Shown: piece after piece, positions 1 through 64,000 of the stretch
How positions within the stretch are numbered: the stretch's first letter is position 1
Layout of the letters: each line of letters begins with the position of its first letter
Source: a virus
Virus record (IMG/VR): IMGVR_UViG_3300006931_000029
Coordinates: 93,124 to 157,123 of that record
Strand: one strand, 5' to 3'
Length of the DNA: 64,000 bases
Translations under genes and position numbers: made by a program
The notes under the pieces: model-generated
Seen by the model: the letters and a program-made list of their open reading frames with translations, nothing else
Database searches by the model: none
Told to the model about the DNA's origin: nothing

Positions 1-379
1 ACTGGGCATCAACCGTAATGTGACTGATCGGGCTGCGCAGGTCGACCTTACCATCAGCGGGGTGTTCCAGAAGTCCGAACGACGCCCGACGCGTCATCAA
101 TTGCTTGAGGACGGAACCTTCCGAGAGGTTCTTTTCCCAAACTTTCTTGGAATATCGGCGGCGATTGCCATTGATACAGTCGCAAACCGACAGAGTTCCT
201 GGAATACGCTTTGAGGTAAGTCCAGTCTCGGGGTTTTTCGACTCCACGATCGCTGCGCGATCAGGTTTGAAGTCGAACGTGTCTTCGAGGAGAATGCGCG
301 GCACCCTCTAAGCATGAAAACATATACTCTCCCACGCTCAGGTCAGACTCTACGCTTCACTGGTTATTGAACGGCAAAG

Positions 380-661
380 TCAGAGCTCTGGGGTAGTCGC
401 GTGCTGCCGAACCTTAGGTTTGACAGGCTTCGCAATGGTAACATCTGCCGACCCAAAGTTCCACACATGATCTAACATCTTCCCTACTTCGTACATATTC
501 GCACCGCGTTCGTCGAACCATTTGTTGGTGTCTTCCGACGTAAGCTCTTCAACTTGACCGTCGTCGAGTGCGAGGATGAAATAGTCCGAAAAAGGTTCGC
601 GTGTAATTTTTACGTGAAGAGGAGGAAGAGGCTCCTGAGGAACTGTTGGTTTCTCACTCAT
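380..661 (-). CDS. hypothetical small acidic protein
   Basis: 93-aa ORF from track; compact junction with next minus-strand gene (overlap at 658-661); contains acidic VEELTSED segment reminiscent of the small-protein family seen later in window. Confidence 0.4.
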   Translation of the reverse strand: MSEKPTVPQEPLPPLHVKITREPFSDYFILALDDGQVEELTSEDTNKWFDERGANMYEVGKMLDHVWNFGSADVTIAKPVKPKVRQHATTPEL

Positions 662-1392
662 TTCCCGAAGTGAAACCTCTTCAGCAGACTGGACGAACTG
701 TTACTTTGCACGTGCTCAGGCATCGGTTTTCCCTGAGCCATTAGCGCGTCTCCGCTCACGGCACCAAGTGGCGTCGAGTCCTCCTGGATAACCGATGCGA
801 CCAGATTTTTAGCTTGGCTCTCAAGGCTTTGGTTCGAACCTCCAGTTCCAGGGCGGGCAAGCTTGAGCGCGTCGAGCGCAGAAGCGGGGCCGTTGGTTGA
901 GGCCGGTTGAGAAGCAGCAGGGGCTTCCGGAGCGGGAGAAGAAACGGGCGGTTTTTCACTTTTCGGGAGAGCTGACGGTGACAGCATCCGATCCCAGTTC
1001 GGTGTGCAGTCCGGAGCGACCAGAGCGAGAGACGCAGATAGCAGGTTTGGATTCGTCTCCAAACCTCCCTCTTTCTCTCCTGAGACACCGGTTAAGCCGG
1101 TCTCGGCGGCGCCGATTTCCGTAGGAACTGGCGCTGATCCAGTCGACGCCACTTCTTCTGCGTCGTCTGGAATGATGCTGTCATCATCGCCTTCTTTGAG
1201 CTTCTTCTTGTCCCTGGGGTCTTTGGGACGCAACTGAGGTTTCGGTTTCACGTTGAGTGCAGGACCCGCGCCATCAGACGTAGGGACGGCACCGGCACCG
1301 GTGAATTCCTGGACTGGCTTCCGGTTCTTTCCCAAAAGACTGCTGGTAAGTGAACTCATGTTCTTGTGTCTGATGAATAGCGCAATTGGCAT
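658..1392 (-). CDS. hypothetical Pro/Ala/Ser-rich low-complexity protein
   Basis: 244-aa ORF; low-complexity composition; 5' end overlaps start of plus-strand GT2 gene, so true start may be internal. Confidence 0.35.
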   Translation of the reverse strand: MPIALFIRHKNMSSLTSSLLGKNRKPVQEFTGAGAVPTSDGAGPALNVKPKPQLRPKDPRDKKKLKEGDDDSIIPDDAEEVASTGSAPVPTEIGAAETGLTGVSGEKEGGLETNPNLLSASLALVAPDCTPNWDRMLSPSALPKSEKPPVSSPAPEAPAASQPASTNGPASALDALKLARPGTGGSNQSLESQAKNLVASVIQEDSTPLGAVSGDALMAQGKPMPEHVQSNSSSSLLKRFHFGK

Positions 1393-2401
1393 CCTAACAT
1401 ATCGTCGATTCGAGTCGTTGAAGCTGTTCCTGAATCAGGTGACAGAATGGTGCAAGGGCGTACCGATTGCCGTGTTTGAGGATTGCGGCCAGATGGACGA
1501 GACTGAAGAATACCTCGTGCGAGGTGCCACGTTTGTCCGTCGAGACTTCACGCTAGAAGCCGATGTCTACACAAAGGAAATCAACGGTTGCAAGGTCGAA
1601 ATTTTTCTATCCCACGAGAACGCTGGCGTGACTGGCAATTCAAACAAGGCGATCAAATGGTTCATGGACACGAAGTGCGACCATCTGTGCCTTTGCAATG
1701 ACGATCTTGAAGTGAGTGGGCCGTTCCACAGAACGTATGCGGCGGCTCACGAGAAGCTTGGGATTGGTTTGCTGTGCCACTGCGACTTCGAAGGAGAGGC
1801 ATACAAGTGGGTGGTTGTGAAAGCGCGTGGAATTCAAGTCAAACTGCTGACGAGAATGACTGGCATCATGATGTCGTTCACTCGAGCCGTTGTCGACCGG
1901 ATCGGCTACTACGATGCCTACAACTTCACGTTCGGCCAGGAGCACTGCGACTATACTAACCGGGCGCGACTCACTGGATTTATCAATCTGAACGGCGTAG
2001 CTCAGCACTGTCTAGACGTCGTGTGTCCGGAACTCAAGCACCAAGAGGTCGAATCCAGCTTGACCGATTCCGAGAAGTTGAAGTATAACGCGGACGCCGA
2101 CGTAATGATCCAAGTTGTCGGCTCGCGTCGACCGACATCTGACACGTTCGTGGGGTACAGCACGGGGCGCTGCAGCCGAGTTGCTGGGGCCAGAGACGGC
2201 GTTGGCATTCCGGCTCACCTTCTCACCGGATATTCTCGCGTCAAAGAGAACCGTCTCGATGGTTCAAATCCCATCATCTTCAGCGATGTTCCAGAGTCAT
2301 TCGCCAACGGTATGCGTGAGATCGCAGCCGGAGACACTGTCGACCTCGGCGTCGACGTCGGTCCAACAATGGACCAAGACAACGTTAAGTTTTCAGGCTA
2401 A
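1373..2401 (+). CDS. glycosyltransferase family 2-like protein
   Basis: ORF 1253..2401, but upstream part overlaps minus-strand gene; internal ATG at 1373 gives N-terminus MNSAIGILTYRRFESL (GT2-like I-x-TYNR signature) followed by NDD (DxD-like) segment. Confidence 0.5.
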   Translation: MNSAIGILTYRRFESLKLFLNQVTEWCKGVPIAVFEDCGQMDETEEYLVRGATFVRRDFTLEADVYTKEINGCKVEIFLSHENAGVTGNSNKAIKWFMDTKCDHLCLCNDDLEVSGPFHRTYAAAHEKLGIGLLCHCDFEGEAYKWVVVKARGIQVKLLTRMTGIMMSFTRAVVDRIGYYDAYNFTFGQEHCDYTNRARLTGFINLNGVAQHCLDVVCPELKHQEVESSLTDSEKLKYNADADVMIQVVGSRRPTSDTFVGYSTGRCSRVAGARDGVGIPAHLLTGYSRVKENRLDGSNPIIFSDVPESFANGMREIAAGDTVDLGVDVGPTMDQDNVKFSG

Positions 2402-3089
2402 TCGCTTCGACACCGTAAACCACGCAGCTAACGTCTTGCGTGATCGGTTTTCCGAAGATGACCTGCAGCCGTTTATCAAGAATGAACGACGGCGGAATTT
2501 GGTAAGGACGCGCGAAGATATACCACTCCTCGTGCTGAGGAGCTGGATAGTAGAAACTGATCGTTGTACCAGCCGTGATGAACTGGCTGTAGGGACGTAG
2601 ATCGACTGGATTTGGGTTCTCTACTGTAGGGGCTAAGTCAAAGATCGCGATGTCGTCGGCGAAGTTTGGCGTGGTTCCTTTTATTTCGAACGGCGCAATC
2701 TTCAGGTACGATAGCTTGACTTTCTTGAATTTCCCTTCAGGTTCGGCCACGGATCGGCCTAGTTCAAAGCCAAACAGCGCGTTTGGCTTTGTATCTCTTG
2801 GGAGACCGATAGTGATTCGAGCCTGAGCTTCCGGCATAATCACCTGCTTGCCCATCTCTTCCCAGAACATGTCGACTAGAGAATCTTCCAAAGTCTCTTC
2901 GTCAACGTTGTTGATGTCGTAGATCGTACTTTGAGAGACGTCTTTGAACTCGCCGAACAGGCTGCGGAACCGGCGGGCACGCTCCATGTGCTTGAGAGCT
3001 TTCACGCCCTCGTAGCCTTTCGACATTTCGAGCAACTTCAACGTTGCGCGCTCAGCGAAGAGGCTCCGGTCTTTCGGCAGCGTGGTCAC
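2385..3089 (-). CDS. hypothetical protein
   Basis: 234-aa ORF; start/stop coupling with neighbours; no recognisable motif. Confidence 0.4.
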   Translation of the reverse strand: MTTLPKDRSLFAERATLKLLEMSKGYEGVKALKHMERARRFRSLFGEFKDVSQSTIYDINNVDEETLEDSLVDMFWEEMGKQVIMPEAQARITIGLPRDTKPNALFGFELGRSVAEPEGKFKKVKLSYLKIAPFEIKGTTPNFADDIAIFDLAPTVENPNPVDLRPYSQFITAGTTISFYYPAPQHEEWYIFARPYQIPPSFILDKRLQVIFGKPITQDVSCVVYGVEAISLKT

Positions 3090-3769
3090 TTCGGGCGGTT
3101 TTGCCAGGATGCCCAGTGAAACGGAGCTTTCTCGTGTTCAGGCCGGTCCGAGGTGTAGTAGTAGAGAGCGAGGCTAAGCCGCTGTTCGGCTTTCAACGGA
3201 AGCGGATGGCCGTGGAACGCGTTGTCGGTGATCGTGAACACGACCATTCGATTGGCAATCGGAGCGATCTTGTGGACGCAGGACGACATGTCACGCTTCC
3301 ATAGCTCAAGATAGCCGTTCCAACTCTCTTCCCACGTCGGGTTGAGATACAGCAGCACGTTCAGTCGCCGGTGCAAGTTCAACTTCGGATGAACGTTGAA
3401 GTCGGCATGAACTTCGAGATGGCCGCCTCGAAGAGTCTTGTGGATACCGCCGCCGAGAAGAGTCGGGTCGATCAGCAATTCCTGAATGCCCGTCAAATCC
3501 TCCAGGAACTTGACCATTTCCTTGCTGTAAAAGAAAGACACCGCTTCTAGCGTGTGCGGGGGCATCTGATTCGGATCGGCTATCCAGCGCTTGTGCATCT
3601 GGTGCCCATGGTCGTCACGAAGCCACTTCGCGTCTGGAATCGCCGTGATTTCGGTAGCGATCTTACTAATCGTCTCCGGCTCAAAGACGCCATCCAACAC
3701 GATGTTGGGATACGGAGCAGCCGCAAGATACTTTTCCCTTAGTTCAAGTCCTTTGTCGATGTAGTTCAT
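3086..3769 (-). CDS. 2OG-Fe(II) oxygenase, prolyl-4-hydroxylase-like
   Basis: HLEVHAD (H-x-D), RRLNVLLYLN, distal His and RLSLALYY (R-x-S) motifs typical of P4H/PhyH-type 2-oxoglutarate dioxygenases. Confidence 0.55.
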   Translation of the reverse strand: MNYIDKGLELREKYLAAAPYPNIVLDGVFEPETISKIATEITAIPDAKWLRDDHGHQMHKRWIADPNQMPPHTLEAVSFFYSKEMVKFLEDLTGIQELLIDPTLLGGGIHKTLRGGHLEVHADFNVHPKLNLHRRLNVLLYLNPTWEESWNGYLELWKRDMSSCVHKIAPIANRMVVFTITDNAFHGHPLPLKAEQRLSLALYYYTSDRPEHEKAPFHWASWQNRPK

Positions 3770-4086
3770 GACGGCGGCGTCCTCACCCCAATTTGGTAAC
3801 TCACGGCAAGCTTAGCAGCCGCTTCCGGCATCGTGTTGATTTCAGAGCGCGCCATGATAACGTGGTAGCAGCAACGATAAACAAGAATGGCGATCCACAC
3901 AGCAAGGACTAGCAAGACGCCAAGCATCACCATGACGAGATTCTGCCACGTTGGCGTGCCGAAAGCCCACCAGAAAAACGTGGTGATAACCGTGGCGATG
4001 ATCGAACCAGAGGCGAAGAAGTCAATCGGCCGAATGAAGCCGACTTGAAACAACGCTCTGGTCTGCTCGTCCAAGAGCGGTTTCAT
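3766..4086 (-). CDS. small membrane protein
   Basis: 106-aa ORF with two long hydrophobic stretches; overlaps neighbours by 4 nt. Confidence 0.4.
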   Translation of the reverse strand: MKPLLDEQTRALFQVGFIRPIDFFASGSIIATVITTFFWWAFGTPTWQNLVMVMLGVLLVLAVWIAILVYRCCYHVIMARSEINTMPEAAAKLAVSYQIGVRTPPS

Positions 4087-5573
4087 TCCTTGGTGAATGT
4101 CTCGTCGGCGTGCTGGTCGATAACCTTGACAGCTTCCTCGGCCACCATCTCAGGCGGCAAATAGAAGGAGCGCACCTTGCGAACGAGAATCTTCTTCAGC
4201 GCCTCACTCGGCTTGCAGAAACGAAGCTCGAATGGTTCGCCCTCTTTGCCGATATAGAAGACGCATTTCGCCTTGCCGTCTTTGTGGGAGTAGTAGACGT
4301 CGGAACCAAACTTGATTTGTTTGTAGTGGTCCCGAAGGTGGACAAGAAGAGCTTCGTCACGTTCTGTCGGCGTGAATGGGCCGGATGAAGGGGCGGCGGG
4401 AGCTTTTTGCTGTTGTTCGGGAGTGGGCGGTGTGTCTGACGAGGAGGCTTTTGGCATGACAGGATCGGTTGAGGGTTGTTGATCTGTGAGAACAGGAGTC
4501 CTCACATTCCGAGAACCCAATAGCTTTGGGCTCAGGGTAATCTCGCCTAGGCCGTAGTTCATTGCCTCCGTCTGACATGCGGTCTTGAGGCCGCAGGACA
4601 TGCATGTGCGATGATTCCGCTGGAAAAGGACACCGAAGCAGGACAAGCGATCCCCTTCGATGACCGGCGGCTTGGCACCGACAACAGTCAGAAGCTTCTC
4701 GACGTCGGTTGACACCTTCTCCAGCTGGTCACGAGAACAAATCGTAAAGAGCCGGGCAACGATGACCTTGTCGGTGGAGCGTGGAACCTGAACCCCGAAG
4801 ATGTTTTCAAGCGTGGCGAGCGCCGAGTTGAAGCGCACATCCTCGGGTTTGTTGTTCATGATCTTCTCCATGTATTTCGTCTTGATTGATTGATGCACGG
4901 TAGCGAAGAGTTCCTGGTCGATACCAAGACCCTCTGCCATGTGCTGGTGGCTGAGTTTCACCGAAAGCGGCTCGTTCTTCTTTCTGCCACGCGTGGTGCC
5001 CAAGTACGAGAACATGTATGCTCCCGGGTTTGGGTCTGCGAGCTGAGCTAGGACGAGTAGTTCCAGCGGAGTGAGGAAGACTTTAAGATCGTCCAACAGC
5101 TCCTGATCAAAAGAACAAGACGTGGAATCCTCCTTGCCGGCAATCTGAAGGTGGATGTCTGGATCGTCGAGGCTGACATCCGGTTTGATATTGACGCTGG
5201 TCGGATCGTTACGATCTGGAGCCCTGTGGCCAGTCCGCTTGATCGTGAAACGATGACGTTGAACAATGCCACGAACGTGGTTGTTCATCGACGTCTTTGC
5301 GACCTTAAAAAATTCAACTCGATTTCTGGCTCTAGTGAGCCAACCTGCTTTTATTACGTCAACCACTTTCTTCAAGCATTCGGCTCGAAGATCGCTGAAG
5401 TTGAGAGCGAAACAGCTGTTGTCCGTGTACATCGTAGCCACAGAGACAGCAACTTTCAGGAGGTCTTCCATCATATCCTCCAAGCGGAGGAGGGGTTGAC
5501 CGATGGCCATAGCCAATCTTGAAGATTCGACTTCGGCCGTTCTTAGCAATAGCGTAGCATCATTGACGTCCAT
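4083..5573 (-). CDS. sigma-70 family-like transcription factor with C-terminal extension
   Basis: ORF track 4083..5678; likely ATG at 5573 (MDVNDA). EFFKVAKTSMNNHVRGIVQRH resembles sigma region 2.2-2.4 (FSTYATWWIRQ pattern); LTPLELLVLAQL...SHQHMAEGLGIDQELFATVHQSIKTK resembles region 4 HTH. Confidence 0.45.
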   Translation of the reverse strand: MDVNDATLLLRTAEVESSRLAMAIGQPLLRLEDMMEDLLKVAVSVATMYTDNSCFALNFSDLRAECLKKVVDVIKAGWLTRARNRVEFFKVAKTSMNNHVRGIVQRHRFTIKRTGHRAPDRNDPTSVNIKPDVSLDDPDIHLQIAGKEDSTSCSFDQELLDDLKVFLTPLELLVLAQLADPNPGAYMFSYLGTTRGRKKNEPLSVKLSHQHMAEGLGIDQELFATVHQSIKTKYMEKIMNNKPEDVRFNSALATLENIFGVQVPRSTDKVIVARLFTICSRDQLEKVSTDVEKLLTVVGAKPPVIEGDRLSCFGVLFQRNHRTCMSCGLKTACQTEAMNYGLGEITLSPKLLGSRNVRTPVLTDQQPSTDPVMPKASSSDTPPTPEQQQKAPAAPSSGPFTPTERDEALLVHLRDHYKQIKFGSDVYYSHKDGKAKCVFYIGKEGEPFELRFCKPSEALKKILVRKVRSFYLPPEMVAEEAVKVIDQHADETFTKE

Positions 5574-5652
5574 GTGTTCCAGAGGGGGTTGACAGAGTTG
5601 ACAGAAGCAGGAGACAGAAAAACTAGACAGAGAGGTGCGACCGAAGGAGAAC

Positions 5653-6669
5653 TTACTCGTGCTCTCCGAAGACTTCATGCTCTCCTGATCGCCGCGAGTC
5701 GACCGTGGTTCGCATTTCGTCCCAAACTTCTTGAGCGCTCTTCGTTGTGCGCCCGCGTCGCTTCGCTACTTGCTCGACAGAGGAAGGGTCCTTGTCCGAT
5801 GCTTCAAGTTCGCGATAAAGGTCGTAGCTGTCACGCAGCTTTGCGAGACTCACTGGCGTTGGGATTTTGATCCGCTGCCCACCGAGTGTCATCACAATAC
5901 GCTTGAATTGATCCCACGTGATGATGTCCAGAAGGTCTGGAATGTGGTCGTACGAGTGAGCGTGGCGGACGAGGTCCTGCTCAGTGAATGGCACGTGGAC
6001 CATCTCAAGCATTTCGTTGCGCATCGCAAACAACGACCAGTTGTAGAAAAACTTCGATAGATCGATGCTGATCCCGTAGCTGTACGACGCAGAAAGGATC
6101 GCCCTTTTCTTGTCATGGGACTCCATCAAGATTGATTCAAGAAGGAAGCGTATGGCGCCGATTTCTTGTTTTGAACCCCATCGAACAGTGATGTGGTCCA
6201 ACTTACCTCGGAACGAAACAGCCGCTTCGTGTTCAAAGGCACTATGATCCTCGACACCGTGATATTTTTCCAACGATTCTCCGGTGGAATGAATTCTAGT
6301 GCGATAAGTGCTAACCTTAACGACTTCACCTCGGAAAACGTTTTTCGCGCACTTGGAGAACCAAGAGAAAAGCTTGCCCTTCTCAGGACGCCAAGCGATG
6401 AGCCATTTGACGATCTTCTCCTGTGCGGCCAAGACGAGTGTGTCGAGGTCGACCGTTGAGTCAAAGCCTTCGTACTGAGCAAACCGCTCGAACATCGGCG
6501 TCGAGCCTTTGACGATTTCGTCCAGCAGGTCAATAGCTTTCTCGTGCTCACCTGCTTCAGTCAGACGTTTCCATTCGATTGCCATCCCCGTGAGTCGAGT
6601 CGCATTGAAAATGTGCTCGCCCTCTTTTGCGGGTTCTTCGGCTGGAAGGTCTGTCTTTTTCGCGGACAT
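5653..6669 (-). CDS. hypothetical protein, possible second sigma-like/transcription factor
   Basis: 338-aa ORF; GKLFSWFSKCAKNVFRGEVVKVSTYRTR weakly resembles sigma region 2; weak. Confidence 0.35.
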   Translation of the reverse strand: MSAKKTDLPAEEPAKEGEHIFNATRLTGMAIEWKRLTEAGEHEKAIDLLDEIVKGSTPMFERFAQYEGFDSTVDLDTLVLAAQEKIVKWLIAWRPEKGKLFSWFSKCAKNVFRGEVVKVSTYRTRIHSTGESLEKYHGVEDHSAFEHEAAVSFRGKLDHITVRWGSKQEIGAIRFLLESILMESHDKKRAILSASYSYGISIDLSKFFYNWSLFAMRNEMLEMVHVPFTEQDLVRHAHSYDHIPDLLDIITWDQFKRIVMTLGGQRIKIPTPVSLAKLRDSYDLYRELEASDKDPSSVEQVAKRRGRTTKSAQEVWDEMRTTVDSRRSGEHEVFGEHE

Positions 6670-6876
6670 TTAGCGTAGGTTAGATACTTGAGGCAAAGTG
6701 GGTTGGGCAGGGAAAAGAATACTCTTCAAGGTTCTCTGGTTTACTATCCGGAGACTGGTAGAAATTACTACGGGGGTGATAGTATTTTTGACTACCCTTC
6801 CTCAGTAGTCTTTTCTAACCGAAAAGAAACACAAAAAGGCGAACAAGATGTTTGCTCCCTATTTGCTGTGAGGAAT

Positions 6877-7488
6877 TTATGTCTCGACAGTGACCTTCTG
6901 AAGCTTCTTCACGATCGCGTCGAATGCAGGTTGATGCTTGCCAAGCTCAGGATCGATGGCGATCAACTGACCTGCCGAAAGCATCAGCGTATAAGGAACG
7001 ACCGGGGTCAACTCCACCGCGCCGTTGAGACCAAGTAAATCCTGAAGTTTGCGAATATCTTTGGAAATCTCCAGTCCGGAAACTGCCTTGGTGTCCATCT
7101 TGGCCGTCAAGTCATGGGCCAACGACAGCATGCCGTGGATGGTTTGCCGGACGACCTTGGCACCAGCTGCAGACGTGGTAACTGCCTTGGCAGGATTGTT
7201 GGTCGTGGCAGGTCCAAGGCCGAGGACTTCTCTCGCGGCCAACAAGATTTCTGACTTGCCGATTTCCAACGCGTCTTTGCCGTCCTTGTGAAGCTTCACG
7301 GCTACGTTGAAAACCTCCACGGGAAAGGTTACCACCTCACCTGAGCGTTTCTTCACGCCTACCGTCTTGGAACCCAGCTTTTCTTTGATCGCTGGCTCCT
7401 TGTCCATGTAATAAAGGACTGCGTTGATTCTGACCGGCGTCGGGACGTCTTTGTCCGTCGCTGGGTCGTAAGTTTTGGGATCGCTCAT
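6877..7488 (-). CDS. hypothetical protein
   Basis: 203-aa ORF preceded on minus strand by promoter-like motif at about 7520-7533. Confidence 0.45.
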   Translation of the reverse strand: MSDPKTYDPATDKDVPTPVRINAVLYYMDKEPAIKEKLGSKTVGVKKRSGEVVTFPVEVFNVAVKLHKDGKDALEIGKSEILLAAREVLGLGPATTNNPAKAVTTSAAGAKVVRQTIHGMLSLAHDLTAKMDTKAVSGLEISKDIRKLQDLLGLNGAVELTPVVPYTLMLSAGQLIAIDPELGKHQPAFDAIVKKLQKVTVET

Positions 7489-7517
7489 CGGACGTGGTGA
7501 TTTTAGGTTACGGATTG

Positions 7518-7534
7518 GAAATTGTAAACATTAA
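7518..7534 (-). promoter_or_regulatory. TGTTTACAATTTCC promoter-like motif (minus orientation)
   Basis: 34 nt upstream of minus start 7488. Confidence 0.45.
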
Positions 7535-7543
7535 ACGGTTTCG

Positions 7544-8887
7544 TTACTCGTCGTCGAGATCGATGTCGGCATCGTCATCTTTCACGTCTTCGTCTCCTAC
7601 GACGTTGTCGCTGAACATGATTTCTCGGGCCTTCAGCCAAAGCAAGTCGAGATCAGCTTGATGGTCTTTGTAGAAGTTAACCCATTCTTTCTTCGAAGGA
7701 AGTTCAGGATCGTTCGTTGCTTTGCCCCGATCGTCGTCTTCTTCCAAGCTGCGCCCAGCCGATTTCTTAGACGATGCTGGTTGAAACGTGCTGGTGGTGA
7801 TGCCGAATTTGGCGAACTGCATCGTGAACCGCTTGGTCGACGGCGAGTATTTGGCGATGCCCAAGAAAATCATTGTCTCGAGCCGAGAGTAGAGATTGTT
7901 GAACCCACCCTCGAACAGGATAACGAGCCGACCCTCGCGAAGCGGCTTGATTTGCCGATTCTTCTGCGTGCGAAAGCCAATGAGATACCCTTGGGAGAAC
8001 CTGGCGCCGCTCAGGCGATAGTTCTCGTTGAGCCTGAACATAAACACCCGCAGAGACGAATAGAACCGCAGAGCTTTGCCACCGAAGGTAGAATAGTCGT
8101 CGTTTTGCGGAGTGCTGTAGTGAACCTTCCGCTGGCCGGGAGCCGTCTGCTTGAACGCGTCACGGACCTGGTTAGTGCAAACCATCAGCACGTTGTGCCG
8201 GTTGATTTCACGCTGCATACGACGGAACCCTTCAGACAGCATCTTCGGTTGGCGCTGGAAGTCTTCCTTGTTCCACTCCTTGGTCATCTCCTGCTTTGAA
8301 GACGTGCCGGCGATAGTGTCGACCACCAGAACCACGAAGTACAGAATGGGCTCGCGTTTCTCGTCCTTTGCGGCCTTGTTTTCCTCCAACTGTTTTTCCT
8401 TGATCTTCTCGATGACAATGTCCGACATCTTGAAAATCTGGTCGACGGTATCGCAACGAGCAATGATGCAATCAAGCGTCACTCCTTCGATGATGATCTT
8501 TTCATCTTCGTCTACCGATTGCTCGTTGTCAATGAAGACTGTGGTCACGGCAATCTTGGCCGGATCAATTTTCGTCAGCGACATCACGCCGCCGACCACT
8601 GACCGTCGGTAGATTTCTCCGATTTGTGCCTTGATCAGAGAGCGGATGCAGAGAGCGCTTTTGCCGCACGCCTCAAGCCCGTAAAGCTCAACGATTCGTC
8701 CGAAAGGAAGACCGCCGCACGCCTCATCCATCGGATCAAGCCCAGTTTTGAGGACGTACTCAACCTTGGACAGGATGTCCTCAGTCGAAAGGGCAACGTC
8801 AAACGTACCCTCTTCGTTTGAATCCTTCGGGCGTTGGCGCTTTAGTTGGCGCGCGACGATCTGATTAAGGTTGGGAATTTCGCTCAT
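7544..8887 (-). CDS. RecA/UvsX/Sak4-like recombinase ATPase
   Basis: GGLPFGRIVELYGLEACGKSAL (RecA Walker A context GRIVEIYGPESSGKT), FIDNEQSVD, and VVLVVDTIAG (RecA VVDSVAAL Walker B-like). Confidence 0.6.
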   Translation of the reverse strand: MSEIPNLNQIVARQLKRQRPKDSNEEGTFDVALSTEDILSKVEYVLKTGLDPMDEACGGLPFGRIVELYGLEACGKSALCIRSLIKAQIGEIYRRSVVGGVMSLTKIDPAKIAVTTVFIDNEQSVDEDEKIIIEGVTLDCIIARCDTVDQIFKMSDIVIEKIKEKQLEENKAAKDEKREPILYFVVLVVDTIAGTSSKQEMTKEWNKEDFQRQPKMLSEGFRRMQREINRHNVLMVCTNQVRDAFKQTAPGQRKVHYSTPQNDDYSTFGGKALRFYSSLRVFMFRLNENYRLSGARFSQGYLIGFRTQKNRQIKPLREGRLVILFEGGFNNLYSRLETMIFLGIAKYSPSTKRFTMQFAKFGITTSTFQPASSKKSAGRSLEEDDDRGKATNDPELPSKKEWVNFYKDHQADLDLLWLKAREIMFSDNVVGDEDVKDDDADIDLDDE

Positions 8888-10542
8888 TTGGCTGAATCGT
8901 GCTTCTTGACCCGGTCACGGATGCTGCTGGTAAGTGAGGATGCGCGAGTTGCTGGCTGATCATTCTTCGGTTGATCCGAAGCAGGAGCAACTTCGCCGGC
9001 GGTCGGTGCAGACGCTGGAGCTTTATCCTTGTCGTCATCCGGCAGATCGTCTTCCTCTTCCTTGTCCTCACGGCCCGCGGACGGACGTGGCGAACCAGTC
9101 ACAGCGGCTGGAGGAGGGACAATCTGACGAGAACCAGAGACGTTACGAGACATCGCCGGTGGATCATCGGTGTCTTCACGACGACCGCGTGGCTCATCTT
9201 CCTCATCAACGTCCCGAGCGCGACCACGTGGTTCTGCTTCTTCGAGATCAGGATGACGATCGGCGTCTGCAGGACGAGATGTAGCTGAGGAGCGTCTGTC
9301 GTCCGAACGGCGATCGTCTCCACCGCCAGTCGAGGTGCCACGGCGGTCGTCAGACCGACCACGGTCTTCATCTCGAGGAGCTGAGCGGCGGTCATCTGAG
9401 CGGGGTTCAGAACGACGCTCGTCGCGTACGTCACTCTTTGGAGAGTCAGAACGGGCTCGGTCGTCTGAACGACGATCATCCGAGCGTCGGTCGTCTGAAC
9501 GGCTGTCACCACGGTCGTCTCTGGATGAAGAGGATGAACGGCGATCGTCTCCATCATCGCGTGAGCGCGAACTTCCACGATCGTCCGAGCGGCTGTCACC
9601 GCGGTCGTCTCGACCTCGGCTGCTGCTTTCTTCAGCGCGACCACCGCGATCATCGTCTCGTGACCGAGAAGACGAACGATCGTCTCCATCATCGCGTGAA
9701 CGTGAACTTCCGCCACCTCGGCGGTCATCCGAACGGCTGTCACCACGGTCGTCTCGGGAGCCACCGCCACCTCGGCGATCGTCGTCCCGTCCGCCAGAAG
9801 GCCGACGGTCGAAACACAGGTCTTCGATCTTCAGGAGAATGTCGTCCAAGTCATCTCCTTCGACTGGGGCGTCCGCCTTCCAGGTAATGGACTTCAATAC
9901 TTCTGCCAGGAATTCGTCCGGGTTGGCGCTCTTCGGTGCCAATGGGAGCGGGTCTTCGCGATCAAACCGAAGTCCACGACGGCTCTTGCTCATCATCAAA
10001 TCGCAACCCTTGATGGGGTCGACGATGCTGAGCTTTGACTCTGTGCGGCGAAGAAACGTCTTGAAGATCGTCATCACGTCTTGAAACGCTTCCTTGTACA
10101 GCCAAAGCTCTTTGGCTTTCTTCAACTCGTTGCCGCGGTACTTCGTGACCTGACCGCTAGCCGACTGATATTCAATCGGCACGGCCATAACCAAATACTG
10201 CGGAACCGCAGTCATGCGGTACGCGGCAGACGACACCGCCTTGTTCCGGTCTCGATTCAGCTTGTCGATCGTATCGCACATGGCACACTTGCCATCAGGA
10301 TCGCCGCCGTGGGCAACGTCTGTGTCGCGCGTGCAAAGGTAAGGGCGTTGACCAACCCAGTGACGAGCAACGCGAGCAAACCACTTGCCGCGATCATCGA
10401 AGATGTAGGGGACGATGCGAAGCAACATCGACTCGCCGGGCTCTTTGAGAGCGATGCGATCGTTGCCACGACGGCCTTTTTGGTTGAGAAATTCCGTCTC
10501 TTTTTCGAGCTCGGCCAAGTAATCGGGATCAGTGTGCGACAT
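8884..10542 (-). CDS. Zn-ribbon protein with about 300-aa RD/RS/RGG-rich disordered tail; possible nucleic-acid binding
   Basis: N-terminal globular part with CTRDTDVAHGG...CAMCD; remainder is DRRGGGGSRDDRGDSRSDDRR-type low complexity. Confidence 0.45.
   Translation of the reverse strand: MSHTDPDYLAELEKETEFLNQKGRRGNDRIALKEPGESMLLRIVPYIFDDRGKWFARVARHWVGQRPYLCTRDTDVAHGGDPDGKCAMCDTIDKLNRDRNKAVSSAAYRMTAVPQYLVMAVPIEYQSASGQVTKYRGNELKKAKELWLYKEAFQDVMTIFKTFLRRTESKLSIVDPIKGCDLMMSKSRRGLRFDREDPLPLAPKSANPDEFLAEVLKSITWKADAPVEGDDLDDILLKIEDLCFDRRPSGGRDDDRRGGGGSRDDRGDSRSDDRRGGGSSRSRDDGDDRSSSRSRDDDRGGRAEESSSRGRDDRGDSRSDDRGSSRSRDDGDDRRSSSSSRDDRGDSRSDDRRSDDRRSDDRARSDSPKSDVRDERRSEPRSDDRRSAPRDEDRGRSDDRRGTSTGGGDDRRSDDRRSSATSRPADADRHPDLEEAEPRGRARDVDEEDEPRGRREDTDDPPAMSRNVSGSRQIVPPPAAVTGSPRPSAGREDKEEEDDLPDDDKDKAPASAPTAGEVAPASDQPKNDQPATRASSLTSSIRDRVKKHDSAK
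9290..9800. repeat. coding simple-sequence repeat (GAC/GAT/CGN-rich) underlying RD/RS-rich tail
   Basis: repeated gacgatcg/gtctgaacg-type units visible in sequence; all six frames open here. Confidence 0.5.
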
Positions 10543-10553
10543 GGTGAAATGGG

Positions 10554-11009
10554 TTAATCTGGAGTGATTGCGGGTTCGTCAGTGTAAACTTTTCTCCGTG
10601 TGGATTCAGTAGAACGGACTAGATCAAGTTTGCTTTGAAGCGAGATTTGCAGATTGATCAGCCTGCCACACCATCCTGAAAGCACGGCAAAACGACGGTG
10701 CGCTTTCTTCACGTCTTCTTGCAGAACGATCTGGCGGGAGAGATTCGTGTCAGTCTTTTTTCCGGTAAAATCTGGATCGCCTTCTAGTCGATTGAACGCT
10801 TCAGCTTCGACCTCTTTGATTTCTTGCTTCGCGACCAGTTTTTTCTCGGTGTAAATTTGAACGAGCATGTTAACCCACTCAATGAGTGCTGGCAACTCCT
10901 CGCTTGCGACAGAGATGTCGTTGTAGTCCTTCTTCAAGTAAAGGTCTACGTTGAGTTCGTAGCCTTGAAGCTTGATCGGTTCGAGTGTTGGTAGCTCGTC
11001 GTTTGGCAC
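10554..11009 (-). CDS. hypothetical protein
   Basis: 151-aa ORF in replication block. Confidence 0.4.
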   Translation of the reverse strand: MPNDELPTLEPIKLQGYELNVDLYLKKDYNDISVASEELPALIEWVNMLVQIYTEKKLVAKQEIKEVEAEAFNRLEGDPDFTGKKTDTNLSRQIVLQEDVKKAHRRFAVLSGWCGRLINLQISLQSKLDLVRSTESTRRKVYTDEPAITPD

Positions 11010-11110
11010 GGTGAAGATAGAGAAGCCGTCACGCCATAAGGGTTCTGTCGGCCCCTCCTCTGGAACTGCAAGCGGCGGCGTGACGGCTCTCGATGGAGAA
11101 CGTTATTTGA

Positions 11111-12520
11111 TCAAGGCTCGTCGCGTGACAGCTTTTCGAAGTCCGCGTCGCTGATACCTCTGCCTTTCTTGCGTGGCTTCTCCTTGGAATCACTCTTACC
11201 GCCGTCCTCTGGTTCGTACGGGATTTCTTCCCCTAAGTCGACAGTCATAGTTTCAGGATCGACCTTGCCTCTGAAGTGCTGAAACGCGGCGCCATGACGA
11301 TTGACAAACACAAAGGTTCTGAAGATGTTTTCAGCATATTCGTCGTCAGTCATACAAAGACCAATAGCGACGTCGACGATACCACCTTTCGCGAACGCTC
11401 CTTGAAACGCCTTCATGTTCGGCACGCGGTCGTTCGTCGCCTCTTTTGTCATACGGTCCGGCATGATGACGGGCACTCTGAATTCTGCTCCCAAGGCTCT
11501 GGCTTCAGTGTAGACACCAGCCTGGCGGAGATACTCTTTTTCGTAGTTGCCGGACGGCAAGACGGTGTCCGCGTAATCGATGATGATCGCTCGCAGTTTC
11601 TTGAGACCGAACTGTTGAATAGCCAGTCTGGCGTGGTTGCGAATCGTGGTGATTGTAGCAGTTCCGGCAGGATACCCCTTGATGACTAAGTTTCCAGCCA
11701 CCGACGTGACAACAGCCGTTTTGGTTAGCTCCTTGAACTTCTCTGGATTTTCGTAAAGGTAACTCATCCCTTTCTGGGTGATGTTCGTCATTCCACGAGC
11801 AAACGCCAGCTCTTGCGTGATTTCGCACGGGTAGTAGAGCACGTCGCCGCCCTGCATAGGGCTAATGATGTTCAGCGCGAGATTCATGCACACGGCCGTT
11901 TTGTAGCGCTTCGGAGGAGCCACGAGTGTCACCAGCCATCCAGGACCCCATCCTCGCTTCCAAATGCGATCCCACTGCGGGTAGCCTGTGAGAGTGCCGT
12001 AGTCGGCTTTCGTGATCTTGTCGATGACATGGGCGTAGTCCATGTGGAATACGAGTCCGAGGTCGTCTAGATTTTGGCCGACTTGAAGCGCGTCTTGAAA
12101 CAACTTTACGAACCCGTCCTCTGGAGATTTCTTCTCTTTGATCAACTCAACGCACTTTTTGATCGCGTTGATCGTTGCGCGTTCTCTCGCAAAAGTTATG
12201 ACTCTTGAGACAACAAACTCAGCATCCGACGTGTCGTGCTCCCTCAACTGGGTGATGTATTTGATGACTTCAGCGTCATCAGCCAGCGACAACTTCTTGT
12301 TTTGGTCTAGGGCGAGTTGCTTCAGCGTCGCCCACGACGGAGGCTTGCCGTACTTTCTGACGTAGTCTAACAGCGCATAAGCGATAACGGTAGCCTGTGC
12401 ACCTTGAAAATAGCTAGGCTGCAGAATTTCGCCGTACGCCAGAAACTTATCTGGATGGGCGATGAAGTGAGATATGATCGAATCTTGAAATTCGTCATCT
12501 AACGCAAAGTGATCGGGCAT
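11111..12520 (-). CDS. DnaB-like replicative helicase
   Basis: N-terminal DnaB-like helical domain pattern (DFY..H..IF...L), P-loop-like PPKRYKTAV, Walker B-like IIIDYADTV. Confidence 0.45.
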   Translation of the reverse strand: MPDHFALDDEFQDSIISHFIAHPDKFLAYGEILQPSYFQGAQATVIAYALLDYVRKYGKPPSWATLKQLALDQNKKLSLADDAEVIKYITQLREHDTSDAEFVVSRVITFARERATINAIKKCVELIKEKKSPEDGFVKLFQDALQVGQNLDDLGLVFHMDYAHVIDKITKADYGTLTGYPQWDRIWKRGWGPGWLVTLVAPPKRYKTAVCMNLALNIISPMQGGDVLYYPCEITQELAFARGMTNITQKGMSYLYENPEKFKELTKTAVVTSVAGNLVIKGYPAGTATITTIRNHARLAIQQFGLKKLRAIIIDYADTVLPSGNYEKEYLRQAGVYTEARALGAEFRVPVIMPDRMTKEATNDRVPNMKAFQGAFAKGGIVDVAIGLCMTDDEYAENIFRTFVFVNRHGAAFQHFRGKVDPETMTVDLGEEIPYEPEDGGKSDSKEKPRKKGRGISDADFEKLSRDEP

Positions 12521-12526
12521 GCGTCT

Positions 12527-13498
12527 TCAAAGAACGCCAGCCGCGTGCAGACAGCTCACGTGCTGAACAGCCAACCCTATTCTGCTCCAAAAACGTACGG
12601 CATCGGTCACAATCTCAGGCGCTTCAAAATCATCTGGCCTGAAACCGTGTCTGTCCAGCACCTCGGTCAACGCCTGGTGAAACATCTTCGACCTTAGTTC
12701 GAAGTACGCCGTAGCAACGTCTTTGCGCTTGCGCAACCATCCGTTTGTCCGGTGAATTTCAGCTCGGTGTTTTATGATGGCAGGCGATATTGGAGGATGC
12801 GAATCGTGCCACTCGTAGTAGGATGGTTCGAGACACAACCACGTAGAGTCAAGCTTGAGTTCATTTTCGGCGTAGAATTTTTCAGTGGGCGACCCACTAA
12901 ATCTCAGCTTGTGACCGACTATCCACATTCCGGCAAGGACTTCGCTGTTCAAAATTCTAGCTTTGGCTCTTGTCACTTCGTCTCCACCAGTCAGGGTAGC
13001 AAGACTCTCGCTGTCGAAGGTGCCGTATTTGTCTCGAGCAAGGCTTCTGAAATCGTTTACAAGCGTCGCAGCGCCTTTCGCGAAAAGATAACTGGCGTAG
13101 AACCTAGTTCCTGGCGCTAGCTGCTTTCTGGCCAGCATCACGCACATCATGAAAAGCTTGATCGAACAACGAGCCTGTTCTGCTGCTAAGATCAACTTGT
13201 GTTCCGCATCCTGAAATCTACGCAAAGAATCTGGTTGTTCATCTCCAAAGACCAGACGATAACACAGCTTGTAAAGCGAATCGACGTCATCGGACTCGTG
13301 GACAGAAAACTTCGACAGGTCTGCCGGAACAAAGTCGAACTCGATCTTGCTCAGTCGGACCTTTCCTCTCCTCACGACGGAGACTCCTCTGCATTCTTTC
13401 GAGTGCGGACATTTTTGGCAAACTTGGTCAGCGCTGTCGTATTCTACCCCGTAACACTTGAGCGGGACATCGACCGCGATTCGAGAAACATTCGGCAT
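12527..13498 (-). CDS. hypothetical Zn-binding protein (possible primase-associated)
   Basis: ORF 12527..13585; internal ATG at 13498 (MPNVSRIAVD) avoids overlap with polymerase gene; CQKCPHSKEC motif. Confidence 0.4.
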   Translation of the reverse strand: MPNVSRIAVDVPLKCYGVEYDSADQVCQKCPHSKECRGVSVVRRGKVRLSKIEFDFVPADLSKFSVHESDDVDSLYKLCYRLVFGDEQPDSLRRFQDAEHKLILAAEQARCSIKLFMMCVMLARKQLAPGTRFYASYLFAKGAATLVNDFRSLARDKYGTFDSESLATLTGGDEVTRAKARILNSEVLAGMWIVGHKLRFSGSPTEKFYAENELKLDSTWLCLEPSYYEWHDSHPPISPAIIKHRAEIHRTNGWLRKRKDVATAYFELRSKMFHQALTEVLDRHGFRPDDFEAPEIVTDAVRFWSRIGLAVQHVSCLHAAGVL

Positions 13499-16400
13499 GG
13501 CTATTAAGAAACTCAAAGAGAAGAAAAAGACGGTTCCTAAATTTGAACGTGACCTGGCAGAACAGACTGCCAACCACGGGTTCAAACCCGGGCCTAATCA
13601 TCCGCTGTGCTTGAAGTGTGGACTGCACCACAACGGTGCGAGAAATCCGTACCTACCGCCCTCTGGAGAAACTAAGCGGCCGCTCATCACAGTAATCGTG
13701 GATAGCGTTTCGCGTGGTGAAGACGAAGCCAACTATTTTGGTGCAACCGGAACCACCGGCCTGATGAAGAAGCTCATCAGAGACATGGCACCGGACTTGA
13801 AGCTCGACATCGAACGAATTAGGTTTGTGCCATTGACCAGATGTTCAGCTAGAGAAGGCAAGGTCAATTTCAAAACCAAAGGTAACTGGTGCCGCTGGTT
13901 TACAGTCGACGACCTACGCAATAATCCGCCAGAGATGGTGATGGCAATTGGGACTACGGCTCTCGGAGCGCTGTGTCATAAGTCTAGCGCGCAAGATTGG
14001 TCTGGTCGTCTGCTAACATGGAGGGGTTGGCCAGACGACTGGCTGATGAATCCGAAATATCTCGACGGCCACCACCACTTTGGAGCTAGGCCAAAGACCG
14101 ACGAACGCATCCCGCTGTTTGCCCTTCAAGCGCCGAAGCTGATTTACGGCACGCAGAATCCTCGAGTCATCAAGAAATGGCGAGACCAAGTTCGTGCCGG
14201 ATTAGAGATGGCGGTCAGAGGAGTGAAACCGCTCATCTACGATCGGCCATGGTGGAAACTTTCCACGAATCCAGACGAGATTGAGCAAATACTCAATTCC
14301 ATCAGAGACGGCACGTTCGTCCAGTACGACACGGAAACGACAGGTCTCGAGCCATTCCGCAACGGGTCAAAGATCGTTTTCCACATGTTCCGGTGGATCG
14401 ACGAAAATGGAAATCCACAATCGATTGGTTTTCCGTGGGACTATCCAGAGAGCCCACTGCTGCCGTTCATTAAGCGGCTAACGCCAGTCGTCCTCCGCAC
14501 TCTGGCGCGCATCAAGATCGAGGGGCATAACATCACCTTCGACATTCTTTTCAACGTAGGGACAATGGAAGGAGCTGACCTGAATGTCCTCTCGAGAGCA
14601 ATGCACGGCGACACGCTGCACATGCTTTACACCATCCGGCAAGATACCGGATCAAGAGGATTGGACATAGTCGCGTATGATTGGGCTCCGACTCTTGCCG
14701 GCTACGAAGAAGAGATGGTTCTTCTCATCGGTCAGTACCCCGAGCTTCTTGATCCGGGAGCAGGAGCAGGCGGTCACTACGCTCGGTGTCCAACCGACAA
14801 ATGGGATTCGCACCTGAAGCCGTACGTCATGGGCGACGTTGAAGTGGTTGCTGAGGCTGCTCCTTCCATGCGGAAGCGGTTGGAGACGGCGAGAATATAC
14901 CAGATTCCTCTGGCGCACCCGACCATCAGCGGCAAATTCAGGTGGTACGAAACACCGAAACGTGACTGGGTGTACGACAAGATCATGCTGCCAGCACAGC
15001 GCACGCTGACTGCGATGATGGCTAGAGGCATGCATGTCGACGTGGCAGAGGTTGCCATGCAGGAAGATTTGATGCCGAAGGCCATCTCGGCAGCGAAAAA
15101 CAAGTTACGAGCATCGCATCCGAAGATTGTGGCATGGGCAGAGCAGATGGAATCAACCGATCCTGAGTGGAAGTTCGACCTCGAGTCAAAAGATCAGCTC
15201 AAGAAAGTGCTCTACGATTTGATGGGTTTGCCGATCAAGCGGCTAACTAAAGCAGGGCGCCAGCAACTAGGCGATCTAGACGAGCGAGAAATGAAAGCTC
15301 TAGATCGCCCCACGCTGATGCAGTTTGCATCCGCAGACAAGTTTACGCTCAGCTCGTTGTCTGCGGCACACCCTGAAGTTCGTCCACTGGTCGATTACCG
15401 CAAACAACACAAGGCTTACACGACCTATGTCAGGTCCATGCGAAACCACTTTGACGCTCTTGTTGACAAAAAGAAGCGAGAAAAGCCTCCCTATTTGATG
15501 GACGACATGTGCGTCCACGCCCAGTTCAACCAAACCGGCACGCGCTCTGGACGCCTTAGTTCCAGCAATCCAAACCTTCAGCAGCTTCCTCGTGAATCTC
15601 TGGTGAAGCGGATGTACGACTCTCGATTCGGAGCGGACGGCGTCATCTACCAAGGCGACTTGTCTCAGATTGAATTGCGACTTATCGCCTGCGCCTGCGG
15701 CGACCCAACGATGGTTAAGGCGTACTGGGACAAGGTCGACCTTCACTCGCTCACTGCCAGCAAGATTTACAGGACCGAGTACGAGAAGTTCGAGAAGACC
15801 TACATGTCGTGGTTGCAGAAAAACGGCAAGGAAAAAGAGGCCAAGGACCTCGACAGTAAGCGTAAAGTTGCCAAGACTGTTAACTTCCTCACCGGCTACG
15901 GCGGCGGTCCACTAGGTCTTCAAACTTCACTTGCTCAAAACGGAGTCTACGTTTCTCTTGAGGAGTGCGAGGACATCATCGAGAATTTTTTCAACGTTTA
16001 TCCGTCGCTCAGGCGTCACATCGGTCTCTACAAGGATTTCATCCTCAAGCACGGCGTAGCAGTGTCAATCTTTGGACGAGTTCGAATCTTCGAGGAAGTT
16101 TTCTCTGACGACAACGAGTCGAAGTCAAAAGCTCTTCGGTCTGGTTACAACCATTTGATTCAATCGACCGCCTCTGACATGATGCTCGTGTGCATCACGG
16201 TCATCGAACATTTGATGCGAGACATGAACCTGGAATCCATGCTTGTTTCCACCGTGCACGATTCGATGGTTATCGACGCAAAACGAAACGAACTTCAGCA
16301 GGTTCACGAGATTTGCGATCAAGTCATCAACAACATTCCTGAGATTCTTTCGCTCTTCTTTGGCGAACCCTATGACAGGTCGTGGATCATCACACCGATC

Positions 16401-16517
16401 GAAGGCGATTTCGAAGTCGGCAAGAATTACCTCGATCAGAAGAAGGTCGTCGCAAACAAAGACGGTAGCGTTGATTGGGACTCTCTTTTGACCGATAAGG
16501 TCGAAGAGAAGAAATAA
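13497..16517 (+). CDS. family A DNA polymerase with 3'-5' exonuclease domain
   Basis: Exo I motif YDTETTGL; motif A DLSQIELRLIA; motif B KRKVAKTVNFLTGYGGGP; motif C STVHDSMVID; ATG at 13497 (MAIKKLKEK) in frame within ORF 13458..16517. Confidence 0.8.
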   Translation: MAIKKLKEKKKTVPKFERDLAEQTANHGFKPGPNHPLCLKCGLHHNGARNPYLPPSGETKRPLITVIVDSVSRGEDEANYFGATGTTGLMKKLIRDMAPDLKLDIERIRFVPLTRCSAREGKVNFKTKGNWCRWFTVDDLRNNPPEMVMAIGTTALGALCHKSSAQDWSGRLLTWRGWPDDWLMNPKYLDGHHHFGARPKTDERIPLFALQAPKLIYGTQNPRVIKKWRDQVRAGLEMAVRGVKPLIYDRPWWKLSTNPDEIEQILNSIRDGTFVQYDTETTGLEPFRNGSKIVFHMFRWIDENGNPQSIGFPWDYPESPLLPFIKRLTPVVLRTLARIKIEGHNITFDILFNVGTMEGADLNVLSRAMHGDTLHMLYTIRQDTGSRGLDIVAYDWAPTLAGYEEEMVLLIGQYPELLDPGAGAGGHYARCPTDKWDSHLKPYVMGDVEVVAEAAPSMRKRLETARIYQIPLAHPTISGKFRWYETPKRDWVYDKIMLPAQRTLTAMMARGMHVDVAEVAMQEDLMPKAISAAKNKLRASHPKIVAWAEQMESTDPEWKFDLESKDQLKKVLYDLMGLPIKRLTKAGRQQLGDLDEREMKALDRPTLMQFASADKFTLSSLSAAHPEVRPLVDYRKQHKAYTTYVRSMRNHFDALVDKKKREKPPYLMDDMCVHAQFNQTGTRSGRLSSSNPNLQQLPRESLVKRMYDSRFGADGVIYQGDLSQIELRLIACACGDPTMVKAYWDKVDLHSLTASKIYRTEYEKFEKTYMSWLQKNGKEKEAKDLDSKRKVAKTVNFLTGYGGGPLGLQTSLAQNGVYVSLEECEDIIENFFNVYPSLRRHIGLYKDFILKHGVAVSIFGRVRIFEEVFSDDNESKSKALRSGYNHLIQSTASDMMLVCITVIEHLMRDMNLESMLVSTVHDSMVIDAKRNELQQVHEICDQVINNIPEILSLFFGEPYDRSWIITPIEGDFEVGKNYLDQKKVVANKDGSVDWDSLLTDKVEEKK

Positions 16518-16518
16518 A

Positions 16519-16530
16519 TTTTTGTTTACA
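16519..16530 (+). promoter_or_regulatory. TTTTTGTTTACA promoter-like motif
   Basis: 29 nt upstream of ATG 16560; one of at least 12 occurrences. Confidence 0.5.
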
Positions 16531-16559
16531 TTGCCGTTCCAACGTGTATGGTGGTGTGA

Positions 16560-17303
16560 ATGTTAGACCAGCCATTGCAAATTAGGGCGGTCGTAAAAGG
16601 CCAGAATCGCTACTGCGGACCGGCCGCTGTTTCGATCATAGCCGGTATTGATACGACGCGAGCGGCTCGGCTCCTCAGGCAGGTAAGTGGAAAGAGAATG
16701 ATTTGCGGTGTTCACAATCATCACGTGATCGCAGCCCTGAAGAGGCTAGGTTACGAACTCCGCCCTACGCGTTTCCACGGTGGAATAACGTTTGCGAATT
16801 GGTTCAGTGGCATCGACCATGACCCTTCCAGGTTGTATCTCATCTGTGCAGGCCACCATTACTCAGTCGTTCAAGGCGATCAGTATTGCTGTTCCCAAAC
16901 TGTGAAGATCGTCGCGGTCTCTGAGGCTCCTCATCGCAGAGCTAGAATGCAGAATCTTTGGACTGTCCACAGGGTCGCAGAGATCGACTCTGAAACAGTG
17001 GTACAGTCGCCTCCAAAAGACAACTCGTGGTTGAAACGAATCACCGTGTCTCGCAGGGCAAAACAGTTTGGCGTTGAGATCGACGACCAGTCTCGACAAG
17101 GAGGTGTCATCTGGGTTTATCCTCCCGTCGGGTTATTCGACGACAATGGCAACGATCCTCAAGACCCATACAACGACGAGCACTTCCACGATTCGTGGGA
17201 AGAAGCAGAGAAAGCCGTTGAAGCCTATATCGCTCTGAAGATTCGGCCAGCAGTCGTTCTTCCCGAAGCAGCATGCCCGAACTCGCAGAATCCTTCATCC
17301 TGA
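16560..17303 (+). CDS. hypothetical protein (possible Cys/His peptidase-like)
   Basis: 247-aa ORF; CGPAAVSIIAG ... HHV/GHHY arrangement; speculative. Confidence 0.4.
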   Translation: MLDQPLQIRAVVKGQNRYCGPAAVSIIAGIDTTRAARLLRQVSGKRMICGVHNHHVIAALKRLGYELRPTRFHGGITFANWFSGIDHDPSRLYLICAGHHYSVVQGDQYCCSQTVKIVAVSEAPHRRARMQNLWTVHRVAEIDSETVVQSPPKDNSWLKRITVSRRAKQFGVEIDDQSRQGGVIWVYPPVGLFDDNGNDPQDPYNDEHFHDSWEEAEKAVEAYIALKIRPAVVLPEAACPNSQNPSS

Positions 17304-18145
17304 CGTCTCAGTTGGCCCAACTATTTGGGGTTCCGTTTGTCACAGACAGCCAACTGAAACTTCCGCGCAGGTTGGAATTGCAGCAACACGGTTCAGGACC
17401 GTACAAGCTGGTGATTCACGACTTCGTTTCCATCTGCGGCGACCAGTCAATCGAAGAGGAACTGGCAGAAGCAATGCCGACGCGTGTTCAACACCAAGGG
17501 AAGAAAGGCTGGATTCTGTGGAAGACGAAGAACGGCGTAGTCGAAACAGAAATACGATACGGGATGACCGGCAGTTTTGCTCTCGAAAAGACTCAGCACA
17601 CACGGTTGGAGTTTAAGAACGCAACAGGGTCGATCTACTTCAACGACATCAGGAAGTTCGGCGGAATTGTGACGAACGGGCATCCTGTCGCTGCGTCGGC
17701 GACATCAAATCTTAACGTCGAACAGGTCTACTACAGCCTGGTGGAATATCGAGATTCCACGATAAAAGAGCTGTTGACTGAACAAACGTTCCTACTCAGC
17801 GGAGTCGGAAACTACCTGGCGAACGAAGTTTGTTTTGCCACAAAAATCCATCCTGATTCTAGCGCCGGTCTTGTCACGTTTCCAGAGTTTGAAAAAATAC
17901 TGGTTGAATTGAAGGCGCTCGTAACCGAGAGCGTCGAGTTAGGAGGCTGTACTCTCAGGGACTTCAAGGATGTGATGGGTCGACCCGGGCAGTTTCAAAC
18001 GCGTCTCAGAATCTATGGCAAGAAAACGTGCCCAGTTTGCAGCGGTCCTGTCTCCGTCGTCCGTCGGCCCAATGCGACGACTAGCTGGGTTTGTCCAACG
18101 TGCCAAGACCTCAGGCGCTACCATCCACTGCTAAGTCCGAGTTGA
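17273..18145 (+). CDS. Fpg/Nei-family DNA glycosylase (formamidopyrimidine/endonuclease VIII-like)
   Basis: N-terminus MPELAES (catalytic Pro2-Glu3 of Fpg/Nei); C-terminal CPVCSGPVSVVRRPNATTSWVCPTCQ = C-x2-C-x16-C-x2-C zinc finger. Confidence 0.6.
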   Translation: MPELAESFILTSQLAQLFGVPFVTDSQLKLPRRLELQQHGSGPYKLVIHDFVSICGDQSIEEELAEAMPTRVQHQGKKGWILWKTKNGVVETEIRYGMTGSFALEKTQHTRLEFKNATGSIYFNDIRKFGGIVTNGHPVAASATSNLNVEQVYYSLVEYRDSTIKELLTEQTFLLSGVGNYLANEVCFATKIHPDSSAGLVTFPEFEKILVELKALVTESVELGGCTLRDFKDVMGRPGQFQTRLRIYGKKTCPVCSGPVSVVRRPNATTSWVCPTCQDLRRYHPLLSPS

Positions 18146-18758
18146 ATATCTCAACGATCAAGTTGGAGAATTCTGCTCTGACATCTGAGTGTGTCACGCA
18201 AGCGAGATTGTTGCAGACTAAATCGGTCAAAGCTAGCGGAAAACTGGTTGCAATCAGCTGCGGGGCATAAGCGCCCAAGAGTGGCAGAAGACTGAACATC
18301 TTTTTGCCGAAGACTAAGTCGGAAGTCGATCCCCACTTCTCGAAATCAACTGTCTTGGCGTTGGCGAAGCTCATTCCGCCGGAAATCAGGGCGTTGAACA
18401 GATGGACAGCAATCAACCGCGTCACCGGCATGTCCATCTTGTCCAGGGCGTCCGTGAACGAAGAGGAGCTTGATAGACTCTGCTGTACCGCTTTGATGCG
18501 CGTCAGAGAGGCAGGAACAAGTGCCAGACACCACCTGTTGGTCGTCTCTTCAGTGAACCGTTCGGCCTGGGCAAACCCGATTGCACGAGTGATGTGGACG
18601 AGCATCTCCTCCTTGGGAAACGTCTTGTCCGCCAGGATCAATTCGCCATCAGCTACGCGAGCGATGTCCGGCGTATTGCCAGACCGGACAACCTTCAGGT
18701 CGTTTAAGTCCGGCTTGAGGCCGATGGCGTTGAAGCGACTTTCGACGACATCAAGCAT
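18111..18758 (-). CDS. hypothetical protein
   Basis: 215-aa ORF. Confidence 0.4.
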   Translation of the reverse strand: MLDVVESRFNAIGLKPDLNDLKVVRSGNTPDIARVADGELILADKTFPKEEMLVHITRAIGFAQAERFTEETTNRWCLALVPASLTRIKAVQQSLSSSSSFTDALDKMDMPVTRLIAVHLFNALISGGMSFANAKTVDFEKWGSTSDLVFGKKMFSLLPLLGAYAPQLIATSFPLALTDLVCNNLACVTHSDVRAEFSNLIVEIFNSDLAVDGSA

Positions 18759-19321
18759 CAGGAGGCAGGAACGACGGCGGGGACAGCTGCGGCAGGCGCA
18801 CCTGGGGTCGCCGGCTTCGGGCCAGCGTTGAGACGCTTGAGCTCTTCGGCCTTGTAGGAACGCTCAACCTTCGGACGAGAATTGTCAGCGAAGGAAAGTT
18901 CAAAGGTACCATCCGGTTTGCGGGACTTGACGACGGCGCGGATCGGTTGGCCGTTTTCAGCAACGGCGACTTCGTCACCGATTTCAACCACACCACCAGC
19001 CGTAGGAGCTCCGAACGCCTCAACGACCTGACAGGCCGCGGTGTGGCTCGTGAACCGGCGATAGATGTTGTTGACTGGCGCCTGCTCAGGCTTCGGCGAA
19101 TCCTTGTATCCGGCAGCGAGACGGCGAAGCTCTTCGAGAATTTCGTGCGACTCCGTGACCGAGAGTTCGCCTGAGTCGTAGTTCGGTTCGACCCAGCGAC
19201 GTTCCATGGCAAGCTCATACCCGGCTTGGCCTAGGGTCTCCTGCAGCTCACCAAACATGATGATCGGCGACACGCTGTTTCGGCGATTCAAGACCTTGAA
19301 AGCGACTTCGGATTCGTTCAT
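18758..19321 (-). CDS. hypothetical protein
   Basis: 187-aa ORF; alternative frame 18751..19218 judged shadow. Confidence 0.4.
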   Translation of the reverse strand: MNESEVAFKVLNRRNSVSPIIMFGELQETLGQAGYELAMERRWVEPNYDSGELSVTESHEILEELRRLAAGYKDSPKPEQAPVNNIYRRFTSHTAACQVVEAFGAPTAGGVVEIGDEVAVAENGQPIRAVVKSRKPDGTFELSFADNSRPKVERSYKAEELKRLNAGPKPATPGAPAAAVPAVVPAS

Positions 19322-19347
19322 GTTCTTAATTACACAACCTTTTCCAC

Positions 19348-19896
19348 ATGCCTATCGTATTCGAAAAAGCTCCTCAGGACGTCCGGGAACTCCTTCAACT
19401 TGTCATCCAAGAACATCACCGGGACCTGGCGGACGCTAACGTCAATGTCGGAGTCTTGATGCAAACCAAGTTCGACAACGATGATAACGAGATTCCTTCT
19501 TTGAAGTGTCACGGGGCCATGGCGAACGCCGTCATCAAGGTTGTTTCTCGGAAAGATCGCACTCACCGCAACGAAGACTCCGAGATCGTGGTTGACGCCG
19601 TTATCTGGAAGACGTTGTCGGAGAAATGTAAACGAGCGCTGCTTGACCACGAGCTGACCCACCTCGTCGTGAAACGGGATCGCAAGACGCAGAAGTTTGC
19701 GTTGGACGATCTTAACCGTCCGCGCCTCGCTATGATCCCTGACGACTTCACGTTGACGGGATTCCTCGACGTCGTTCGCCGCAACGGTGACGCGGCTCTG
19801 GAGTACCAGTCGGTTTCCCGCGTTCACTTCGCAGTCATGGAAGCAGCAACGCAGGCCGGCAAGAAGGTTGCAGAAGAGATGGCCGCAGCGTCCTGA
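19348..19896 (+). CDS. hypothetical protein
   Basis: 182-aa ORF; stop overlaps next ATG (TGATG). Confidence 0.45.
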   Translation: MPIVFEKAPQDVRELLQLVIQEHHRDLADANVNVGVLMQTKFDNDDNEIPSLKCHGAMANAVIKVVSRKDRTHRNEDSEIVVDAVIWKTLSEKCKRALLDHELTHLVVKRDRKTQKFALDDLNRPRLAMIPDDFTLTGFLDVVRRNGDAALEYQSVSRVHFAVMEAATQAGKKVAEEMAAAS

Positions 19897-20177
19897 TGAC
19901 TGAAGTCGTCCATTGTCGACGCGAACTTTTCGACGTCTTCATTGGTCGCCCGTCGAAGTGGGGTAATCCGTACGTCGTGGGCCGTGACGGTTCACGAACC
20001 CAAGTCATTCAAAAATATCGAGCCTGGGTTGTGAACCAACCGCAACTGATGGCTGCGTTACCCGAACTGCGTGACAAGATTCTCGGCTGTTACTGCAGGC
20101 CATTGGCCTGCCACGGCGACGTGTTGGTTGATCTTATCGCCACCGAGGTGGTGAATCAGGACAAGACTCAGTCGTAA
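19896..20177 (+). CDS. DUF4326-like small protein
   Basis: WGNPY...YRAW...GCYCRPLACHGDVL pattern characteristic of DUF4326 family. Confidence 0.45.
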   Translation: MTEVVHCRRELFDVFIGRPSKWGNPYVVGRDGSRTQVIQKYRAWVVNQPQLMAALPELRDKILGCYCRPLACHGDVLVDLIATEVVNQDKTQS

Positions 20178-20628
20178 GCTTCGTCTTCAGGTACGCGATG
20201 CACATGCACTTCTGGCACAGGAAGCCATGATAGAAGGGGCATCCACGACATTTTGCGTATCGCTCTTCGTGTTGGGTTGAAGACACTGTTTGAAACCCAC
20301 TTCGTCTCCACTCAACCATGGATGACGCAAAGCGCCTCATCACTTCGCCACCAGATAGGTTCGCCTGCTGAGTGGCGGCGAGAGCAATCATCGGCGATGG
20401 CAAAACCTGTTTGCCGCAGCAGTCGGAGTTCGCAACCCCAGTTTTCAGCTCGATGTCAGGAGCGTAACCGGCGTTTCCAACCGGTGGAAACCGCTTCTCG
20501 GGGCACCCCATGAAGCTGTTCAGATTGAAATTCTTCAGGCACCTTCCATTCCACCGAGGACAACCGAGGCAGATTTTCTGGCGTCCTGGAACGTCAGGTT
20601 GCGTTCGGTTGTTGCAGCAGCTTGGCAC
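20134..20628 (-). CDS. Cys-rich hypothetical protein
   Basis: 164-aa ORF with multiple CxxC (CLGCPRW, CRGCPFYHGFLCQKCMC); convergent overlap with previous gene. Confidence 0.35.
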   Translation of the reverse strand: MPSCCNNRTQPDVPGRQKICLGCPRWNGRCLKNFNLNSFMGCPEKRFPPVGNAGYAPDIELKTGVANSDCCGKQVLPSPMIALAATQQANLSGGEVMRRFASSMVEWRRSGFQTVSSTQHEERYAKCRGCPFYHGFLCQKCMCIAYLKTKLTTESCPDSPPRWR

Positions 20629-20968
20629 GACGAGGTTTCTTTTCTTTTTCTGGTGCGTTCAGTTTTCTGATGTCGTCGTCAGTGAGAAAGTCGTCTTGGT
20701 CGAAATCACTCCACTTGAGTCCCATCGCCGCCAGATTGTCCATCTCATCGATTACAGAATCGAGCTTGTCCTCTCTGACTCTGGCGTTCAACCAAACCTG
20801 GAGCTTCTCTAGGTAGAAGGCCCGGTGTTTTTGCCAACTGTCAGCAAAGTAAAAGTGCCCGATTTCATTCTCGATAAAATCGTAGGCAAGGTCATGTGCC
20901 TCAATGTCGTATCGCGGATGATCGTCAAAGGCAAATTCAACTAAGCTCTTGGCTCTCGAGTGTGGCAT
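20594..20968 (-). CDS. hypothetical protein
   Basis: 124-aa ORF. Confidence 0.4.
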   Translation of the reverse strand: MPHSRAKSLVEFAFDDHPRYDIEAHDLAYDFIENEIGHFYFADSWQKHRAFYLEKLQVWLNARVREDKLDSVIDEMDNLAAMGLKWSDFDQDDFLTDDDIRKLNAPEKEKKPRRAKLLQQPNAT

Positions 20969-21488
20969 CTCCCTTTACGTACGTTCGAATGCTGCCGAGA
21001 CAGAAAGTACTCTTGTTCGCCTCCAGCAGAATCCGAAGGTCCTGCCTGGTTATCGTCCCTCTATCAACCAAGGTGTCGATTGCATCCTTGTCTAATCCTG
21101 AAGATACACACGAAAATTCGGCGCTGTGACCGCAGCTAAATAGCCAAAGAGCAACGGCGTGACGAGAACGGTTGATGCCGCCGGAACAGTGGACAAACGT
21201 CGGAAGTCTTGCTCCAAAACAATAGTCAAGGGCTCGCTTGATTCCAAACAACGACGTGGTCGGCCACTTGGCGTATTCGTCAATTGGAAACCACAGCGCT
21301 TTGATCCACGGCGAAGCGTCAAACGTGAAGTACGGGCTGTCGGTGACATTGATGACGGCACGAAAATTCTCCAGCAACCATGCTCGTTGCTGGTGGATTT
21401 CTAGATTTTCAACTGAACCAATCGTGATACCGAAATCCGGAACCACGACCTTCACCCACGTCGGTTTACTGGAGGTCGTTAACGCCAT
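20937..21488 (-). CDS. dual-specificity/tyrosine protein phosphatase (CX5R)
   Basis: VHCSGGINRS active-site signature HCxxGxxRS. Confidence 0.55.
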   Translation of the reverse strand: MALTTSSKPTWVKVVVPDFGITIGSVENLEIHQQRAWLLENFRAVINVTDSPYFTFDASPWIKALWFPIDEYAKWPTTSLFGIKRALDYCFGARLPTFVHCSGGINRSRHAVALWLFSCGHSAEFSCVSSGLDKDAIDTLVDRGTITRQDLRILLEANKSTFCLGSIRTYVKGDATLESQELS

Positions 21489-21876
21489 CTAAACGTCTTC
21501 CCGTGTTAGGTTCGATTTGGACAGCTCGGTCGTCCCACAATTCCGTCATCGCAAAATCCTTTTGACACGTGATCGGAAGGACAACGCCAAAGTGCTTCTC
21601 ACACCATTTTCTAATGTGAATCGCTGCCTGCATCGCGTCGCTCTCTCGGTCGTTGGCGCCAACGAACTGCTCAACCCGATCTTCAGGGTGAATCATGTTT
21701 AGCGGCCAGACACGAGCTGTGAAGATTCGAACTTTCTTCCCTTGGACGAGCCAACGTCGAAGACGCAGAGCCATCGCTGGCACTGGTTCTCCGATGTGTT
21801 CAGCGTTTTTCCACCCCTGGTAATCGGCCAAAGTTCCGTCGAGGTCAACCCCGATCCATCCGCCAATGTGAGCCAT
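21466..21876 (-). CDS. HAD-superfamily small phosphatase-like
   Basis: GVDLDGTLA (DxDGT motif I), IFTAR (motif II-like). Confidence 0.45.
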   Translation of the reverse strand: MAHIGGWIGVDLDGTLADYQGWKNAEHIGEPVPAMALRLRRWLVQGKKVRIFTARVWPLNMIHPEDRVEQFVGANDRESDAMQAAIHIRKWCEKHFGVVLPITCQKDFAMTELWDDRAVQIEPNTGRRLDGVNDLQ

Positions 21877-23177
21877 TAGATTTCGTAGAGTCCGTGCAGT
21901 CGTGGACCATCCTTGATGGCTGCAAGATGCGCCTTCGTGTAGAGGATATTGTGGTCCTTGTGGAACTGCGACGGAAAGTAATTCTCAAGGTGCACAATCT
22001 GGAAACGGCACGTCGAGCCGAGATGTTTGATGTAGTGCTGCATGTGTTTCTTCGTGTAGTACCAGAAGCTGTTTGAGTTCCAGAACGACACGTGGCTCGG
22101 GTCTTGGTACGCTCCACGCCCATCAGTTGACGGCACTTCGATCAAGAACAAACCTCCGTGGTGCAGAACTCGGTACGCCTCATTCATAAACTGCACCACC
22201 TTGTTAGGATGAATGTGTTCAATCAAATCCTGAGCGCGTAGTGCTCCGACGCTGTTGTCTGGAAATGGCCACGTCTCTTCGAGATTGGCGATCACGGGCG
22301 CGTCGTGAACGTCGACTCCTTCCCAGCCAGGAGGAGGGTTGATTCCGCCGCCGAGATCGAGACAGCGAAGACCTTGCCGTTTCCAAAAAAAGACAGCAAA
22401 ATCTTGGATGAACCTGGCGTGGACTTGCCACGTCAGCTGTTCGATCAATTTCTGGTGCTTCAACCACGTGTTGTCGCCGTGGATCAGATATTTGTAGAGC
22501 ACCTTCTCGATGTGGTAAAAATTGCCCATGCTCATCTGATAGAGCTTGCACATCAGCTCAAGATCATCGCAAACCAGCATGTTTTCGTTGTGCCCTCCGA
22601 CAGCGTTGTAAGCGTCCATTCTCCACGCTCGAACATGGTCAGGAGCATACCAGATTCTCGTGACGTTTTGAGGAATTGCCAGCGGGTGAACAGCCACTCG
22701 GTGAGTTTCCACTGTGGCACCATGAAATTCGCGCTCAGTGTATTCCCAGCCATAAGCCGGACCATAAATTTCAGGTTTGCCGTCGGCGTGAATTCGCACA
22801 GCGTCAGAGAAAACAAAGACGGCGTTAGTCTTCAGGAACGCGGCCAAAACTTCTTCCAGACAATCTACTGATAGCTCGTCATCGTGGTCGAACTCGACGG
22901 CGAAGGGACTCATGGCGTGTTGACACGCCTTCTTTTTCAAAGCGCCGACGTTGATCGAACCATCTTCGTTTTTCTTACCCTCAAACGGGAAAAATTTGAC
23001 GCGCTGATCGTTCTCGACTATTGCGTAGCATTCTTTAGACGAGTTCTTTTGCAGGATTTTGCCGTTGAGCACCACGATCCATTCCCAGTCAGTAAGCGTC
23101 TGGCGCTTCAAACTTTGGTAGGCTTGCTCAAGCCACTTAATCGAGTTGGTTGGTGTGATAACTGAAATCTGAGCCAT
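21876..23177 (-). CDS. bifunctional glycosyltransferase family 2 / SAM-dependent methyltransferase-like
   Basis: N-term ISVITPTNSIKWLEQAYQSLKRQT (GT2); C-terminal part LDLGGG...HHGGLFLIEVP resembles class I methyltransferase fold. Confidence 0.5.
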   Translation of the reverse strand: MAQISVITPTNSIKWLEQAYQSLKRQTLTDWEWIVVLNGKILQKNSSKECYAIVENDQRVKFFPFEGKKNEDGSINVGALKKKACQHAMSPFAVEFDHDDELSVDCLEEVLAAFLKTNAVFVFSDAVRIHADGKPEIYGPAYGWEYTEREFHGATVETHRVAVHPLAIPQNVTRIWYAPDHVRAWRMDAYNAVGGHNENMLVCDDLELMCKLYQMSMGNFYHIEKVLYKYLIHGDNTWLKHQKLIEQLTWQVHARFIQDFAVFFWKRQGLRCLDLGGGINPPPGWEGVDVHDAPVIANLEETWPFPDNSVGALRAQDLIEHIHPNKVVQFMNEAYRVLHHGGLFLIEVPSTDGRGAYQDPSHVSFWNSNSFWYYTKKHMQHYIKHLGSTCRFQIVHLENYFPSQFHKDHNILYTKAHLAAIKDGPRLHGLYEI

Positions 23178-23211
23178 GTTGCGTTAGTAGAACGCCCTTA
23201 GCTCATCGGAA

Positions 23212-25113
23212 TCACATCGGAATCACGGTCACCCTCATGTCCATCGATCCAGGAGTTAAATCGCCGGCAAGCCAATTCTGAAGGTTCACACCAACAGTTC
23301 CAGATGACACAACGTTTGCGGTCACGACGGCGCCAGTAGGCCAAGCGAAGCCGTCGATCCGGTTGACCATCGCTGCGTCGTTAATGTCTACACCGCCAAG
23401 CGGAACGTTCAGATCGGACGCCAGGCCGGAACCAACGGTTCCAAAATCGTGAGACACGGTTGCTGTGAGTAGCGAGATTGAGCCTTGAAATCCTTGAGGA
23501 CCTTGAAATCCCTGCGAACCTGTGCTTCCTTGAGCGCCGGTATCTCCTTGCGCTCCAGTGCCGCCGGCTGCACCTTGAAAACCTTGAAAGCCTTGTGTAC
23601 CCGTTGAGCCTTGAAATCCCTGCGCGCCAGTATCTCCCTGCGCGCCCTGGAAACCTGCTCCTTGAAAACCTTGCGTTCCAGTCGTCCCTTGAAATCCTTG
23701 GCGGCCCTGAAAACCCTGAGCGCCCGTCACACCTTGCGATCCTTGCGCACCAGTAACGCCAGACGGCCCGGCAGGAACGAAGTCAACGACGATGTCTTCA
23801 AGGTCGCCGAAAGTTCCTTCAGTCAAGAACGGAGACACCGTGAACTTCCTGTAGCCTGTTGCCGTCACGAACAGCGTGACGTTGAAAAATCCAAAGACGC
23901 TAGGATCAACTGGCGAGTAGAAGTGGAAAATACCCTTCAGAGTGCCTGATCCGACAGAGTTAATAGCACCAAGCCATGCAGAGACGTCGACGTTGTTGTC
24001 GTTAGTCGTGCTGAAATACATTTCCGTCACGGAATCAGGATCGGCGTTGTTGAACGCAATCAAGCCGAGACCAGGGTCTTGGTCCACGGTGGACGTCGAA
24101 AAAGCGTACGGTTGGAAGTTTCCACCGAGATTGCCTTGCGGTCCTTGAAACCCTTGAGCGCCAAGTCCGCCTTGATTTCCAAGCGGGCCCGGAATTCCTT
24201 GTGGACCCGACGAACCCTGCGGACCGGCGATGACGCTGGGAGCGCCTTGCGGTCCTTGAAACCCTTGGAAACCCTGAAGTCCCTGGCTGCCGACGTTTCC
24301 TCTAGCTCCTTGAAACCCTTGCGTTCCCTCAGAGCCTTGAATGCCTTGATTTCCCTGTGATCCGCGCAAAAGAACTTGAGCCGACAGTTCGCTAGGAGTT
24401 TCCGTAGACGTCGTGTCTGCGCCTAGAGTTCCTTCAATGTTCTGCTGCGTAGCAACGTCCAACATTCCGATGATGTCTTGGCGGACCTGTGCAAGATTAT
24501 CGACAGCGGCCTGCTGTTCAGCAGTCAAGACTTTCGCATTTTCGCCACCGAGACCAATCCCATTTCGATAATTCTCCTGTGTCCGTTGAATAACCGGTTG
24601 CGTGTACACGCCGACCTGATTCGTGGCGCCGCAAATTGCTCTGGCGCAGTTGACTGCTTGAATGCCAGGGCCAATTCTCTTTTCAAACTCCTTTGCCGCA
24701 TCGCTGATCATGCCGTCAACTCGCGCCTGTAGTTGACCCAATTTTGCGAACGGATGCGTGTCGAGATTTCGCAGCAGCTTCAGGTAGGCTTCGTTTACGG
24801 CGTTCTGAAGATCGATCAACGCCTTGCCGTTGAACGGCGGCAAGAGTCCAGGACACAAAGCTTGAAGCTGATTGTATTTGTCGATGTCAACCAGCACGAT
24901 TGCGGTTAACTTAGACGGATCGACCAGAGGAATGTCTAGGCCTGCGTTGAAAAGCAAGTCGGCGACTCGACGCAGTGCTGCGAAGCGACCAATCAACTTG
25001 TTAAGCTGGTCAGTCGCGCCGACCGCGATCGCGTCCAGCATGGCGCAGAGTTCTTGTGGCGTGGACTGAGGCATTTTTCTAATTACAACGTTACTTAGGT
25101 CTAAGACCTCCAC
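23212..25113 (-). CDS. collagen-like triple-helix repeat fibre protein
   Basis: two blocks of G-x-Q/G-x-x repeats (GFQGAQGSQG...), Pro-poor; contains an approx 110-aa non-collagen domain (…ATGYRKFTV…) also repeated in 46014..48248. Confidence 0.6.
   Translation of the reverse strand: MEVLDLSNVVIRKMPQSTPQELCAMLDAIAVGATDQLNKLIGRFAALRRVADLLFNAGLDIPLVDPSKLTAIVLVDIDKYNQLQALCPGLLPPFNGKALIDLQNAVNEAYLKLLRNLDTHPFAKLGQLQARVDGMISDAAKEFEKRIGPGIQAVNCARAICGATNQVGVYTQPVIQRTQENYRNGIGLGGENAKVLTAEQQAAVDNLAQVRQDIIGMLDVATQQNIEGTLGADTTSTETPSELSAQVLLRGSQGNQGIQGSEGTQGFQGARGNVGSQGLQGFQGFQGPQGAPSVIAGPQGSSGPQGIPGPLGNQGGLGAQGFQGPQGNLGGNFQPYAFSTSTVDQDPGLGLIAFNNADPDSVTEMYFSTTNDNNVDVSAWLGAINSVGSGTLKGIFHFYSPVDPSVFGFFNVTLFVTATGYRKFTVSPFLTEGTFGDLEDIVVDFVPAGPSGVTGAQGSQGVTGAQGFQGRQGFQGTTGTQGFQGAGFQGAQGDTGAQGFQGSTGTQGFQGFQGAAGGTGAQGDTGAQGSTGSQGFQGPQGFQGSISLLTATVSHDFGTVGSGLASDLNVPLGGVDINDAAMVNRIDGFAWPTGAVVTANVVSSGTVGVNLQNWLAGDLTPGSMDMRVTVIPM
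23470..23770. repeat. collagen-like GxQ coding tandem repeat
   Basis: 9-nt periodic cc(t/c)tg(a/g)aa(a/t)cc-type units; all frames open. Confidence 0.55.
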
Positions 25114-25136
25114 CCAAACCCATTCTTCAAAAGGTA

Positions 25137-25451
25137 ATGAATCACGTCACCAGAGACCAATTAGCAGACACCTTGGCCTCCAAGCAAGGGCTCACAACGA
25201 TCGAAGCGCGCAAGACCGTCGACGTTTTTATCGAAGCGCTGGCCGAAGCGCTGGCCGGTGGAAAGGACGTTGAGCTACGAGGACTTGGTTCCTTCACGGT
25301 GAAACGCACGCGCCCACGCCCTGGTCGCAATCCGATGAAGCCTGAACAGCAAGTCATCATACCTTCGAGACTCGTTGTCAAGTTCCGACCGGGCAAGATC
25401 ATCAAAGGCGGTCTTACTAAGCTGAACGAGGCCGCCGCTCCTGTGACATAA
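25137..25451 (+). CDS. HU/IHF-family DNA-binding protein
   Basis: RGLGSFTVKRTRPRPGRNPMKPEQQVIIPSRLVVKFRPGK matches the HU/IHF arm signature (GRNPKTGE..I.IPA..V.F..GK). Confidence 0.65.
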   Translation: MNHVTRDQLADTLASKQGLTTIEARKTVDVFIEALAEALAGGKDVELRGLGSFTVKRTRPRPGRNPMKPEQQVIIPSRLVVKFRPGKIIKGGLTKLNEAAAPVT

Positions 25452-25479
25452 CTTCCTGTTTGGAAGTTCGGAATGGGGA

Positions 25480-25917
25480 GTGGACTTTTTCGTAATCATA
25501 CCGGAGAAAAGGAATACCGGGTACTGTTGCGTCAAGTTCTGTCGTCACAAAACTCGAAAGAAGTATCACGACGGAAACTTTTGCCGTCGCTGCCGAGATA
25601 GGCGATACGCGATCAAAAACCCAGTGTCCTACGCCTGGGACAAGTTGCGTTACAGCGCACGGCGCCGCAAGATTCCATTTGAATTGACAATGGACCAGTT
25701 TCGTGTTTTCTGCATTGAAACAGGTTACATCGAGCAGAAGGGTAAGTCCAGCACATGTCTGACGATCGATCGAGTCGACGCATCAAAAGGCTATGCCATC
25801 AGCAACATCCAGACGCTGACACAAACAGAAAATGGCCGCAAATCTTACGTCGACAGAAAGTTGGCCGAGTACAAGGCTCCTGAGATTGAACCGTACGACG
25901 AAGAGAATCCGTTTTAA
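25480..25917 (+). CDS. Zn-binding protein with degenerate HNH_3-like segment
   Basis: Cys-rich N-term; LTIDRVDASKGYAISNIQTLTQTEN resembles DHIDGNK..NNR..NLRLVT..EN but lacks the His. Confidence 0.3.
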   Translation: MDFFVIIPEKRNTGYCCVKFCRHKTRKKYHDGNFCRRCRDRRYAIKNPVSYAWDKLRYSARRRKIPFELTMDQFRVFCIETGYIEQKGKSSTCLTIDRVDASKGYAISNIQTLTQTENGRKSYVDRKLAEYKAPEIEPYDEENPF

Positions 25918-28106
25918 GTGTCGGCTTGAGCCGTGAAGTCGGCTGTGAGGAAGTCGCAATCGTTCACCGCCCCGGCGAGCGACGTGGTTGGGTCGAAGTC
26001 GTCGATCCAGAATTCCTCGTGAAACACATAAATGCCGGCCGAGATCATCCACGGCTGGAACGTTTGCTTCGTTGGGAAAGAATCGGTCGGGTCGACTTGC
26101 CTAATTTCTCGATTGGCAATGTCATAGTAAATGCCGTTTGGCGTTAGGGCAGGTTGTCCAATGTCACCCGGGCGCCCAACTCGAAAAGCGTCTTTCAACC
26201 TGGATTCAACCACGAGAATGTAGTTCATCCACGACTCGGTAGATTCCTGTGTCCAAACAGTGGAGTTGGCGAATACCGGCTGAGTCTCTGCACTGAGCGT
26301 ATACGCCCGACGGATCGACTCCAAAGCTTTCTGCATGTAGGTTCGCTTCCACAACCGATAGCCGGAAATCTGGGATGTCTCGCGTTGAGAACCGAATCGA
26401 CGGATGTCGATCGTTCTCAGGTATAGGCCGCCGATGTTGACGTCATCCAGGAAGAGATTGACAGTCCCTGGATTCGCGTTGAAGAAGTCAAAGAAGAGCG
26501 TGTCAGGACGACCCGATTGACTGGAGAAGATTGCCGTAGACGCGACCGCTCCCATCGTGGCCGTCATTTTGCAACTGAGATTGCCTTCGCGAACGTTCAC
26601 AAACTCAACCACGCCTACAGTCAACTTACCAGAGCCGCTATCGGTTCTTTCGATCGTGAATGAACCAACGTCGCCGTCAGCAGCCAAGACGTAGGAGTTC
26701 GAGTAGATGAACGTGCCAGCATCTTGACCATAAAGGATGAAGCCTTCGAAGAGAACCGTACCGTTCCAGATGACGCGTACTAGGAAATTGTCCGTGTCTG
26801 CCGAGTTATCAGCGAACCGGAACCGAACGGTGTAACGGCCTTCGATTAGTTTGATTTGCCAGTTGAGGAAACTCGGTCCGTTAAGCGTGGCGGTTTCAGA
26901 GCCGTCTGCTGGGATGCCATTGAGGTTCAAGCTACCGAATACTCGCGCAATGCGACTAGGTTCAAAATAGATCGCCAAACGATAGTGAGCAGTTGATGGG
27001 TCGGTAATTTGAGGAGTGAAAGAAACTCCAGAGCCAGGCGCGGGAAGATAAACTCCATCCGGCTGGTAGACTGCGCCAGATGCAAGGCTCACGTCTGCAA
27101 CCGGATTCGGCTGGTAGTAAATGGGGACGGCGCGGTACGTGTTGATCTTCAGCCTATTCGACTTCTGCCGCCAAAACTGGGCGTCTTCGTAGCTAGGACG
27201 AGCTCCTCGCACGGCGAGCGTGGTGGATGGATACGTCAACGCCAGCGACCCTCCGAATGGAGTTGAACCACTGCCATCAAATGTTTCTCCGAACCATGTC
27301 ACGGTCCGCAGGAACCGGTCGTAGACGATTCGATTACGATCAACCAAACCAGGTGAGGCGACAAACGTACGATAGCGTTCACCATCGTCTTTGAGGGTGT
27401 AAATCTCTGATTCGCGTGGGCCGTCGATGTCGGTCACTTGGACGTACAGTCGAGTTGCCCGGCTGTAGAGATCGTTGAGCTCGTACGCAACGTTGGCAAT
27501 TGCCGTGGCAACCTTGTTATCGCGATCGGCGAGCAGTTGATCCGGTTCCTTGAACATCGGGACTGAAAGCGGAAGTGAACCGCTAACGGCCGAACGGCGC
27601 GTGCTTCCTTCTGCTAACGACCAAACGTCGGTTGGCGTGACGCCAGAAACGATCGATGCAATAGGCGAAACCTCGAAAACGCTGGCAACCTTAACGAGTG
27701 ACTCGTACAGAAGCACGTCTCGAGCATAAAGCTGTCGGTCTGTAGTGATCGCTGCGATTGGGCGCGACGACGGTCTAACGTGAGTCACAGCGCCTGGAAA
27801 AGCCGGCGTCGCCATGTCAGCCGTCGATGCTTGAAGATCGCCCGTTGGGACGCCCTGCACAGCTGGTCTCGTGGTGTCCAATCCGAAGACTTCAGCCGCT
27901 TCAACAGACACCTCAGAAAGCAACGCCATGAGTATGACGTCTCGGTAGGCAAGTTCGAAATCCCGCGCAGCGTATGCCGTGGCGTCGATCCCTACGTTTG
28001 CGTTGACAACGGTCAGTGCGCTACCTGGTACCCGAGATTGACCCCACGCCAGCGTGGTTGGAAGCGGGATGATTCGAACAGACTGAAGAGGAGTCGCGAG
28101 GGCCAT
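25914..28106 (-). CDS. large hypothetical structural protein
   Basis: 730-aa ORF adjacent to fibre gene; no motif recognised. Confidence 0.45.
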   Translation of the reverse strand: MALATPLQSVRIIPLPTTLAWGQSRVPGSALTVVNANVGIDATAYAARDFELAYRDVILMALLSEVSVEAAEVFGLDTTRPAVQGVPTGDLQASTADMATPAFPGAVTHVRPSSRPIAAITTDRQLYARDVLLYESLVKVASVFEVSPIASIVSGVTPTDVWSLAEGSTRRSAVSGSLPLSVPMFKEPDQLLADRDNKVATAIANVAYELNDLYSRATRLYVQVTDIDGPRESEIYTLKDDGERYRTFVASPGLVDRNRIVYDRFLRTVTWFGETFDGSGSTPFGGSLALTYPSTTLAVRGARPSYEDAQFWRQKSNRLKINTYRAVPIYYQPNPVADVSLASGAVYQPDGVYLPAPGSGVSFTPQITDPSTAHYRLAIYFEPSRIARVFGSLNLNGIPADGSETATLNGPSFLNWQIKLIEGRYTVRFRFADNSADTDNFLVRVIWNGTVLFEGFILYGQDAGTFIYSNSYVLAADGDVGSFTIERTDSGSGKLTVGVVEFVNVREGNLSCKMTATMGAVASTAIFSSQSGRPDTLFFDFFNANPGTVNLFLDDVNIGGLYLRTIDIRRFGSQRETSQISGYRLWKRTYMQKALESIRRAYTLSAETQPVFANSTVWTQESTESWMNYILVVESRLKDAFRVGRPGDIGQPALTPNGIYYDIANREIRQVDPTDSFPTKQTFQPWMISAGIYVFHEEFWIDDFDPTTSLAGAVNDCDFLTADFTAQADT

Positions 28107-28154
28107 CGGTTTCGCTTAAGTATCCGTGTTGTTAGGACTGAAACATTCCATCCT

Positions 28155-28298
28155 ATGCTCGCATTCCTCGTAGGTCTCACCATCGGTGCCGTTGTCGGTG
28201 TAATCGCAACAATTCTCGTGTTCCGCAAGAACAAGGGAGTTCAGGCTCAGGCCGAATTGGCCGTTGATGCCGTCAAACAGAAGATCGACAAGCACTAA
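28155..28298 (+). CDS. small single-pass membrane protein
   Basis: ATG at 28155: MLAFLVGLTIGAVVGVIATILVFRKNK...; within ORF 27780..28298. Confidence 0.3.
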   Translation: MLAFLVGLTIGAVVGVIATILVFRKNKGVQAQAELAVDAVKQKIDKH

Positions 28299-28648
28299 GT
28301 CTCGTCGTAGACGGGCATTCCGTTCGTCAGCCTCAGTTGGCGGTATTCCGAGCCAACATCGGCGGTCTGGTACTTCACGGTCCAGTTGAAGCCGTTGTGG
28401 AAATCCGTCCGCCAAACGTCGCGCGCATCCTCAGGGTGGTGATGCCGAATGTGAAGACTTGGCTGCATGTGAAGCAAGTTGCCGTCGATCCGATATTCCC
28501 ACGAGACGTTTGAAATCTTCGGCGTTCCGTTCTGGTGGACGTCAATGACACAAACACTCGGCTCTTTCCCTTCAGCCTTGTAGAGCAGATAGAGGCGTTG
28601 AGGAGTCGTCTGAGTCTGAAGAATGGCTGTGCCGACGACTTCGTCCAT
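28295..28648 (-). CDS. hypothetical protein
   Basis: 117-aa ORF. Confidence 0.4.
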   Translation of the reverse strand: MDEVVGTAILQTQTTPQRLYLLYKAEGKEPSVCVIDVHQNGTPKISNVSWEYRIDGNLLHMQPSLHIRHHHPEDARDVWRTDFHNGFNWTVKYQTADVGSEYRQLRLTNGMPVYDET

Positions 28649-28658
28649 GGTTTACGTA

Positions 28659-29105
28659 TCAGAGCTTCGTGACTCGGAAGTTTCCTGAAACGGAGACGCG
28701 CAACTGGGTTTCTTTCGTATTGTTCACTGCGAGAACCGCGTAGGTGTCAGGCGCTTCGAAGTCCCGCCAATAGTAAGGGTCCATTTGGTTGTAGGTCGGA
28801 ACGTCACAAGGAACATAGACGAGAGGTTGTCCAGAGTGGAGGTTCAACTGTTCGAACTCCCCGGAGTAAAGACCGGCAAACGTGATCGCCATGTTCGTCG
28901 TCAACTTCTCGGCAACCTCGTTCTGAGTCACCACGTCGATGTAGTGGACGCTCAGCCACCGAAGACTCAACCGATAGTTCGGCGGAAGTTTCACTGAGCT
29001 GACCAGCACCGACGACATCGGATAAATGATTGACTGGGACATGCAAAACGGAATGTCCAGCCACCGACCGAGAGTGCCGGTTGGAATGTAAGTTGATGGA
29101 AGCAC
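28659..29105 (-). CDS. hypothetical protein
   Basis: 148-aa ORF. Confidence 0.4.
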   Translation of the reverse strand: MLPSTYIPTGTLGRWLDIPFCMSQSIIYPMSSVLVSSVKLPPNYRLSLRWLSVHYIDVVTQNEVAEKLTTNMAITFAGLYSGEFEQLNLHSGQPLVYVPCDVPTYNQMDPYYWRDFEAPDTYAVLAVNNTKETQLRVSVSGNFRVTKL

Positions 29106-29124
29106 GGGCTTAAATAAGCCTAAA

Positions 29125-29140
29125 TTTTATTGTTTACAAA
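29125..29140 (+). promoter_or_regulatory. TTTTATTGTTTACAAAA promoter-like motif
   Basis: 17 nt upstream of ATG 29156. Confidence 0.45.
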
Positions 29141-29155
29141 ATCCAGCAGAAGCGT

Positions 29156-29566
29156 ATGGTGGTTGTCATGGACGAGCGAGCGCTCACAAACAACCTACTG
29201 GGTCGTGGCCACTCCGACTCAACCCCAGTTGCCTTTAGACCCTGGGACACCCTTCACGCACGCGTCACTCAAGGAATCGTGGCAGGTGCCGTCGGTGACC
29301 TATTGATTCTCAATGCAGTCAATGGCTTGACCGACCAACAAGCCGACATGTTTGCAGCCGCAGAGAAGCGCAGAGAACTCGAGGAGTACGAAGAAGGTAA
29401 GCGAATCCTCGCCAGAAACCAAGAGCGAGCCCACGGCAAGTGGTTAGCCACCCAGAGGCAACTTAAAGCTCCGCCTCCATTGGAACGTCAACCTGGGGAA
29501 AGCGATGCCGTTTTCGCGCTGAAACAGCTAGCGCGTCACGAATTTCTAAGCAAGTTCAGTAGGTAA
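29156..29566 (+). CDS. hypothetical protein
   Basis: 136-aa ORF. Confidence 0.4.
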   Translation: MVVVMDERALTNNLLGRGHSDSTPVAFRPWDTLHARVTQGIVAGAVGDLLILNAVNGLTDQQADMFAAAEKRRELEEYEEGKRILARNQERAHGKWLATQRQLKAPPPLERQPGESDAVFALKQLARHEFLSKFSR

Positions 29567-29569
29567 GAC

Positions 29570-29887
29570 GTGGACCCGAAAGACCTAGTCGAGCGCATGC
29601 TGGAGGACGATGACCGTGACCGGTACGATGACGAACCGAGAGACGGCTCTCTCGTCTATGCCACGATCTATCCAATCGGCGAAGAAGACGTTGACCTGGT
29701 GATTCGTTACCACGCGTCGAAAGCCCACCCTGACGATTCAGGCTACCGCCCAGGAGCTTACCACGTTGAAATCGAGGAGATTGTTCGAGACGACACAAAG
29801 GAAGACATCACGCGCAAGCTGACGCAGGATCAGTTCTACGAGCTGCAAGAAAAAGTCTCAGAACACTTCCACCACTACGTCCGATGA
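29570..29887 (+). CDS. small acidic protein, LVExML N-terminal-motif family
   Basis: N-term MDPKDLVERMLEDDD. Confidence 0.45.
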   Translation: MDPKDLVERMLEDDDRDRYDDEPRDGSLVYATIYPIGEEDVDLVIRYHASKAHPDDSGYRPGAYHVEIEEIVRDDTKEDITRKLTQDQFYELQEKVSEHFHHYVR

Positions 29888-30048
29888 GCGATAAATCTAA
29901 AACCTACGTCGTCACCAAGAACGGCGTCAAAGTCTCCAGCCCTCTTCCACTCGACGAGGCAAATGCGCAGGCAGACCAACTTCGGTCTCTGACCGAGAGC
30001 AAGGGTGAAACTGCAATCATCTCTGTTGTTCCCACGCTGATGGGATAA
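29884..30048 (+). CDS. hypothetical 54-aa protein
   Basis: ATG overlapping previous TGA (ATGA); MSDKSKTYVVTKNG...; below ORF-track length cutoff. Confidence 0.3.
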   Translation: MSDKSKTYVVTKNGVKVSSPLPLDEANAQADQLRSLTESKGETAIISVVPTLMG

Positions 30049-30054
30049 TTAGTC

Positions 30055-30405
30055 ATGGACGACAAGAAGCCGGACGAACTGGTCGAGAAGCTGCTTAACG
30101 AAGACCCGGGTGACGAGAAGCTCGATCCGGTTTACGTTCAGCGCAGAGATGACGTTCGTCGTCAAGCTGCTGAGCCGTCCAGAAAGCCGAATCCACGCGA
30201 AATGGAAATCGAGCAGGGTGACGACGATGTCGATCCGGAGGAGCAATTTGAGTTGGACCTTCGCGAAGCGATTGAAGGAACAATCGAAGGTGCAAGAGCC
30301 AGAACTTATGCCGAAAATGGCGTGCTGACCCGCAACAAGGGTTTGGTGGTGGATACGTCCTATGGGACGTTCCAAGTCACGATCGTTCTGAAGAATCGCG
30401 CTTAG
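30055..30405 (+). CDS. small acidic protein, LVExML N-terminal-motif family
   Basis: N-term MDDKKPDELVEKLLNEDP; terminates with tandem TAG TAG (30403-30408). Confidence 0.45.
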   Translation: MDDKKPDELVEKLLNEDPGDEKLDPVYVQRRDDVRRQAAEPSRKPNPREMEIEQGDDDVDPEEQFELDLREAIEGTIEGARARTYAENGVLTRNKGLVVDTSYGTFQVTIVLKNRA

Positions 30406-30644
30406 TAGCGGATGTGGTGGGCTTCGAGAGACCTGAGCCTAGCTTCAACGTTGGCGTCATAAAGCAACGCTTCAATTCGGGCTAGCCGTTCTTCGACGGT
30501 CATTCCTTTCAGGCCCGAAAGAAATACGCGCTTAGCGAGACTCGCTTTCGCCGTCCGACACGAGGCACAAACTCGAGAGCCATCTACGACTTCGTGTTTG
30601 TCTTGGTCACATTCGATGCAGTGAAAATCAGCGACTAGAGCCAT
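30402..30644 (-). CDS. Zn-ribbon small protein
   Basis: CIECDQDKHEVVDGSRVCASC (CxxC...CxxC). Confidence 0.4.
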   Translation of the reverse strand: MALVADFHCIECDQDKHEVVDGSRVCASCRTAKASLAKRVFLSGLKGMTVEERLARIEALLYDANVEARLRSLEAHHIRY

Positions 30645-31006
30645 TAGGACGCCTGTTGTTCGGCGTCTCCAAGAACGGCAGTGGCCATCTTCTGAAGTTC
30701 GACCCAGCAGGTTGGGTCGAGGTTGATCGGTTTGATTTCGTACTTCGGAAACATGTCGGCTAGTTGCCGCGGAGTGATGTCCTCGTTGATAGGAGCCAGA
30801 ATTAGCATGACCGTGCGGAGCAATTCGTCTTGGAAGTCAAGGTCGGCTCCTGCGCAGTAGTCCAAGTCAACACAGCCGCATCCTACGAGTCCCATGCGGA
30901 CACGGACACCAAACATCATCCGCGTGAACCCGATTTCCCAGCGACCACCGAGAGACACCCAGCGGTGGAAGAAATTTTCGTTGGGTTGTGCCGGTTTGAA
31001 AACCAT
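30644..31006 (-). CDS. hypothetical protein
   Basis: 120-aa ORF; promoter-like motif 27 nt upstream on minus strand. Confidence 0.4.
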   Translation of the reverse strand: MVFKPAQPNENFFHRWVSLGGRWEIGFTRMMFGVRVRMGLVGCGCVDLDYCAGADLDFQDELLRTVMLILAPINEDITPRQLADMFPKYEIKPINLDPTCWVELQKMATAVLGDAEQQAS

Positions 31007-31034
31007 GACTCTATCTTAAGAACGTATCAAAATG

Positions 31035-31050
31035 TGTAAACAAAAAAAAA
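31035..31050 (-). promoter_or_regulatory. TTTTTTTTTGTTTACA promoter-like motif (minus-strand orientation)
   Basis: plus strand reads TGTAAACAAAAAAAAA; lies between terminator and start of 30644..31006. Confidence 0.45.
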
Positions 31051-31072
31051 GAGGGCAGCTTTCGCCGCCCTC
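31041..31072 (-). terminator. rho-independent terminator
   Basis: minus strand: GAGGGCGGC-GAAA-GCTGCCCTC hairpin (9-bp stem, one mismatch) followed by T9; downstream of flotillin/NfeD operon. Confidence 0.6.
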
Positions 31073-31100
31073 CTTTTCGGGGGTTTGGTGTAGTCCGGCT

Positions 31101-32897
31101 TTAGGTCTTCTTTGCCGCGGGCACTGCAGGCGAAGGTGTCGTTTCAACGTCCGTCACCATTCCCGCCATCTGAGCGAGTTTGGACGGGTCCATCTTCAGA
31201 AGCTTCAGCAACGGCGTAACGTCAACGCCAGCCGCTTTTGCTTTGAGGAAGAATTCAGTAACCATGCCAGGGATTGCGCCAGCGAAACTGGCGACGCCGC
31301 CGCCTTTGCCGTCACCGGTGCCCATGTCAACGATGGAAACATTCTTGATCGCACCCAGCGACGTGCCGAGAGGACCGAACATTGCCGCCAACATTTTAGC
31401 GCCGGCATCGCCGCCCTTGTCGAAGAGCACAGGAAGACGATCGAGTACCATGATGAATTTGCCTTCTTCAGATAGTTGCTTCAACGCCTCGGCCAATTTC
31501 TCGGTACCTTCAGCTTCGGCGAGAAGAGCAGCGCGTTTACCGTTGGCAACAGCGAGCAATCCTTTCTCAGAACCATCGGCTTCGGCAAGAAGAGCAGCAC
31601 GCCGACCGTCAGCAGCTGCGAGTTGGTTTGCACGAACACCTTCTGCGATGGCGAGTTGGGTTGCCTTATTGCCATCGGCCTCGGCTGTCAACTTGACGCG
31701 TGTCGCTTCACCTTCAGCCGCAGCGATCGTGCGAGTCTTGGACGCGATACCTTCACCTTCCTTGACAGCAGCGTTTGCTTTACCGGTTGCCGTGATTTCC
31801 AGTTGACGCGCCGTGCGTTCAGACACGGATTGCTGGTTATCGGCCTCAATGAGGGCAGCTTTGGCTTTCGCCTCAGCTTCGACGATGATTGTCGCCTGCA
31901 GTCTCTTTTGGTTGAGACTAGCCTGCTTTTCCTGCACGGCAATACCAGCGTCAGCGGCTGCGGCGTCTCTGGCCGCTTCTTTCACCCGGAGATTTTGCTC
32001 TTGGGCTGTTTTAGCAATGGCGTTGGCCATATCGGCCTCAGCTTTTTTGCCTTCAGTTTGAACCTTAAACTCGGCAATCTGAATGTCGCGTTTCTTTTCG
32101 GCGTCAGCGACCATAGCGGCGTTCTGCGCCTTTACCTCGGCCGACTCGCGTTCAGCGTTAGACGTCTTGATGGCGGTTTCCTTCTTTGCTTCTGCCGTGG
32201 CGATTTCAGCATCACGGATGATGGCGGCGGTTTCTTTACGGCCGAGAGCCTTGATGTAGCCTTCCGCGTCTTGAACGTCTTGCACGACCAGCGTGATGAT
32301 CTGAATCCCGAGACGGCGGAACTCGTCAGACGACTCTTCAAGAACCTGCTTGTTGAACTCAGAGCGATCCCGAAGAATCTGCTCGACGCTCAACTTAGCA
32401 ATGATGCTACGAACGTGACCGCGAAGGATTTCGCTAATCGTGCTCTTGATTTCTTCGGCGTCTTTGCCGAGGAATGCTTGCACCGCATTCGATTGTTCGT
32501 CGGGATTCGGCGAAACACGGCATGTGGCAACGGCAGTGATGTTAACCGGGACGTTCTTGGCCGTCGGCACCTGTTGCTCCTTAATTTCCACCTGGAAGGC
32601 AGCTGTGCTCATGACCTCGAACCGCTCCACGATCGGCATCAAAATCTTACCACCACCGGTGATGATTTTGAATCCGCGGATACCGGTCTTCTGAACGGAC
32701 TCCTCGGTGTAGTTGTACTTGTACTTCCGGCCGTAGAAGACGCCGATGCCGTTCGGCGGAACCGTTTTGTAGCGCGATGCGGCAATGAAGCCAACGATCG
32801 CGACGCAGATAACGACGGCGATGATTACACCTGGAACGAAAAAGCCACCAAGCAAACCGGGGCTTGCTTGAGCGAGGAAGAGCATGCTAGTATTCAT
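31101..32897 (-). CDS. SPFH/band-7 flotillin-like protein
   Basis: N-terminal TM anchor, SPFH-domain-like region, long Ala/Glu/Lys-rich coiled-coil (EA repeats) typical of flotillin/YqiK. Confidence 0.65.
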   Translation of the reverse strand: MNTSMLFLAQASPGLLGGFFVPGVIIAVVICVAIVGFIAASRYKTVPPNGIGVFYGRKYKYNYTEESVQKTGIRGFKIITGGGKILMPIVERFEVMSTAAFQVEIKEQQVPTAKNVPVNITAVATCRVSPNPDEQSNAVQAFLGKDAEEIKSTISEILRGHVRSIIAKLSVEQILRDRSEFNKQVLEESSDEFRRLGIQIITLVVQDVQDAEGYIKALGRKETAAIIRDAEIATAEAKKETAIKTSNAERESAEVKAQNAAMVADAEKKRDIQIAEFKVQTEGKKAEADMANAIAKTAQEQNLRVKEAARDAAAADAGIAVQEKQASLNQKRLQATIIVEAEAKAKAALIEADNQQSVSERTARQLEITATGKANAAVKEGEGIASKTRTIAAAEGEATRVKLTAEADGNKATQLAIAEGVRANQLAAADGRRAALLAEADGSEKGLLAVANGKRAALLAEAEGTEKLAEALKQLSEEGKFIMVLDRLPVLFDKGGDAGAKMLAAMFGPLGTSLGAIKNVSIVDMGTGDGKGGGVASFAGAIPGMVTEFFLKAKAAGVDVTPLLKLLKMDPSKLAQMAGMVTDVETTPSPAVPAAKKT

Positions 32898-33587
32898 TTA
32901 TTCGACAATAAGGGTTGATCCTGAAACTGAGACGACTCTGACTTCCCGCCCGCGTGAAATAAGCAACTCAGTCATCCTCGCTCTGGCGAAGAAAGTTGTG
33001 TATTGACCACTGACAGAAAGAGCAACTTCGCCGGTACCGCCTGGCACAATGTCAATCGTGACGGTGCCGGTTCTGCCGACAGCAGAGTCGATGTCCAAAT
33101 TAGACGAGGCTTGCTGGCTGTAGAGCATGCGCAACATTCCGATCATCAATCCGCCAAGGCTCATACCGGATGCAAGACCGACAAGCGATGAGCTCGTAAC
33201 GCCAAGACCGTAGACGGTTGATAAGGCGCCGCCAGCTCCGAGACCAACGCAGAAGAGCGCGATGATCTTTGGCGAAAAGATGCTCACAGTTGCGTGGCCC
33301 GAATCTCCGCCATGATCGGCGTCATGGTCGTGCTCGTGACCGCCGTCGCCGTGTCCACCGCCGCCGAATTGGCCGAGTATCCAAGCAGCGACGAGGTAGA
33401 CCATTCCAACTGCGATGCACAGCGAGAAGACAAGAAGTTGCGTTGAGTCACGCAGGGCGTTGATGAATGAATTCATGGGAATGTTTGAGAACTGTAACGG
33501 TCTGGAAAACTTTGAGGGTACGGAAAGTGTTGAGGACAATCCCGGTTTTTGCAGTTGTCGTCGGCACAGATGTACTCTTCGCGCCAT
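32898..33587 (-). CDS. NfeD/YuaF-like membrane protein (flotillin partner)
   Basis: His/Gly/Asp-rich loop, multiple TM segments, C-terminal OB-fold-like GRTGTVTIDIVPGGTGEVALSVSGQYTTFFARA...REVRVVSVSGSTLIVE; immediately upstream of flotillin in same operon. Confidence 0.5.
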   Translation of the reverse strand: MARRVHLCRRQLQKPGLSSTLSVPSKFSRPLQFSNIPMNSFINALRDSTQLLVFSLCIAVGMVYLVAAWILGQFGGGGHGDGGHEHDHDADHGGDSGHATVSIFSPKIIALFCVGLGAGGALSTVYGLGVTSSSLVGLASGMSLGGLMIGMLRMLYSQQASSNLDIDSAVGRTGTVTIDIVPGGTGEVALSVSGQYTTFFARARMTELLISRGREVRVVSVSGSTLIVE

Positions 33588-33711
33588 TGACGCTCGTAGA
33601 TTCTGCAGGCAACTTCAAACGCTGCGTCGTCCACGTACTCTTCGCGTTGTGGTGCGCCATTCGGGTACGACGTGGTCTTCTGTAGCCAAAACTTCTTGAC
33701 GACGATCTTGC

Positions 33712-34209
33712 TCACTTGATCAGCGGGAGTTTGATCCGCGGAGACTTACGAGGACGCCTCTTGTTTTCAACCATCTTCTTCAGGATGGCTGTCCGATTCG
33801 CCTTGGCCGACACCAGAGATCGCTCGAGTGATCTGATATGGCCAACAGCTTCCGCGTACGCCACGCGGACAGAATGGTCGTGAAGCCGATTCCTGAACGT
33901 GTCGTCGTCCAGCCGCTGCTGAATCAAGCGCCGGAAAATGCGTAGAAGCGATCGGCGATGGCGGGAGTCCCATGCGACGTGGTATGAACCCCGAACGCCG
34001 TGGATATAGGCGTGCCCTGACGAATACTTCTCAGAGACCCAGTAGCCGCGAACCCTCATCAGCTCTGGAGAAGGCGGTTGCTTCTGATCCGTCTGCGCCA
34101 GTTGAAAATCTGCCGAATGAACGTAAATCTTACCGCTGTGGCAGAGGAATTCCAGGGTAGCGGAATTGCCCTTGTCGTCCTTGGCTTTAGTGAAAATCGA
34201 TTGATTCAC
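33712..34209 (-). CDS. hypothetical protein
   Basis: 165-aa ORF. Confidence 0.4.
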   Translation of the reverse strand: MNQSIFTKAKDDKGNSATLEFLCHSGKIYVHSADFQLAQTDQKQPPSPELMRVRGYWVSEKYSSGHAYIHGVRGSYHVAWDSRHRRSLLRIFRRLIQQRLDDDTFRNRLHDHSVRVAYAEAVGHIRSLERSLVSAKANRTAILKKMVENKRRPRKSPRIKLPLIK

Positions 34210-34259
34210 GAAGCCAGAGAACGTAGTCTGGCTAGCCAGGATTCAAAATTGTTTACGAA

Positions 34260-34571
34260 TCAGTTAATAGGCAACCTAGCTCTGTCTGGAATTCTCAACT
34301 GCTTGCCAGTTGGAATGTCCAGAAACGGATCGGTGAGATTGTTCACTTGAGCAATCGCCCACCACAATTTAGCCGTGCCGTAGAAGCTGAACGAGATGCG
34401 ATCAAGCCTATTCTCGGCGCCTTGGCGAACGGTGTAAATCTGGTCAGTTGCAGCTGGCAGCACCACCGGTTGTTGGAGTCCAAGGACGATGACTCCACCG
34501 ACGTCGTAAACCGGCGTCTTGCTGAACATCGAAAGACTTGGAAGTGGGACCTTCTTAACCGATACGGCCAT
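34260..34571 (-). CDS. LysM-domain protein
   Basis: YTVRQGAENRLDRISFSFYGTAKLWWAIAQVNNL...GKQLRIP matches LysM pattern. Confidence 0.45.
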   Translation of the reverse strand: MAVSVKKVPLPSLSMFSKTPVYDVGGVIVLGLQQPVVLPAATDQIYTVRQGAENRLDRISFSFYGTAKLWWAIAQVNNLTDPFLDIPTGKQLRIPDRARLPIN

Positions 34572-34576
34572 TTGCC

Positions 34577-34936
34577 CTAAGTATCACTCTTCTGGTCGCT
34601 CCGAACTAGCTTGAGAAGGTGACCGTATCTTCCTGTGAATCTTTCCACCTTGAGCGGAAACGACGGCTCCTCAATCTTCGAAAATCGTGAAGCCGTCAGG
34701 CACGGTTCGTAATTTTTTGGCCCACCTTCAGGCGGGGATCGTCGACCTATTTTCTCGCCATGCGGTGCGAAAACGATTAGGTCGATGGTGCCGTCCGACC
34801 AGGTTTCTTTAACCTTTCCGAACGTTGGGCTATGATCGTCCGTGTGATCTTTGACCCAGTCTCCGGTTTTGAACGGAAACTTATTTTTCTGTGTTTGCTT
34901 TAGGGGCAAGTTTTTCCTTAAGAGCCAGTTCAACAA
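34577..34936 (-). CDS. hypothetical protein
   Basis: 119-aa ORF; 56-nt overlap with next gene so start uncertain. Confidence 0.35.
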   Translation of the reverse strand: MLNWLLRKNLPLKQTQKNKFPFKTGDWVKDHTDDHSPTFGKVKETWSDGTIDLIVFAPHGEKIGRRSPPEGGPKNYEPCLTASRFSKIEEPSFPLKVERFTGRYGHLLKLVRSDQKSDT

Positions 34937-42822: not shown

Positions 42823-42834
42823 ATTTTGTAAACA
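42823..42834 (-). promoter_or_regulatory. TGTTTACAAAAT promoter-like motif (minus orientation)
   Basis: 29 nt upstream of minus-strand start at 42795. Confidence 0.45.
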
Positions 42835-42837
42835 TTA

Positions 42838-43041
42838 TTATTCGATGAATTCCACGTCGTGGAACCAGGCGCGTCTGATGTAGATGCCCTCTTTGATGAG
42901 ATAACCAGTGTCGGACACACCGGTTATCTTGCCCTCGTGGACTGACATTCCGAATTGGCAGAATTGCAGAAAACGGACTTGCTTGCCGATGTTACGGCGA
43001 GCCCTCCTTTTCTTCAGCCACCTAGAAAACCACTTGAACAT
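42838..43041 (-). CDS. hypothetical small protein
   Basis: 67-aa ORF. Confidence 0.35.
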   Translation of the reverse strand: MFKWFSRWLKKRRARRNIGKQVRFLQFCQFGMSVHEGKITGVSDTGYLIKEGIYIRRAWFHDVEFIE

Positions 43042-43057
43042 TCACGGCAAGAACATC

Positions 43058-43852
43058 TTACCCGATAGCCCAGATGCGAATCACACCTTGACCACCTGCG
43101 CCACCTGCGCCTGAAAAACTTGGGTTCGCGGAACGGCCACCACCGCCACCACCGCCTCCGCCCATGAAACCGGCTCCACCGGTTCCACCGCCCGCGCTAC
43201 CACCACCTCCACCGCCGCCACCCGTGCCCCAGTTTTTTGACGACGTTGGCGCTGCGTTAGCTGCGCTTCCGCCTGCTAACGTGCTGCCGAGCTTTCCACC
43301 GTTTCCACCAGCAACCGCGGCATTGCCACCTGTTTGGCCGGCGCCGTTTCCGCCGCCACCACCAGCGTCAGCTGTCGCCGGTGTTGACGCGCCAGTGTTT
43401 GCCCCAGCGCCGGCGACACCACCTTGGATTGTGGTGTTGGCAACGCTGCCTCCGTTTCCAGTAACATTTCCTGCACCGTTGCAGCCGCTTCTTCCACCCG
43501 TGCCGCCACCGCCGCCGCGAGCGCGGAGAATAACTGTGCTGCTGGACGTGACCGTCGAGTCGCCGCCCGTACCGCCTGTGTTGCCTGTGTCAGCTTGAAC
43601 AGCTGTACCGCCAGCAGCGGCCGATCCTACTGCTGCGGTCAAGCTAGACGCTACGTCGGCCGTAGCGAAGAAAGACGTCGCGAAACCTCCGCCTTGACCT
43701 CCACCACCTCCCGGATTTGTTACGCCGCACTGAGAAGAGCCGCTACCACCACCGCCGCCACTGCCAATCGCCTCGATGATTAGCATGTCGGCAGACGTTG
43801 GAACAGAGTAGCTGTTCGAGCCCGTCGTGTAGACTGTGAGTGTGACTGCCAT
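43058..43852 (-). CDS. Gly-rich paralog 1 (possible fibre/structural)
   Basis: N-term ...YSVPTSADMLIIEAIGSGGGGG, poly-Gly core, C-term GVIRIWAIG; paralog of next two genes. Confidence 0.5.
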   Translation of the reverse strand: MAVTLTVYTTGSNSYSVPTSADMLIIEAIGSGGGGGSGSSQCGVTNPGGGGGQGGGFATSFFATADVASSLTAAVGSAAAGGTAVQADTGNTGGTGGDSTVTSSSTVILRARGGGGGTGGRSGCNGAGNVTGNGGSVANTTIQGGVAGAGANTGASTPATADAGGGGGNGAGQTGGNAAVAGGNGGKLGSTLAGGSAANAAPTSSKNWGTGGGGGGGGSAGGGTGGAGFMGGGGGGGGGRSANPSFSGAGGAGGQGVIRIWAIG

Positions 43853-43855
43853 GTT

Positions 43856-44764
43856 TTAACCTTGTGCCCAAAAACGAACTACGCCGCCACCGCCAGCACC
43901 ACCGCTACCCGACGGATTTGTGTTGCTGAATCCGCTGGCGCCTCCGCCACCACCGCCACCCATGAAACCGGCAGAACCACCGCCGGAAGTTCGAGTAGAA
44001 TTGCTCATAGCGCCTCCGCCACCGCCGCCTCCGCCGCCATAACCCCAGGTGTTTGAGTGAGTAGGCGTGGTACCGCCGGGTTGGCCACCTGATCCGCTAT
44101 CAGCCGCGCCACCTGATCCGCCACCGGATGCGGTCGATCCGCCTTTAACTCCGCCGGCTCCGCCAGCCGCTCCTGCTGTCGTACCACCCGTGGATTTGCC
44201 ACCACCTCCACCACCACCGCCTGCAGCGCCTGCTGAACCTGCGACGCCGTTAGTTCCACCAGCAGCGCCGCCTGTCGTATTCGCAGCTCCTCCCGCGCCG
44301 CTTGTTCCGCTTGAAAGACCCGCGCCACCGGCGTTTCCGCCAGGTGCGGTTACGATCGCAGTACCGCTCGACGTAACAGTTGTAGAATTTCCGGCCGTAC
44401 CAGCACCACCGTTTGCCGTACCCGTAACGCCGGTGCCACCACCGCCGCCACCTATTGAGACGATCAACGACGCGGCTGCATCTGCCGTGGATATGCGAAC
44501 AAATGCGTAACCACCTCCACCACCACCACCGCCTCCGCCGCCGTTGTTGGTGGAAACGTTACTTCCGCCAGCGCCACCACCGCCACCGGTTCCGATGCCT
44601 TCAATAAACAGCAGACTCGATCCGACTGGAACCGAGTATGTTCCGTTTGCAGTGAAGACGTCTAGCTGAAAAAATCCAGCGCTAGCTCCTCCTGACGCAG
44701 CGTCAGCTGTCGACCAAAAATTTCGACAATGACTCGTTTTTGTAACTCTGCTTGATTGGATCAT
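43856..44764 (-). CDS. Gly-rich paralog 2
   Basis: FFQLDVFTANGTYSVPVGSSLLFIEGIGTGGGGG ... GVVRFWAQG. Confidence 0.5.
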   Translation of the reverse strand: MIQSSRVTKTSHCRNFWSTADAASGGASAGFFQLDVFTANGTYSVPVGSSLLFIEGIGTGGGGGAGGSNVSTNNGGGGGGGGGGGYAFVRISTADAAASLIVSIGGGGGGTGVTGTANGGAGTAGNSTTVTSSGTAIVTAPGGNAGGAGLSSGTSGAGGAANTTGGAAGGTNGVAGSAGAAGGGGGGGGKSTGGTTAGAAGGAGGVKGGSTASGGGSGGAADSGSGGQPGGTTPTHSNTWGYGGGGGGGGGAMSNSTRTSGGGSAGFMGGGGGGGASGFSNTNPSGSGGAGGGGVVRFWAQG

Positions 44765-45663
44765 CCTGTTGCCCAGATACGAATCACTCCGTCTCCGCCG
44801 ACTCCGCCGGTACCGCCGTTGTTGTTGCCGCCAGAAGTTGACGAGTGTCCGGAGCCACCTCCACCACCACCACCCATGAAACCAGCGCCGCCAGCAACCG
44901 CGTTGCCTGAAGTTCCGTTTGCGCCACCACCGCCGCCACCACCAGAACCCCAGTTAGTCGAGTGAGAGGTCGCAGCGCCTCCGTTTGCTGCTCCGCCAGC
45001 TCCTTCGCCACCATACAATCCGCCAGAGTTTCCAGCCGATCCAGTGCCAAGAGACGCGGCACTACTTGAACCTGCGCCGCCGCACCCGCCACCGCCGGCT
45101 AACGCGGCAGTAGGTTGCGTTGATGCGCCTGAAGATACTCCGATAGTTCCGTCTCCACCGCCTTGCGTTGTGGCTCCAGCACCAGCCGAACCGCCCGCGG
45201 CGTTCGTGCCGCCGCCGCCCGCACCGCCTGCGAGCGCTCGAATAATTTCGTCTCCTGAGCCGTTGTTGTCAACAACGAACGAAGGGTTTCCAGCAGCGCC
45301 AGGACTTCCGCTGCTGCCTGCTGTGCCACCACCGCCTGAACCCGTGCCACCCGCCCCAACCGTGTAAGATAGCGGGCCGGTTAAATTTGCGACAGCAAAC
45401 ATAACGCGAGCGTAGCCACCACCGCCACCACCACCACCACCGAACGCAGCAGTTGCCGTGACAAAGGATCGGCCGCCTCCGCCTTGACCGCCGCCGCCTA
45501 TGGCTTCGATCATCAACTGTGTCGCTGAACTAGGAATAGCGTAGCTGCCGGTTCCACTCGTGAAAACGTCCAACTGAAAAAATGCTCCGCCAGCGACTGG
45601 TACCGTTGTCCAATCTCTCCGTAGGTGTCCACCATCTTCTTTGTTAACCGTGGTAACGATCAT
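44761..45663 (-). CDS. Gly-rich paralog 3
   Basis: FFQLDVFTSGTGSYAIPSSATQLMIEAIGGGGQG ... GVIRIWATG. Confidence 0.5.
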   Translation of the reverse strand: MIVTTVNKEDGGHLRRDWTTVPVAGGAFFQLDVFTSGTGSYAIPSSATQLMIEAIGGGGQGGGGRSFVTATAAFGGGGGGGGGYARVMFAVANLTGPLSYTVGAGGTGSGGGGTAGSSGSPGAAGNPSFVVDNNGSGDEIIRALAGGAGGGGTNAAGGSAGAGATTQGGGDGTIGVSSGASTQPTAALAGGGGCGGAGSSSAASLGTGSAGNSGGLYGGEGAGGAANGGAATSHSTNWGSGGGGGGGANGTSGNAVAGGAGFMGGGGGGGSGHSSTSGGNNNGGTGGVGGDGVIRIWATG

Positions 45664-46010
45664 GCGTCTGTCATGCCTAGCAGTTGGACGGTTACGCCGG
45701 AACCATCTGCTAAGCCGAAGATGGCATCGTTCGTGTCAGTAAGAACCCATGGATATTTCGGTTCCAAAAGCAATGACTCGTTGGTGACGAGAGTCACTTT
45801 GTACATCTGGTTGGTCGTAGCTACAGTGCCCAGCGAACCTCCCGAATCAGGCACGTTGTTCAATGTCACGACTCTAGACGACGCGTTCGAATTGTGCAGT
45901 TGAATGCACCCGACATACGTCTTTGTCGAAGAGGGATTGGCGTAGATGGAAGCAGAAGCGCCAGTCGCAACCGACGCAATGTCCATCAGCTTGTTGAATT
46001 GAAGTGCCAT
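45660..46010 (-). CDS. hypothetical structural-cluster protein
   Basis: 116-aa ORF; preceded by TAA-1 codon-ATG junction. Confidence 0.45.
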   Translation of the reverse strand: MALQFNKLMDIASVATGASASIYANPSSTKTYVGCIQLHNSNASSRVVTLNNVPDSGGSLGTVATTNQMYKVTLVTNESLLLEPKYPWVLTDTNDAIFGLADGSGVTVQLLGMTDA

Positions 46011-46013
46011 GGC

Positions 46014-48248
46014 TTAAGTAGCGAACAGCCAGAGAAAACGAGGGTCGTTGCCGGCCACGCCCTGGAAACCTTGATTTCCCTGGAATCCTTGAAAGCCTTG
46101 CGTTCCCGTTGCGCCTTGAACTCCTTGAGGACCTTGGAAACCCTGATTTCCTTGCGATCCTTGGGAACCTTGAGAACCCTGCGATCCCGCAGGTCCAGCG
46201 AACGCGAATGTGAAACAGACCTCGTCATTCAGCGAGAACGTTGTACCGGAATCGTCCTGGTACGTGACAGCGAATTTGCGATAGCCGGTCGCCGACACCA
46301 CGCTTCCTGTGAAGATGAATGTTGCAAACGTGTTGACGTCTGCCTTCTTGTAGACCTTTATCGTGCCGCGGTTGGTAGACGATCCGAAGTTGTCCAACGA
46401 ATCCAACCATCCTGTGACGTCAACCAACGACTCGTTGAGCAAGTCAACATAAAGGAACGTAACAGAAGCATAGGTCGCGTTGTTGAACTTCAGGAAGCCA
46501 TCGCCAGGATCAGAGTCGGCTGTGTTGGTGTTGAAGAAGAAAATCTGCGTGTCGCCGCCGGCACTAGAATCACCGGACGAACCTTGGAATCCTTGCGAGC
46601 CTTGAGAACCCGTCGAGCCCTGGTTGCCTATAGACCCTTGGAATCCTTGCGAGCCTTGAGCTCCTTGATTTCCTTGAGCGCCCGTGCTTCCCGCCGCTCC
46701 TTGCGCACCAGTCAATCCCTGGAAACCCTGGCGGCCCTGGAAACCTTGTGCGCCTTGTGCGCCGTCGTTGCCGGGCGCTCCGGTCAATCCTTGAACACCT
46801 TGGTTTCCTTGGTTGCCAGTGTATGTCCACGTGAACGCAATGTCATTACCAGCAGTGAACGTCGTGCCTGAAGAATGCTGGAACGTGACGGCAATCTTTC
46901 GATAACCCGTCGCCGTTGTGACGCTTCCAGTGACGATGAACGTAATGAAGACGTTTGCATCTGCGCTCTTGAACAACTTGAGCACGCCGCGGTTCGTCGA
47001 CGAGCCAAAGTCGTCGATAGCATCCAACCACGTTGTGATGTCGACGCCACCTTTGTTGAACGTGCTCGCAAAAATCTGGGTGACAGAAGCGTAGGTCGCG
47101 TTGTTGAAACGGACCTTGCCGCTACCCGGGTCTGCGTCGCTCGTTCCGGTGTCCCATGTGTAGATTTGTGTGTCGCCGCCAGAACCTTCGCTGCCCTGCG
47201 CACCTGTAGAACCCTGATTTCCTTGGAAACCCTGAGAGCCCGTAGTTCCAGTTGAGCCTTGGAATCCCTGATTACCCTGCGAACCTTGGAATCCTTGGAA
47301 TCCCTGCGCGCCATCGGGAGGACCTTGGAATCCTTGGAATCCCTGACTGCCTTGTGATCCTTGTGCTCCCGCAGTTCCGGCTGAGCCTTGACTACCTTGC
47401 GATCCAGTCGACCCGGTCGCACCTTGAAAACCTTGAAAGCCTTGCGCTCCAGTTGATCCCGCCGCTCCTTGAAGTCCTTGGAAACCTTGGCGACCTTGGA
47501 ATCCTTGCGAGCCTTGAGCACCCGCTGCGCCTTGCGAACCCTGAAATCCCTGCGCGCCATCAGGAGGACCTTGGAATCCTTGAAAACCCTGTGCACCTTG
47601 AGAGCCAGTTGAACCTTGAAATCCCTGCGAACCCGTCGTTCCTGTCACGCCTTGGAAACCTTGACGACCTTGGAATCCCTGCGCACCTTGCGATCCCGTG
47701 GTTCCAGTTGAGCCTTGGAAACCTTGGTTGCCCTGCGCTCCGCTGATGCCATAAGTGAAGATCGCGACTCCCGTGAAAACAGGAGACGGCGCTGCTGAGA
47801 AGACCGTGCAAGTTAGCGTGACGGTCGAATTGATGTTGTCGAACGAAACGTTAGTGATGCTGTAGACAACGTGTGTCGAAGAGTTCGTCTCGAGATAGAT
47901 GACAAAGTGAGACGGTGCCAATCCCGAAAACCAACTCGAAGCGTTCTGACCCGCAAGGTTCGTTTGATTTGCGACAATGGCTGTTGCGAGTTGAGGGCTC
48001 GCATTGTTCAATCGGAAAGTTCCAGTCGTTGGATTTCCAGTCGTCAGCGACGAATAGGTGTAGCGCTGCGACGGCCCGCCTGCTGTTCCTGTCGGCCCTT
48101 GAAAACCCTGAAATCCTTGAAAACCCTGAGCGCCCTGATTCGCGTCCGCGTAATCTTTGTTGACTGCGTCTTTGCCATCAACCGGTGCACTCAAACCAGC
48201 CAACCGCTGGTTTTCGAGCGTATTGCCTCTTTGAATGATCGGAACCAT
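46014..48248 (-). CDS. collagen-like repeat fibre protein with three interspersed about 110-aa globular domains
   Basis: multiple GxQ/GxxG blocks; repeated domain ...FNNATYASVT...GSSTNRG...TGSV..ATGYRK(I/F)AVT... Confidence 0.6.
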   Translation of the reverse strand: MVPIIQRGNTLENQRLAGLSAPVDGKDAVNKDYADANQGAQGFQGFQGFQGPTGTAGGPSQRYTYSSLTTGNPTTGTFRLNNASPQLATAIVANQTNLAGQNASSWFSGLAPSHFVIYLETNSSTHVVYSITNVSFDNINSTVTLTCTVFSAAPSPVFTGVAIFTYGISGAQGNQGFQGSTGTTGSQGAQGFQGRQGFQGVTGTTGSQGFQGSTGSQGAQGFQGFQGPPDGAQGFQGSQGAAGAQGSQGFQGRQGFQGLQGAAGSTGAQGFQGFQGATGSTGSQGSQGSAGTAGAQGSQGSQGFQGFQGPPDGAQGFQGFQGSQGNQGFQGSTGTTGSQGFQGNQGSTGAQGSEGSGGDTQIYTWDTGTSDADPGSGKVRFNNATYASVTQIFASTFNKGGVDITTWLDAIDDFGSSTNRGVLKLFKSADANVFITFIVTGSVTTATGYRKIAVTFQHSSGTTFTAGNDIAFTWTYTGNQGNQGVQGLTGAPGNDGAQGAQGFQGRQGFQGLTGAQGAAGSTGAQGNQGAQGSQGFQGSIGNQGSTGSQGSQGFQGSSGDSSAGGDTQIFFFNTNTADSDPGDGFLKFNNATYASVTFLYVDLLNESLVDVTGWLDSLDNFGSSTNRGTIKVYKKADVNTFATFIFTGSVVSATGYRKFAVTYQDDSGTTFSLNDEVCFTFAFAGPAGSQGSQGSQGSQGNQGFQGPQGVQGATGTQGFQGFQGNQGFQGVAGNDPRFLWLFAT
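47170..47760. repeat. collagen-like GxQ coding tandem repeat
   Basis: 9-nt periodic ccttg(a/g)aa(a/t)cc units over about 600 nt. Confidence 0.55.
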
Positions 48249-48559
48249 TAGATGGCAATGAAGGAGACAGTTGCACTGAGGGAACTGTCGGCGCTAGCAA
48301 TGAGATAGATCGAATCCCCAGCGGAAAGAAGGATTTTTTCAGTCGAAAGGAACAGGCTGTCGTACGCTCTCATCGTCCGGCTTTTGATGATTGTGGTCGT
48401 CGGACTTGCAGCGTTTCCCTGTTTGATGACGTGAACATCCACCGTTCGCTCGGCATTTACATAGTTGCAAACCATAATGTTCACAACCGCGTAGTTCAAC
48501 CCCGCCGGGACGGTCAGAAGCGTTGTTCCCGCTGCTGCGATCAGGTTCTGTAAGATCAT
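48248..48559 (-). CDS. hypothetical protein
   Basis: 103-aa ORF coupled to neighbours. Confidence 0.4.
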   Translation of the reverse strand: MILQNLIAAAGTTLLTVPAGLNYAVVNIMVCNYVNAERTVDVHVIKQGNAASPTTTIIKSRTMRAYDSLFLSTEKILLSAGDSIYLIASADSSLSATVSFIAI

Positions 48560-51222
48560 GAGCTGAGGTCACGGTTCCAGGTGTATTGGAAATTGACGGT
48601 GAGGTAGTTCAACTTGATCTTCGTCTGAGCCTCGTCGAAAACGAACACGTAGCCGTTGTACTTCGAAGCGTTGATGCGGTTGATGACCTGCGTGTCCGGG
48701 TCCATGCCGCCGATGCCGATGGTGCGCCAATTTGTACCGTTCGCCATGTTCGTCTGGAACGTGGCTTGCTTGATGCGCGTGAATCCACCGGGAGTGTACG
48801 ACTGCAGCGTGAGAGGAAGTTCGACGTGACGGGCGGTCGATCGATCGACAGACGTTCCGATGGTAGCAGGAGCGTCGGTTGCTTCTGAGATGAACGCAGA
48901 TGCCCCAGTGACGTCTTGAATACCACCACCGATCAGGAACGCTGGGTCGCTTTGCGTGACGTCCACAACCGGCGTTGATGCCGTTGCGCTGTTCAGCACG
49001 TCGACCAACCAGTTGACGACCTGCGTCGTCGACGTTTCGATCTTGATCGTGATTGGGATCGTGAGCGTTGGTCCAGCTCCGATAGCATTGCCATTGAAGT
49101 AGACAATGTTCGAGGTCGTGGCAACGGTTGAATCGCTCTCAACGAATGAGAATTTTCCAGCGCCCGGAAAGCTGCTCGAACTGTATGTGACAACAGACAG
49201 TTCCGTCGTGTCTCGATAGACGTGAATCTCGGTTTTAACACGACCGCCTGTTCCGCGATCGCCAACAACAGGAGCTGTACCTTCGCGCCGCATCGCCGGC
49301 CGAGGATTCGTCAACACGACGAAGTAGGTCGGCAACGCTGGATTTTGACGGATAGCGTAGATCGTGTAGAACGCAACAGCGCCTCGAGTCGTGTCTGGAT
49401 CGGACCCGTTGAGAACCACCCGGTAGCGTCCATTTCCGCTGAACAAGGTGGGATCACTCAGGTCGAAGATGTCTGTTGGAAGGACGGTGAATGTCGACGC
49501 CGTTGCGCCTTCGATTGCCTCCCACTCGTCTCCAACCTCATTGAATTTCTCCCACTGATATGTCGGCGTGACGTAATTCTGCTGGACTGCCGTGAGCAGA
49601 ATGGACACCGGGTTGGACGAGGTCGGCGTGAAGTCGGTCTTCCAGTTGTCCCACGGAGATTCGCCGATGTATGGGATGGCGTTTGGAAATTGAGTTTGAG
49701 GATCGACGCCGTTCCAACCAGGAGTTAGTCCACCTTGGCGCTGAACTTGTGCCGACGGCGGTGCAACCAACGGCTGCATCATGTCGATCGCATTCTCGAT
49801 CTCACCAAACCACTGACCGGTCGATCCGTTGCCGGACCTGAAATAGAGAGTCGGGATTCCGCTGATCGTTGAGATTGGGGCGGCTGGTGAACACGTGACT
49901 TGGCGCGAGTTAGTGAACGCCGTGATGCGCGTGTATTGCGTCGAGATTTTGATGACCGAGCCAATGTCGGCGGCGGTGAACACGTATTCGCCTGTCTGAG
50001 CGCTGCCCGAATATGATAGCTCACCAGCCGTAGTCAAATTCATGTTCGCACCGACGCTGACCGCAGGTGGAATGTAGCTTCCGGTCGTGGCAACGGCAAG
50101 CTTTGCCGGAAGATTGCGGGGGTTCGTGAACGGATTTCTATCCGCTCGAGCGTAGAGTTTGATCGGCGAACCGGCTCCATTGCCCCAACGGTTGACATAA
50201 CCGAATTGAGGCCCGAGGTAATTCGAACCAGGAGCATACGGCTCGTTGCACAATTGGCTCCGGTCGTACGGCCGAGCGAGACCGTTGACGTCGACCACAC
50301 AGAGACCGTAGAGTTGGATTTGCTCCGTGCCGGTCGTGGTCGTTGCAGGCAGAACTGGCCAACCGGTCACCGTCGGAGACTTTCCATTCGGCGTAGCCGG
50401 AGACAGCTTGATGGACAGTTGGTAGGAAACCTGCAACCATTGTCCAGGAGATAGGAAGATGATGTCAGGAAGCACCACCCGGCTGAACAGCGTGGTCGCC
50501 TTTGGAGAATCTTTGAAACCCAACTCAGCGATTTGAACCGGACTCGACTCGAGATAGAAGTCGAAGGTCCTGAACATCGTCACTGTGTCACCATCAATTT
50601 CGGTACCGCACATGCCGTCACCGACCTGGTACCGCATGTTCATCGAGTATGGCGTGACGAGCGCCGTCTGATCGACGTTGTAGACATCGAACGCAGCCGA
50701 AGAAACCGTCTGAGAAACATCGACCGTTACTGTGGTCGTGTTGGTGTAGGCGGTGACTCTCGCAGACTTGTTGGTGCCGGGCCAGTAGATGAGCTTTCCG
50801 ACTATGGAAGGAGAGAAAGAGTAAGAGCCAGCAGTGATGGAAACGGTCGTTGTTGCTTGAGACGCATTCGACGCCGTGGTGACTTTGGTAGGCGTCGTTC
50901 CTGTTCCCGCTACGCAAAACTGAAAGGCCTGCGCCCACGGCATGAAGGCGATCTTGTCCAGACCTGAGTCCAAAATCAAGTTGGGTAACCATTTGTCGTG
51001 CTGAAAGTCCACGGACCCGTCGGCATTCATCACGCGGCACTTGTACCGGCCGCGAGCCGACGTAACAAACTCTTTGTGAAAGACGGAGGCGGGCATGTTG
51101 CCCCTAAATACGCAGGTCAAGCAGAGTGTAGTTAGCGTCATGGGCACCATCCACGAAACCAATCGTCGTCGCGCATCGGCTCTGGCAAGCCAAATGTGAC
51201 CTAGCGCTTTACCCGCCGCCAT
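48556..51222 (-). CDS. large hypothetical structural protein (fibre/baseplate-like)
   Basis: 888-aa ORF, Thr/Ser/Gly-rich, beta-rich composition; start uncertain. Confidence 0.5.
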   Translation of the reverse strand: MAAGKALGHIWLARADARRRLVSWMVPMTLTTLCLTCVFRGNMPASVFHKEFVTSARGRYKCRVMNADGSVDFQHDKWLPNLILDSGLDKIAFMPWAQAFQFCVAGTGTTPTKVTTASNASQATTTVSITAGSYSFSPSIVGKLIYWPGTNKSARVTAYTNTTTVTVDVSQTVSSAAFDVYNVDQTALVTPYSMNMRYQVGDGMCGTEIDGDTVTMFRTFDFYLESSPVQIAELGFKDSPKATTLFSRVVLPDIIFLSPGQWLQVSYQLSIKLSPATPNGKSPTVTGWPVLPATTTTGTEQIQLYGLCVVDVNGLARPYDRSQLCNEPYAPGSNYLGPQFGYVNRWGNGAGSPIKLYARADRNPFTNPRNLPAKLAVATTGSYIPPAVSVGANMNLTTAGELSYSGSAQTGEYVFTAADIGSVIKISTQYTRITAFTNSRQVTCSPAAPISTISGIPTLYFRSGNGSTGQWFGEIENAIDMMQPLVAPPSAQVQRQGGLTPGWNGVDPQTQFPNAIPYIGESPWDNWKTDFTPTSSNPVSILLTAVQQNYVTPTYQWEKFNEVGDEWEAIEGATASTFTVLPTDIFDLSDPTLFSGNGRYRVVLNGSDPDTTRGAVAFYTIYAIRQNPALPTYFVVLTNPRPAMRREGTAPVVGDRGTGGRVKTEIHVYRDTTELSVVTYSSSSFPGAGKFSFVESDSTVATTSNIVYFNGNAIGAGPTLTIPITIKIETSTTQVVNWLVDVLNSATASTPVVDVTQSDPAFLIGGGIQDVTGASAFISEATDAPATIGTSVDRSTARHVELPLTLQSYTPGGFTRIKQATFQTNMANGTNWRTIGIGGMDPDTQVINRINASKYNGYVFVFDEAQTKIKLNYLTVNFQYTWNRDLSS

Positions 51223-51601
51223 GCAACCACCCGATCAAGAAGAACGGCTGAACGCTCCGCCACCTTACCGGCCGAGCATCGATAGGATTTTCCTTGACAA
51301 ACTAAGCGAGTCCGATCGCTACCTGGTCACGAAACTGGATTCCGTGGACCAGCGTATTGAGTGGTTAATCGTGGTCGCTCTCTCGAGCCACAACCGAGGC
51401 ATCGACCTAGCGTCTTCTGTCAGAAAGTTAGAGGAACGTGTCGCCAGATTGGAACAGGCGAACGACCCAGAAGACAAAAGTATGCTCAAGTGGATTCGAG
51501 AGAATGTCATGGCTCCTGCTAAGATGGTCGGTTGGTTGATCGCCACCGGGATTGGAGCCCTGATCGTTGTTCTTCTAGAAAAATACTTTGGCAGCAAGTG
51601 A
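51221..51601 (+). CDS. small membrane protein
   Basis: 126-aa ORF ending with hydrophobic helix GWLIATGIGALIVVLL. Confidence 0.4.
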   Translation: MQPPDQEERLNAPPPYRPSIDRIFLDKLSESDRYLVTKLDSVDQRIEWLIVVALSSHNRGIDLASSVRKLEERVARLEQANDPEDKSMLKWIRENVMAPAKMVGWLIATGIGALIVVLLEKYFGSK

Positions 51602-52026
51602 ATTCACTCACCGACTACGTCAATCGGCTTCTCCGTCCTTCCAGAATCCTACTGGTTGAGGACGACGAAGCAGTTTGCGCTGTCATAGAGTCGCTAGCCA
51701 AGAAGTTCAACTGCGAGATGATGACCGTCCATACGGCGAAGGACGCGCTGAGAGAATCTCTCGAAACCAAGTACGATCTCGTCCTGCTCGATTACCAGTT
51801 GCCGGACGGCAACGGTGTTGAAGTGTTTAAGACAATCCGGGCCAAGTCATGTGACGTGCCGGTTTGTATCGTGACAGGCTTTCTATCCGAACACCTGATC
51901 GATCAAGTGAAGGATATTGGATTCGCAGTCTTCGTGCAGAAGCCGAAGGACTTGACGATGAAGAATCTGATCAACATCTTCATGACGTTCGGCATCAAGC
52001 CGAACCCGGCTGCAGAAGCCGGATGA
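51598..52026 (+). CDS. stand-alone response-regulator receiver (REC/CheY-like) domain protein
   Basis: ILLVEDDEAVCAVI...LVLLDYQLPDGNGVEVFKTIR...PVCIVTGF; start uncertain (GTG 51598 overlapping previous TGA, or TTG 51532). Confidence 0.45.
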   Translation: MNSLTDYVNRLLRPSRILLVEDDEAVCAVIESLAKKFNCEMMTVHTAKDALRESLETKYDLVLLDYQLPDGNGVEVFKTIRAKSCDVPVCIVTGFLSEHLIDQVKDIGFAVFVQKPKDLTMKNLINIFMTFGIKPNPAAEAG

Positions 52027-52403
52027 ACCTAGCCGAACATGTCGTAGATGTTTTGCTTGAAGCCGTGCCGTCGTCACTTCGAGTGAACCTAAGGTTTGCG
52101 CTTGATGGCCACGACGACGAGTTGGTTCTGCCCGGACTTGTGTCTGTTGAGAGCGCTCCGAAAAATACCTACGGTGGAGCATGGCGTTTGACGGTCTTCG
52201 ACGCAAAGAAAACCATGGGTTTACTCCACATCAACTTCGAGTTGGATGGACAACCAACTCTAGAGAAGGTTCAACAGGTGCTTGGGCCAGACCATGACGC
52301 GTACGAATACTTGCTCGGAGACATCAACGATTGGCTCGAATCGTCTTCCGGAGAATTTGCCACTGACTTCTCCGTGGAAGGCGTGTCCGCCCCACCCGCT
52401 TGA
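52025..52403 (+). CDS. hypothetical protein
   Basis: ATG overlapping previous TGA (ATGA); MNLAEHVVDVLLEAVP... Confidence 0.4.
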
Positions 52404-52764
52404 CCAATCAGGTGGGACCCCTTTGAGGGTCAAGTCTCGAGGTGCTTACTCATAAGTGTCAGCGCGGAGAATCGAAAAAGAAAACGGTGGACGCGAGGGA
52501 GGAGTTCGGGTTTGCTAGTTGTTTCCTAAGCTGGGCAGGACCGCTTCACTGTCCCGTTCAACGCCTTGCGGCGAAGACCCATGTTGCTTTTTCCATCCCC
52601 ACAGAACCGCTGCTCAAGCCCCTAAAGCGGGGCTCTCATAACGATTGCCGAACTACCAGAGCAGTCTCCGTCGAGACGGGAAGCAGTAGTTCATTGGCTC
52701 AGCAAAAAGGCTGACTCCGTCGAGTCAACACTCTCGGCCACCGGAAAAACGCCCCATTAGGCTT

Positions 52765-53280
52765 CTACGACCTCTCAGCCGCTTCCGCAGAACCAGGCGT
52801 TTGTTCAAGAGAACGCTGTTCAGAATCGCCAGATTTCAACGTCAGGTTTGTTCCCCTGAGAGCAGCAATGCCGGACTCCCGGGCCAAATCTTGCAGCGTA
52901 AACAGGTAATTCTTCGCCAATTCGTAAGGGTCTGCGCTCATGAATCCGTACATCGGCGAGTACGACCGCCGATCCGAGTACAGCTCAAGGGAGAAGGCGA
53001 GACCGTTGTGGTAGCTGCCGAGCGAGTCAGATTGTCCACGAGCAAACACCCTGACGTTGCGAGCGTCGTAAACGAACGACTCGATTCTTGCGTCGTTGTC
53101 CCTGATGATAACGCCGTCTCCTCTCACGAAGATGGCAATTCCTTTGCCCATTTCACCGCAGGAAAAACCCATCTTGCGAAGGATTTTCAGCGTAACCCAC
53201 CAAACACTGGACGTGTCATCGGCAGGTTCCTTTGGTGCCAGTGCAAGCAATGAATTTCTGTTTACGAGTTCCAATTCCAT
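52765..53280 (-). CDS. hypothetical protein
   Basis: 171-aa ORF. Confidence 0.4.
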   Translation of the reverse strand: MELELVNRNSLLALAPKEPADDTSSVWWVTLKILRKMGFSCGEMGKGIAIFVRGDGVIIRDNDARIESFVYDARNVRVFARGQSDSLGSYHNGLAFSLELYSDRRSYSPMYGFMSADPYELAKNYLFTLQDLARESGIAALRGTNLTLKSGDSEQRSLEQTPGSAEAAERS

Positions 53281-53296
53281 ACGTAAGGTGAGAACA

Positions 53297-53701
53297 ATGA
53301 AGCCTGCGAATCTAGTGGATCAAATGCTGGAGACCGACAGTGAGCCTGCGCGTGAGCCAACTCCTAGTTTGACGGTTCCAGACGCTGGCATGTCTCGGTA
53401 TCCGAAGGATGAAGAGGCCACTCGCAACGCTGTCGAGAAAGTCGGGGATGGACAACAGCCGGATGAATTTTTCGTGTCGATCGGCGACGAGTTCTACGAG
53501 GACGAACCTGAACAATCCGGCGAGAGCTACAGCATCGGCCAGTTTGCCGATCCGAAGGAAGCCGAGAAGATGTTCAACAACGTCGAGCTGAACGGCGCAG
53601 AAGGACCGCGCTGGGTTTCAGTCGAGAATCGTCTCAAAGGCCTGATCAAGCAACGCTACCTGAAGAAGGTGGTGAGCTATCAGGAGGAGACACGGGACTA
53701 G
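53297..53701 (+). CDS. small acidic protein, LVExML N-terminal-motif family
   Basis: AAGGTGA SD then ATG 53297; MKPANLVDQMLETDSEP; terminates with tandem TAG TAG (53699-53704). Confidence 0.45.
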   Translation: MKPANLVDQMLETDSEPAREPTPSLTVPDAGMSRYPKDEEATRNAVEKVGDGQQPDEFFVSIGDEFYEDEPEQSGESYSIGQFADPKEAEKMFNNVELNGAEGPRWVSVENRLKGLIKQRYLKKVVSYQEETRD

Positions 53702-53966
53702 TAGGAGCAGTGCCGGACGAGAACTGAGTCGGGTGTTCCTGATCGGCGCCGTCGTAGTTGGCGCTGACCAATTCGCGCAGCGAGAAGGCAACGAACGGGC
53801 CTTTGAACTGACGAAGGTCTTCTCTCGATTGAACTAGTTCGGCTTGCTTGGCAGTCAAGACGAGAATCCGTTTACCAGATCGAAACTCTTCGACAAACGC
53901 AGCGGCACGCTCAGGTTTGAACGCCGTTGCGCCTGACTCACCGAGTAACTGCTTGATGAGCGTCAT
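53646..53966 (-). CDS. hypothetical protein
   Basis: 106-aa ORF, convergent overlap with previous gene. Confidence 0.35.
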   Translation of the reverse strand: MTLIKQLLGESGATAFKPERAAAFVEEFRSGKRILVLTAKQAELVQSREDLRQFKGPFVAFSLRELVSANYDGADQEHPTQFSSGTAPTSPVSPPDSSPPSSGSVA

Positions 53967-54250
53967 AGCACGATCCAGTCTACTCCTAATCTTTCCATCG
54001 TGTCTAAGAGTTTGGAGGCTTCGGCTGAGAATTCAGCGACGTCGACTTCAACCATCTGCAGCGTGCCGACTTCGATGGTAGCGCCATCGTCGACGTTGAG
54101 ATAATCTCTCAAGCCGCGCGACAGACCGACATCTTGAGCTTTGATTGCTTTGTAGATTTTCGGGCCGTTGCTGCCTGGATTTCCAACTTGAGCGGCATCG
54201 ACAGGCGCTTCGCTCAACATCTGATCCACGATTGTCTTGGCGTTGTTCAT
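53963..54250 (-). CDS. small acidic protein, LVExML family
   Basis: MNNAKTIVDQMLSEAP. Confidence 0.45.
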   Translation of the reverse strand: MNNAKTIVDQMLSEAPVDAAQVGNPGSNGPKIYKAIKAQDVGLSRGLRDYLNVDDGATIEVGTLQMVEVDVAEFSAEASKLLDTMERLGVDWIVL

Positions 54251-54531
54251 GAGAATCCGGTTACGTCTGTGATGACCTTGGCAAATTCAGGACGCGCGCA
54301 AACTTTTGCCGCGGCATTTTTCAATGCCTGAGCGAGGTTGAATCGGTCGCTGGTCTCAGCGTTGGGCGTCATCACGATGTCGATACCTTCGAGTTCAGTA
54401 CCGTCAAGGCTGATGCTAACAGTCATGATGCGACCGCGTCGTGAAAGCTGGCGCGAGCGTCGGCCCTTATTGGCATCGCCCTCGGGTCCTTCTTCGTTGA
54501 GAAGCTTGTTAACTGTGTCAGAAGGTTTCAT
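54247..54531 (-). CDS. small acidic protein, LVExML family
   Basis: internal ATG gives MKPSDTVNKLLNEEGP and ATGA coupling to upstream gene. Confidence 0.4.
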   Translation of the reverse strand: MKPSDTVNKLLNEEGPEGDANKGRRSRQLSRRGRIMTVSISLDGTELEGIDIVMTPNAETSDRFNLAQALKNAAAKVCARPEFAKVITDVTGFS

Positions 54532-55046
54532 GGGTGTCCCGGCCTTGGCGGCCAAACTGGTTGAGCTTTCTGTTGTTGCAGCGGAGTTCTGCCTTCTCCG
54601 TATCCTAGCATGAAGCAAGCGAGCCGAGCGTACCGTCTTGCTTCTTCCGGGTTCTTGACTAAGTCGTTGGCTTTATCGATGCAGAGTGTCCAACACTCCT
54701 CCTTCATGCGAGCGTCGTACTCGGGCGAGTCTGGGTCTAAGTCTTCTGGTGCTACGTCGCCGAGGTATTGTTCGACCTCGTCCTTGATTCTTTTGACGAT
54801 TGGATTTTCTCCACGCTCGGTGATCGAATCTTCGCTCAGCAGTTGCTCAACCACGCCGCTTGGCGTGAGGTCAGGAAGTACTTTGAAGAAGTCGAAATCA
54901 GAGCCGTCTTTTCCGTCAGAAACAGGTAGCTCAACGATTTCGCCGGGCTTCACGTCGCGAGGATGGCATTCACGCTCGCCTTCCCTAGTCTTGACCACAA
55001 CGTGGTCATAACGGTCAAGAAGGTCTTTGTGCCGGATCATCCGCAT
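54528..55046 (-). CDS. hypothetical acidic protein
   Basis: 172-aa ORF; internal VVEQLLSED segment. Confidence 0.4.
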   Translation of the reverse strand: MRMIRHKDLLDRYDHVVVKTREGERECHPRDVKPGEIVELPVSDGKDGSDFDFFKVLPDLTPSGVVEQLLSEDSITERGENPIVKRIKDEVEQYLGDVAPEDLDPDSPEYDARMKEECWTLCIDKANDLVKNPEEARRYARLACFMLGYGEGRTPLQQQKAQPVWPPRPGHP

Positions 55047-55075
55047 AGTTTACCTACAGACTAACAGAACACGGC

Positions 55076-55087
55076 ATTTTGTAAACA
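55076..55087 (-). promoter_or_regulatory. TGTTTACAAAAT promoter-like motif in divergent region
   Basis: 32 nt upstream of minus start 55046; 13 nt before plus ATG 55102. Confidence 0.45.
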
Positions 55088-55101
55088 GATTCTTCCCAGC
55101 A

Positions 55102-55569
55102 ATGGAAAATGTAGCCCAGTCCGAGGAGTGGAAACGACTAGGGCTATCACTAGAAGCGTTTCAGGGAACCAATGTCCATGATTCGGCCACGTGGACCATC
55201 AAGGTGCGGCGATCTGGAGTTTCCAATGGTCTGATTCAGTTTACTATCCGGACGCGTCTGGACTATGGTCAACTAGACCCGTATGATGCTTTCCTAGGCT
55301 TGTGCGAGACGTTCGCCGGTCTTCCAGGAGATTATTACAGTTGGATCAGTCTCGCCGGCCTGCCTGACACCGAGTCGTACCGCTACCGCTTTCAGGAACT
55401 CCAACGCCAAAAACAAGGAACGATCGATGTCCTCGGCCCAGATGTTATTTCGAGAATTGCCAATTTACGTCCCACCGGGGAACAGAAGCGTGTTCTACCG
55501 GCCGGTCCAGCAAGCTTACGGGCGGTCAACCTACATCCAAATCCCGGAATGCCGATGCAAACCCCATGA
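55102..55569 (+). CDS. hypothetical protein
   Basis: ATG at 55102 (MENVAQSEEW) within ORF 55027..55569. Confidence 0.4.
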   Translation: MENVAQSEEWKRLGLSLEAFQGTNVHDSATWTIKVRRSGVSNGLIQFTIRTRLDYGQLDPYDAFLGLCETFAGLPGDYYSWISLAGLPDTESYRYRFQELQRQKQGTIDVLGPDVISRIANLRPTGEQKRVLPAGPASLRAVNLHPNPGMPMQTP

Positions 55570-56066
55570 GCGACGAGGTCCCGAGGGAGGAGTCTGTGCC
55601 TGCACCGGAGCCATCCCCAGAATCGACCCCAAAACCGGCTGGAAAACTTAGGGCGGTCAATGGCGGAGTTGGAATGCCCGGAGCTGTGCTGCTCGATCTT
55701 TTCGGCAGCTACGTTTGGGACGCCTTCGGTGACCTTCCATACCACGTCGGGTCATCGCTAGAAATTGAGAAAGGAACCACTGAGTGGGCTGGAGCGCGTC
55801 TGAACAAAAACCAATGGAGAGACGTTGATGTTCGATTGATCATGAGCGACGAAGAGTGGGAGAAGCAAGGATTCGGCGACCCAAGGGACACGCATCGAAA
55901 CGCCAAGTGGGTTGCTATCACGCTGGCATGGACGGCTTTTGGCCGCCAACTTACGGGATTGCCCATTGATTTTCAGATTCAACAACAGACCGAAGCGAAT
56001 AAGGAAGAAGGCCTCCGGTCGGCAATCGGCCTCGTTCCTCATCGTTTCAAAAAATACACACAATGA
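55566..56066 (+). CDS. hypothetical protein
   Basis: 166-aa ORF, ATGA coupling. Confidence 0.45.
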   Translation: MSDEVPREESVPAPEPSPESTPKPAGKLRAVNGGVGMPGAVLLDLFGSYVWDAFGDLPYHVGSSLEIEKGTTEWAGARLNKNQWRDVDVRLIMSDEEWEKQGFGDPRDTHRNAKWVAITLAWTAFGRQLTGLPIDFQIQQQTEANKEEGLRSAIGLVPHRFKKYTQ

Positions 56067-56413
56067 ACAAAGTCCTTACCTCGAAAGACATCAAGTCAAC
56101 GTCTCCCATTCTGTCGTGCAGCGCAGCGGTCTTCAAGCTCGGCGGCCGAGATTTTTCAGCCCGGTCGTCGGCGTTCGAATCGATGTATGAGGTCGAGAAG
56201 TTCGTGAACGAACACGCCGGTTTTCTGGTGATCTTCGACCAGCCGAATCTCTTCGTGCCTGACGTTCCAACAAGCGATCGTGACAAGGTTGTCCTCCGCT
56301 ATGTGATCTTGCCGAACTTCCACGACTTGATCAGCAGAATGTATCAAGCCACGATAGACGTCGGACTTGCCGGCGATCTGAGAAAAGACCTCGACACTTA
56401 TTTTGGAAAGTGA
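56063..56413 (+). CDS. hypothetical protein
   Basis: 116-aa ORF, coupled. Confidence 0.45.
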   Translation: MNKVLTSKDIKSTSPILSCSAAVFKLGGRDFSARSSAFESMYEVEKFVNEHAGFLVIFDQPNLFVPDVPTSDRDKVVLRYVILPNFHDLISRMYQATIDVGLAGDLRKDLDTYFGK

Positions 56414-56700
56414 GTCCGTATCAGAAAGCTATTGCCGCCGTCGTTCTCAACACGGCATTTTCCGTTGAGGAGCAGGACTACTATTGCGGCCAGCGAAATA
56501 GCGGCTGCAAGTGTCCGGTCGCTTTAGCCATCCGCCGGACTTTGGACACAAGTTCAACCGTGTCAGTCTGTGCTGCCACAATCCGAATCGACTCCGTTTG
56601 GTTTGTGACACCGAAGGAGGTCGACGCCTACATTAAGGCGTACGACAGACGAGAACCGAATTGTTTTCTGCTCGATTTCAGAATCAAAGAAGTGGCTTAA
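56410..56700 (+). CDS. hypothetical protein
   Basis: 96-aa ORF, coupled. Confidence 0.4.
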   Translation: MSPYQKAIAAVVLNTAFSVEEQDYYCGQRNSGCKCPVALAIRRTLDTSSTVSVCAATIRIDSVWFVTPKEVDAYIKAYDRREPNCFLLDFRIKEVA

Positions 56701-57392
56701 GCGTTCGCCCAGTCGAGGACGATCTTGGCCGCGGTCAAGAGACTCTCAGGTGGAATCTTCAAAGGATCGGCGTCGGCAAATTGGCCGAACGTGTCTTGCA
56801 GCTCGTCAGGAAGATTGATGGTGCCGCCGGTTTCATCGGTCATGCTGGCTCCCCAGAAACCGTCTGCCGTGCCGATGTCGAGAGTACCTAGCTTGTTCGG
56901 GCAGCTCAGGTAGCCGGGATATTCGTAGGAACACTTGACGCCATTCTCATTAAAGAATCTCTCACACTCGAGACCGAGCTGTTGAAGCGCGTTGTTCTCG
57001 TCTTCACTGAGAAGGGTTTCGACCACGTCGGATGGCGCGATAGTTTCACCTGTTGCGCGGTCGATGTCGAGTGTCCGCATGTTGCCGGACAACTTCAGCG
57101 TCTTGCGTTCAGGAGCTGGAGCCGATAGTAAATCCCAAATCTCGTTGGCATCGGTATTGATTGAACCGTCGACTTCATCCCGAGAAGCGTCAAGATGCTG
57201 TAGCAGACCTTTCATCAACCGTTGGCGCTCGGATTGAACTCCACGATCAAAATTCAGATGAGACAAGATGGCGTTCGCAAGGCGCCCAATCTCGACTTCC
57301 ATTCCACTTTCTTGATCGCGAGTGCGGCCACCGAGTTCGTTGTAGTCACGAATCTCCTTGTTGACCCACATCCTGTCGATCTTGCCGGCCAT
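56697..57392 (-). CDS. hypothetical acidic protein
   Basis: 231-aa ORF; internal DVVETLLSEDEN segment. Confidence 0.45.
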   Translation of the reverse strand: MAGKIDRMWVNKEIRDYNELGGRTRDQESGMEVEIGRLANAILSHLNFDRGVQSERQRLMKGLLQHLDASRDEVDGSINTDANEIWDLLSAPAPERKTLKLSGNMRTLDIDRATGETIAPSDVVETLLSEDENNALQQLGLECERFFNENGVKCSYEYPGYLSCPNKLGTLDIGTADGFWGASMTDETGGTINLPDELQDTFGQFADADPLKIPPESLLTAAKIVLDWANA

Positions 57393-57394
57393 CG

Positions 57395-57709
57395 TTAAGG
57401 AAGTTTGGCGATGAAGTCGGCAACGTCCCTGACAGGGATGAAATCGTTGCCGTACTCAAAGTCGGGCGCAACGGCCTTCACGAACTCAAACGTTCCGTCA
57501 GGATTGGCCATGACGTGGCAACTGATCTCTTCGCCGGTTTTGAGTTTGATTCCGATCTCGGCGACTTGCTCCGGTCCCATTACGTCGATGTGGGTAATGT
57601 CGCCAACACCAGTTCTGGCAAACGCGCCACGGAGTTCAGCAGTGAACGCCTCGATAGCGTCAGCTTCGCTCAGCATGTTTTCAACCATCTGCAGGGGCGT
57701 GATTTTCAT
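57395..57709 (-). CDS. small acidic protein, LVExML family
   Basis: MKITPLQMVENMLSEADA. Confidence 0.45.
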   Translation of the reverse strand: MKITPLQMVENMLSEADAIEAFTAELRGAFARTGVGDITHIDVMGPEQVAEIGIKLKTGEEISCHVMANPDGTFEFVKAVAPDFEYGNDFIPVRDVADFIAKLP

Positions 57710-58071
57710 TCTTCGATGAGACGGCTAACAACTTGCCTTGGAGTGGATTCTCGGCGTAAAGGACGGCTAGGGCGACTGAAGTTCGTGAAAAATTTTCCGG
57801 CACTCCGGTCGGCTTTTGCTTGTTGGATCGCCGACTGGATTTCCTCAACTCCAGCCGTTTCTTTATCCACAAAGAAGGTCAAGCTGTCAACGAAGTGCCG
57901 ACCGGCAGTCGAGTCCAGATATTCCTTCGCCTTCAGCGGATCGCCACCGAGGACGTCGATCAGGTAGTTGTAGATGCCGAGCACCTGAGCGCGGGAGACG
58001 TTGCCCCAATTGGCAAGCGTGCCGTAAAATCCCCAGTCGGTGTTGATGTCGTCGGCGGTGAACTGTGCCAT
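57706..58071 (-). CDS. hypothetical protein
   Basis: 121-aa ORF. Confidence 0.45.
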   Translation of the reverse strand: MAQFTADDINTDWGFYGTLANWGNVSRAQVLGIYNYLIDVLGGDPLKAKEYLDSTAGRHFVDSLTFFVDKETAGVEEIQSAIQQAKADRSAGKFFTNFSRPSRPLRRESTPRQVVSRLIEE

Positions 58072-58130
58072 GTGATAAATATGAGCTCAGGTCTTGAGGC
58101 TCGTGACCCATACAACACAACCCAGCTGAG

Positions 58131-58145
58131 TTTGTAAACAAAAAT
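58131..58145 (-). promoter_or_regulatory. ATTTTTGTTTACAAA promoter-like motif (minus orientation)
   Basis: about 60 nt upstream of minus start 58071. Confidence 0.4.
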
Positions 58146-58682
58146 TTACTTCACCAACTCCAGATTCTCGTGGTCGAGAATGATGCCGTACGCGCCTGGC
58201 AGTTTGCTGTCCATTGGGTTGTGACCCAACTCTGAGATGTTCACAGAATACCGTCCATCTTCGTAGGCGTCACGAATCACGCCGATCTTTCCGTTGCTGT
58301 CTCCTCGTTGGTTAGACTTCACTCTCGTGCCTGGAACAAGCTGAGTGAAACCCGACTCTTTGAACCAGACAATAGACGCCTGGCGAACGGCTTCTCTGAG
58401 GTAGGAAGATGTTCGATCCATCACTTCAACCAGAGCAGAGTCGGCATCCCATCCGTCGTGCTCGAGCTCTCGAGCGAGACGATAGCCGTCGTCGGTGGTG
58501 GAACCCTTGATCGCACCCGTTAGCTGGTCGATGACGCTGTCCCGCTCTTCAGTTTCTTGCTCGTAGTCAGTCGAGTCACCGTTTTGGTTTAACCACTCGA
58601 TGACGTCAGGAAGCAGACGCTCAACGGCGGTCTTGATGATCGCTGAGTCGTTGACGGTGGGACGTTTCGTCAGTGTCGGCAT
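58146..58682 (-). CDS. hypothetical protein
   Basis: 178-aa ORF. Confidence 0.45.
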   Translation of the reverse strand: MPTLTKRPTVNDSAIIKTAVERLLPDVIEWLNQNGDSTDYEQETEERDSVIDQLTGAIKGSTTDDGYRLARELEHDGWDADSALVEVMDRTSSYLREAVRQASIVWFKESGFTQLVPGTRVKSNQRGDSNGKIGVIRDAYEDGRYSVNISELGHNPMDSKLPGAYGIILDHENLELVK

Positions 58683-58684
58683 AC

Positions 58685-59056
58685 TTAGGTATGAACTAAG
58701 GGTTCGAGGTTGAATGACTTCAAGGCAGCAAGAGCTTCGTCCACCTTCTCGTTAGGAACAACGACCACGATAGTCTTGGTGGTTTGGGTTTTCTTCCACT
58801 CGATGAAGACCGTCTCGGTGTTGCGATCGCCATTGTACGGATCGGGACCTTTTCCCTGCCACGCGACGTAACCGCCGAAGTCGTTTTCGATGACGAATTC
58901 TCGGTCCGCTTTTCCTGGTTTCACGAACCACGATCCGTCTTCCTTTGCTCCCCACAATTCTGCCCAAAGATCGTCGTTGTAGTCCTCGAAATAAAAACTG
59001 TCTCCGAGCTCATTGATGAAACGACAAAATTCGATGGCTGTTGTGGGTGTGGACAT
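58685..59056 (-). CDS. hypothetical protein
   Basis: 123-aa ORF. Confidence 0.45.
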   Translation of the reverse strand: MSTPTTAIEFCRFINELGDSFYFEDYNDDLWAELWGAKEDGSWFVKPGKADREFVIENDFGGYVAWQGKGPDPYNGDRNTETVFIEWKKTQTTKTIVVVVPNEKVDEALAALKSFNLEPLVHT

Positions 59057-59080
59057 AGGAATGTTTACTAAAGAACACGG

Positions 59081-59887
59081 TCAGGTCTCCGAGGCCGTGA
59101 CAACAGGTTTCGATTTTTCCGAATCCCAATTCATCGCGAGACGCGATATTTGACCGACGTACTCAGCCGCTTTTTCCTTCGTCCACGCGTGAATAATCCA
59201 ACTGCCGTCTCGGTATGCCCTCGTCGTCTTTTCCGCTGAGAAGAGAAGCTCGAGCATGTCTGCCAATTCCTTTGGTATGTTTTCGATCTCGATGTGGTAG
59301 ACGCGTTTGCGACTACCGAGAACCATTGCGTGGGTCGGAATGTGGTTAAACACGACTCGGTACCACGGTCCGGTCCAGTAGCTGCCGTAGAGATTTTTCG
59401 TTTCGGTGAATTCGAGACCGTTGAAGTTGATGTCTTCGTCACACACCAGATTGTGCCAGAAATAATGATTGCTGAGATGGCCGTAGCCATTCATGCATGT
59501 CCGATGGGCGGTTCGCTTCATCGATTGGATGTGCTCCTGATTTCTCAGAGACTCCACTGTATTTTCCCACCCGCGCTGGCAGATGGGACAAATTTGGTTT
59601 CTCACGTCGGCCACGATCGTACCCGTGACCGACTTGTCGTCACCGCCAAAGTGTTCGTGCCATCGAACCCATAGCTGGTTGTATTGGTCAAACCCGCAGG
59701 CAGGAGAACCATCGTTCAGTCTGTCGGGCGTCACGGGCTTGAGGATTTCGTTTCCTTTGCTGCCACCGAAGTGGATCGTGCTCATGGGTTGGTCGGGTTT
59801 GGGATCGCGTGTGTAGAAGCATGGACCTTTGTCGCCAAAACACAGGTGGCAATCGCCATCGCCATTCGTATCATTTGGGCAAGGCAT
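59081..59887 (-). CDS. Cys-rich hypothetical protein
   Basis: ORF 59081..60097, but promoter-like motif lies inside its 5' part; ATG at 59887 (MPCPNDTNGDGDCHLCF) 28 nt downstream of motif; CPICQRGW. Confidence 0.45.
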   Translation of the reverse strand: MPCPNDTNGDGDCHLCFGDKGPCFYTRDPKPDQPMSTIHFGGSKGNEILKPVTPDRLNDGSPACGFDQYNQLWVRWHEHFGGDDKSVTGTIVADVRNQICPICQRGWENTVESLRNQEHIQSMKRTAHRTCMNGYGHLSNHYFWHNLVCDEDINFNGLEFTETKNLYGSYWTGPWYRVVFNHIPTHAMVLGSRKRVYHIEIENIPKELADMLELLFSAEKTTRAYRDGSWIIHAWTKEKAAEYVGQISRLAMNWDSEKSKPVVTASET

Positions 59888-59913
59888 AGCGTCACCCAAA
59901 CGCCTCAGCCAAT

Positions 59914-59927
59914 AATGTAAACAAAAA
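59914..59927 (-). promoter_or_regulatory. TTTTTGTTTACATT promoter-like motif (minus orientation)
   Basis: 28 nt upstream of ATG 59887. Confidence 0.5.
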
Positions 59928-60017
59928 TTGGGGCCGACGTGTGGGTTTACACCACGAGGAGCATCAGATTGAACGCTTCCGCCGTCCACGGCGGACCCGA
60001 TTACCCGTCGGCACTGA

Positions 60018-60269
60018 CTAAAATACCACAGCAGAGAACGGAAATGGACCGCCTGCAATCCTGGTGGCTTCAGCGGCAACGTCCGGCGGTAACCCATCTT
60101 TGAGCAAAGCTTCGCGTAGCTGAACGAAGATGCTGTAGTGAAGCATCAGGTAACGGACCGCAATCGCCGCCTCGTTGTGGTCGTGCGCTGCTTGCATCCA
60201 GAGCACTAGAGACTTGTTGGCTTTTCCGATGTCCTTTAGCATCTCTCCCTTAAAATTGTTGTTTAGCAT
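60018..60269 (-). CDS. hypothetical small protein
   Basis: 83-aa ORF. Confidence 0.35.
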   Translation of the reverse strand: MLNNNFKGEMLKDIGKANKSLVLWMQAAHDHNEAAIAVRYLMLHYSIFVQLREALLKDGLPPDVAAEATRIAGGPFPFSAVVF

Positions 60270-60287
60270 TTTCCTAACAATCGGGCG

Positions 60288-60920
60288 TCACGGTGAACGC
60301 GCAAGCATGTACCGCCCGTCTGGCTTTAACTCAAGCACAAAGTACCCGCAGTTTGGCGGATTCTTCTCGGCTTCAAATTGTTCGACAGTATAGTGCAGCC
60401 ACCGCATCACGATGATTCGGCTCGTGTACCCGTGCGTCACCAGAATCAAGTTATCCGGATGGTCTGGTCGAGCAAAATCTCTGTGCAACGTCTCGAGAAA
60501 AGTGGATATACGATCGAACACGTCTGCGCCTGATTCTCCATCGGGAATCCGGTACCAAAAACGGGAAAAGGCATCGCGCTCTTTGTCGATGCGAATGGCT
60601 TCTTCAGGATCGCGCAAGTGTCCCCATTCCTGCTCTCGGATGCGTGGGTCTTCCTTCACCCACGCAGGAGGTTTTATGCCAAGCCGAGAGCGAAGCATGT
60701 GTTCGGCCGTTTCCCTGGTTCGTTTGAATGGAGAAACCCACATCGCAAACGGCTCGACACCAATCACGTCTGCGAACAACCTGTCACCGGCCCAGAATGC
60801 CTGTTCCTTTCCTTTGTCAGTCAGAGGGATCAGGTGGTCCTGAGTTTTGCCTCTCGTCTCTTTGTCGGCGTTGGACATCGACTCACCGTGGCGGATGATG
60901 ACAATCCTTTTTGGCTTCAT
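60288..60920 (-). CDS. histidine phosphatase superfamily (phosphoglycerate-mutase-like) protein
   Basis: IVIIRHGESMSN (RHG catalytic motif) near N-terminus; second His region ILVTHGYT. Confidence 0.55.
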   Translation of the reverse strand: MKPKRIVIIRHGESMSNADKETRGKTQDHLIPLTDKGKEQAFWAGDRLFADVIGVEPFAMWVSPFKRTRETAEHMLRSRLGIKPPAWVKEDPRIREQEWGHLRDPEEAIRIDKERDAFSRFWYRIPDGESGADVFDRISTFLETLHRDFARPDHPDNLILVTHGYTSRIIVMRWLHYTVEQFEAEKNPPNCGYFVLELKPDGRYMLARSP

Positions 60921-60947
60921 AGTTCTCCAGAACGTGTTCTAACCTGA

Positions 60948-61385
60948 GTGCAGAAAATCATCGGCTACATCACATGGGATTCCACGCCAACAGTTGGAAC
61001 TGCCCACGGCGTCCACCGGCTTTCGTTTATCGACGTCCTCACGGGCACAAGCATGTCGTTTCCTCCTGAGGAAATCATCGTTCAACAGTTCATCATCGCC
61101 GGCAAGGTCGCTTCGCGGTTGATTGAATCATTGCCGATGTTTACACCACGCAAACCGAAGCCGGACGGGTCGCCGTGGAAAGCCAACATCAAAGACGAAC
61201 CGGACATCACGATCCTCGGCACGCTTGCGAGATGGCCGATCCTCTCCGACCCGGCACCGGAAATGGAAGACAAACTCCTCTTGATTGCCCCGAAGCCGGG
61301 TGGAGTCGACAAAGTCTTTGAGGTAACAATCACCGGCCAATTTGCCGATGCTATCCTCAACCCTCAGGAAGGTCCACGTTCGTAG
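60948..61385 (+). CDS. hypothetical protein
   Basis: 145-aa ORF. Confidence 0.4.
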   Translation: MQKIIGYITWDSTPTVGTAHGVHRLSFIDVLTGTSMSFPPEEIIVQQFIIAGKVASRLIESLPMFTPRKPKPDGSPWKANIKDEPDITILGTLARWPILSDPAPEMEDKLLLIAPKPGGVDKVFEVTITGQFADAILNPQEGPRS

Positions 61386-62314
61386 TCGGTCAAGTCTCTC
61401 CACTCGCGCATGCTGCTGATAGACGAGAGGTCGACTTCTGAGTAACGCCGTTCGATTGCGGCATCAGAGCCGACGTTGATGAAGACAGCGCCAGGTGCCG
61501 CTTGATCAACGAACTGAGTCCACGCTTTGGCGTCATAGGTTGCCGTGGTAGGGAAGGACGGAAGCTCGTGCGATTTGACTGCACGAAGGAATGGAACCGT
61601 AGCGCTGATCAACTCTGCTCGGCCGATCTCGCCATCATGCATGTTACGAGCAACGGCAATTCCACGGGCTCTTGCGTTCGGCCAACCGATCTGAAGACCC
61701 CGCGTCATCGTGCCGGTGCTGACAGCGCACCAAAACTCTGGCGGTTCGCCATGAACTTCAGCGATGTCGGCGGCAAATTTCACGATGCCGGCCGTCACCT
61801 CAGGCACGCCTTTCAGACCGAACGGCAAGTACTTTGCGCCGTGCTTAGCGGCCCACTTTCTGGCATAGCTGTTTAGCATCGGCATCGCTGCAGTCCGGAT
61901 GAACCGAAGGTCGGCGCCATAAGCCTTGCAAACCGCCTGGTGCTTCGAGACTTCGCCGCTAGCAGGGACGAAGAAGACGGTCTTCTTCCCGTACATCTGC
62001 GCAAGGACGCAGATGGCTTCTGCCGCGTGGCCGACTCGAGGAGCGCAGTAAACCAGCGTGTCTTCCGGCGTGGTGGCAATCAGCTTCTCGGCCGCGTAGG
62101 CTTTGAAACCTGCCGGGGCTTTGTCACACCTCACAACGTTCAACGGACGATCATCAGTGCCAAACCGTTCAAGCAGAGATGCCGCGTCAGGCATCCGACT
62201 TTTGAAGTTCGTGCCATAAAGTTTTAGGTAGAAGTCACGCGCACCTTGAGCGTTCAGGGGAGTTGGAATATCTCGGTTGCTGGGATCGGCTGTGATCGTG
62301 AATTGAGGCTTCAT
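61364..62314 (-). CDS. PLP-dependent fold-type II enzyme-like (ACC deaminase/D-cysteine desulfhydrase-like)
   Basis: size about 316 aa and Gly-rich GxGxxG-like and Lys-containing N-terminal segment; weak, by overall resemblance only. Confidence 0.35.
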   Translation of the reverse strand: MKPQFTITADPSNRDIPTPLNAQGARDFYLKLYGTNFKSRMPDAASLLERFGTDDRPLNVVRCDKAPAGFKAYAAEKLIATTPEDTLVYCAPRVGHAAEAICVLAQMYGKKTVFFVPASGEVSKHQAVCKAYGADLRFIRTAAMPMLNSYARKWAAKHGAKYLPFGLKGVPEVTAGIVKFAADIAEVHGEPPEFWCAVSTGTMTRGLQIGWPNARARGIAVARNMHDGEIGRAELISATVPFLRAVKSHELPSFPTTATYDAKAWTQFVDQAAPGAVFINVGSDAAIERRYSEVDLSSISSMREWRDLTDYERGPS

Positions 62315-62772
62315 TCAGTCTTTGTTTGGATCGTGGCGTGAGGAAAGGCAGGTGTTATTTTCTGGAGAATGTTGACAGCTTTTTTGCCATCTGTTTCGCC
62401 ACCTTTGAGTTCCTCGATGTGAACGTAGTCGGTCTTCGTGTTGAGCTTGTTGAATCCGAATTCCAACATGAGCAAGTGAACGGCGGCAAGCGATGGAAGT
62501 GGGCGATCCACGCTTCTCACATCTTCAATCGAAACCGAGATGTGCCGAACCCAGTCGATTGGATGGTTTTGGCGTTCGATAGAAAACGTCACCATGTAAC
62601 CCATCGGAATCATGATCGTCCTGTTAGGATCATCACCGACAGGCTTGAGCCGACCGTGTTTGTCGTTGACGCGAGCAATCATCTCCTCTAGACCGATAGG
62701 ATTTTCGTACGCGTAACGAATGACCTTTCCTATGGCCTCTCTGACGGAATTGTCGATGACTATTGGTCGCAT
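62311..62772 (-). CDS. hypothetical protein
   Basis: 153-aa ORF, coupled. Confidence 0.4.
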   Translation of the reverse strand: MRPIVIDNSVREAIGKVIRYAYENPIGLEEMIARVNDKHGRLKPVGDDPNRTIMIPMGYMVTFSIERQNHPIDWVRHISVSIEDVRSVDRPLPSLAAVHLLMLEFGFNKLNTKTDYVHIEELKGGETDGKKAVNILQKITPAFPHATIQTKTE

Positions 62773-62972
62773 AGGCGTTTCAGTTTTTCAGGTGCTTCCG
62801 GCTGTTGAACAAGAACGGTAACCGTGACCAGCCTGCATGTCCGGGCGTAGTCTTTGTGGCGGTATTTTGAATCTGTCTTGGTTAAAGCGTCGAACGCATC
62901 TCCTTCCTTGCTACGGATGGTGGACGGCAGCAACTTACCTTTCGGCGTGGTGTAGGCAAAATAGGTGCTCAT
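62760..62972 (-). CDS. hypothetical small protein
   Basis: 70-aa ORF. Confidence 0.35.
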   Translation of the reverse strand: MSTYFAYTTPKGKLLPSTIRSKEGDAFDALTKTDSKYRHKDYARTCRLVTVTVLVQQPEAPEKLKRLCDQ

Positions 62973-63241
62973 ATTCCGGCTCCCATGTTGTCGATAGCAG
63001 TTTGAGTTAAACGTTCTTGCCGACTCGGCAAGTTGAAGAGATATTGGGCCAACAGTCCAGGATTATGTTCGTTGCCGTTACCCTTCACCCGATAGATGGA
63101 GCTAGGCCATAATTTGCCTTGCTTCACCTTGTCCTGGAGCTCGTCCAAAGAGGAACACTCACAGACAACCAGGCAATTACTCAGCGCGCGTCTGGGTTGA
63201 CCGAATTTGTCGTAGAGCTGTTTTCTATCGACAGGCATCAC
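62969..63241 (-). CDS. hypothetical small protein
   Basis: 90-aa ORF. Confidence 0.35.
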   Translation of the reverse strand: MMPVDRKQLYDKFGQPRRALSNCLVVCECSSLDELQDKVKQGKLWPSSIYRVKGNGNEHNPGLLAQYLFNLPSRQERLTQTAIDNMGAGI

Positions 63242-63780
63242 CGTTTTTCGGTCGTGGTAGTGATGACGCCGATGAGCGTGTTCATCTCCTCTGCTTCCTT
63301 CAACTTAGCATCGCGCTTGTTCTTGATCGACGTGCAGTCAACAGGCAGGCGGTAGCGCTTGAAGAATTGTTTGACCCGCTGGACATTAGCGGCCATCTTG
63401 GCAGGTTCCTGCGCTTCACGAAGAGAACCGGGCTTGTCTGAAATCGGCCAAGAGATTGTGAACAAGAGTTTGTTGTCGTCCGCCTGAATGGTCACGCTCA
63501 ACGAGTCGAGCTCTGAATTGATGATTCCGTGGTTTCCTTCGAGGCCGAAACATTCGCCAAGACTCCATGATTGCACCGGATGACGGAATTCACCAGAGAC
63601 GCAGATGTGGTTCACGCTGTCGATCTCAACCTTGCATCCCATTTTTCCAACCTTCTTGAAGCCAAGATGGATGCGCTCAGAACGAGCTTCGTCTTCGAGC
63701 GCTAGAATTCGAGCGCTGCGAAAGGTGATCTCTCGACGCAATCGTAGTTGTTCGCGATAGGGTGTCTCTTTGGTTTTCAT
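63238..63780 (-). CDS. hypothetical protein
   Basis: 180-aa ORF. Confidence 0.4.
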   Translation of the reverse strand: MKTKETPYREQLRLRREITFRSARILALEDEARSERIHLGFKKVGKMGCKVEIDSVNHICVSGEFRHPVQSWSLGECFGLEGNHGIINSELDSLSVTIQADDNKLLFTISWPISDKPGSLREAQEPAKMAANVQRVKQFFKRYRLPVDCTSIKNKRDAKLKEAEEMNTLIGVITTTTEKR

Positions 63781-64000
63781 GGCTGGAGCCGTTTGCGGAT
63801 GTTCTCGATCTCTGGGTGAATGGCTTTAGCGTGGGTGATCTGTTCGAGGATCAACGGCCAACGACCGCGGTAGTCTTCGATCACGCTATCGTAGACACCG
63901 TGCTTGTCAGTGAAGTCCAGCACGTATTCGGTCTTGAACGGAACGCCGATGTACTCTTGCCCGCTCCTCCACGTTGGGTCGATAACGTAGCCGTTAAGAT
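63777..64000 (-). CDS. hypothetical protein, 5'-partial at window edge
   Basis: open minus-strand frame running to the window end. Confidence 0.3.
   Translation of the reverse strand, partial: LNGYVIDPTWRSGQEYIGVPFKTEYVLDFTDKHGVYDSVIEDYRGRWPLILEQITHAKAIHPEIENIRKRLQP

Follow-up and report, generated by a model that had tools for sequence, protein, structure and literature searches.

An element of the sequence TTTTTGTTTACA lies at positions 16519-16530 (+) of a 64-kb window (the whole stretch of viral DNA that was analysed), and similar elements recur ahead of genes elsewhere in it. The question raised by this locus is whether the element is a promoter and, if so, which sigma factor would read it and at which stage of infection. 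In the initial annotation it was taken for a candidate phage-specific promoter, possibly of the middle or late class and the cognate signal of a sigma-70-like factor encoded in the same window.

The window belongs to an uncultured, distantly T4-related jumbo phage of ~225 kb. A megablast search with 20 kb of it gave no match among deposited phages, and a DNA polymerase-based search of viral contigs yielded no related loci. Homologues of the protein encoded at 4083-5573 were found on metagenomic contigs of 199-229 kb, which also encode a Gp23-family major capsid protein, an S77 prohead protease, a UvsX/RecA recombinase, a DnaB helicase, a family-A DNA polymerase and collagen-like tail fibres. 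Identity of the capsid protein to that of any deposited phage does not exceed ~30%, and its matches are to phages of many phyla. When the alignment of the 4083-5573 protein was tightened, three loci were obtained in viral contigs and none in GTDB representative genomes. The best genome match of the phage NAD-dependent ligase (33% identity, a Sulfurimonas MAG) was uninformative with respect to the host.

Abundance, location and orientation of the motif

Self-trained gene calling of the window (GC ~53%) gave 91 genes, with 93.4% of the sequence coding and 6.6% non-coding. The core of the element, TGTTTACA, was found in 12 exact copies on the two strands of the window, compared with 0.95 expected from dinucleotide-preserving shuffles, and none of 100 shuffles reached 12. 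The longer form TTTTTGTTTACA, with up to one mismatch allowed, occurred eight times in the window (0.24 expected). In an unbiased 8-mer scan the motif stood at the top of the over-representation list, with the exception of words from the collagen Gly-X-Y codon repeats. The recurrence that had been described was thus confirmed, and the eleven exact sites listed with it are all present at the positions given for them (Table 1). A twelfth, listed as a variant at 39829-39838(+), corresponds to CGTTTACA at 39830-39837(+). The reverse-oriented variant placed at 34243-34251 exists as a motif-like TGTTTACG, but it lies at 34250-34257(+), ~6 nt from that place, and has no -10 element. Two further occurrences had been overlooked, namely an intragenic exact TGTTTACA (61138-61145, +) and a good variant (53259-53266, +).

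Rather than being equally frequent in coding DNA, the motif has 11 of its 12 exact copies in the small non-coding part of the window (P = 1.2e-12), as befits a promoter. Each of these 11 intergenic copies faces a start codon on the same strand, so the orientation described initially held throughout; the distance to that start codon, put at 17-60 nt, proved to be wider (16-81 nt). In co-directional spacers the motif ran along the direction of the genes in eight of eight cases. The T-run reported on the 5' side and the A/T-rich segment on the 3' side were both recovered in the consensus a.TTTTT-TGTTTACA-(A/T)3-TC, which was derived from the 11 window sites and seven sites in relatives. The motif is found about once per 5 kb ahead of non-structural genes. 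The 84 kb examined of the ~225 kb genome contains ~16 predicted promoters of this kind, and by scaling the whole genome would carry roughly 40. In a text search of the literature, no paper was found that connects TGTTTACA with phage promoters.

Table 1. Predicted promoters and associated features of the window, with distances counted from the end of the motif
Feature	Position (strand)	-35 element	Spacer (nt)	-10 hexamer	Start codon	Context
Sigma-like protein	4083..5573 (-)					496 aa; predicted sigma2-like and sigma4-like N-terminal half, Cys-rich motif, YjbR-like C-terminal domain
Promoter	7488..7535 (-)	TGTTTACA 7523-7530	17	TAAAAT 7500-7505	ATG 7488 (34 nt); predicted leader ~4-5 nt	Heads string 203 aa, 338 aa, sigma-like protein
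Promoter	16518..16562 (+)	TTTTTGTTTACA 16519-16530; exact core 16523-16530	16	TATGGT 16547-16552	ATG 16560 (29 nt); leaderless geometry	Begins 5 nt past DNA polymerase stop codon; drives 247-aa ORFan
Promoter	29125..29170 (+)	TGTTTACA 29131-29138	16	TATGGT 29155-29160	ATG 29168 (29 nt); leaderless geometry	Divergent spacer; drives 132-aa ORFan
Terminator-promoter module	31004..31078 (-)	TGTTTACA 31035-31042	16	TAAGAT 31013-31018	ATG 31006 (28 nt); leaderless geometry	15-bp hairpin and T-run 31045-31078, -25.4 kcal/mol
Promoter	36743..36812 (-)	TGTTTACA 36798-36805	17	TAGAGT 36775-36780	ATG 36743 (54 nt); leadered	Divergent spacer; drives 620-aa AAA+ ATPase
Promoter	38885..38930 (+)	TTTTTGTTTACA 38887-38898; exact core 38891-38898		TCTTAT 38915-38920 (weak)	ATG 38928 (29 nt)	Two small ORFs and tRNA(CUA) downstream; conserved in L007
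tRNA, anticodon CUA (amber suppressor)	39458..39533 (+)					ARAGORN; Rfam tRNA 65.8 bits
Variant, weak or uncertain	39830..39872 (+)	CGTTTACA	14 (gap)	TATCCA	ATG 39870 (32 nt)
Promoter	40361..40396 (+)	TTTTTGTTTACA 40363-40374; exact core 40367-40374	16	CATTGT 40391-40396 (weak)		Long leader, then 74-aa ORF and tRNA cluster from 40690 on
Promoter	42795..42837 (-)	TGTTTACA 42827-42834	17	TAGGTT 42804-42809	ATG 42795 (31 nt); leaderless geometry	Begins 3 nt past last gene of tail-fibre block; drives metallophosphoesterase
Variant promoter	53259..53299 (+)	TGTTTACG 53259-53266	17	TAAGGT 53284-53289	ATG 53297 (30 nt; 7 nt past TAAGGT); leaderless geometry
Promoter	55044..55090 (-)	TGTTTACA 55080-55087	16	TAGTCT 55058-55063	ATG 55046 (33 nt); predicted leader ~4 nt	Divergent spacer
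Promoter	58069..58145 (-)	TTTTTGTTTACA 58133-58144; exact core 58133-58140	17	TTGTAT 58110-58115 (weak)	ATG 58071 (61 nt); leadered
Promoter	59885..59927 (-)	TTTTTGTTTACA 59916-59927; exact core 59916-59923	16	TTGGGT 59894-59899 (weak)	ATG 59887 (28 nt); leaderless geometry
Intragenic copy	61138..61145 (+)	TGTTTACA		None	None downstream	No T-run; probably a chance occurrence

Promoter architecture

The canonical bacterial housekeeping promoter consists of TTGACA, a 17-nt spacer and TATAAT. The hexamer TTTACA, which is contained in all 11 intergenic sites, matches TTGACA at five of six positions (this consensus is the general bacterial one and may not be that of the host). A TAnnnT hexamer stands 16-17 nt further downstream in seven of the 11 sites, compared with a background of 1.2% over all positions and 1.8% over non-coding positions (P ~1e-10 to 1e-11); six different hexamers make up the seven, TATGGT being used twice (Table 1). 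The hexamers of the remaining four sites are degenerate and end in T, and are either weak or without the key A at position 2. Several sites in relatives likewise have a weak -10. A generic sigma-70 scan independently called several of the motif sites; the 7530(-) site was the best match of its region (10/12), and at 31004..31078 (-) the terminator and the promoter were both called by generic scans. The statement that the motif does not look like sigma-70 -35/-10 boxes was therefore wrong, and it is also contradicted by the clustering of start codons at the predicted +1 described below.

As judged from its sequence, TTTTTGTTTACA is best described as a T-run joined to TTTACA that forms the putative -35 region of a promoter of the bipartite sigma-70 type, in which T-run, TGTTTACA, (A/T)3TC and TAnnnT follow one another and the total spacer is 16-17 nt. 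With the canonical housekeeping promoter the sites have in common the five matching -35 positions, the spacer length (16-17 nt), the TAnnnT hexamer at -10 and an upstream A/T tract. They differ from it in that all copies have T where the -35 consensus has its G (position three), that the invariance reaches over ~17 nt and that the -10 is poorer.

A closer counterpart was found among the early promoters of T4 and five of its relatives (including RB69, 44RR, RB49 and Aeh1). These are read by host sigma-70 and carry GTTTAC at -36 to -31, with an A at -11 and a T at -7, and what they precede are early genes, novel ORFs and tRNA genes (Nolan et al., 2006; PMC1524935). The reading of the motif as phage-specific, middle or late and cognate to a phage sigma factor was thus unsupported, GTTTAC being the -35 of T4-type host-sigma-70 early promoters (PMC1524935). 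Placing GTTTAC at the T4 position (PMC1524935) puts +1 at 29 nt after GTTTACA. The core GTTTAC is present in every site here as part of TGTTTACA, with the same implied -35 position and the same distance to +1, and the key -10 positions (T/A at -12/-11, T at -7) agree. The copies are likewise numerous, lie in co-directional strings, 5' of ORFans and tRNA genes, and do not precede late structural genes. The phage also resembles T4 in possessing genes for a Gp23-family capsid protein, an S77 protease and UvsX, although it is only distantly related to the T4 phages. Differences were noted in the tract right 5' of TGTTTACA, which is TTTTT here and an A-rich UP-like element at -40 to -44 in T4, in the -10, which is much weaker here, and in the start codon, which would coincide with +1 in most sites here; the genes of T4 possess leaders that carry Shine-Dalgarno sites.

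Other promoter classes fitted less well. T4 late promoters consist of TATAAATA at -13 to -6 without a -35 and are read by gp55 with gp33 and gp45. No match to this late box was found in the window and, unlike late and other phage-sigma promoters, the motif is bipartite, is close to the host-type consensus and is not placed before structural genes. The lack of Shine-Dalgarno sites in the genome prompted a test for a Bacteroidota-type promoter (TTTG at -33, TAnnTTTG at -7). TAnnTTTG occurred 24 times (16.6 expected), mostly inside genes and at none of the motif sites, and this class was rejected.

T4 middle promoters carry a MotA box, (a/t)3TGCTTtA, centred at -30 and 11-13 nt from TAnnnT, and are activated through appropriation of sigma by MotA/AsiA. 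The sites here resemble them in the T-rich lead-in and in a TG- and T-rich box upstream of a sigma-70-type -10. The box sequence, the -30 position and the 11-13 nt spacing of the middle class were, however, not found, the spacer here being 16-17 nt, and the pattern TGCTTnA-N12-TAnnnT had no match in the window. Conservation of the ~17 nt around the -35 is almost complete, passes the hexamer on both sides and far exceeds that of the -10. Since such a near-invariant -35 block combined with a weak -10 is unusual for promoters recognized by sigma alone, an additional factor could bind there. Host sigma would then read the -10 and the extra factor the invariant ~17-bp block of T-run, TGTTTACA and AAATC, which would make the sites a delayed-early or middle class; the factor could be a phage activator like T4 MotA/AsiA, or alpha subunits modified as with T4 Alt. 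This was considered unlikely. It would account for the conservation of the block beyond the hexamer and for the very poor -10 hexamers at several sites, and it draws on the T at -33 of GTTTAC, which in T4 has been linked to ADP-ribosylated alpha (PMC1524935). The location of the block at -35 instead of the MotA-like -30 argues against it, as does the absence of MotA, AsiA and Alt homologues among the ~60 window proteins scanned with PHROGs and Pfam, most of which belong to no family and which cover ~64 of the 225 kb. Furthermore, the window yielded no second group of plain host-type promoters that could constitute the true early class.

Start-codon geometry

For 16 sites of this genome, the nucleotides between the motif end and an in-frame start codon were counted. 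These sites comprised the 11 of the window, the 53259 variant and four more from a 20 kb flank of the same phage. An in-frame ATG at 28-31 nt was found in nine of them (P = 6e-9 under the null), and an in-frame start codon at 28-37 nt in 12. Distances of 29-30 nt were also found in relatives (L001:18441, L014:19123, L014:21275 and L007:1317). Transcription is expected to start 6-8 nt past the -10. With a spacer of 16-17 nt, a 6-nt hexamer and a further 6-7 nt, a total of 29 nt is reached, so that the A of the ATG would be +1 and the transcripts would be leaderless or would carry a leader of 2-8 nt. From this geometry, the mRNAs from most sites would be leaderless. The start codon is ATG at all nine sites of leaderless geometry, with the -10 hexamer 6-8 nt ahead of it. 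No Shine-Dalgarno signal was detected in the window (an SD 5-mer precedes four of the 91 genes, where chance would give ~10%), and a depletion of G was seen from -13 to -9 of the genes.

In-frame ATGs at 16-20 nt after the motif (in L009, L013 and L014 and at 29131) were considered as a sign that the motif is not a -35. For most of these sites this was rejected because the ATG lies inside a TATGnn -10 hexamer and a second in-frame start follows at 29-36 nt. At L014:8267 the sole in-frame start is 17 nt after the motif, within the expected -10, and this site does not fit the model.

Genes that lie directly at their promoter and are transcribed without a leader are known from lambda cI, transcribed from PRM, and from many cases in Actinobacteria and Deinococcus. 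The sites here resemble these in the -10 lying 6-8 nt before the ATG and in the predicted coincidence of +1 with the A of the start codon. They would differ in that an entire class of phage promoters would be laid out predominantly for leaderless initiation, in combination with a strong -35.

The same geometry bears on whether the motif is a promoter at all. It might instead be a repressor operator, a part of a terminator or a replication or packaging signal placed between genes, and there are features that suit such a role: TGT..ACA forms a 3-bp dyad symmetry, the T-run follows a hairpin at 31042(-) and 29131(+), and most sites begin 3-14 nt past the stop codon of the upstream co-directional gene. 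However, a convincing upstream hairpin was present at just one or two of 13 sites, the sole clear terminator-promoter module being that at 31042, and strict orientation, a TAnnnT at fixed distance and start codons at 28-31 nt are not expected of an operator or a terminator. A function other than that of a promoter was accordingly judged highly improbable.

Genes downstream of the motif and other signals

The motif precedes small ORFans, a metallophosphoesterase gene, an AAA+ ATPase gene, an NAD-dependent DNA ligase gene, a tRNA cluster (including a well-formed tRNA with the anticodon CUA) and the string encoding the 203-aa, 338-aa and sigma-like proteins. The tRNA(CUA) gene falls within the transcription unit of the 38891 promoter. 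No motif site was found ahead of the tail-fibre/collagen blocks (43058-51096 and 21876-28106), the S77 protease gene or gp23 in the ~84 kb examined. The proposed middle or late class thus found no support here either, the genes served being ORFans, tRNA genes and DNA-metabolism genes, none of them structural.

Candidates for other signals were also examined. TAYYTAR was tried as a second, late-type motif, since seven of its 16 copies have a start codon no more than 25 nt away (P = 6e-9). It was downgraded because several copies are simply the TAA or TAG stop of a tightly packed preceding gene; about five copies are truly intergenic. No signal shared across clades was found upstream of the S77 protease gene or gp23. 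In distant relatives, the enriched 8-mers that were considered as clade-specific motifs could be traced to repeats within coding sequence, namely Tyr-Tyr codons in L008 and paralogous N-termini in L006. Recoding of TAG, prompted by the tRNA(CUA), was likewise considered. TAG is a rare stop codon (eight of 91 genes) and the readthrough extensions are short, which gives no evidence of recoding within the window.

The sigma-like protein and the reader of the motif

The open reading frame at 4083..5573 had been annotated as a sigma-70-like factor. Its predicted fold does contain a part resembling sigma domain 2; at the sequence level the assignment is not significant. The protein belongs to a family of at least 26 members. 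It had no match in Pfam, PHROGs or the PDB (phmmer, hmmsearch), no relative was found in deposited phages, and hhalign against RpoE (an approximate sequence) and a Foldseek search against viral models were negative or insignificant. In NCBIfam, sigma70-ECF and RpoD_Cterm were the sole families that matched more than one member (two of 19 members each, E ~0.02-0.07). With moderate confidence, the product is predicted to be a divergent sigma-like protein.

Several observations bear on whether this protein reads the motif. No convincing terminator was found between the 7530(-) promoter and the sigma-like gene in the window, and in L013 and L014 the first and second genes of the string directly abut. 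In L002, a hairpin, GTTTACT, 17 nt, TAGATT, 4 nt and an ATG lie directly upstream of the sigma-like gene (L002:1436). The gene always adjoins the capsid module. The protein is also conserved in L002, L003, L008, L010 and L011, clades whose available loci contain few or no TGTTTACA promoters. A sigma-like gene downstream of a motif promoter would be a product of this promoter class and not its reader; the reader must be present before infection, and a host sigma factor is the most likely one. The idea of the phage sigma as cognate factor was for this reason not supported, the gene being located in a string that a motif promoter itself heads.

It is nevertheless conceivable, though unlikely, that the sigma-like protein replaces host sigma on the core polymerase and reads TTTTTGTTTACA and the downstream hexamer, in which case the sites would be middle or late promoters. 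A sigma-like predicted fold is indeed encoded nearby, the faint NCBIfam matches point the same way, and an invariant extended -35 with a weak -10 would suit a specialized factor. The motif and its spacing, however, are nearly the universal housekeeping consensus, whereas known phage sigmas (T4 gp55, SPO1 gp28 and gp34) normally read sequences unlike that of the host. The position of the gene behind a motif promoter (7530(-), and GTTTACT-17-TAGATT in L002), the early type of the genes served, none of which is structural, the conservation of the protein in clades in which the motif is rare or absent, the constant proximity to the capsid module and the insignificance of the sigma assignment at the sequence level also argue against this possibility. 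A more far-reaching form of it, in which an undescribed phage sigma family would direct the host core polymerase to TTTTTGTTTACA-N16/17-TAnnnT and nearly all transcripts would be leaderless, providing a phage-private transcription-translation channel in a host without Shine-Dalgarno initiation, was given an equally low probability. Such a family would be characterized by predicted sigma2-like and sigma4-like domains, a Cys-rich motif and a YjbR-like C-terminal domain, with no detectable similarity to known sigmas.

With host sigma as the preferred reader of the motif, the sigma-like protein becomes a candidate reader of a different, later promoter class. The location of its gene behind a motif promoter, the near-housekeeping character of the motif, the distribution of the protein among clades and the capsid-module neighbourhood would all fit a role in such a later class.

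Conservation in related phages

TTTT(T)GTTTACA is kept at the orthologous junction between the RecA gene and the 203-aa gene, the place of the 7530(-) promoter, in six relatives (L001, L012, L004, L013, L014 and L009), the sigma-like proteins of which are 54-86% identical to that of the window; the flanks and the spacer have diverged. In the strain-level relative L007, all three sites of the tRNA-cluster region are kept and the spacers have changed. The 40367(+) motif and its CATTGT hexamer are retained there despite a differing spacer. The 39830(+) variant is retained as well, yet it has no proper -10 at 16-17 nt. A site just past the gp23 terminator is common to L001 and to L016, which is the flank of the present genome. 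In the available loci of the more distant clades (L002, L003, L008, L010 and L011; GC up to 62%), TGTTTACA sites are few or absent. The arrangement is nevertheless met with now and then at such distance, as at L002:1436 and at L006:15867, where GTTTACA is followed by 17 nt, TACATT, 5 nt and an ATG.

Proposed mechanism and significance

The overall reading, which was considered probable but by no means assured, is that the sites are early promoters for host sigma that initiate ~29 nt past the motif and give mostly leaderless mRNAs, the sigma-like protein being reserved for a later stage. The initial interpretation was thereby supported in part, as regards a promoter and a gene for a sigma-like protein, and the promoter proved to be of the ordinary sigma-70 type. 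Host RNA polymerase with its primary sigma would bind the sites without phage proteins, so that this class would be transcribed immediately after infection. Sigma region 4 would read TTTACA and region 2 TAnnnT, and the upstream T-tract may act like an UP element for the C-terminal domains of the alpha subunits. Transcription would begin ~29 nt past the motif; at more than half of the sites this is where the A of the ATG stands, and the resulting leaderless mRNAs, or those with a leader of 2-8 nt, would be translated without Shine-Dalgarno pairing. One of the motif promoters would yield the phage sigma-like protein, which may then redirect the polymerase to a later promoter class.

Read in this way, the motif provides a transcription map for a jumbo-phage lineage that is uncultured and has no cultured relative. 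The predicted promoters mark its early genes, the tRNA cluster with the amber-suppressor tRNA and the string that contains the divergent sigma-like protein. The recurrence of the T4 early GTTTAC -35 in a phage with ~30% capsid identity suggests that this variant is favoured widely, beyond the coliphages. Current concepts are left unchanged, and a known kind of signal is extended to a new lineage; of greater interest are two by-products, namely the leaderless geometry that pervades the sites and the novel family of sigma-like proteins. If the leaderless design is true of most sites, the early regulon of this phage would bypass ribosome-binding sites in a host without Shine-Dalgarno initiation.

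A further upstream element and the sigma-like gene

Some start codons in the window that are without the TGTTTACA motif, the recurring word read as the -35 part of the sigma-70-type early promoters of this phage, are preceded by the short sequence TA(T/C)(T/C)TA(A/G). Among others, it precedes the 846-aa gene, the 730-aa gene and the upstream neighbour of the sigma-like gene; at this neighbour it is kept as TATCTA in L001, L004 and L002 (L numbers denote loci from related metagenomic phage contigs). The element possibly marks a second class of promoters that would be used later. Its enrichment statistic is inflated by the stop codons of upstream genes. Coordinates of all features are listed in the table.

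The 496-aa sigma-like protein (4083-5573, minus strand) is the founding member of a family, at least 26 proteins in size, in which no sequence-detectable domains were found. Its predicted fold comprises sigma2-like and sigma4-like domains followed by a YjbR-like C-terminal domain; a cysteine-rich motif (C312, C324, C327 and C333) is conserved, and the S77 prohead protease and the major capsid protein gp23 are always encoded a few genes downstream. The tandem repeat before the sigma-like gene is conserved in the same place in L001, L004, L009, L012, L013 and L014, with CTGTGAAC and CTGTTAAC as variants of the unit in the relatives. It may control this gene, either as an operator or at the RNA level.

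Features of the window
Feature	Position	Strand	Description
TA(T/C)(T/C)TA(A/G) element	6680-6686; 28116-28122; 51104-51110	-	3-10 nt upstream of start codons
TA(T/C)(T/C)TA(A/G) element	39534-39540	+	3-10 nt upstream of start codon
Tandem direct repeat CTGTCAAC-T-CTGTCAAC	5588-5604	-	15-30 nt upstream of the sigma-like gene ATG
tRNA(CUA), amber suppressor	39458-39533	+	Anticodon CUA; well formed; ARAGORN label 'Pyl'; Rfam tRNA, 65.8 bits
Odd tRNA called Glu(UUC)	40690-40785	+	96 nt; long variable arm, poor anticodon stem; Rfam 31.6 bits
tRNA-like sequence	40790-40916	+	Canonical T-arm and acceptor stem; D-loop insertion of ~55 nt; TTCTAA anticodon-loop region
Direct repeat ATGAAAnCnGAAAACTAGGT	40417-40436; 40928-40947	+	20 nt; two copies flanking the tRNA cluster
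Convergent gaps (n = 4)	20178-20593; 41982-42195; 52404-52764; 53702-53962		214-416 nt; no confidently called gene
Two large collagen-repeat proteins	23212-25041; 46014-48248	-	Long collagen triple-helix repeats; tail-fibre-like

tRNA genes and TAG codons

The motif promoter at 38891 (+) lies upstream of the tRNA(CUA) gene. TAG is the rarest stop codon of the window (8 of 91 genes), and its readthrough would extend the genes by just 15-77 codons, so that recoding of TAG is not clearly indicated within the window. In the tRNA cluster the Glu(UUC)-called tRNA is followed by the tRNA-like sequence, which was called by neither ARAGORN nor Rfam. A mini-ORF of about six codons ending in TAG can be read in each ATGAAAnCnGAAAACTAGGT copy.

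Gene layout and relatives

The 323-aa gene (-), divergent from the DNA polymerase gene (+), overlaps it by 2 nt at the two start codons (13497/13498), as is also the case in L001; with no intergenic spacer, each promoter must therefore lie within the coding sequence of the other gene. The four convergent gaps are unusually long given the dense gene packing of this genome. Genes that escaped calling, terminators or non-coding RNAs could lie in them; a search against Rfam at the gathering threshold gave no match there. The strongest over-representation in the unbiased 8-mer scan of the window (GGTGGTGG and similar words) was due to the two collagen-repeat proteins.

L004 (1-4880) encodes a 1603-aa DNA polymerase with an intein (Intein_splicing and LAGLIDADG matches) and carries Hom_end_hint/Hom_end domains in its DnaB-position gene (805 aa), whereas the window copies of both genes have neither intein nor Hom_end domains. 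GTTTAC(G) is very common across L006 (~27 copies in 21.5 kb, most of them intragenic), and small paralogous genes of a family starting with ATGGCGTCTAAAATTTTA (MASKIL...) occupy 16640-17850 of the same locus.

Translation initiation

Across the whole window the Shine-Dalgarno signal is absent, an SD 5-mer preceding 4 of 91 genes compared with ~10% expected by chance, and G is depleted at positions -13 to -9. Highly expressed genes such as that for gp23 (AGCATCAACCAA...) have A/C-rich leaders. These features imply a host in which initiation is SD-independent.

Follow-up and report, generated by a model that had tools for sequence, protein, structure and literature searches.

A phage-borne Fpg-type DNA glycosylase gene beside a family-A DNA polymerase gene and the replacement of its zinc-finger arginine

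Gene identification and family assignment

The open reading frame located at positions 17273-18145 (+) of the analysed DNA (the whole 64 kb stretch, hereafter the window) starts with ATG, ends with TGA and encodes 290 amino acids with the N-terminus MPELAESF. It was assigned to the Fpg-type (H2TH superfamily) DNA glycosylases/AP-lyases based on the translation, Pfam, NCBIfam, PHROG 21295, PDB sequences and AF2/Foldseek comparisons, and it is a real, full-length Fpg-type repair glycosylase gene.

The sequence-only reading of this locus had proposed an Fpg/Nei family glycosylase, and the sequence profiles, the predicted fold and the kept catalytic residues bear this out. The H2TH profile, on which the family assignment had been made to depend, was found in Pfam (PF06831) with an E-value of 2.6e-12 and 47 bits at a gathering cut-off of 34.7. 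Of the two other Pfam models proposed for checking, Fapy_DNA_glyco (PF01149) also exceeded its cut-off (E 4.8e-06, 27.6 vs 25.5 bits), spanning residues 56-131 only, while zf-FPG_IleRS remained below it (11.7 vs 21.3 bits). The whole N-terminal beta-sandwich domain was recovered by the AF2 model and the Foldseek match to MutM. The model (pLDDT 93, pTM 0.91) superposes on the full-length MutM proteins of Thermus thermophilus and Geobacillus stearothermophilus with TM values of 0.78-0.84.

Judged by profile scores, the protein is nearer to Fpg than to Nei within the Fpg/Nei (H2TH) superfamily. The NCBIfam Fpg models gave 103-113 bits (E 1.9e-32) and the Nei model 32.7 bits; the equivalog cut-offs for Fpg (NF002211/TIGR00577, 112.9 vs 212 and 105.8 vs 203.3 bits) and the curated cut-off for Nei (NF007763, 32.7 vs 252 bits) were all missed. 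The best PDB sequence matches are MutM/Fpg proteins, with T. thermophilus MutM at an E-value of 1.1e-23. The Pfam, NCBIfam and PDB profile statistics rule out a chance match to the family. Of the 208 segments of the window that extend for at least 100 aa without a stop, only one contains the MPELAE motif and only one the Cys4 motif.

Catalytic residues and domain architecture

The N-terminal catalytic motif M-P2-E3-L-A-E6 (17273-17290, +) with the catalytic Pro2 and Glu3 described earlier is present. No variation is seen at P2, E3 and E6 across alignments of 17-40 sequences, and these residues match the invariant P2/E3/E6 of canonical Fpgs. Pro2 is the predicted nucleophile once the initial Met is removed. 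The second Pro usual in the Fpg N-terminal motif (P5) is replaced by Ala, and both Glu3 and Glu6 are kept. An insert of approximately 19 aa is present in the N-terminal domain (17384-17440, +), opposite which the hhalign alignment shows a gap in canonical Fpgs; in the AF2 model, it is directly followed by two short helices at residues 51-54 and 59-63 with a pLDDT of 86-92. Because this insert shifts the numbering, the catalytic Lys is found at position 77 (17501-17503, +) instead of 57; it aligns to K57 of E. coli Fpg, itself invariant in canonical Fpgs, and does not vary in any of the alignments.

The Fpg-type intercalation triad Met98/Arg127/Phe129 (17564-17659, +; codons 17564-17566, 17651-17653 and 17657-17659, respectively) was identified in the alignments. 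All three residues are invariant or nearly so and align with the GM(S/T)G and DxRxFG motifs of canonical Fpgs; the protein itself carries the Fpg-type DxRxFG and GMTG motifs, and E. coli Nei differs at the triad positions. The H2TH domain (PF06831) comprises residues 149-230 (17717-17962, +), in which Lys165, equivalent to E. coli K155, is kept and Asn180, the phosphate-binding Asn equivalent to E. coli N169, is aligned and invariant. The H2TH motif itself reads G-N-Y-L as in Nei, whereas it is G-N-I-Y in Fpg; the clade has G-N-Y-L/M, and Tyr171 of G-N-I-Y is invariant in the canonical Fpg set.

A capping-type loop, CTLRDFKDVMGRPGQFQ, is formed by residues 226-242 (17948-17998, +), which align without gaps to the Fpg proteins of E. 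coli and Salmonella. In E. coli Fpg, the loop that caps 8-oxoG, which lies between the last helix of the H2TH domain and the finger, is equally long, the likeness being judged on length alone; the wider stretch of residues 224-250 also aligns to E. coli Fpg without a gap, and E. coli Nei is deleted there. Towards the C-terminus, a motif match on the translation gave a Cys4 zinc-ribbon finger, C253-x2-C256-x17-C274-x2-C277 (18029-18103, +), whose hairpin strands lie at residues 261-263 and 271-273 in the AF2 model. Thus, the Cys4 finger previously read from the sequence stands, and its central spacer is corrected from 16 to 17 residues. The finger is followed by a conserved basic C-terminal tail, DLRRYHPLLSPS (18107-18142, +), which is seen in the alignments of the clade and absent from canonical Fpgs, and the last four residues of which have low pLDDT.

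Canonical Fpgs have 20 invariant positions, of which this protein keeps 18 according to hhalign and the other alignments: P2, E3, E6, K77, G100, D125, R127, K165, G177, G179, N180, E185, G225, G239, C253, C274, C277 and Q278. Since these positions are conserved across clade members that are 34-67% identical, purifying selection on catalysis is indicated.

Replacement of the finger arginine

The hairpin loop of the finger reads R264-R265-P-N-A-T269 (18062-18079, +; R264/R265 codons 18062-18067, T269 codon 18077-18079). In four independent alignments (MAFFT, phmmer, hhalign), Thr269 stands in the column of the invariant finger Arg, which is R259 in E. coli when Met is counted. This column contains Arg in 54/54 non-clade homologues and Thr, Pro or Ser in 17/17 clade members, and the substitutes for the finger Arg across the subfamily are Thr, Pro, Ser or Gln. 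The loss of this residue is a point that the sequence-only reading did not contain.

According to a review (PMC9266487), the finger Arg is "absolutely conserved" across the family, NEIL1 included, and is needed to pinch the lesion phosphates as the base everts. Its replacement may change or lower the predicted activity, unless Arg264 or Arg265 takes over the function of the lost Arg, as may be the case. Both residues lie across the hairpin turn from T269, and most clade members have a basic residue at hairpin position -9 or -10.

Distribution and phylogeny

The earlier remark that Fpg is not usual in phages agrees with the database counts, as only 30 of 50,697 phage records gave a match, and several of these are bacterial contigs or contamination. 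Among the significant viral fold matches in BFVD, five of six were giant viruses and one was a phage. Fpg genes have already been annotated in SP-10, Nachito, YungSlug, SP-15, LIS04 and phage G; the occurrence of Fpg in phages is thus rare but precedented. A search for a characterised phage Fpg in the searchable literature returned none.

The phylogenetic analysis placed the protein in a separate monophyletic subfamily with 96% bootstrap support that consists of metagenome sequences only. No relative closer than 28% identity was found among the 185,579 species genomes of GTDB, no relative of the clade closer than 27-28% was found in IMG/VR, and reference phages contained no near-identical DNA. 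In the alignments, the whole of this virus-borne subfamily has the finger Arg replaced, and its H2TH motif is Nei-like.

Two groups of records were set aside. The Fpg of Campylobacter phages A11a/A18a, considered as a link to 7-deazaguanine genomes, proved to be contamination: the matched ORF is the mutM of E. coli with coaD behind it, and the record is labelled "UNVERIFIED". The Salmonella records with Fpg matches in the phage collection were bacterial contigs.

Phage origin and genomic neighbourhood

The window is part of an uncultivated phage of approximately 200-225 kb with T4-type head genes. At its left edge (5-304, -), the window contains the 3' part of a gene for a T4-type prohead protease (Peptidase_S77), showing 75% identity over 100 aa to the Peptidase_S77 protein of contig L014 in tblastn. 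Synteny with L014 extends over the next four genes, and a major capsid gene of the Gp23 type is also present on that contig. The prohead-protease homologue at the edge together with the synteny with a Gp23-bearing contig is direct evidence of the phage origin of the window. Several PHROG matches were also obtained in the window, and identical genes are present on 199 kb and 225 kb contigs from several samples.

The placement of the gene in a phage replication block, as proposed before, is supported by this phage evidence and by the helicase, polymerase and RecA-like genes nearby. A DnaB-like helicase gene (11111-12520, -) and a RecA-like gene (7544-8887, -) precede a family-A DNA polymerase (PolA) gene at 13458-16517 (+; Pfam DNA_pol_A E 2.1e-62, PHROG 17 E 8.9e-104), the likely ATG start of which is at 13497. 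PolA is the first gene of a rightward string that continues with ORF247 (16560-17303, +), the conserved upstream partner of Fpg, whose 3' end overlaps the start of the fpg gene by 31 nt. A UDG-like domain at the PolA N-terminus was considered and dropped, as neither Pfam, searched with E values as high as 1, nor the PDB sequences gave a match. The reassignment of TAG was likewise rejected; reading TAG as a sense codon merely merges antisense ORFs.

ORF247 has an N-terminal C39-like cysteine-peptidase fold with invariant Cys19 and His100 and a C-terminal domain of no assigned type. The assignment comes from the fold search only (AF2 pLDDT 86; Foldseek matches to the peptidase domains of ComA and PCAT1, E 5e-4, TMt 0.55-0.59), and no sequence match was found in Pfam, PHROGs or the PDB (phmmer). 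Fifteen homologues were found, and the ORFs that precede Fpg in L001, L005 and L014 are 42-62% identical to ORF247. Downstream of Fpg, a PhageMetallopep-domain protein with a HELTH motif is encoded at 19348-19896 (+; PF18894, E 9.2e-15), and it is 49% identical to the L014 copy. In six of the seven related contexts read (L001-L004, L014 and L019), a gene of this type follows Fpg at a distance of 0-1.2 kb; it was not called in the L005 context.

PolA precedes Fpg in the same orientation in L001-L005, L019 and L021, and the string of PolA, C39-like peptidase and Fpg, with Fpg last, is conserved down to 34% identity. Because the gene is the last in this co-directional, tightly packed string within a replication-recombination module, Fpg is probably made together with the replisome, and co-expression of PolA, ORF247 and Fpg would be expected. 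Promoter and terminator scans around the operon gave counts within the range of shuffled sequences. Genes for an AP endonuclease, a ligase or a 3'-phosphatase of a known type were not identified anywhere in the 64 kb.

Predicted role and alternative explanations

Taken together, the gene probably encodes a functional, bifunctional Fpg/Nei glycosylase/AP-lyase of a phage of approximately 200-225 kb, standing last in the PolA string and repairing phage DNA. Its most likely role would be to repair phage DNA as it replicates, through base excision or at AP sites; both the glycosylase/AP-lyase activity and its substrate are inferred. Repair of oxidised bases and processing of modified bases, the two roles offered in the sequence-only reading, may apply. 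Points against the main reading are the replaced finger Arg, the scores far under the Fpg equivalog cut-offs, the Nei-like H2TH motif, the lack of identified partner genes for the later repair steps in the window and the lack of a characterised phage Fpg in the searchable literature. In the mechanism of the family, which would apply here, a damaged purine (an 8-oxoG or Fapy lesion) or an abasic sugar would be flipped from the helix, and Met98, Arg127 and Phe129 would fill the vacated gap and read the orphan base. The Pro2 amine would then attack C1', with Glu3 assisting, yielding a Schiff base, and beta,delta-elimination would leave a one-nucleotide gap to be refilled by the phage polymerase and a ligase. 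In this way, a large phage genome could be kept clear of oxidised purines and abasic sites while replicating.

A specialised enzyme in place of general oxidised-purine repair, either an AP/dRP lyase or a protein recognising phage- or host-specific modified purines such as 7-deazaguanine derivatives, is conceivable but rather doubtful. Its abasic targets could arise, e.g., from host antiviral glycosylases or uracil excision, and the flanking C39-like peptidase and metallopeptidase might resolve covalent enzyme-DNA intermediates. The clade-wide loss of the finger Arg in a monophyletic group with 96% bootstrap agrees with such a specialisation, and so does a NEIL1 mutant in the equivalent Arg, which reportedly retains lyase activity. 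Moreover, an Arg-less relative, P0078, is found beside QueC, QueD and QueE, which belong to 7-deazaguanine synthesis, and ORF247 and PhageMetallopep flank Fpg in most of the relatives read. The title of Doublie et al. (2004) names the (zincless) finger as required for glycosylase activity, and a phage with 7-deazaguanine-modified DNA was restricted by overexpressed cellular Fpg (bioRxiv 10.1101/2025.10.29.685425), both of which are consistent with specialisation. However, the QueCDE context is one short contig of a distant relative, tblastn with QueC, QueD and QueE of L015 revealed no homologue in the window or in the loci and flanks of the clade, and no other base-modification gene was recognised among the ORFs scanned. 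Both Lys residues that are linked to 8-oxoG excision in E. coli, K57 and K155, have equivalents in the protein, the capping loop is kept as well, and the link to the peptidases is one of adjacency only. It is unlikely, in our opinion, that the Arg-less subfamily represents, in place of a housekeeping-style glycosylase for oxidised purines, a phage-specific enzyme with altered eversion or substrate, e.g., one that processes AP sites or modified purines of the 7-deazaguanine type, maybe together with the flanking peptidases. Within this Arg-less, phage-specific reading, countering host antiviral glycosylases or policing base modification would be possible purposes.

The absence of the phosphate-clamping Arg and the zinc-finger Pfam score under the cut-off are also what a catalytically impaired, DNA-binding Fpg remnant would show, its role being non-enzymatic, e.g., lesion or structure sensing at the replisome; yet Pro2, Glu3, Lys77 and the triad are invariant down to 34% identity, which would be unexpected without catalysis, and the basic residue at hairpin -9 or -10 in most clade members also makes such a remnant very unlikely. 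Phage DNA-cleaving enzymes are often aimed at host DNA, and the position of the gene in an early or replication-type block would suit the nicking or degradation of host DNA for shut-down or nucleotide supply. The lesions attacked by Fpg-type enzymes are rare, however, these enzymes are unable to degrade DNA that is free of damage, and nothing found points to a chemical difference between phage and host DNA, so that this anti-host use is highly improbable. Finally, the view that the gene is a cellular mutM, present through a misassembled or bacterial contig or as a recent passenger acquisition with no phage role, draws on the several "phage" database matches that proved to be bacterial or contaminant mutM. 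It is barely credible for this locus, given the absence of any relative above 28% identity in the GTDB genomes, the deep and distinct branch formed by the clade, the synteny kept in at least seven divergent phage contigs and the phage head-module genes in the window.

If active, the enzyme would bring base-excision repair into the replication module of a large phage, and such phages would handle part of their own genome maintenance and would not be wholly reliant on the host. The subfamily is also a natural experiment in which the one finger residue deemed indispensable for lesion eversion in Fpg/Nei enzymes has been replaced throughout a lineage, and it allows one to ask whether the opposite strand of the hairpin now supplies the phosphate clamp or whether there was a shift to lyase-only activity or new substrates. 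If it is inactive or ordinary, the gene is simply an auxiliary repair gene of a type that is rare in phages but has been seen before.

Comparison with known systems

The closest known systems are compared here by structure, sequence and gene context. The bacterial Fpg/MutM proteins of T. thermophilus (1EE8), E. coli (1K82), G. stearothermophilus (1R2Y) and L. lactis (1PJJ) match the model with TM values of 0.74-0.84 and have the architecture of beta-sandwich, H2TH and Cys4 finger in common with the phage protein, along with the catalytic Pro, Glu and Lys, the Met/Arg/Phe triad, the K155 equivalent and the capping-loop length. However, the identity is 24-28%, and the phage protein scores below the NCBIfam equivalog cut-offs. 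It differs from the bacterial proteins in the N-domain insert of approximately 19 aa, Ala for P5, GNYL for GNIY, a finger loop longer by one residue, Thr for the finger Arg and the extra basic C-terminal tail, and its gene is phage-borne and near a DNA polymerase gene.

The annotated phage Fpgs, i.e., those of the Bacillus phages SP-10, Nachito, YungSlug, Goe26, SBSphiC and G (gp292), of SP-15 and of the Listeria phage LIS04, are likewise Fpg homologues of large tailed phages, and the PolA of the window is closest, at approximately 25%, to the Herelleviridae polymerases of the SP-10 group. Nevertheless, these Fpgs show only 21-27% identity to the protein described here, fall on separate branches and keep the canonical finger Arg, and their genes are located near lysis, structural or helicase genes and not beside a polymerase gene. 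The giant-virus Nei/Fpg proteins (Mimivirus MvNei1, 3A42/3A46, and MvNei2, 4MB7; Orpheovirus, Catovirus and Tupanvirus) are also virus-encoded H2TH glycosylases with the same fold, but they belong to eukaryotic viruses, are Nei/NEIL-like and give weaker sequence matches (E 3e-6 to 0.02). E. coli Nei belongs to the superfamily of the phage protein and, like it, has the H2TH motif as GNYL, a form also present in mammalian NEIL1. Unlike the phage protein, E. coli Nei lacks the capping loop and the Arg/Phe pair of the triad and keeps the finger Arg that the phage protein has lost.

Identification and conserved residues of the Fpg protein

Running from an ATG to a TGA codon, the open reading frame at 17273-18145 (+) specifies a protein of 290 aa with the N-terminus MPELAESF. 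The sequence-only reading had assigned it to the Fpg/Nei family, an assignment now borne out by Pfam, NCBIfam, solved-structure matches and the predicted fold. The MPELAE N-terminus with the catalytic Pro2/Glu3, on which that reading relied, was seen in the translation, and both residues are kept from canonical Fpgs. A pattern search of the translation also found the four cysteines of the proposed C-terminal zinc finger, as C253-x2-C256-x17-C274-x2-C277, with a spacer of 17 residues rather than the 16 first written. Of the window's 208 segments of 100 aa or more without a stop codon, only one contained the N-terminal motif and only one the Cys4 motif.

The Pfam profile check that had been proposed gave matches above the cut-off for H2TH (47 bits, E 2.6e-12; cut-off 34.7) and Fapy_DNA_glyco (27.6 bits; cut-off 25.5), while zf-FPG_IleRS remained below its threshold (11.7 vs 21.3 bits). 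The NCBIfam Fpg models scored 103-113 bits (E down to 1.9e-32), far under their equivalog cut-offs (≥212 bits), and the Nei model scored 32.7 bits. PHROG 21295, described as 'unknown function', matched at 1.6e-29. Among solved structures, the sequence was closest to MutM of T. thermophilus (1EE8; E 1.1e-23) and to Fpg of E. coli (1K82). The AlphaFold2 model, built from a 40-sequence alignment (pLDDT 93, pTM 0.91), superposed over its full length on MutM/Fpg, with TM scores of 0.78/0.84 to 1EE8 and 0.79/0.83 to 1R2Y.

The 17 members of the clade of virus-borne relatives (34-100% identity), including the protein studied here, were aligned with canonical cellular Fpgs, E. coli Nei and the Fpgs of reference phages; the profile-profile alignment of the clade with canonical Fpgs (hhalign) had a probability of 100%. 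The canonical set has 20 invariant positions, of which 18 are retained: the N-terminal catalytic residues Pro2, Glu3 and Glu6, Lys77 (equivalent of E. coli K57), Gly100 of the GM(S/T)G motif, Asp125 and Arg127 of the DxRxFG motif, Lys165 (equivalent of K155), Gly177, Gly179 and Asn180 of the H2TH motif, Glu185, Gly225, Gly239, and Cys253, Cys274, Cys277 and Gln278 in the finger region. The second finger cysteine, C256, is retained too and is only nearly invariant in the canonical set, as are Met98 and Phe129 of the GM(S/T)G and DxRxFG motifs. The loop from the GG motif to the finger is exactly as long as the one that caps 8-oxoG in E. coli Fpg; in Nei, this stretch is shortened by a deletion. 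Clade-specific features are the replacement of the second proline by alanine (MPELAE), a beta-sandwich insert of about 19 residues, at whose C-terminal end, and just beyond it, the model has two short helices (residues 51-54 and 59-63), a Nei-like G-N-Y-L in place of G-N-I-Y in the H2TH motif, an invariant Cys226 and a basic C-terminal tail past the finger.

Loss of the finger arginine

The arginine of the finger is termed 'absolutely conserved' in the Fpg/Nei family and forms a clamp on the two phosphates on either side of the lesion, which base eversion requires (PMC9266487). In the protein studied here it is replaced, a departure that the sequence-only reading overlooked: the column, five residues ahead of the third cysteine, holds Thr269, a placement on which three MAFFT alignments, phmmer and hhalign agree. 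In the first search, Thr, Pro or Ser occupied this column in 17/17 clade members versus Arg in 54/54 other homologues. An exhaustive search of 1.84 billion cluster representatives found Arg in 110 of the best 145 non-clade representatives; 22 of the 145 are zincless, most of them showing Arg in the equivalent sequence stretch, and the cases without Arg cluster among the proteins with the greatest similarity to the clade. In a neighbour-joining tree (100 bootstraps), the proteins without the arginine, that is, the clade and its relatives P0072, P0073, P0074, P0076, P0077, P0078, P0082, P0217 and P0218, formed a monophyletic group (96% bootstrap), within which the clade and P0072 were joined at 100%. 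E. coli Fpg and the phage Fpgs of SP-10/Nachito and SP-15/LIS04 lie outside this group.

The finger hairpin loop is one residue longer than that of E. coli, and its three-residue turn (R265-P-N-A-T269) is preceded, on the side of the first strand, by Arg264-Arg265. Canonical Fpgs have a turn of this kind between a basic residue at -9 and the Arg at -5 (for example K-H-A-Q-R in E. coli), so the two positions should be cross-strand neighbours. We infer that the clamp arginine may have been relocated to the other strand of the hairpin, a segment that has the lowest pLDDT (85) of the folded part of the model. As the superfamily architecture and catalytic residues are present, while the finger arginine is missing and the scores lie below the Fpg/Nei equivalog cut-offs, the protein is filed as a divergent, virus-associated variant of the Fpg/Nei superfamily, presumably Fpg-like in working, and not as a MutM orthologue.

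Gene neighbourhood

The location of the gene in a phage replication block, as first proposed, agrees with the nearby RecA-like gene (7544-8887, -), DnaB-like helicase (11111-12520, -) and family-A DNA polymerase PolA (13458-16517, +), which belong to a replication-recombination block, and with a phage head gene at the window edge. PolA, ORF247 (16560-17303, +) and Fpg run in the same direction, with a gap of 43 nt between the first two and an overlap of 31 nt between the last two; a convergent gene overlaps the 3' end of Fpg. Scans for promoters and terminators around the three genes gave counts within the range of shuffled sequence. The order PolA-then-Fpg is kept in seven related loci (L001-L005, L019 and L021), down to 34% Fpg identity, and also, in one variant, where PolA carries inteins. 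In L005 (925-9125), the DNA polymerase (1603 aa) and the neighbour at the helicase position (805 aa) both have intein/homing-endonuclease domains. The first ~280 residues of the window's PolA (1019 aa), at 13458-14300 (+), had no Pfam or PDB match, and PHROG 17 spans its residues 80-996. Its nearest reference-phage polymerases, at ~25% identity, are those of the SP-10-group Herelleviridae, several of which also carry Fpg.

ORF247 is conserved in L001, L005 and L014 at 42-62% identity (62% in L014, where it lies directly 5' of Fpg and no PolA occurs within the 10 kb read upstream); a 237-aa ORF takes its position in L019, and it is missing in L004. Pfam, PHROG and PDB sequence searches gave no annotation. 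In a fold search, its model (pLDDT 86) resembled the C39 peptidase domains of ComA and PCAT1 (E 5e-4, TMt up to 0.59), and Cys19 and His100 are invariant; the predicted fold suggests a C39-like cysteine-peptidase domain followed by a C-terminal domain without assignment.

Six of the seven related contexts read have a PhageMetallopep protein (HELTH motif) 0-1.2 kb downstream of Fpg, and in L005 no such gene was called; the window's copy is directly followed by a 93-aa DUF4326 protein (both within 19348-20177, +). The distant relative P0078 is found on a 6.5-kb contig (L015 404-5440) beside NT5C, QueC, QueD (PTPS) and a radical-SAM QueE-like gene. These genes form a 7-deazaguanine synthesis cluster of the kind typical of modified-guanine phages.

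Source genome and other features

A prohead-protease homologue, synteny and contigs sharing ORF247 show the source to be an uncultivated phage with T4-type head genes and a genome of roughly 200-225 kb. The nearest outgroup Fpg, P0072, is encoded by the 191-kb contig L014, which also has genes for a Gp23-type major capsid protein and a Peptidase_S77 prohead protease; the left edge of the window (5-304, -) encodes a homologue of this protease (75% identity), and the four genes that follow show synteny with L014. The window's ORF247 occurs unchanged on seven metagenomic contigs, including those of 199,264 and 224,954 bp, and relatives lie on contigs of 147, 222 and 229 kb. No nucleotide similarity to reference phages was found, and most other ORFs of the window had no match in Pfam or PHROG. 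Neither IMG/VR nor the 185,579 GTDB species genomes contain a member of the clade, the best matches there having 27-28% identity.

Further annotatable genes lie at 20937-23177 (-), 23212-25113 (-), 46014-48248 (-), 31101-33587 (-), 3086-3769 (-) and 25137-25451 (+). Among such genes of the window are a DSPc-like Cys-phosphatase, which the four related loci L001-L004 also have in the vicinity of Fpg, a glycosyltransferase-2/methyltransferase fusion, two collagen-repeat proteins (probable fibres), an SPFH/NfeD pair, a 2OG-Fe(II) oxygenase and an HU-like protein. An amber suppressor tRNA with the anticodon CUA and an encoded CCA end, labelled tRNA-Pyl by ARAGORN, lies at 39458-39533 (+). The 53 long ORFs taken as genes end in TGA (26), TAA (26) and TAG (1); reading TAG as sense merges antisense ORFs only, so no gene of the window needs TAG read-through. 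The Glu(UUC) tRNA call at 40690-40785 (+) has an unusual length of 96 nt and may contain a long insertion or intron, or be a mis-call.

Proposed function and alternatives

Based on the conservation of Pro2, Glu3, Lys77, the Fpg-type intercalation triad, the K155 equivalent and the capping loop, the protein probably acts by the standard Fpg mechanism, in which lesion eversion would be followed by attack of the N-terminal proline, formation of a Schiff base and beta,delta-elimination. Oxidised purines or abasic sites in the phage DNA are the likely targets, and the gap left behind would be filled by the neighbouring polymerase and a ligase, for which no gene was recognised in the window. The missing finger arginine could also reflect altered specificity or mechanism, with a bias to AP-lyase activity or with modified purines as substrate. 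The latter would fit the QueC, QueD and QueE genes adjoining one distant Arg-less relative, P0078, and the reported restriction of a 7-deazaguanine phage by overexpressed cellular Fpg (bioRxiv 10.1101/2025.10.29.685425); however, genes of this type were not found in the window or in close relatives, and we regard such a change as possible but unlikely.

A non-catalytic remnant of Fpg is improbable given the deep conservation of the catalytic residues, and a role as an anti-host nuclease appears even less plausible. That the gene is cellular or a contaminant is hardly credible, in view of the low identity of the best GTDB match, the separate tree branch and the phage head genes in the window. 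The standard repair activity on phage DNA remains the preferred reading.

Comparison with known phage and viral Fpgs

The first remark that such glycosylases are not usual in phages holds: Fpg/Nei matches were found in only 30 of 50,697 phage records, at least five of which are bacterial DNA or contamination. The significant viral fold matches in BFVD were six, one from a phage and five from giant viruses. The Fpg of 'Campylobacter phage A11a' (L017 4809-6304; MG065691.1, UNVERIFIED) was rejected, as the ORF reads as E. coli mutM and the next as coaD, which indicates E. coli contamination or misassembly of the deposited sequence. The annotated Fpg homologue of Bacillus phage G, gp292 (L010 3713-4555), begins 'ML..SLQPKV', and its aligned N-terminus shows no Met-Pro-Glu catalytic motif; the start may be mis-annotated, or the copy inactive. 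No paper characterising a phage Fpg was found in the literature, and the SP-15 genome paper makes no mention of its Fpg gene.

Phages with a repair glycosylase are uncommon but already known, which makes the basic finding modest: Fpg is annotated in the Bacillus phages SP-10, Nachito, YungSlug and Goe26, and in SP-15, LIS04 and phage G. Unlike the protein described here, these annotated Fpgs keep the finger arginine, belong to other branches of the tree and do not adjoin the polymerase. What the analysis adds is a coherent, metagenome-only Fpg subfamily that has lost the 'absolutely conserved' finger arginine; it lies on phage contigs wherever enough context is readable and has become a fixed part of the replication module in a novel lineage of large phages.

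Follow-up and report, generated by a model that had tools for sequence, protein, structure and literature searches.

An NfeD gene and a flotillin gene lie back to back on the minus strand of the 64-kb stretch of DNA analysed here (the window). As judged from sequence comparisons and predicted structures, the pair is almost certainly an NfeD-flotillin operon encoding an SPFH2 flotillin and a short membrane-anchored NfeD. Gene content and relatives indicate that it is resident in an uncultured jumbo phage of about 200 kb and common to a diverse clade of related large phages. The best overall explanation, held at slightly below even confidence, is a phage-borne NfeD-flotillin cage for stabilisation of the membrane or of membrane proteins.

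The gene pair and its cluster

The following features were assigned to the two genes (residue numbers refer to the encoded proteins).

31101..32897, minus strand: flotillin gene, 598 aa, SPFH2 / FloT-YqiK type (Pfam, NCBIfam, PDB, Foldseek)
32784..32840, minus strand: N-terminal membrane anchor of flotillin, residues 20-38 (Kyte-Doolittle window mean 3.0; AlphaFold helix 20-41)
32184..32765, minus strand: SPFH / Band 7 domain, residues 45-238 (Pfam envelope; model core pLDDT 81-87)
31458..32183, minus strand: Ala/Glu/Lys-rich long-helix (coiled-coil, "flotillin") region, residues 239-480 (composition, AlphaFold, alignment)
31104..31457, minus strand: Gly/Ala-rich C-terminal region of flotillin, residues 481-598 (composition; low model confidence)
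32898..33476, minus strand: NfeD partner gene, 192 aa, short NfeD of YuaF/YqiJ type (corrected start; profile, model, Foldseek)
33132..33434, minus strand: NfeD membrane part (hydropathy; AlphaFold helices 2-38, 69-88, and 93-125)
33378..33434, minus strand: NfeD TM1, residues 15-33 (hydropathy)
33297..33368, minus strand: NfeD Asp/His/Gly-rich loop, residues 37-60, FGGGGHGDGGHEHDHDADHGGDSG (disordered at 40-61 in the model)
33210..33266, minus strand: NfeD TM2, residues 71-89 (hydropathy)
33132..33188, minus strand: NfeD TM3, residues 97-115 (hydropathy)
32901..33089, minus strand: NfeD C-terminal OB-fold beta domain, residues 130-192 (Pfam; five strands, pLDDT >90)

The flotillin matched Pfam Band_7 (PF01145) over the SPFH domain with an E-value of 2e-28 and 100 bits (cut-off, 23.6), and a single hydrophobic anchor precedes this domain. 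The NCBIfam FloT model (NF058507) scored 232.7 bits over residues 23-411 and the equivalog cut-off of 700 was not reached, so the protein is classed as a family member and not as a FloT orthologue. The top PDB sequence matches found with phmmer were human flotillin-2 and -1 (E ~1e-37, residues 77-429), other matches being far weaker (PH stomatin, 6e-7; QmcA, 3e-4). All top five Foldseek matches of the flotillin model were flotillin structures, the fold matches also included PDB 7wi3 and 9cz2, and the Band 7 domain of mouse flotillin-2 (1win) superposed on the model with a TM-score of 0.77 and an rmsd of 2.1 A. Two very long helices (214-287 and 308-477) were predicted by AlphaFold. Residues 239-480, which contain 26% Ala, 12% Glu, and 10% Lys, aligned with the helical region of flotillin-1/2 in the PDB sequence search, and Pfam Flot matched this region only weakly, with 15.8 bits (cut-off, 27) and an E-value of 0.015. 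The C-terminal region shares conserved motifs with cellular homologues in the alignment. No PHROG family matched the flotillin or its NfeD partner. Two plus-strand ORFs within the flotillin gene (31476-32918, 480 aa; 31180-31806, 208 aa) were rejected as shadow ORFs because their tblastn "conservation" mirrors the Ala/Glu-rich flotillin coding strand.

The original prediction had placed the NfeD gene at 32898-33587. The identity of this minus-strand ORF was borne out and its start was not: the 229-aa ORF is over-extended and the true start is the ATG at 33476, at whose Met the alignments with homologues (188-198 aa) begin and which an independent gene caller likewise used to give 192 aa. The partner matched Pfam NfeD (PF01957) over residues 130-192 with an E-value of 1.1e-5 and 26.0 bits, under the 29.1 cut-off, and no phage partner reached the gathering score as a single sequence. 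NfeD was the sole Pfam match and a ClpP-like serine protease domain was absent, which identifies the short form. A 28-sequence profile of NfeD partners matched YuaF (E 8.5e-7), the Pyrococcus stomatin-operon partner 3wwv (4e-4), and 2k5h (7e-3) in the PDB, and a precomputed PF01957 match was present in 13 of 27 homologues. The top five PDB matches of the AlphaFold model (pLDDT 80.9) in Foldseek were all NfeD proteins, including YbbJ in the QmcA-YbbJ complex, with which 185 columns were aligned and overall superposition was poor (rmsd 10.9 A); 2k14, 3cp0, 2k5h, and 3wwv were the structural matches of the OB-fold domain. Short NfeD proteins have been described as three hydrophobic stretches followed by a soluble all-beta domain (PMC2636767), a description that the three hydrophobic segments of the partner fit. 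The Asp/His/Gly-rich loop and a "SIFSPK" motif are also conserved in cellular NfeD partners. Family profile, predicted fold, and operon context thus support the NfeD identity.

Other structural elements proposed originally were recovered, namely a TM-anchored SPFH protein with a long coiled coil and a multi-TM partner with a His/Asp/Gly-rich loop and a C-terminal OB-fold. Profile searches, named beforehand as the check that could overturn the assignments, supported both SPFH and NfeD, the latter via the family profile. The proposed YuaF/YqiK-like pairing was also confirmed: the NfeD stop codon (TAA, 32898-32900) abuts the flotillin ATG (32897), the partner lies directly upstream in all 76 cellular loci having upstream sequence, and the same arrangement was present in all phage-clade loci examined. 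The two genes had further been predicted to form one transcription unit ending in a hairpin followed by T9. The terminator was found as described, but the pair probably forms only the last part of a longer cluster of closely spaced genes on one strand that starts at the AAA+ gene (36743). The remaining features of this cluster and its borders are given below.

31013..31040, minus strand: promoter-like TTTACA-16-TAAGAT, after the terminator and ahead of the next gene, 30644-31006 (consensus scan)
31042..31072, minus strand: intrinsic terminator with a 9-bp GC-rich stem, GAAA loop, and T9 (terminator scan, folding)
33473..33715, minus strand: 80-aa ORF, sharing 4 nt with the NfeD start (ATGA) and 4 nt with the ORF upstream; also called in the source contig
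33712..34209, minus strand: 165-aa ORF of the same cluster, with a syntenic, 46% identical homologue in relative L001
34260..34571, minus strand: 103-aa ORF, 87% conserved with the sister phage
34577..34936, minus strand: ORF of at most 119 aa, start uncertain (96 aa in relatives)
34881..36743, minus strand: AAA+ ATPase, 620 aa, first gene of the same-strand cluster (Pfam AAA, E 7.6e-14)
36775..36803, minus strand: promoter-like TTTACA-17-TAGAGT ahead of the AAA+ gene, between divergently oriented genes (consensus scan alone)

The terminator, whose stem (31072-31064 / 31059-31051) is followed by T9 at 31050-31042 and can be extended to 15 bp using the flanking A/T tracts (31045-31078), was the top site of the scan. 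Its folding energy was -24.9 kcal/mol (z = -5.2; equally stable shuffles, 0/200), and a hairpin occurs at the same position in relatives L001, L098 (longer, different stem), and L016. In L001 and L098, the TTTACA and TA(A/G)GAT-like hexamers of the promoter-like element behind the terminator are conserved. At the other end of the pair, the NfeD ATG overlaps the stop of the 80-aa ORF. This ORF had no match in family and PADLOC searches and the 165-aa ORF had none in Pfam, PHROG, or PADLOC; the 103-aa ORF showed faint LysM / gp53-like similarity (E 0.001-0.009) below cut-offs. The AAA+ protein carries a classical-clade AAA domain at residues ~345-600 and matched phrog_29662 (E 3.7e-68), which is labelled "ATP-dependent protease". 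Its PDB matches to VCP, katanin, Msp1, and spastin and its PADLOC match to IetA were weak, and no protease domain was detected in the PDB search. PADLOC defence models matched neither the pair nor the small neighbouring ORFs and thus gave no support for a known defence system.

Phage context and descent

At 199,264 bp, the source contig falls slightly short of the 200-kb limit for jumbo phages; further copies lie on contigs of 200 kb or more. The window encodes a UvsX-like recombinase, DnaB, a family A polymerase, an endonuclease V-like protein, a phosphoesterase, and strongly matched collagen-repeat tail fibres, with weak minor-tail and fibre-assembly matches; it also carries tRNAs and densely packed small ORFs. 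Stop-codon recoding (a CUA tRNA is present in the window) was rejected, as ORFs in the standard code already account for 88.5% and hardly anything is gained if TAG is translated. Among the ORFs scanned in the 64-kb window, none was recognised as a capsid, portal, or terminase gene, and its largest unmatched proteins (730 and 888 aa) had no tblastn match in deposited phages, so that phage status rests on context and relatives. Syntenic relatives of 147 and 229 kb show colinearity with the window across >20 kb, IMG/VR lists a relative of 205 kb as a viral genome (UViG_3300037423_001636), and in a relative of 213 kb a tail-sheath gene lies 5 kb away from the flotillin-NfeD pair. From these sequence data, the pair is very probably phage-borne, and carriage by a phage, as originally proposed, was upheld. 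The lack of identified capsid, portal, and terminase genes in the window and the labelling of two public homologues as bacterial MAG proteins (Opitutales and Taylorbacteria) would fit an origin of the window from a cell, a plasmid, or mis-assembly, with the pair as a host operon. This is highly improbable given the phage replication and tail-fibre genes, the dense small ORFs, the colinear 147-229 kb contigs, and the relatives classified as viral or bearing a tail sheath; moreover, the window contains no cellular housekeeping genes, the pair has the composition of the rest of the window, and cellular copies above 50% identity are absent.

In a blastn comparison with 50,697 phage genomes, the region had no match at the DNA level, and protein-level searches were therefore needed. 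The nearest cellular flotillin in a scan of 185,579 species genomes, which used a narrow flotillin alignment, was 50% identical, versus 56-82% for phage-context copies. All confirmed phage-context copies fell into one clade of a neighbour-joining tree (no bootstrap support). The Opitutales MAG fragment, a 2-kb contig, lies within the phage clade and the Taylorbacteria MAG copy outside it. Flotillin and NfeD distances were strongly correlated (Mantel r = 0.905; as high in 0 of 2000 permutations), which points to co-inheritance. The window NfeD is at most 49% identical to cellular partners versus 38-45% to the partners of other phage-clade members; on these values, the phage-clade signal is absent from the NfeD partner. 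Comparison with the sister phage gave pN 0.13 / pS 0.68 for the flotillin and pN 0.21 / pS 0.71 for NfeD, ratios indicating that both genes are under purifying selection. GC and GC3 of the pair equal those of other window genes; recent horizontal import was rejected on this basis and for want of a close cellular donor, in keeping with a pair that has long resided in the phage genome.

The pair had been described as not standard phage equipment. This holds for cultured phages, with a flotillin in 9 of 50,697 phage records, but not for the jumbo clade or for a crAss-like lineage with flotillin on at least 233 IMG/VR contigs. A single-protein scan of IMG/VR gave no match and the profile scans recovered only one jumbo-clade contig; these scans were pattern-limited, so counts from IMG/VR are lower bounds. 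Some GenBank phage records already carry the label "flotillin family protein", and the literature on phage flotillin or SPFH function consisted of passing annotations only.

Relation to known SPFH-NfeD systems

The phage pair has the order of B. subtilis YuaF-FloT (YuaG) and E. coli YqiJ-YqiK (PMC2636767), with NfeD followed by flotillin in tight coupling, and as in those systems the two genes are co-inherited. YuaF is the best sequence and structure match of the phage partner, both having three hydrophobic helices and a C-terminal OB-fold, and the phage flotillin shares with FloT and YqiK the N-terminal anchor, SPFH domain, and long Ala/Glu-rich helices. Unlike these chromosomal pairs, the window pair belongs to a phage genome, its flotillin shows only family-level similarity to FloT (232.7 versus 700 bits) and falls in a clade found so far only on phage-like contigs, and the third gene of yuaFGI has no yuaI-like equivalent in the phage unit. 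SPFH2 and YuaF/YqiJ genes co-evolve and are transferred laterally together, and yuaFGI is under sigma-W stress regulation (PMC2636767). Cellular NfeD-flotillin pairs (L017-L096) were found in Verrucomicrobiota, Patescibacteria, Bacteroidota, Acidobacteriota, Planctomycetota, and others. Their flotillins aligned over the full length with 39-50% identity in a nearer group and 30-35% in distant loci, and they share the Asp/His-rich loop and the "SIFSPK" and "Y-QQ-SS" motifs with the window pair, but they are chromosomal and near housekeeping FtsH, RecG, SMC, and Kdp genes.

Among phages, the crAss-like csAssE-Sib (OR575929.1) and Vibrio phage KIT04 (LC487410.1) encode flotillin-length SPFH proteins annotated as "flotillin family protein". 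These are 26-30% identical to the window protein and form a separate tree branch, and were therefore probably acquired independently. In the crAss-like group, a 164-aa membrane protein directly upstream can be connected with the NfeD partner family through a chain of homology, without a direct Pfam NfeD match; KIT04 has only an 82-aa ORF without an OB-fold in this position. Short SPFH / Band 7 ORFs have been noted in the T4-like phages 44RR, Aeh1, and RB43, in Vi01-like phages, Schitoviridae, and Xanthomonas jumbo phages, and such genes recur in large virulent phages with a role acknowledged as unsettled (PMC1524935, PMC10892097, PMC13239085, PMC13384950). Their descriptions, as generic SPFH-domain or lipoprotein matches without flotillin type or coupled NfeD, set them apart from the present pair.

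QmcA is stomatin-like and not flotillin-like, and, to our knowledge, eukaryotic flotillins have neither an NfeD partner nor a TM helix. The E. coli QmcA-YbbJ cage (PDB 8z5g) and the human flotillin-1/2 cage (PDB 9bq2, 9l3g) serve as structural templates for the probable working of the phage pair. In PMC13086221, the QmcA-YbbJ cage is described as 26 SPFH-NfeD heterodimers and S. aureus FloA-NfeD as stabilising unfolded proteins under stress, and phenotypes of bacterial flotillin deletions are said to be often mild.

Proposed role and alternatives

By analogy with solved SPFH complexes, flotillin and NfeD would be made together during infection and inserted in the host cytoplasmic membrane, the flotillin being held by its N-terminal helix and SPFH domain. 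Through its long helices, many copies would come together as a dome-shaped cage covering a patch of membrane, and NfeD would place three helices in the patch and dock its OB-fold on the SPFH ring, promoting or stabilising assembly. Such a phage-supplied scaffold for membrane stress or membrane proteins could keep the host membrane and energy supply intact through a long, resource-heavy infection. That the products act as a cage-forming scaffold in infected cells is probable; that membrane or proteostasis maintenance is their purpose is the likeliest reading but more doubtful, at about one chance in three. Such a purpose would parallel what has been reported on the part of FloT/YuaF and FloA/NfeD in bacterial stress. 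Given the mild deletion phenotypes in bacteria, a role in maintenance would be difficult to demonstrate and may not be the correct one.

Phage accessory proteins located at the membrane often serve exclusion, and the pair sits among non-structural accessory genes and is kept in very different genome backgrounds as nearly the sole shared gene set, as expected of a self-contained accessory module. A cage that changes the inner membrane, or withholds a membrane component on which DNA entry depends, and so blocks injection by later phages would accord with these features as a means of superinfection exclusion or inter-phage competition. This is nevertheless unlikely: no PADLOC defence model matched, the literature searched shows no exclusion system using SPFH-NfeD, and the strong conservation of cellular-type architecture, loop, and bacterial motifs suggests that an ancestral biochemical role was kept. 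About equally unlikely is a cage that encloses host FtsH or the phage AAA+ ATPase of the same cluster and thereby protects phage proteins or controls membrane-protein turnover. HflK/C surrounds FtsH and prohibitin surrounds m-AAA proteases. SPFH cages around AAA proteases are structurally established (PDB 7wi3 and 9cz2, among the fold matches), the AAA+ gene heads the tightly packed cluster in the window, L001, and L098, its PHROG label names a protease, and L004/L005 encode a different AAA protein ~3.5 kb upstream. In L008, L015, and L016, however, the 8 kb on either side of the pair contain no AAA gene, so that the link is not a general one, and the window flotillin is not of HflK/C type. 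The AAA+ protein was rejected as an FtsH-like protease partner, and retained only as a low-probability candidate, because it lacks a detectable protease domain, the solved structures closest to it belong to soluble or tail-anchored classical AAA proteins and match with weak E-values, and the neighbourhood is not conserved.

The original prediction also suggested a platform for a membrane-bound phage process, in which holins or spanins are concentrated to time lysis or replication or assembly complexes are anchored. Bacterial flotillin scaffolds recruit and concentrate membrane protein complexes, according to PMC5718613 and PMC4409396. Since the contexts read showed no recognisable holin, endolysin, or spanin gene close to the pair, and no conserved neighbour except NfeD across backgrounds, this role is less likely still than exclusion or AAA+ regulation. 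Finally, the jumbo clade and, independently, crAss-like gut phages might fence off a host membrane patch for a virus-specific step, the cage then being a dedicated viral compartment and no borrowed housekeeping device, which is a speculative reading of low probability, on a par with exclusion. Such a compartment may be a site of genome entry or early infection, a lysis or assembly platform, or a zone where the membrane proteins of the phage are out of reach of host proteases or of defences that act on membranes.

Both genes are ordinary members of known families and phage flotillins are already labelled in databases; with these labels and a second, crAss-like lineage carrying flotillin, novelty is modest. 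Flotillin-NfeD pairs are widespread in bacteria and their physiological role is debated, and phages keep only genes that pay off during infection. Purifying selection across a phage clade of ~150-230 kb, together with a separate acquisition, with a probable NfeD-like partner, by the abundant crAss-like gut lineage, therefore implies a benefit within a single infection cycle. The phage pair thus offers a small, naturally occurring model in which the work of SPFH cages can be studied, and membrane-organising scaffolds join the host-like functions brought by large phages. The paradigm is unchanged unless a virus-specific role emerges. Eukaryotic viruses exploit flotillin rafts, and a dedicated membrane compartment of the phage, if true, would be the bacterial-virus counterpart of that use.

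Flotillin and its NfeD partner

The original prediction of a membrane-anchored SPFH protein with a long coiled coil at 31101-32897(-) was borne out, and both ends of the gene were exact. The ORF encodes 598 aa with the following features:

Residues 20-38, single hydrophobic anchor
Residues 45-238, SPFH/Band 7 domain (Pfam, E 2e-28)
C-terminal end, Gly/Ala-rich tail

The 240-residue stretch after the SPFH domain is composed of 26% Ala, 12% Glu, and 10% Lys, and was modelled by AlphaFold as two very long helices (residues 214-287 and 308-477). The best solved sequence relatives were human flotillin-2 and -1 (E ~1e-37, over the SPFH domain and helical region), stomatin (6e-7) and QmcA (3e-4) being much weaker matches, and the top five fold matches of the model were all flotillin structures. 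These sequence and model comparisons identify the large protein as a flotillin, which is more than just an SPFH protein. The NCBIfam FloT model scored it at 233 bits, far under the equivalog cut-off of 700 bits, and it was therefore classed as a family member and not as a FloT orthologue. Two plus-strand ORFs inside the gene, 31476-32918(+) of 480 aa and 31180-31806(+) of 208 aa, are almost certainly not genes; they appear conserved in relatives because they shadow the Ala/Glu-rich coding strand of flotillin. A 484-aa protein (P0040) annotated as HflC-like on a 225-kb contig was 84% identical to the window flotillin over only half of the query and may be a truncated or rearranged flotillin of a close relative.

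The partner gene, directly upstream, had been placed at 32898-33587 (229 aa). Its stop end was exact, but its start was reassigned to the ATG at 33476, giving 192 aa at 32898-33476(-). Homologues are 188-198 aa long and their alignment begins at this Met, the ATG overlaps the stop of an upstream 80-aa ORF as ATGA, and gene calling done independently on the public source contig likewise gave 192 aa. The window sequence alone scored just below the Pfam NfeD gathering score (26.0 bits vs 29.1, E 1e-5). A profile built from 28 sequences of the family matched B. subtilis YuaF, the FloT partner, best (E 8.5e-7), and the remaining matches were all to other NfeD OB-folds. The structure model had a mean pLDDT of 81 (>90 in the beta domain), and its top five PDB matches were all NfeD proteins, including full-length YbbJ of the QmcA-YbbJ SPFH-NfeD cage. 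These searches and the model identify a short NfeD protein, and the layout is that published for YuaF/YqiJ-type partners of prokaryotic flotillins (PMC2636767). The predicted NfeD-type OB-fold was thus upheld, and since profile searches supported both SPFH and NfeD, the assignment of the pair stands. Both proteins are ordinary members of well-described families.

Transcription unit and phage setting

The TAA stop of the NfeD gene abuts the ATG of flotillin (gap 0), and flotillin is followed by:

31042-31072, terminator hairpin 30 nt past the flotillin stop, with a GC-rich stem, a GAAA loop, and a run of nine T's

This hairpin was the top site of the terminator scan, with a folding energy of -24.9 kcal/mol (z = -5.2) that none of 200 shuffles equalled. 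The hairpin and the TTTACA...TA(A/G)GAT element following it recur at the matching place in the sister phages L001 and L098; the stem in L098 is different and longer, so the structure has been kept despite sequence change. Flotillin is the last gene of a same-strand cluster consisting of an AAA+ ATPase (34881-36743), four small ORFs, NfeD, and flotillin, with successive intergenic gaps of -56, 5, 50, -4, -4, and 0 nt. Promoter-like elements were predicted upstream of the AAA+ gene and directly after the terminator, ahead of the next gene. The pair had been described as one unit ended by this hairpin; flotillin is indeed the last gene of the transcription unit, but the unit probably comprises seven genes and not two. 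All nine gene starts of the cluster 30402-36743(-) lack a recognisable Shine-Dalgarno sequence within the 25 nt upstream, which may hint at a host making little use of Shine-Dalgarno-led initiation.

The AAA+ ATPase gene, 34881-36743(-), is divergent from a gene for a 689-aa protein, 36814-38883(+). The uncharacterised N-terminal half of the ATPase spans 340 residues, and the protein gave weak PADLOC IetA and TRIP13 matches. The 689-aa protein is among the most conserved of the region, with 90% conservation relative to the sister phage (dN/dS ~0.035), and the Pfam MJ0330_N domain is present in its homologues.

The contextual evidence that the window is phage is strong. Its replication genes encode a UvsX-like recombinase, a DnaB-like helicase, and a family A DNA polymerase, and it also carries genes for an endonuclease V-like protein and a phage-type phosphoesterase, many small uncharacterised ORFs, and these features:

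23212-25113(-) and 46014-48248(-), two large proteins with collagen triple-helix repeats, both matching tail-fibre PHROGs strongly
39458-39533(+), tRNA with a CUA anticodon, which would read UAG (ARAGORN tRNA-Pyl; Rfam tRNA 65.8 bits)
40690-40785(+), second tRNA, Glu (UUC), unusually long at 96 nt and barely passing Rfam (31.6 vs 29 bits)

No cellular housekeeping genes were recognised in the window, and no capsid, portal, or terminase genes were found within its 64 kb. An identical flotillin sequence is recorded on a 199,264-bp contig (Logan SRR5451359_10617), and the contigs L001 (147 kb) and L098 (229 kb) run colinear with the window for >20 kb, their proteins being 45-95% identical. One relative, a 205-kb contig whose flotillin is 65% identical, is listed in IMG/VR as a viral genome, and on a 213-kb contig with a 56%-identical flotillin a tail-sheath gene lies 5 kb from the pair. 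Carriage of the pair by a phage, as originally proposed, is supported by all of these relatives and by the replication and tail-fibre genes. A glycosyltransferase-methyltransferase fusion (21876-23177) adjoins the first collagen-repeat protein.

The largest uncharacterised proteins of the window, of 730 aa (25914-28106(-), 86% conserved with the sister phage) and 888 aa (48556-51222(-)), had no Pfam or PHROG match, and tblastn against 50,697 phage genomes gave none either. They are candidate novel virion or other core proteins, and their lack of matches in deposited phages marks the lineage as novel.

The CUA tRNA is found at the syntenic position in both sister phages, at 3089-3163(-) in L001 and 3785-3861(-) in L098. 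The window uses the standard code with TAG as the rarest stop (6 of 71 genes), and this tRNA may act as a suppressor against host genes or serve a part of the genome outside the window. The Glu (UUC) tRNA could be intron-containing, degenerate, or non-canonical; the matching place in L001 gave an odd tRNA call with a 2-base anticodon.

Distribution and origin of the pair

The partner lies directly upstream of flotillin in all 76 cellular loci with upstream sequence (80 were retrieved, the remaining four beginning at a contig edge), which makes the two-gene NfeD-flotillin arrangement nearly universal across cellular genomes from many phyla. Over 80 loci, flotillin distances were strongly correlated with partner distances (Mantel r = 0.905, a value reached in 0 of 2000 permutations), in line with the joint transfer of the two genes described in the literature (PMC2636767).

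The window flotillin is at most 50% identical to every cellular copy among 185,579 species (one genome each), and copies at 56-82% identity were all on phage-like contigs where the context was readable. In a neighbour-joining tree, which carries no bootstrap support, the phage-context flotillins formed one clade adjoined by Patescibacteria and Verrucomicrobia sequences. Near the locus, the pair is almost the sole feature shared across the backgrounds of this clade. Relative to the sister phage, non-synonymous changes were much the rarer, with pN 0.13 and pS 0.68 for flotillin and pN 0.21 and pS 0.71 for NfeD; the resulting dN/dS of ~0.1 is approximate because dS is saturated. The GC and GC3 of the pair match those of other window genes. 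Most simply read, an ancestor of a diverse jumbo-phage clade captured the whole operon long ago, and selection has retained it since. The window NfeD is 38-45% identical to other phage-clade NfeDs vs up to 49% identical to some cellular partners. This does not sit neatly with such a capture; the partner may have diverged faster in phages or been exchanged. Among themselves, the phage-clade NfeDs (the window and loci L005, L008, L015, and L016) are 34-45% identical, and the flotillins of these loci show the reverse pattern.

In a survey of phage databases, as proposed with the original prediction, flotillin relatives were encoded by only 9 of 50,697 deposited phage records, all at <30% identity and several as short unannotated fragments. 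The crAss-like phage csAssE-Sib and Vibrio phage KIT04 are solid genomes already labelled 'flotillin family protein'. The csAssE-Sib type occurs on at least 233 IMG/VR contigs and has a 164-aa membrane protein directly upstream of flotillin (L006, OR575929.1, 2405-4632; L100-L179), tied to the NfeD partner family only via a homology chain and lacking a direct Pfam match. An acyl carrier protein gene adjoins the two genes in this lineage. The csAssE-Sib- and KIT04-type copies form a separate branch of the tree, implying that phages acquired such genes independently at least twice. SPFH ORFs of a generic kind are on record for T4-like, Vi01-like, Schitoviridae, and Xanthomonas phages (PMC1524935, PMC10892097, PMC13239085, PMC13384950), and one of these papers calls the reason for their presence unclear (PMC13239085). 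The literature searched yielded no study of what a phage flotillin or phage NfeD-flotillin pair does, and the pair of the csAssE-Sib lineage was apparently undiscussed.

Possible role and significance

The two genes are encoded together, with stop and start codons that abut or overlap. Their products, one from the SPFH2 family and one from the NfeD family, are both membrane proteins and are conserved under selection in the phage lineage. PDB fold matches of both models include solved SPFH cage complexes, for which there are precedents in flotillin-1/2 (9bq2), HflK/C, and the QmcA-YbbJ cage of 26 heterodimers (PMC13086221). By analogy with these complexes, the long helices of many flotillin copies would pack together as a dome covering a patch of membrane, and NfeD would aid assembly, its helices lying in the membrane so enclosed and its OB-fold resting on the SPFH ring.

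Membrane or proteostasis maintenance is tentatively put forward as the likeliest role. It is favoured because membrane stress and the ATP-independent stabilisation of proteins under stress have been linked to the bacterial counterparts (PMC2636767, PMC13086221), and because a phage with a ~200-kb genome presumably needs a functional host membrane through a long infection. Superinfection exclusion would be the most probable of three alternatives. Regulation of a membrane AAA+ machine ranks behind it; an AAA+ gene lies in the same cluster as the pair, but this association is not general across phage backgrounds. A platform for lysis or assembly is the least probable of the three, as no lysis genes were seen near the pair.

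The observation of the pair is confirmed with a corrected partner start, and the original interpretation is supported. Database annotations of phage-borne flotillins already existed, and one gut-phage lineage has such genes in abundance. The advance is modest and has three parts: a separate flotillin clade seen exclusively on jumbo-phage-like contigs, evidence that the pair has long been resident and under selection, and recognition of the full NfeD-flotillin operon, beyond the SPFH domain alone, as phage-carried. Its value would rise somewhat should the cage prove to have a virus-specific use.

Follow-up and report, generated by a model that had tools for sequence, protein, structure and literature searches.

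The closest solved relative of the proteins described here is gp33 of mycobacteriophage Bxb1 (PDB 9D93 chains Qa/Qb), a phage tail-appendage tip. The Bxb1 tail-wing module has gp30 as its carboxypeptidase base, gp31 as its arm and gp33 as its brush, the last of these forming the outermost part of the wing (PMC12646305). In cyanophage Pam3, gp24 (PDB 7YFW/7YPX) combines a TNF-like and a glycine-rich domain in the distal part of the tail fibre. In the polyglycine-II lattice of this protein the glycine motifs are conserved and the distal loops less so (PMC9608196; PMC13243192), and its hypervariable tip has been proposed as the receptor binder (PMC9608196). Pam3 gp24 is a homotrimer with its own N-terminal α-helical domain for trimerisation and baseplate docking, and it needs the chaperone gp25. 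The gp38 adhesin of Salmonella phage S16 and of the T2 type (6F45) shares its working principle with the role we propose below: it is a small adhesin attached in trans to the fibre tip, its polyglycine-II sandwich is built from conserved glycine-rich motifs, and its variable loops bind the receptor (PMC9608196; PMC13243192). The extracellular TNF-like/glycine-rich (TG) domain of ALK/LTK (PDB 7LRZ, 7NX1, 7LIR) is a distant, structural match only; unlike the phage proteins, it is part of a eukaryotic receptor tyrosine kinase and binds a cytokine.

Clusters of several Gly_rich_2 (PF21722) genes in one phage are already known from a deposited cyanophage, Synechococcus phage Bellamy, where gp38, gp41 and gp44 are annotated as hypothetical. 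The family, its fold and its place at phage fibre tips were also known before, and knowledge of PF21722 itself is unchanged by the present finding. What is new here is modest: a lineage of large soil phages retains three stand-alone paralogs as a group, these follow a collagen-like shaft and a small conserved jelly-roll protein, and there is a hint of a general cassette of fibre, adaptor and exchangeable tip. In this uncultured large soil phage, three low-complexity genes that would otherwise count as 'hypothetical' thereby receive a fold and a likely role, which we infer is most likely to grip the host cell surface.

A glycine-rich gene trio in a fibre operon

The stretch of DNA that was analysed (64,000 nucleotides, hereafter the window) belongs to a phage contig that is at least 199 kb long and comes from soil and rhizosphere metagenomes; rhizosphere samples containing the contig are JGI 3300025936, 3300005618 and 3300026095. 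The window also encodes a DNA polymerase, a DnaB-like helicase and a UvsX-like recombinase, and some contigs with the same 116-aa protein (see below) belong to the 0.2-1 Mb class. Megablast of 40-50 kb against the INPHARED phages gave no match; there is no near relative among these deposited phages.

The original prediction described three consecutive minus-strand genes with glycine-rich products, and open reading frames were found exactly where it had placed them (g1, g2 and g3; Table 1). Each product contains 34-37% glycine, and glycine, alanine, serine and threonine together account for about 70% of residues. Proline-rich open reading frames on the opposite strand (for example 43164-43598) are mirror images of the GGN codons.

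Table 1. Genes of the co-directional block in the window, in order of transcription.
Feature	Position	Strand	Length	Remarks
861-aa gene	48556..51141	minus	861 aa	first of the block; gene call on contig L003, syntenic genes of 844-848 aa in relatives
103-aa gene	48248..48559	minus	103 aa	phrog_1276 (E 3.3e-7), function not assigned; gene call on L003, an identical contig
Collagen-like fibre	46014..48248	minus	744 aa	interspersed globular repeats; C-terminus ...NDPRFLWLFAT
Small conserved protein	45660..46010	minus	116 aa	phrog_20100; predicted jelly-roll β-sandwich
g3	44761..45663	minus	300 aa	Gly_rich_2 paralog; N-terminal extension of about 27 aa; motif RRDWTT
g2	43856..44764	minus	302 aa	Gly_rich_2 paralog; N-terminal extension of about 30 aa; motif RNFWST
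g1	43058..43852	minus	264 aa	bare Gly_rich_2 domain, no N-terminal extension
67-aa ORF	42838..43041	minus	67 aa	directly after g1; called in L003/L004; present in L012/L013
Metallophos phosphoesterase				

In the direction of transcription the trio lies near the 3' end of this tightly packed operon, and its supposed place at the head of a structural cluster is not supported. The flanks of the block are not recognisably structural, consisting of tRNAs, PTH2 and small genes, one of them a response-regulator-like gene on the other strand, and none of the window's ORFs that were tested could be identified as a capsid, portal or terminase gene. From the fibre gene to g1 the genes are joined by two types of junction. 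The fibre gene and the 116-aa gene are separated by TAA + 3 nt + ATG, and the same arrangement, which the original prediction had assumed throughout the trio, was confirmed for g2/g1; the g3/g2 junction is instead an ATGA overlap, as is the one between the 116-aa gene and g3.

The 744-aa fibre has a Pfam Collagen match at E 2.3e-50 and also matches tail-fibre families in PHROG. A PDB match of the same protein to 8ZXL ('spindle/axial fibril') was rejected, as this entry comes from an animal collagen assembly study and the likeness is limited to collagen repeats. Apart from collagen, the matches of neighbouring genes were confined to phrog_20100, phrog_1276 and Metallophos. The 861-aa protein had no PHROG, Pfam or PDB sequence match, and the 67-aa ORF, which is kept in relatives (72 aa in L012), had no family match. 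A scan for promoters and terminators gave counts at chance level.

To judge whether g1, g2 and g3 resemble one another in more than composition, they were aligned and scored against 500 composition-preserving shuffles. In the three-way alignment, pairwise identity is 47-50%, and 28-31% once Gly/Gly columns are excluded. Full-length local alignment scores lie 19.5-20.5 SD above the shuffles (g2 vs g1: 50% identity, z 19.5; g3 vs g1: 49% identity, z 19.7). The conserved terminal blocks of the original prediction were borne out by the same comparison, with z values of 12-18 for the N-terminal block alone and 9-10 for the last 45 residues, and in no test did a shuffle match the observed score. On this sequence evidence g1, g2 and g3 qualify as true paralogs, beyond compositional likeness, and the original prediction withstands its own test, by which a likeness in glycine content alone would have undone it. 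Two details of the original description need adjustment. The N-terminal string FFQLDVFT, thought to be shared by all three, is limited to g2 and g3, which also carry the N-terminal extension of about 30 residues that g1 lacks; g1 opens directly with the equivalent strand VTLTVYT, such that the block itself is present in all three. The core does vary and has indel-rich parts, but it also contains several aligned conserved motifs, namely GGGGGGGG(Y/F)A, TADxAxSL, STVTSSGTxIxRAxGG, S.NWGxGGGGGGG and AGFMGGGGGGG.

Family membership and predicted fold

Only g1 is recognised directly by Pfam, matching PF21722 (Gly_rich_2, 'Glycine-rich domain') at 41 bits (gathering score 24.3), an alignment that spans positions 3-223 of the 226-position profile; hmmscan gave no direct match for g2 or g3, and none of the three has an NCBIfam match. 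Tblastn of g1 against phages returned nothing, the low-complexity filter masking the whole query. A word-indexed protein search with g3 was saturated by poly-Gly words and yielded only 10 weak matches, six of them annotated with PF21722. An exhaustive search was therefore needed, and a profile built from the three copies was compared with 1.84 billion cluster representatives. This gave 3004 proteins at E<=1e-3, of which 367 also pass E<=1e-10 (best 5e-31). The family is thus large, although the representatives include no close relative. Among the 150 best of the 3004 matches, about 140 lie at the C-terminal end of a longer protein (300-1400 aa), stopping at most a few residues short of it; stand-alone proteins of at most 350 aa make up about 20, and a few contain two tandem domains. 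The contigs of two close homologues (P0011 and P0007) are short and contributed little on gene context. Against PDB sequences, the same profile recovered the Bxb1 'tail wing brush' gp33 (9D93; E 9e-8) and the Pam3 fibre (7YFW/7YPX; E 6e-5). The best explanation of g1, g2 and g3 is that they are stand-alone paralogs of the Gly_rich_2 domain. Such genes escape notice through wrong-frame gene calls, BLAST masking and a Pfam profile that misses two of the three.

A model of g1 was created with AlphaFold2 from a 75-sequence alignment and is confident (pLDDT 85.2, pTM 0.86). Its β-strands are limited to residues 3-29, 57-74, 99-111 and 257-263, the remainder being neither helix nor strand. The conserved N- and C-terminal blocks are thus predicted by the model to form, jointly, one small TNF-like β-sandwich. 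By homology to the solved members of the family, the Gly-rich core is predicted to be a stacked lattice of polyglycine-II helices, with most of the variation in the loops that connect them; a terminal-strand β-sandwich together with such a lattice is the fold seen in the solved PF21722 members. The low-confidence parts of the model (residues ~125-140, 150-160 and 190-210) coincide with the indel-rich, variable regions in the alignment of the three copies.

In the fold search, the best match of the g1 model was Bxb1 gp33 (score 23.5 over 210 residues, 32% identity), followed by Pam3 gp24 (17.5 over 181 residues, 28%), the Bxb1 spike gp29 (12.0 over 151 residues, 23%) and the ALK/LTK glycine-rich domains (7.3-8.1 over about 130 residues, 22-23%). 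Like Bxb1 gp33, g1 is a stand-alone protein of about 265 aa with this fold. Unlike Pam3 gp24, the trio has no N-terminal α-helical bundle, as the first β-strand of g1 begins at residue 3 and the extensions of g2 and g3 amount to no more than 27-30 residues; nor was a gp25-like gene recognised in the family searches of the neighbouring genes. The trio was also excluded from the gp38 adhesin family: S16 gp38 (6F45) was recovered neither by the three-copy profile against the PDB nor by the fold search.

Copy number, age and selection in related contigs

Syntenic loci are present on four related contigs (L011-L013, 30-222 kb in length, and L014), each with exactly three Gly-rich genes after the 116-aa gene. 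A search of IMG/VR with the 116-aa protein gave just two partial matches, which were left out of the comparison. For some of the Gly-rich genes the gene caller had chosen a wrong frame; upon translation in the correct frame all are intact, with three intact copies each in L012 and L014. The order of the copies in the relatives is extended (323/325 aa), bare (272 aa), extended (298/300 aa), as compared with extended, extended, bare in the window. The bare copies of the window and of the relatives group together, and the two extended copies cannot be placed unambiguously.

Orthologs of the three copies in L012 and L014 are 73%, 85% and 59% identical. The window copies share only 46-55% identity with any L012 or L014 copy, barely above the identity between paralogs, whereas the adjacent 116-aa protein of the window is 74-77% identical to its counterparts. 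The three proteins have therefore diverged faster than their 116-aa neighbour. Between the window copies there are no long DNA repeats, only short ones driven by GGN codons, and thus no sign of recent gene conversion. Because the relatives hold three intact copies and long DNA repeats between copies are lacking, the comparison shows a triplication that is old and maintained, as two extended copies and one bare copy, rather than a recent tandem duplication. The earlier suggestion of alternative or heteromeric proteins would fit the retention of exactly three copies in two related lineages.

Contrary to the diversifying selection that had been proposed for the cores, pN/pS between L011 and L012 is 0.13-0.20 for two of the copies; the value of 0.8 for the third comes from three differences only and is uninformative. 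Selection between these close strains is, by this measure, purifying. Synonymous divergence between L011 and L012 is 0.004 in one gene and 0.63 in the gene next to it, a step that points to recombination mosaicism and not to positive selection acting locally. Six contigs from several soil samples carry the window locus with 100% identity. What speaks the other way is the greater divergence of the copies from those of a relative, as compared with the 116-aa protein. In the comparisons of strains and samples, the three copies show neither the non-synonymous excess nor the between-sample variation of hypervariable receptor-binding genes.

A proposed role at the fibre tip

Genes of the 116-aa family always have a fibre gene on one side and a variable distal gene on the other. 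In Bellamy, gp43, a homologue of the 116-aa protein with 31% identity, is flanked by a 'tail fiber' gene and by the PF21722 gene gp44, which gives this phage the same order of fibre, small protein and Gly-rich protein as in the window. Bellamy differs from the window in that two further PF21722 proteins encoded nearby have two fused domains each (663 and 711 aa), only one single-domain copy follows the 116-aa homologue, and the fibre gp42 is not collagen-like. The slot that gp44 occupies in Bellamy holds a LamG/ConA-like lectin-type protein in two further contigs (L015 and L020) and unrelated proteins in phage S-CBWM1 and two others (L021 and L022). This comparison of gene neighbourhoods shows that the content of the slot is exchangeable among phages, as would be expected of an exchangeable binding module. 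A short hydrophobic tail of the W-L-F type recurs, in similar form, at the C-terminus of the proteins encoded directly upstream of the 116-aa family. Besides that of the window fibre (Table 1), the tails are DIRDVWLFS (L019), DIRDVWLLG (L021), DNRSIWLFS (L022), DDGPLFFF (S-CBWM1) and FDTWLYGGG (Bellamy). The 116-aa jelly-roll protein is accordingly a candidate adaptor between fibre and tip proteins, and there is a hint of a recurrent cassette of fibre, adaptor and exchangeable tip. A cassette of W-L-F-tailed fibre, jelly-roll protein of about 116 aa and exchangeable tip could be used to flag receptor-binding genes in metagenomic phages.

Based on these observations, it seems fairly probable that the trio forms the distal, host-binding tip of the collagen-like fibre, attached in trans, probably via the 116-aa protein. 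In this proposal g1, g2 and g3 would be virion proteins at the end of the fibre encoded two genes upstream of them, held by the 116-aa jelly-roll protein on the W-L-F tail of that fibre. The two extended copies and the bare copy would probably occupy non-equivalent positions, and the glycine lattice would hold its variable loops towards the host surface, in line with the proposal made for Pam3 gp24. The original prediction of fibre or decoration proteins is supported by the homology to Bxb1 gp33 and Pam3 gp24 and by the collagen-like fibre operon. Four points speak against a role at the tip. Pam3 gp24 attaches by its N-terminal helical domain, which the trio lacks; the best fold matches of the 116-aa model make a location on the head possible; g2 and g3 are missed by the Pfam scan; and pN/pS lacks the signature of positive selection that receptor-binding proteins often show.

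A more specific version of the tip arrangement, which we regard as doubtful, is that the three paralogs form a 1:1:1 heterotrimeric head on the trimeric collagen-like fibre, joined through the 116-aa adaptor. Complement C1q has three paralogous TNF-like heads on a collagen stalk. The fibre and trio would be a phage analogue of it, differing in that the stalk and the heads come from separate polypeptides. Such a head, if true, would explain why every related lineage keeps exactly three copies, two extended and one bare, while their order and sequence drift. The conserved number of three thus poses a small, testable question on hetero-oligomeric fibre tips.

The first alternative to a tip of this kind moves the trio to the head of the virion, on collagen-like capsid fibrils or decorations anchored via the 116-aa protein; the fold and the binding role would be unchanged. 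The predicted model of the 116-aa protein finds its best fold matches in capsid cement and turret proteins, which makes a capsid location possible. We consider placement on the capsid rather unlikely.

It is considerably less probable that the three proteins are non-virion helpers, such as tail-fibre assembly chaperones like T4 gp38. The genes do lie downstream of the fibre gene, the usual place for chaperones, and g2 matches PHROG 863, annotated 'tail fiber assembly' (E 1.6e-5), but this match is confined to the Gly-rich part of the 690-position profile. The fold resembles structural tip domains and no known chaperones, the Pam3 chaperone gp25 (β-sandwich + α-helical) is unlike the trio (PMC9608196), and three maintained paralogs of ~270-300 aa would be unusual for chaperones.

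Finally, the high glycine content, the silence of Pfam on g2 and g3 and the masking of the entire query by the BLAST filter might suggest disordered Gly/Ala/Ser-rich chains that are alike in low-complexity composition only and have no common fold, a reading ruled out by z values of about 20 over composition-preserving shuffles and refuted equally by the confident g1 model and its fold matches.

Recombination and possible shuffling in the fibre operon

Synonymous divergence in the fibre operon was compared between two related phage loci, L011 and L012 (locus positions 5107-11895), whose strains are otherwise collinear. Divergence is only 0.004-0.03 in the 115-aa gene and two Gly-rich genes, and jumps to 0.37-0.63 in the 103-aa gene and the collagen-like fibre. 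This jump indicates sharp recombination mosaicism inside the operon.

We also compared the order of the three Gly-rich paralogs in the window (43058-45663) with that in two relatives, L012 (8345-11033) and L014 (5639-8332). The window reads extended-extended-bare, according to which copies carry the N-terminal extension, and both relatives read extended-bare-extended. By our reading of the alignment, the extensions do not pair up in the same way as the domain bodies, a hint of earlier shuffling among the three copies.

In public gene calls for L011 and L012, intact Gly-rich genes are displaced by wrong-frame Ala/Val/Glu-rich ORFs, and full-length family members were recovered from the miscalled regions of L011 and L012 by translation in the correct frame. 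Long spurious antisense Pro-rich ORFs likewise overlie all three paralogs in the window.

Fibre tails and a second collagen-like locus

Proteins encoded directly upstream of the 116-aa family, a small predicted jelly-roll protein, share a short hydrophobic C-terminal tail (NDPRFLWLFAT, DIRDVWLFS, DNRSIWLFS, DDGPLFFF, FDTWLYGGG), which may be a docking peptide for the jelly-roll protein. Elsewhere in the window, the 633-aa collagen-like protein may be a second fibre, perhaps glycosylated. A 433-aa fused family-2 glycosyltransferase/methyltransferase adjoins it.

Features of the window and of the compared loci
Feature	Location	Strand	Remark
Collagen-like protein with glycosyltransferase/methyltransferase	window 21876-25113	-	pair
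Second collagen-like protein, 633 aa	window 23212-25113	-	
SPFH/Band-7 domain protein, 598 aa	window 31101-32897	-	
AAA+ ATPase/protease-like protein, 620 aa	window 34881-36743	-	
Suppressor-type tRNA, anticodon CTA	window 39458-39533	+	ARAGORN label tRNA-Pyl
tRNA-Glu(TTC), 96 nt	window 40690-40785	+	unusually long
744-aa fibre C-terminus	window 46014-46050	-	hydrophobic tail
Hydrophobic-tail proteins, other loci	L001 7732-7992; L002 7490-7972; also L019, L021, L022		
Miscalled Gly-rich genes	L011 8345-9316; L011/L012 10136-11033		

tRNAs and stop codon usage

Stop codons were counted in 52 long reading frames of the window that do not overlap one another: 26 end in TGA, 24 in TAA and only 2 in TAG. 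Together with the tRNA whose CTA anticodon reads UAG, this scarcity of TAG suggests that the phage avoids the codon or recodes stop codons. Because of its length, the tRNA-Glu(TTC) may contain an intron or a large insertion.
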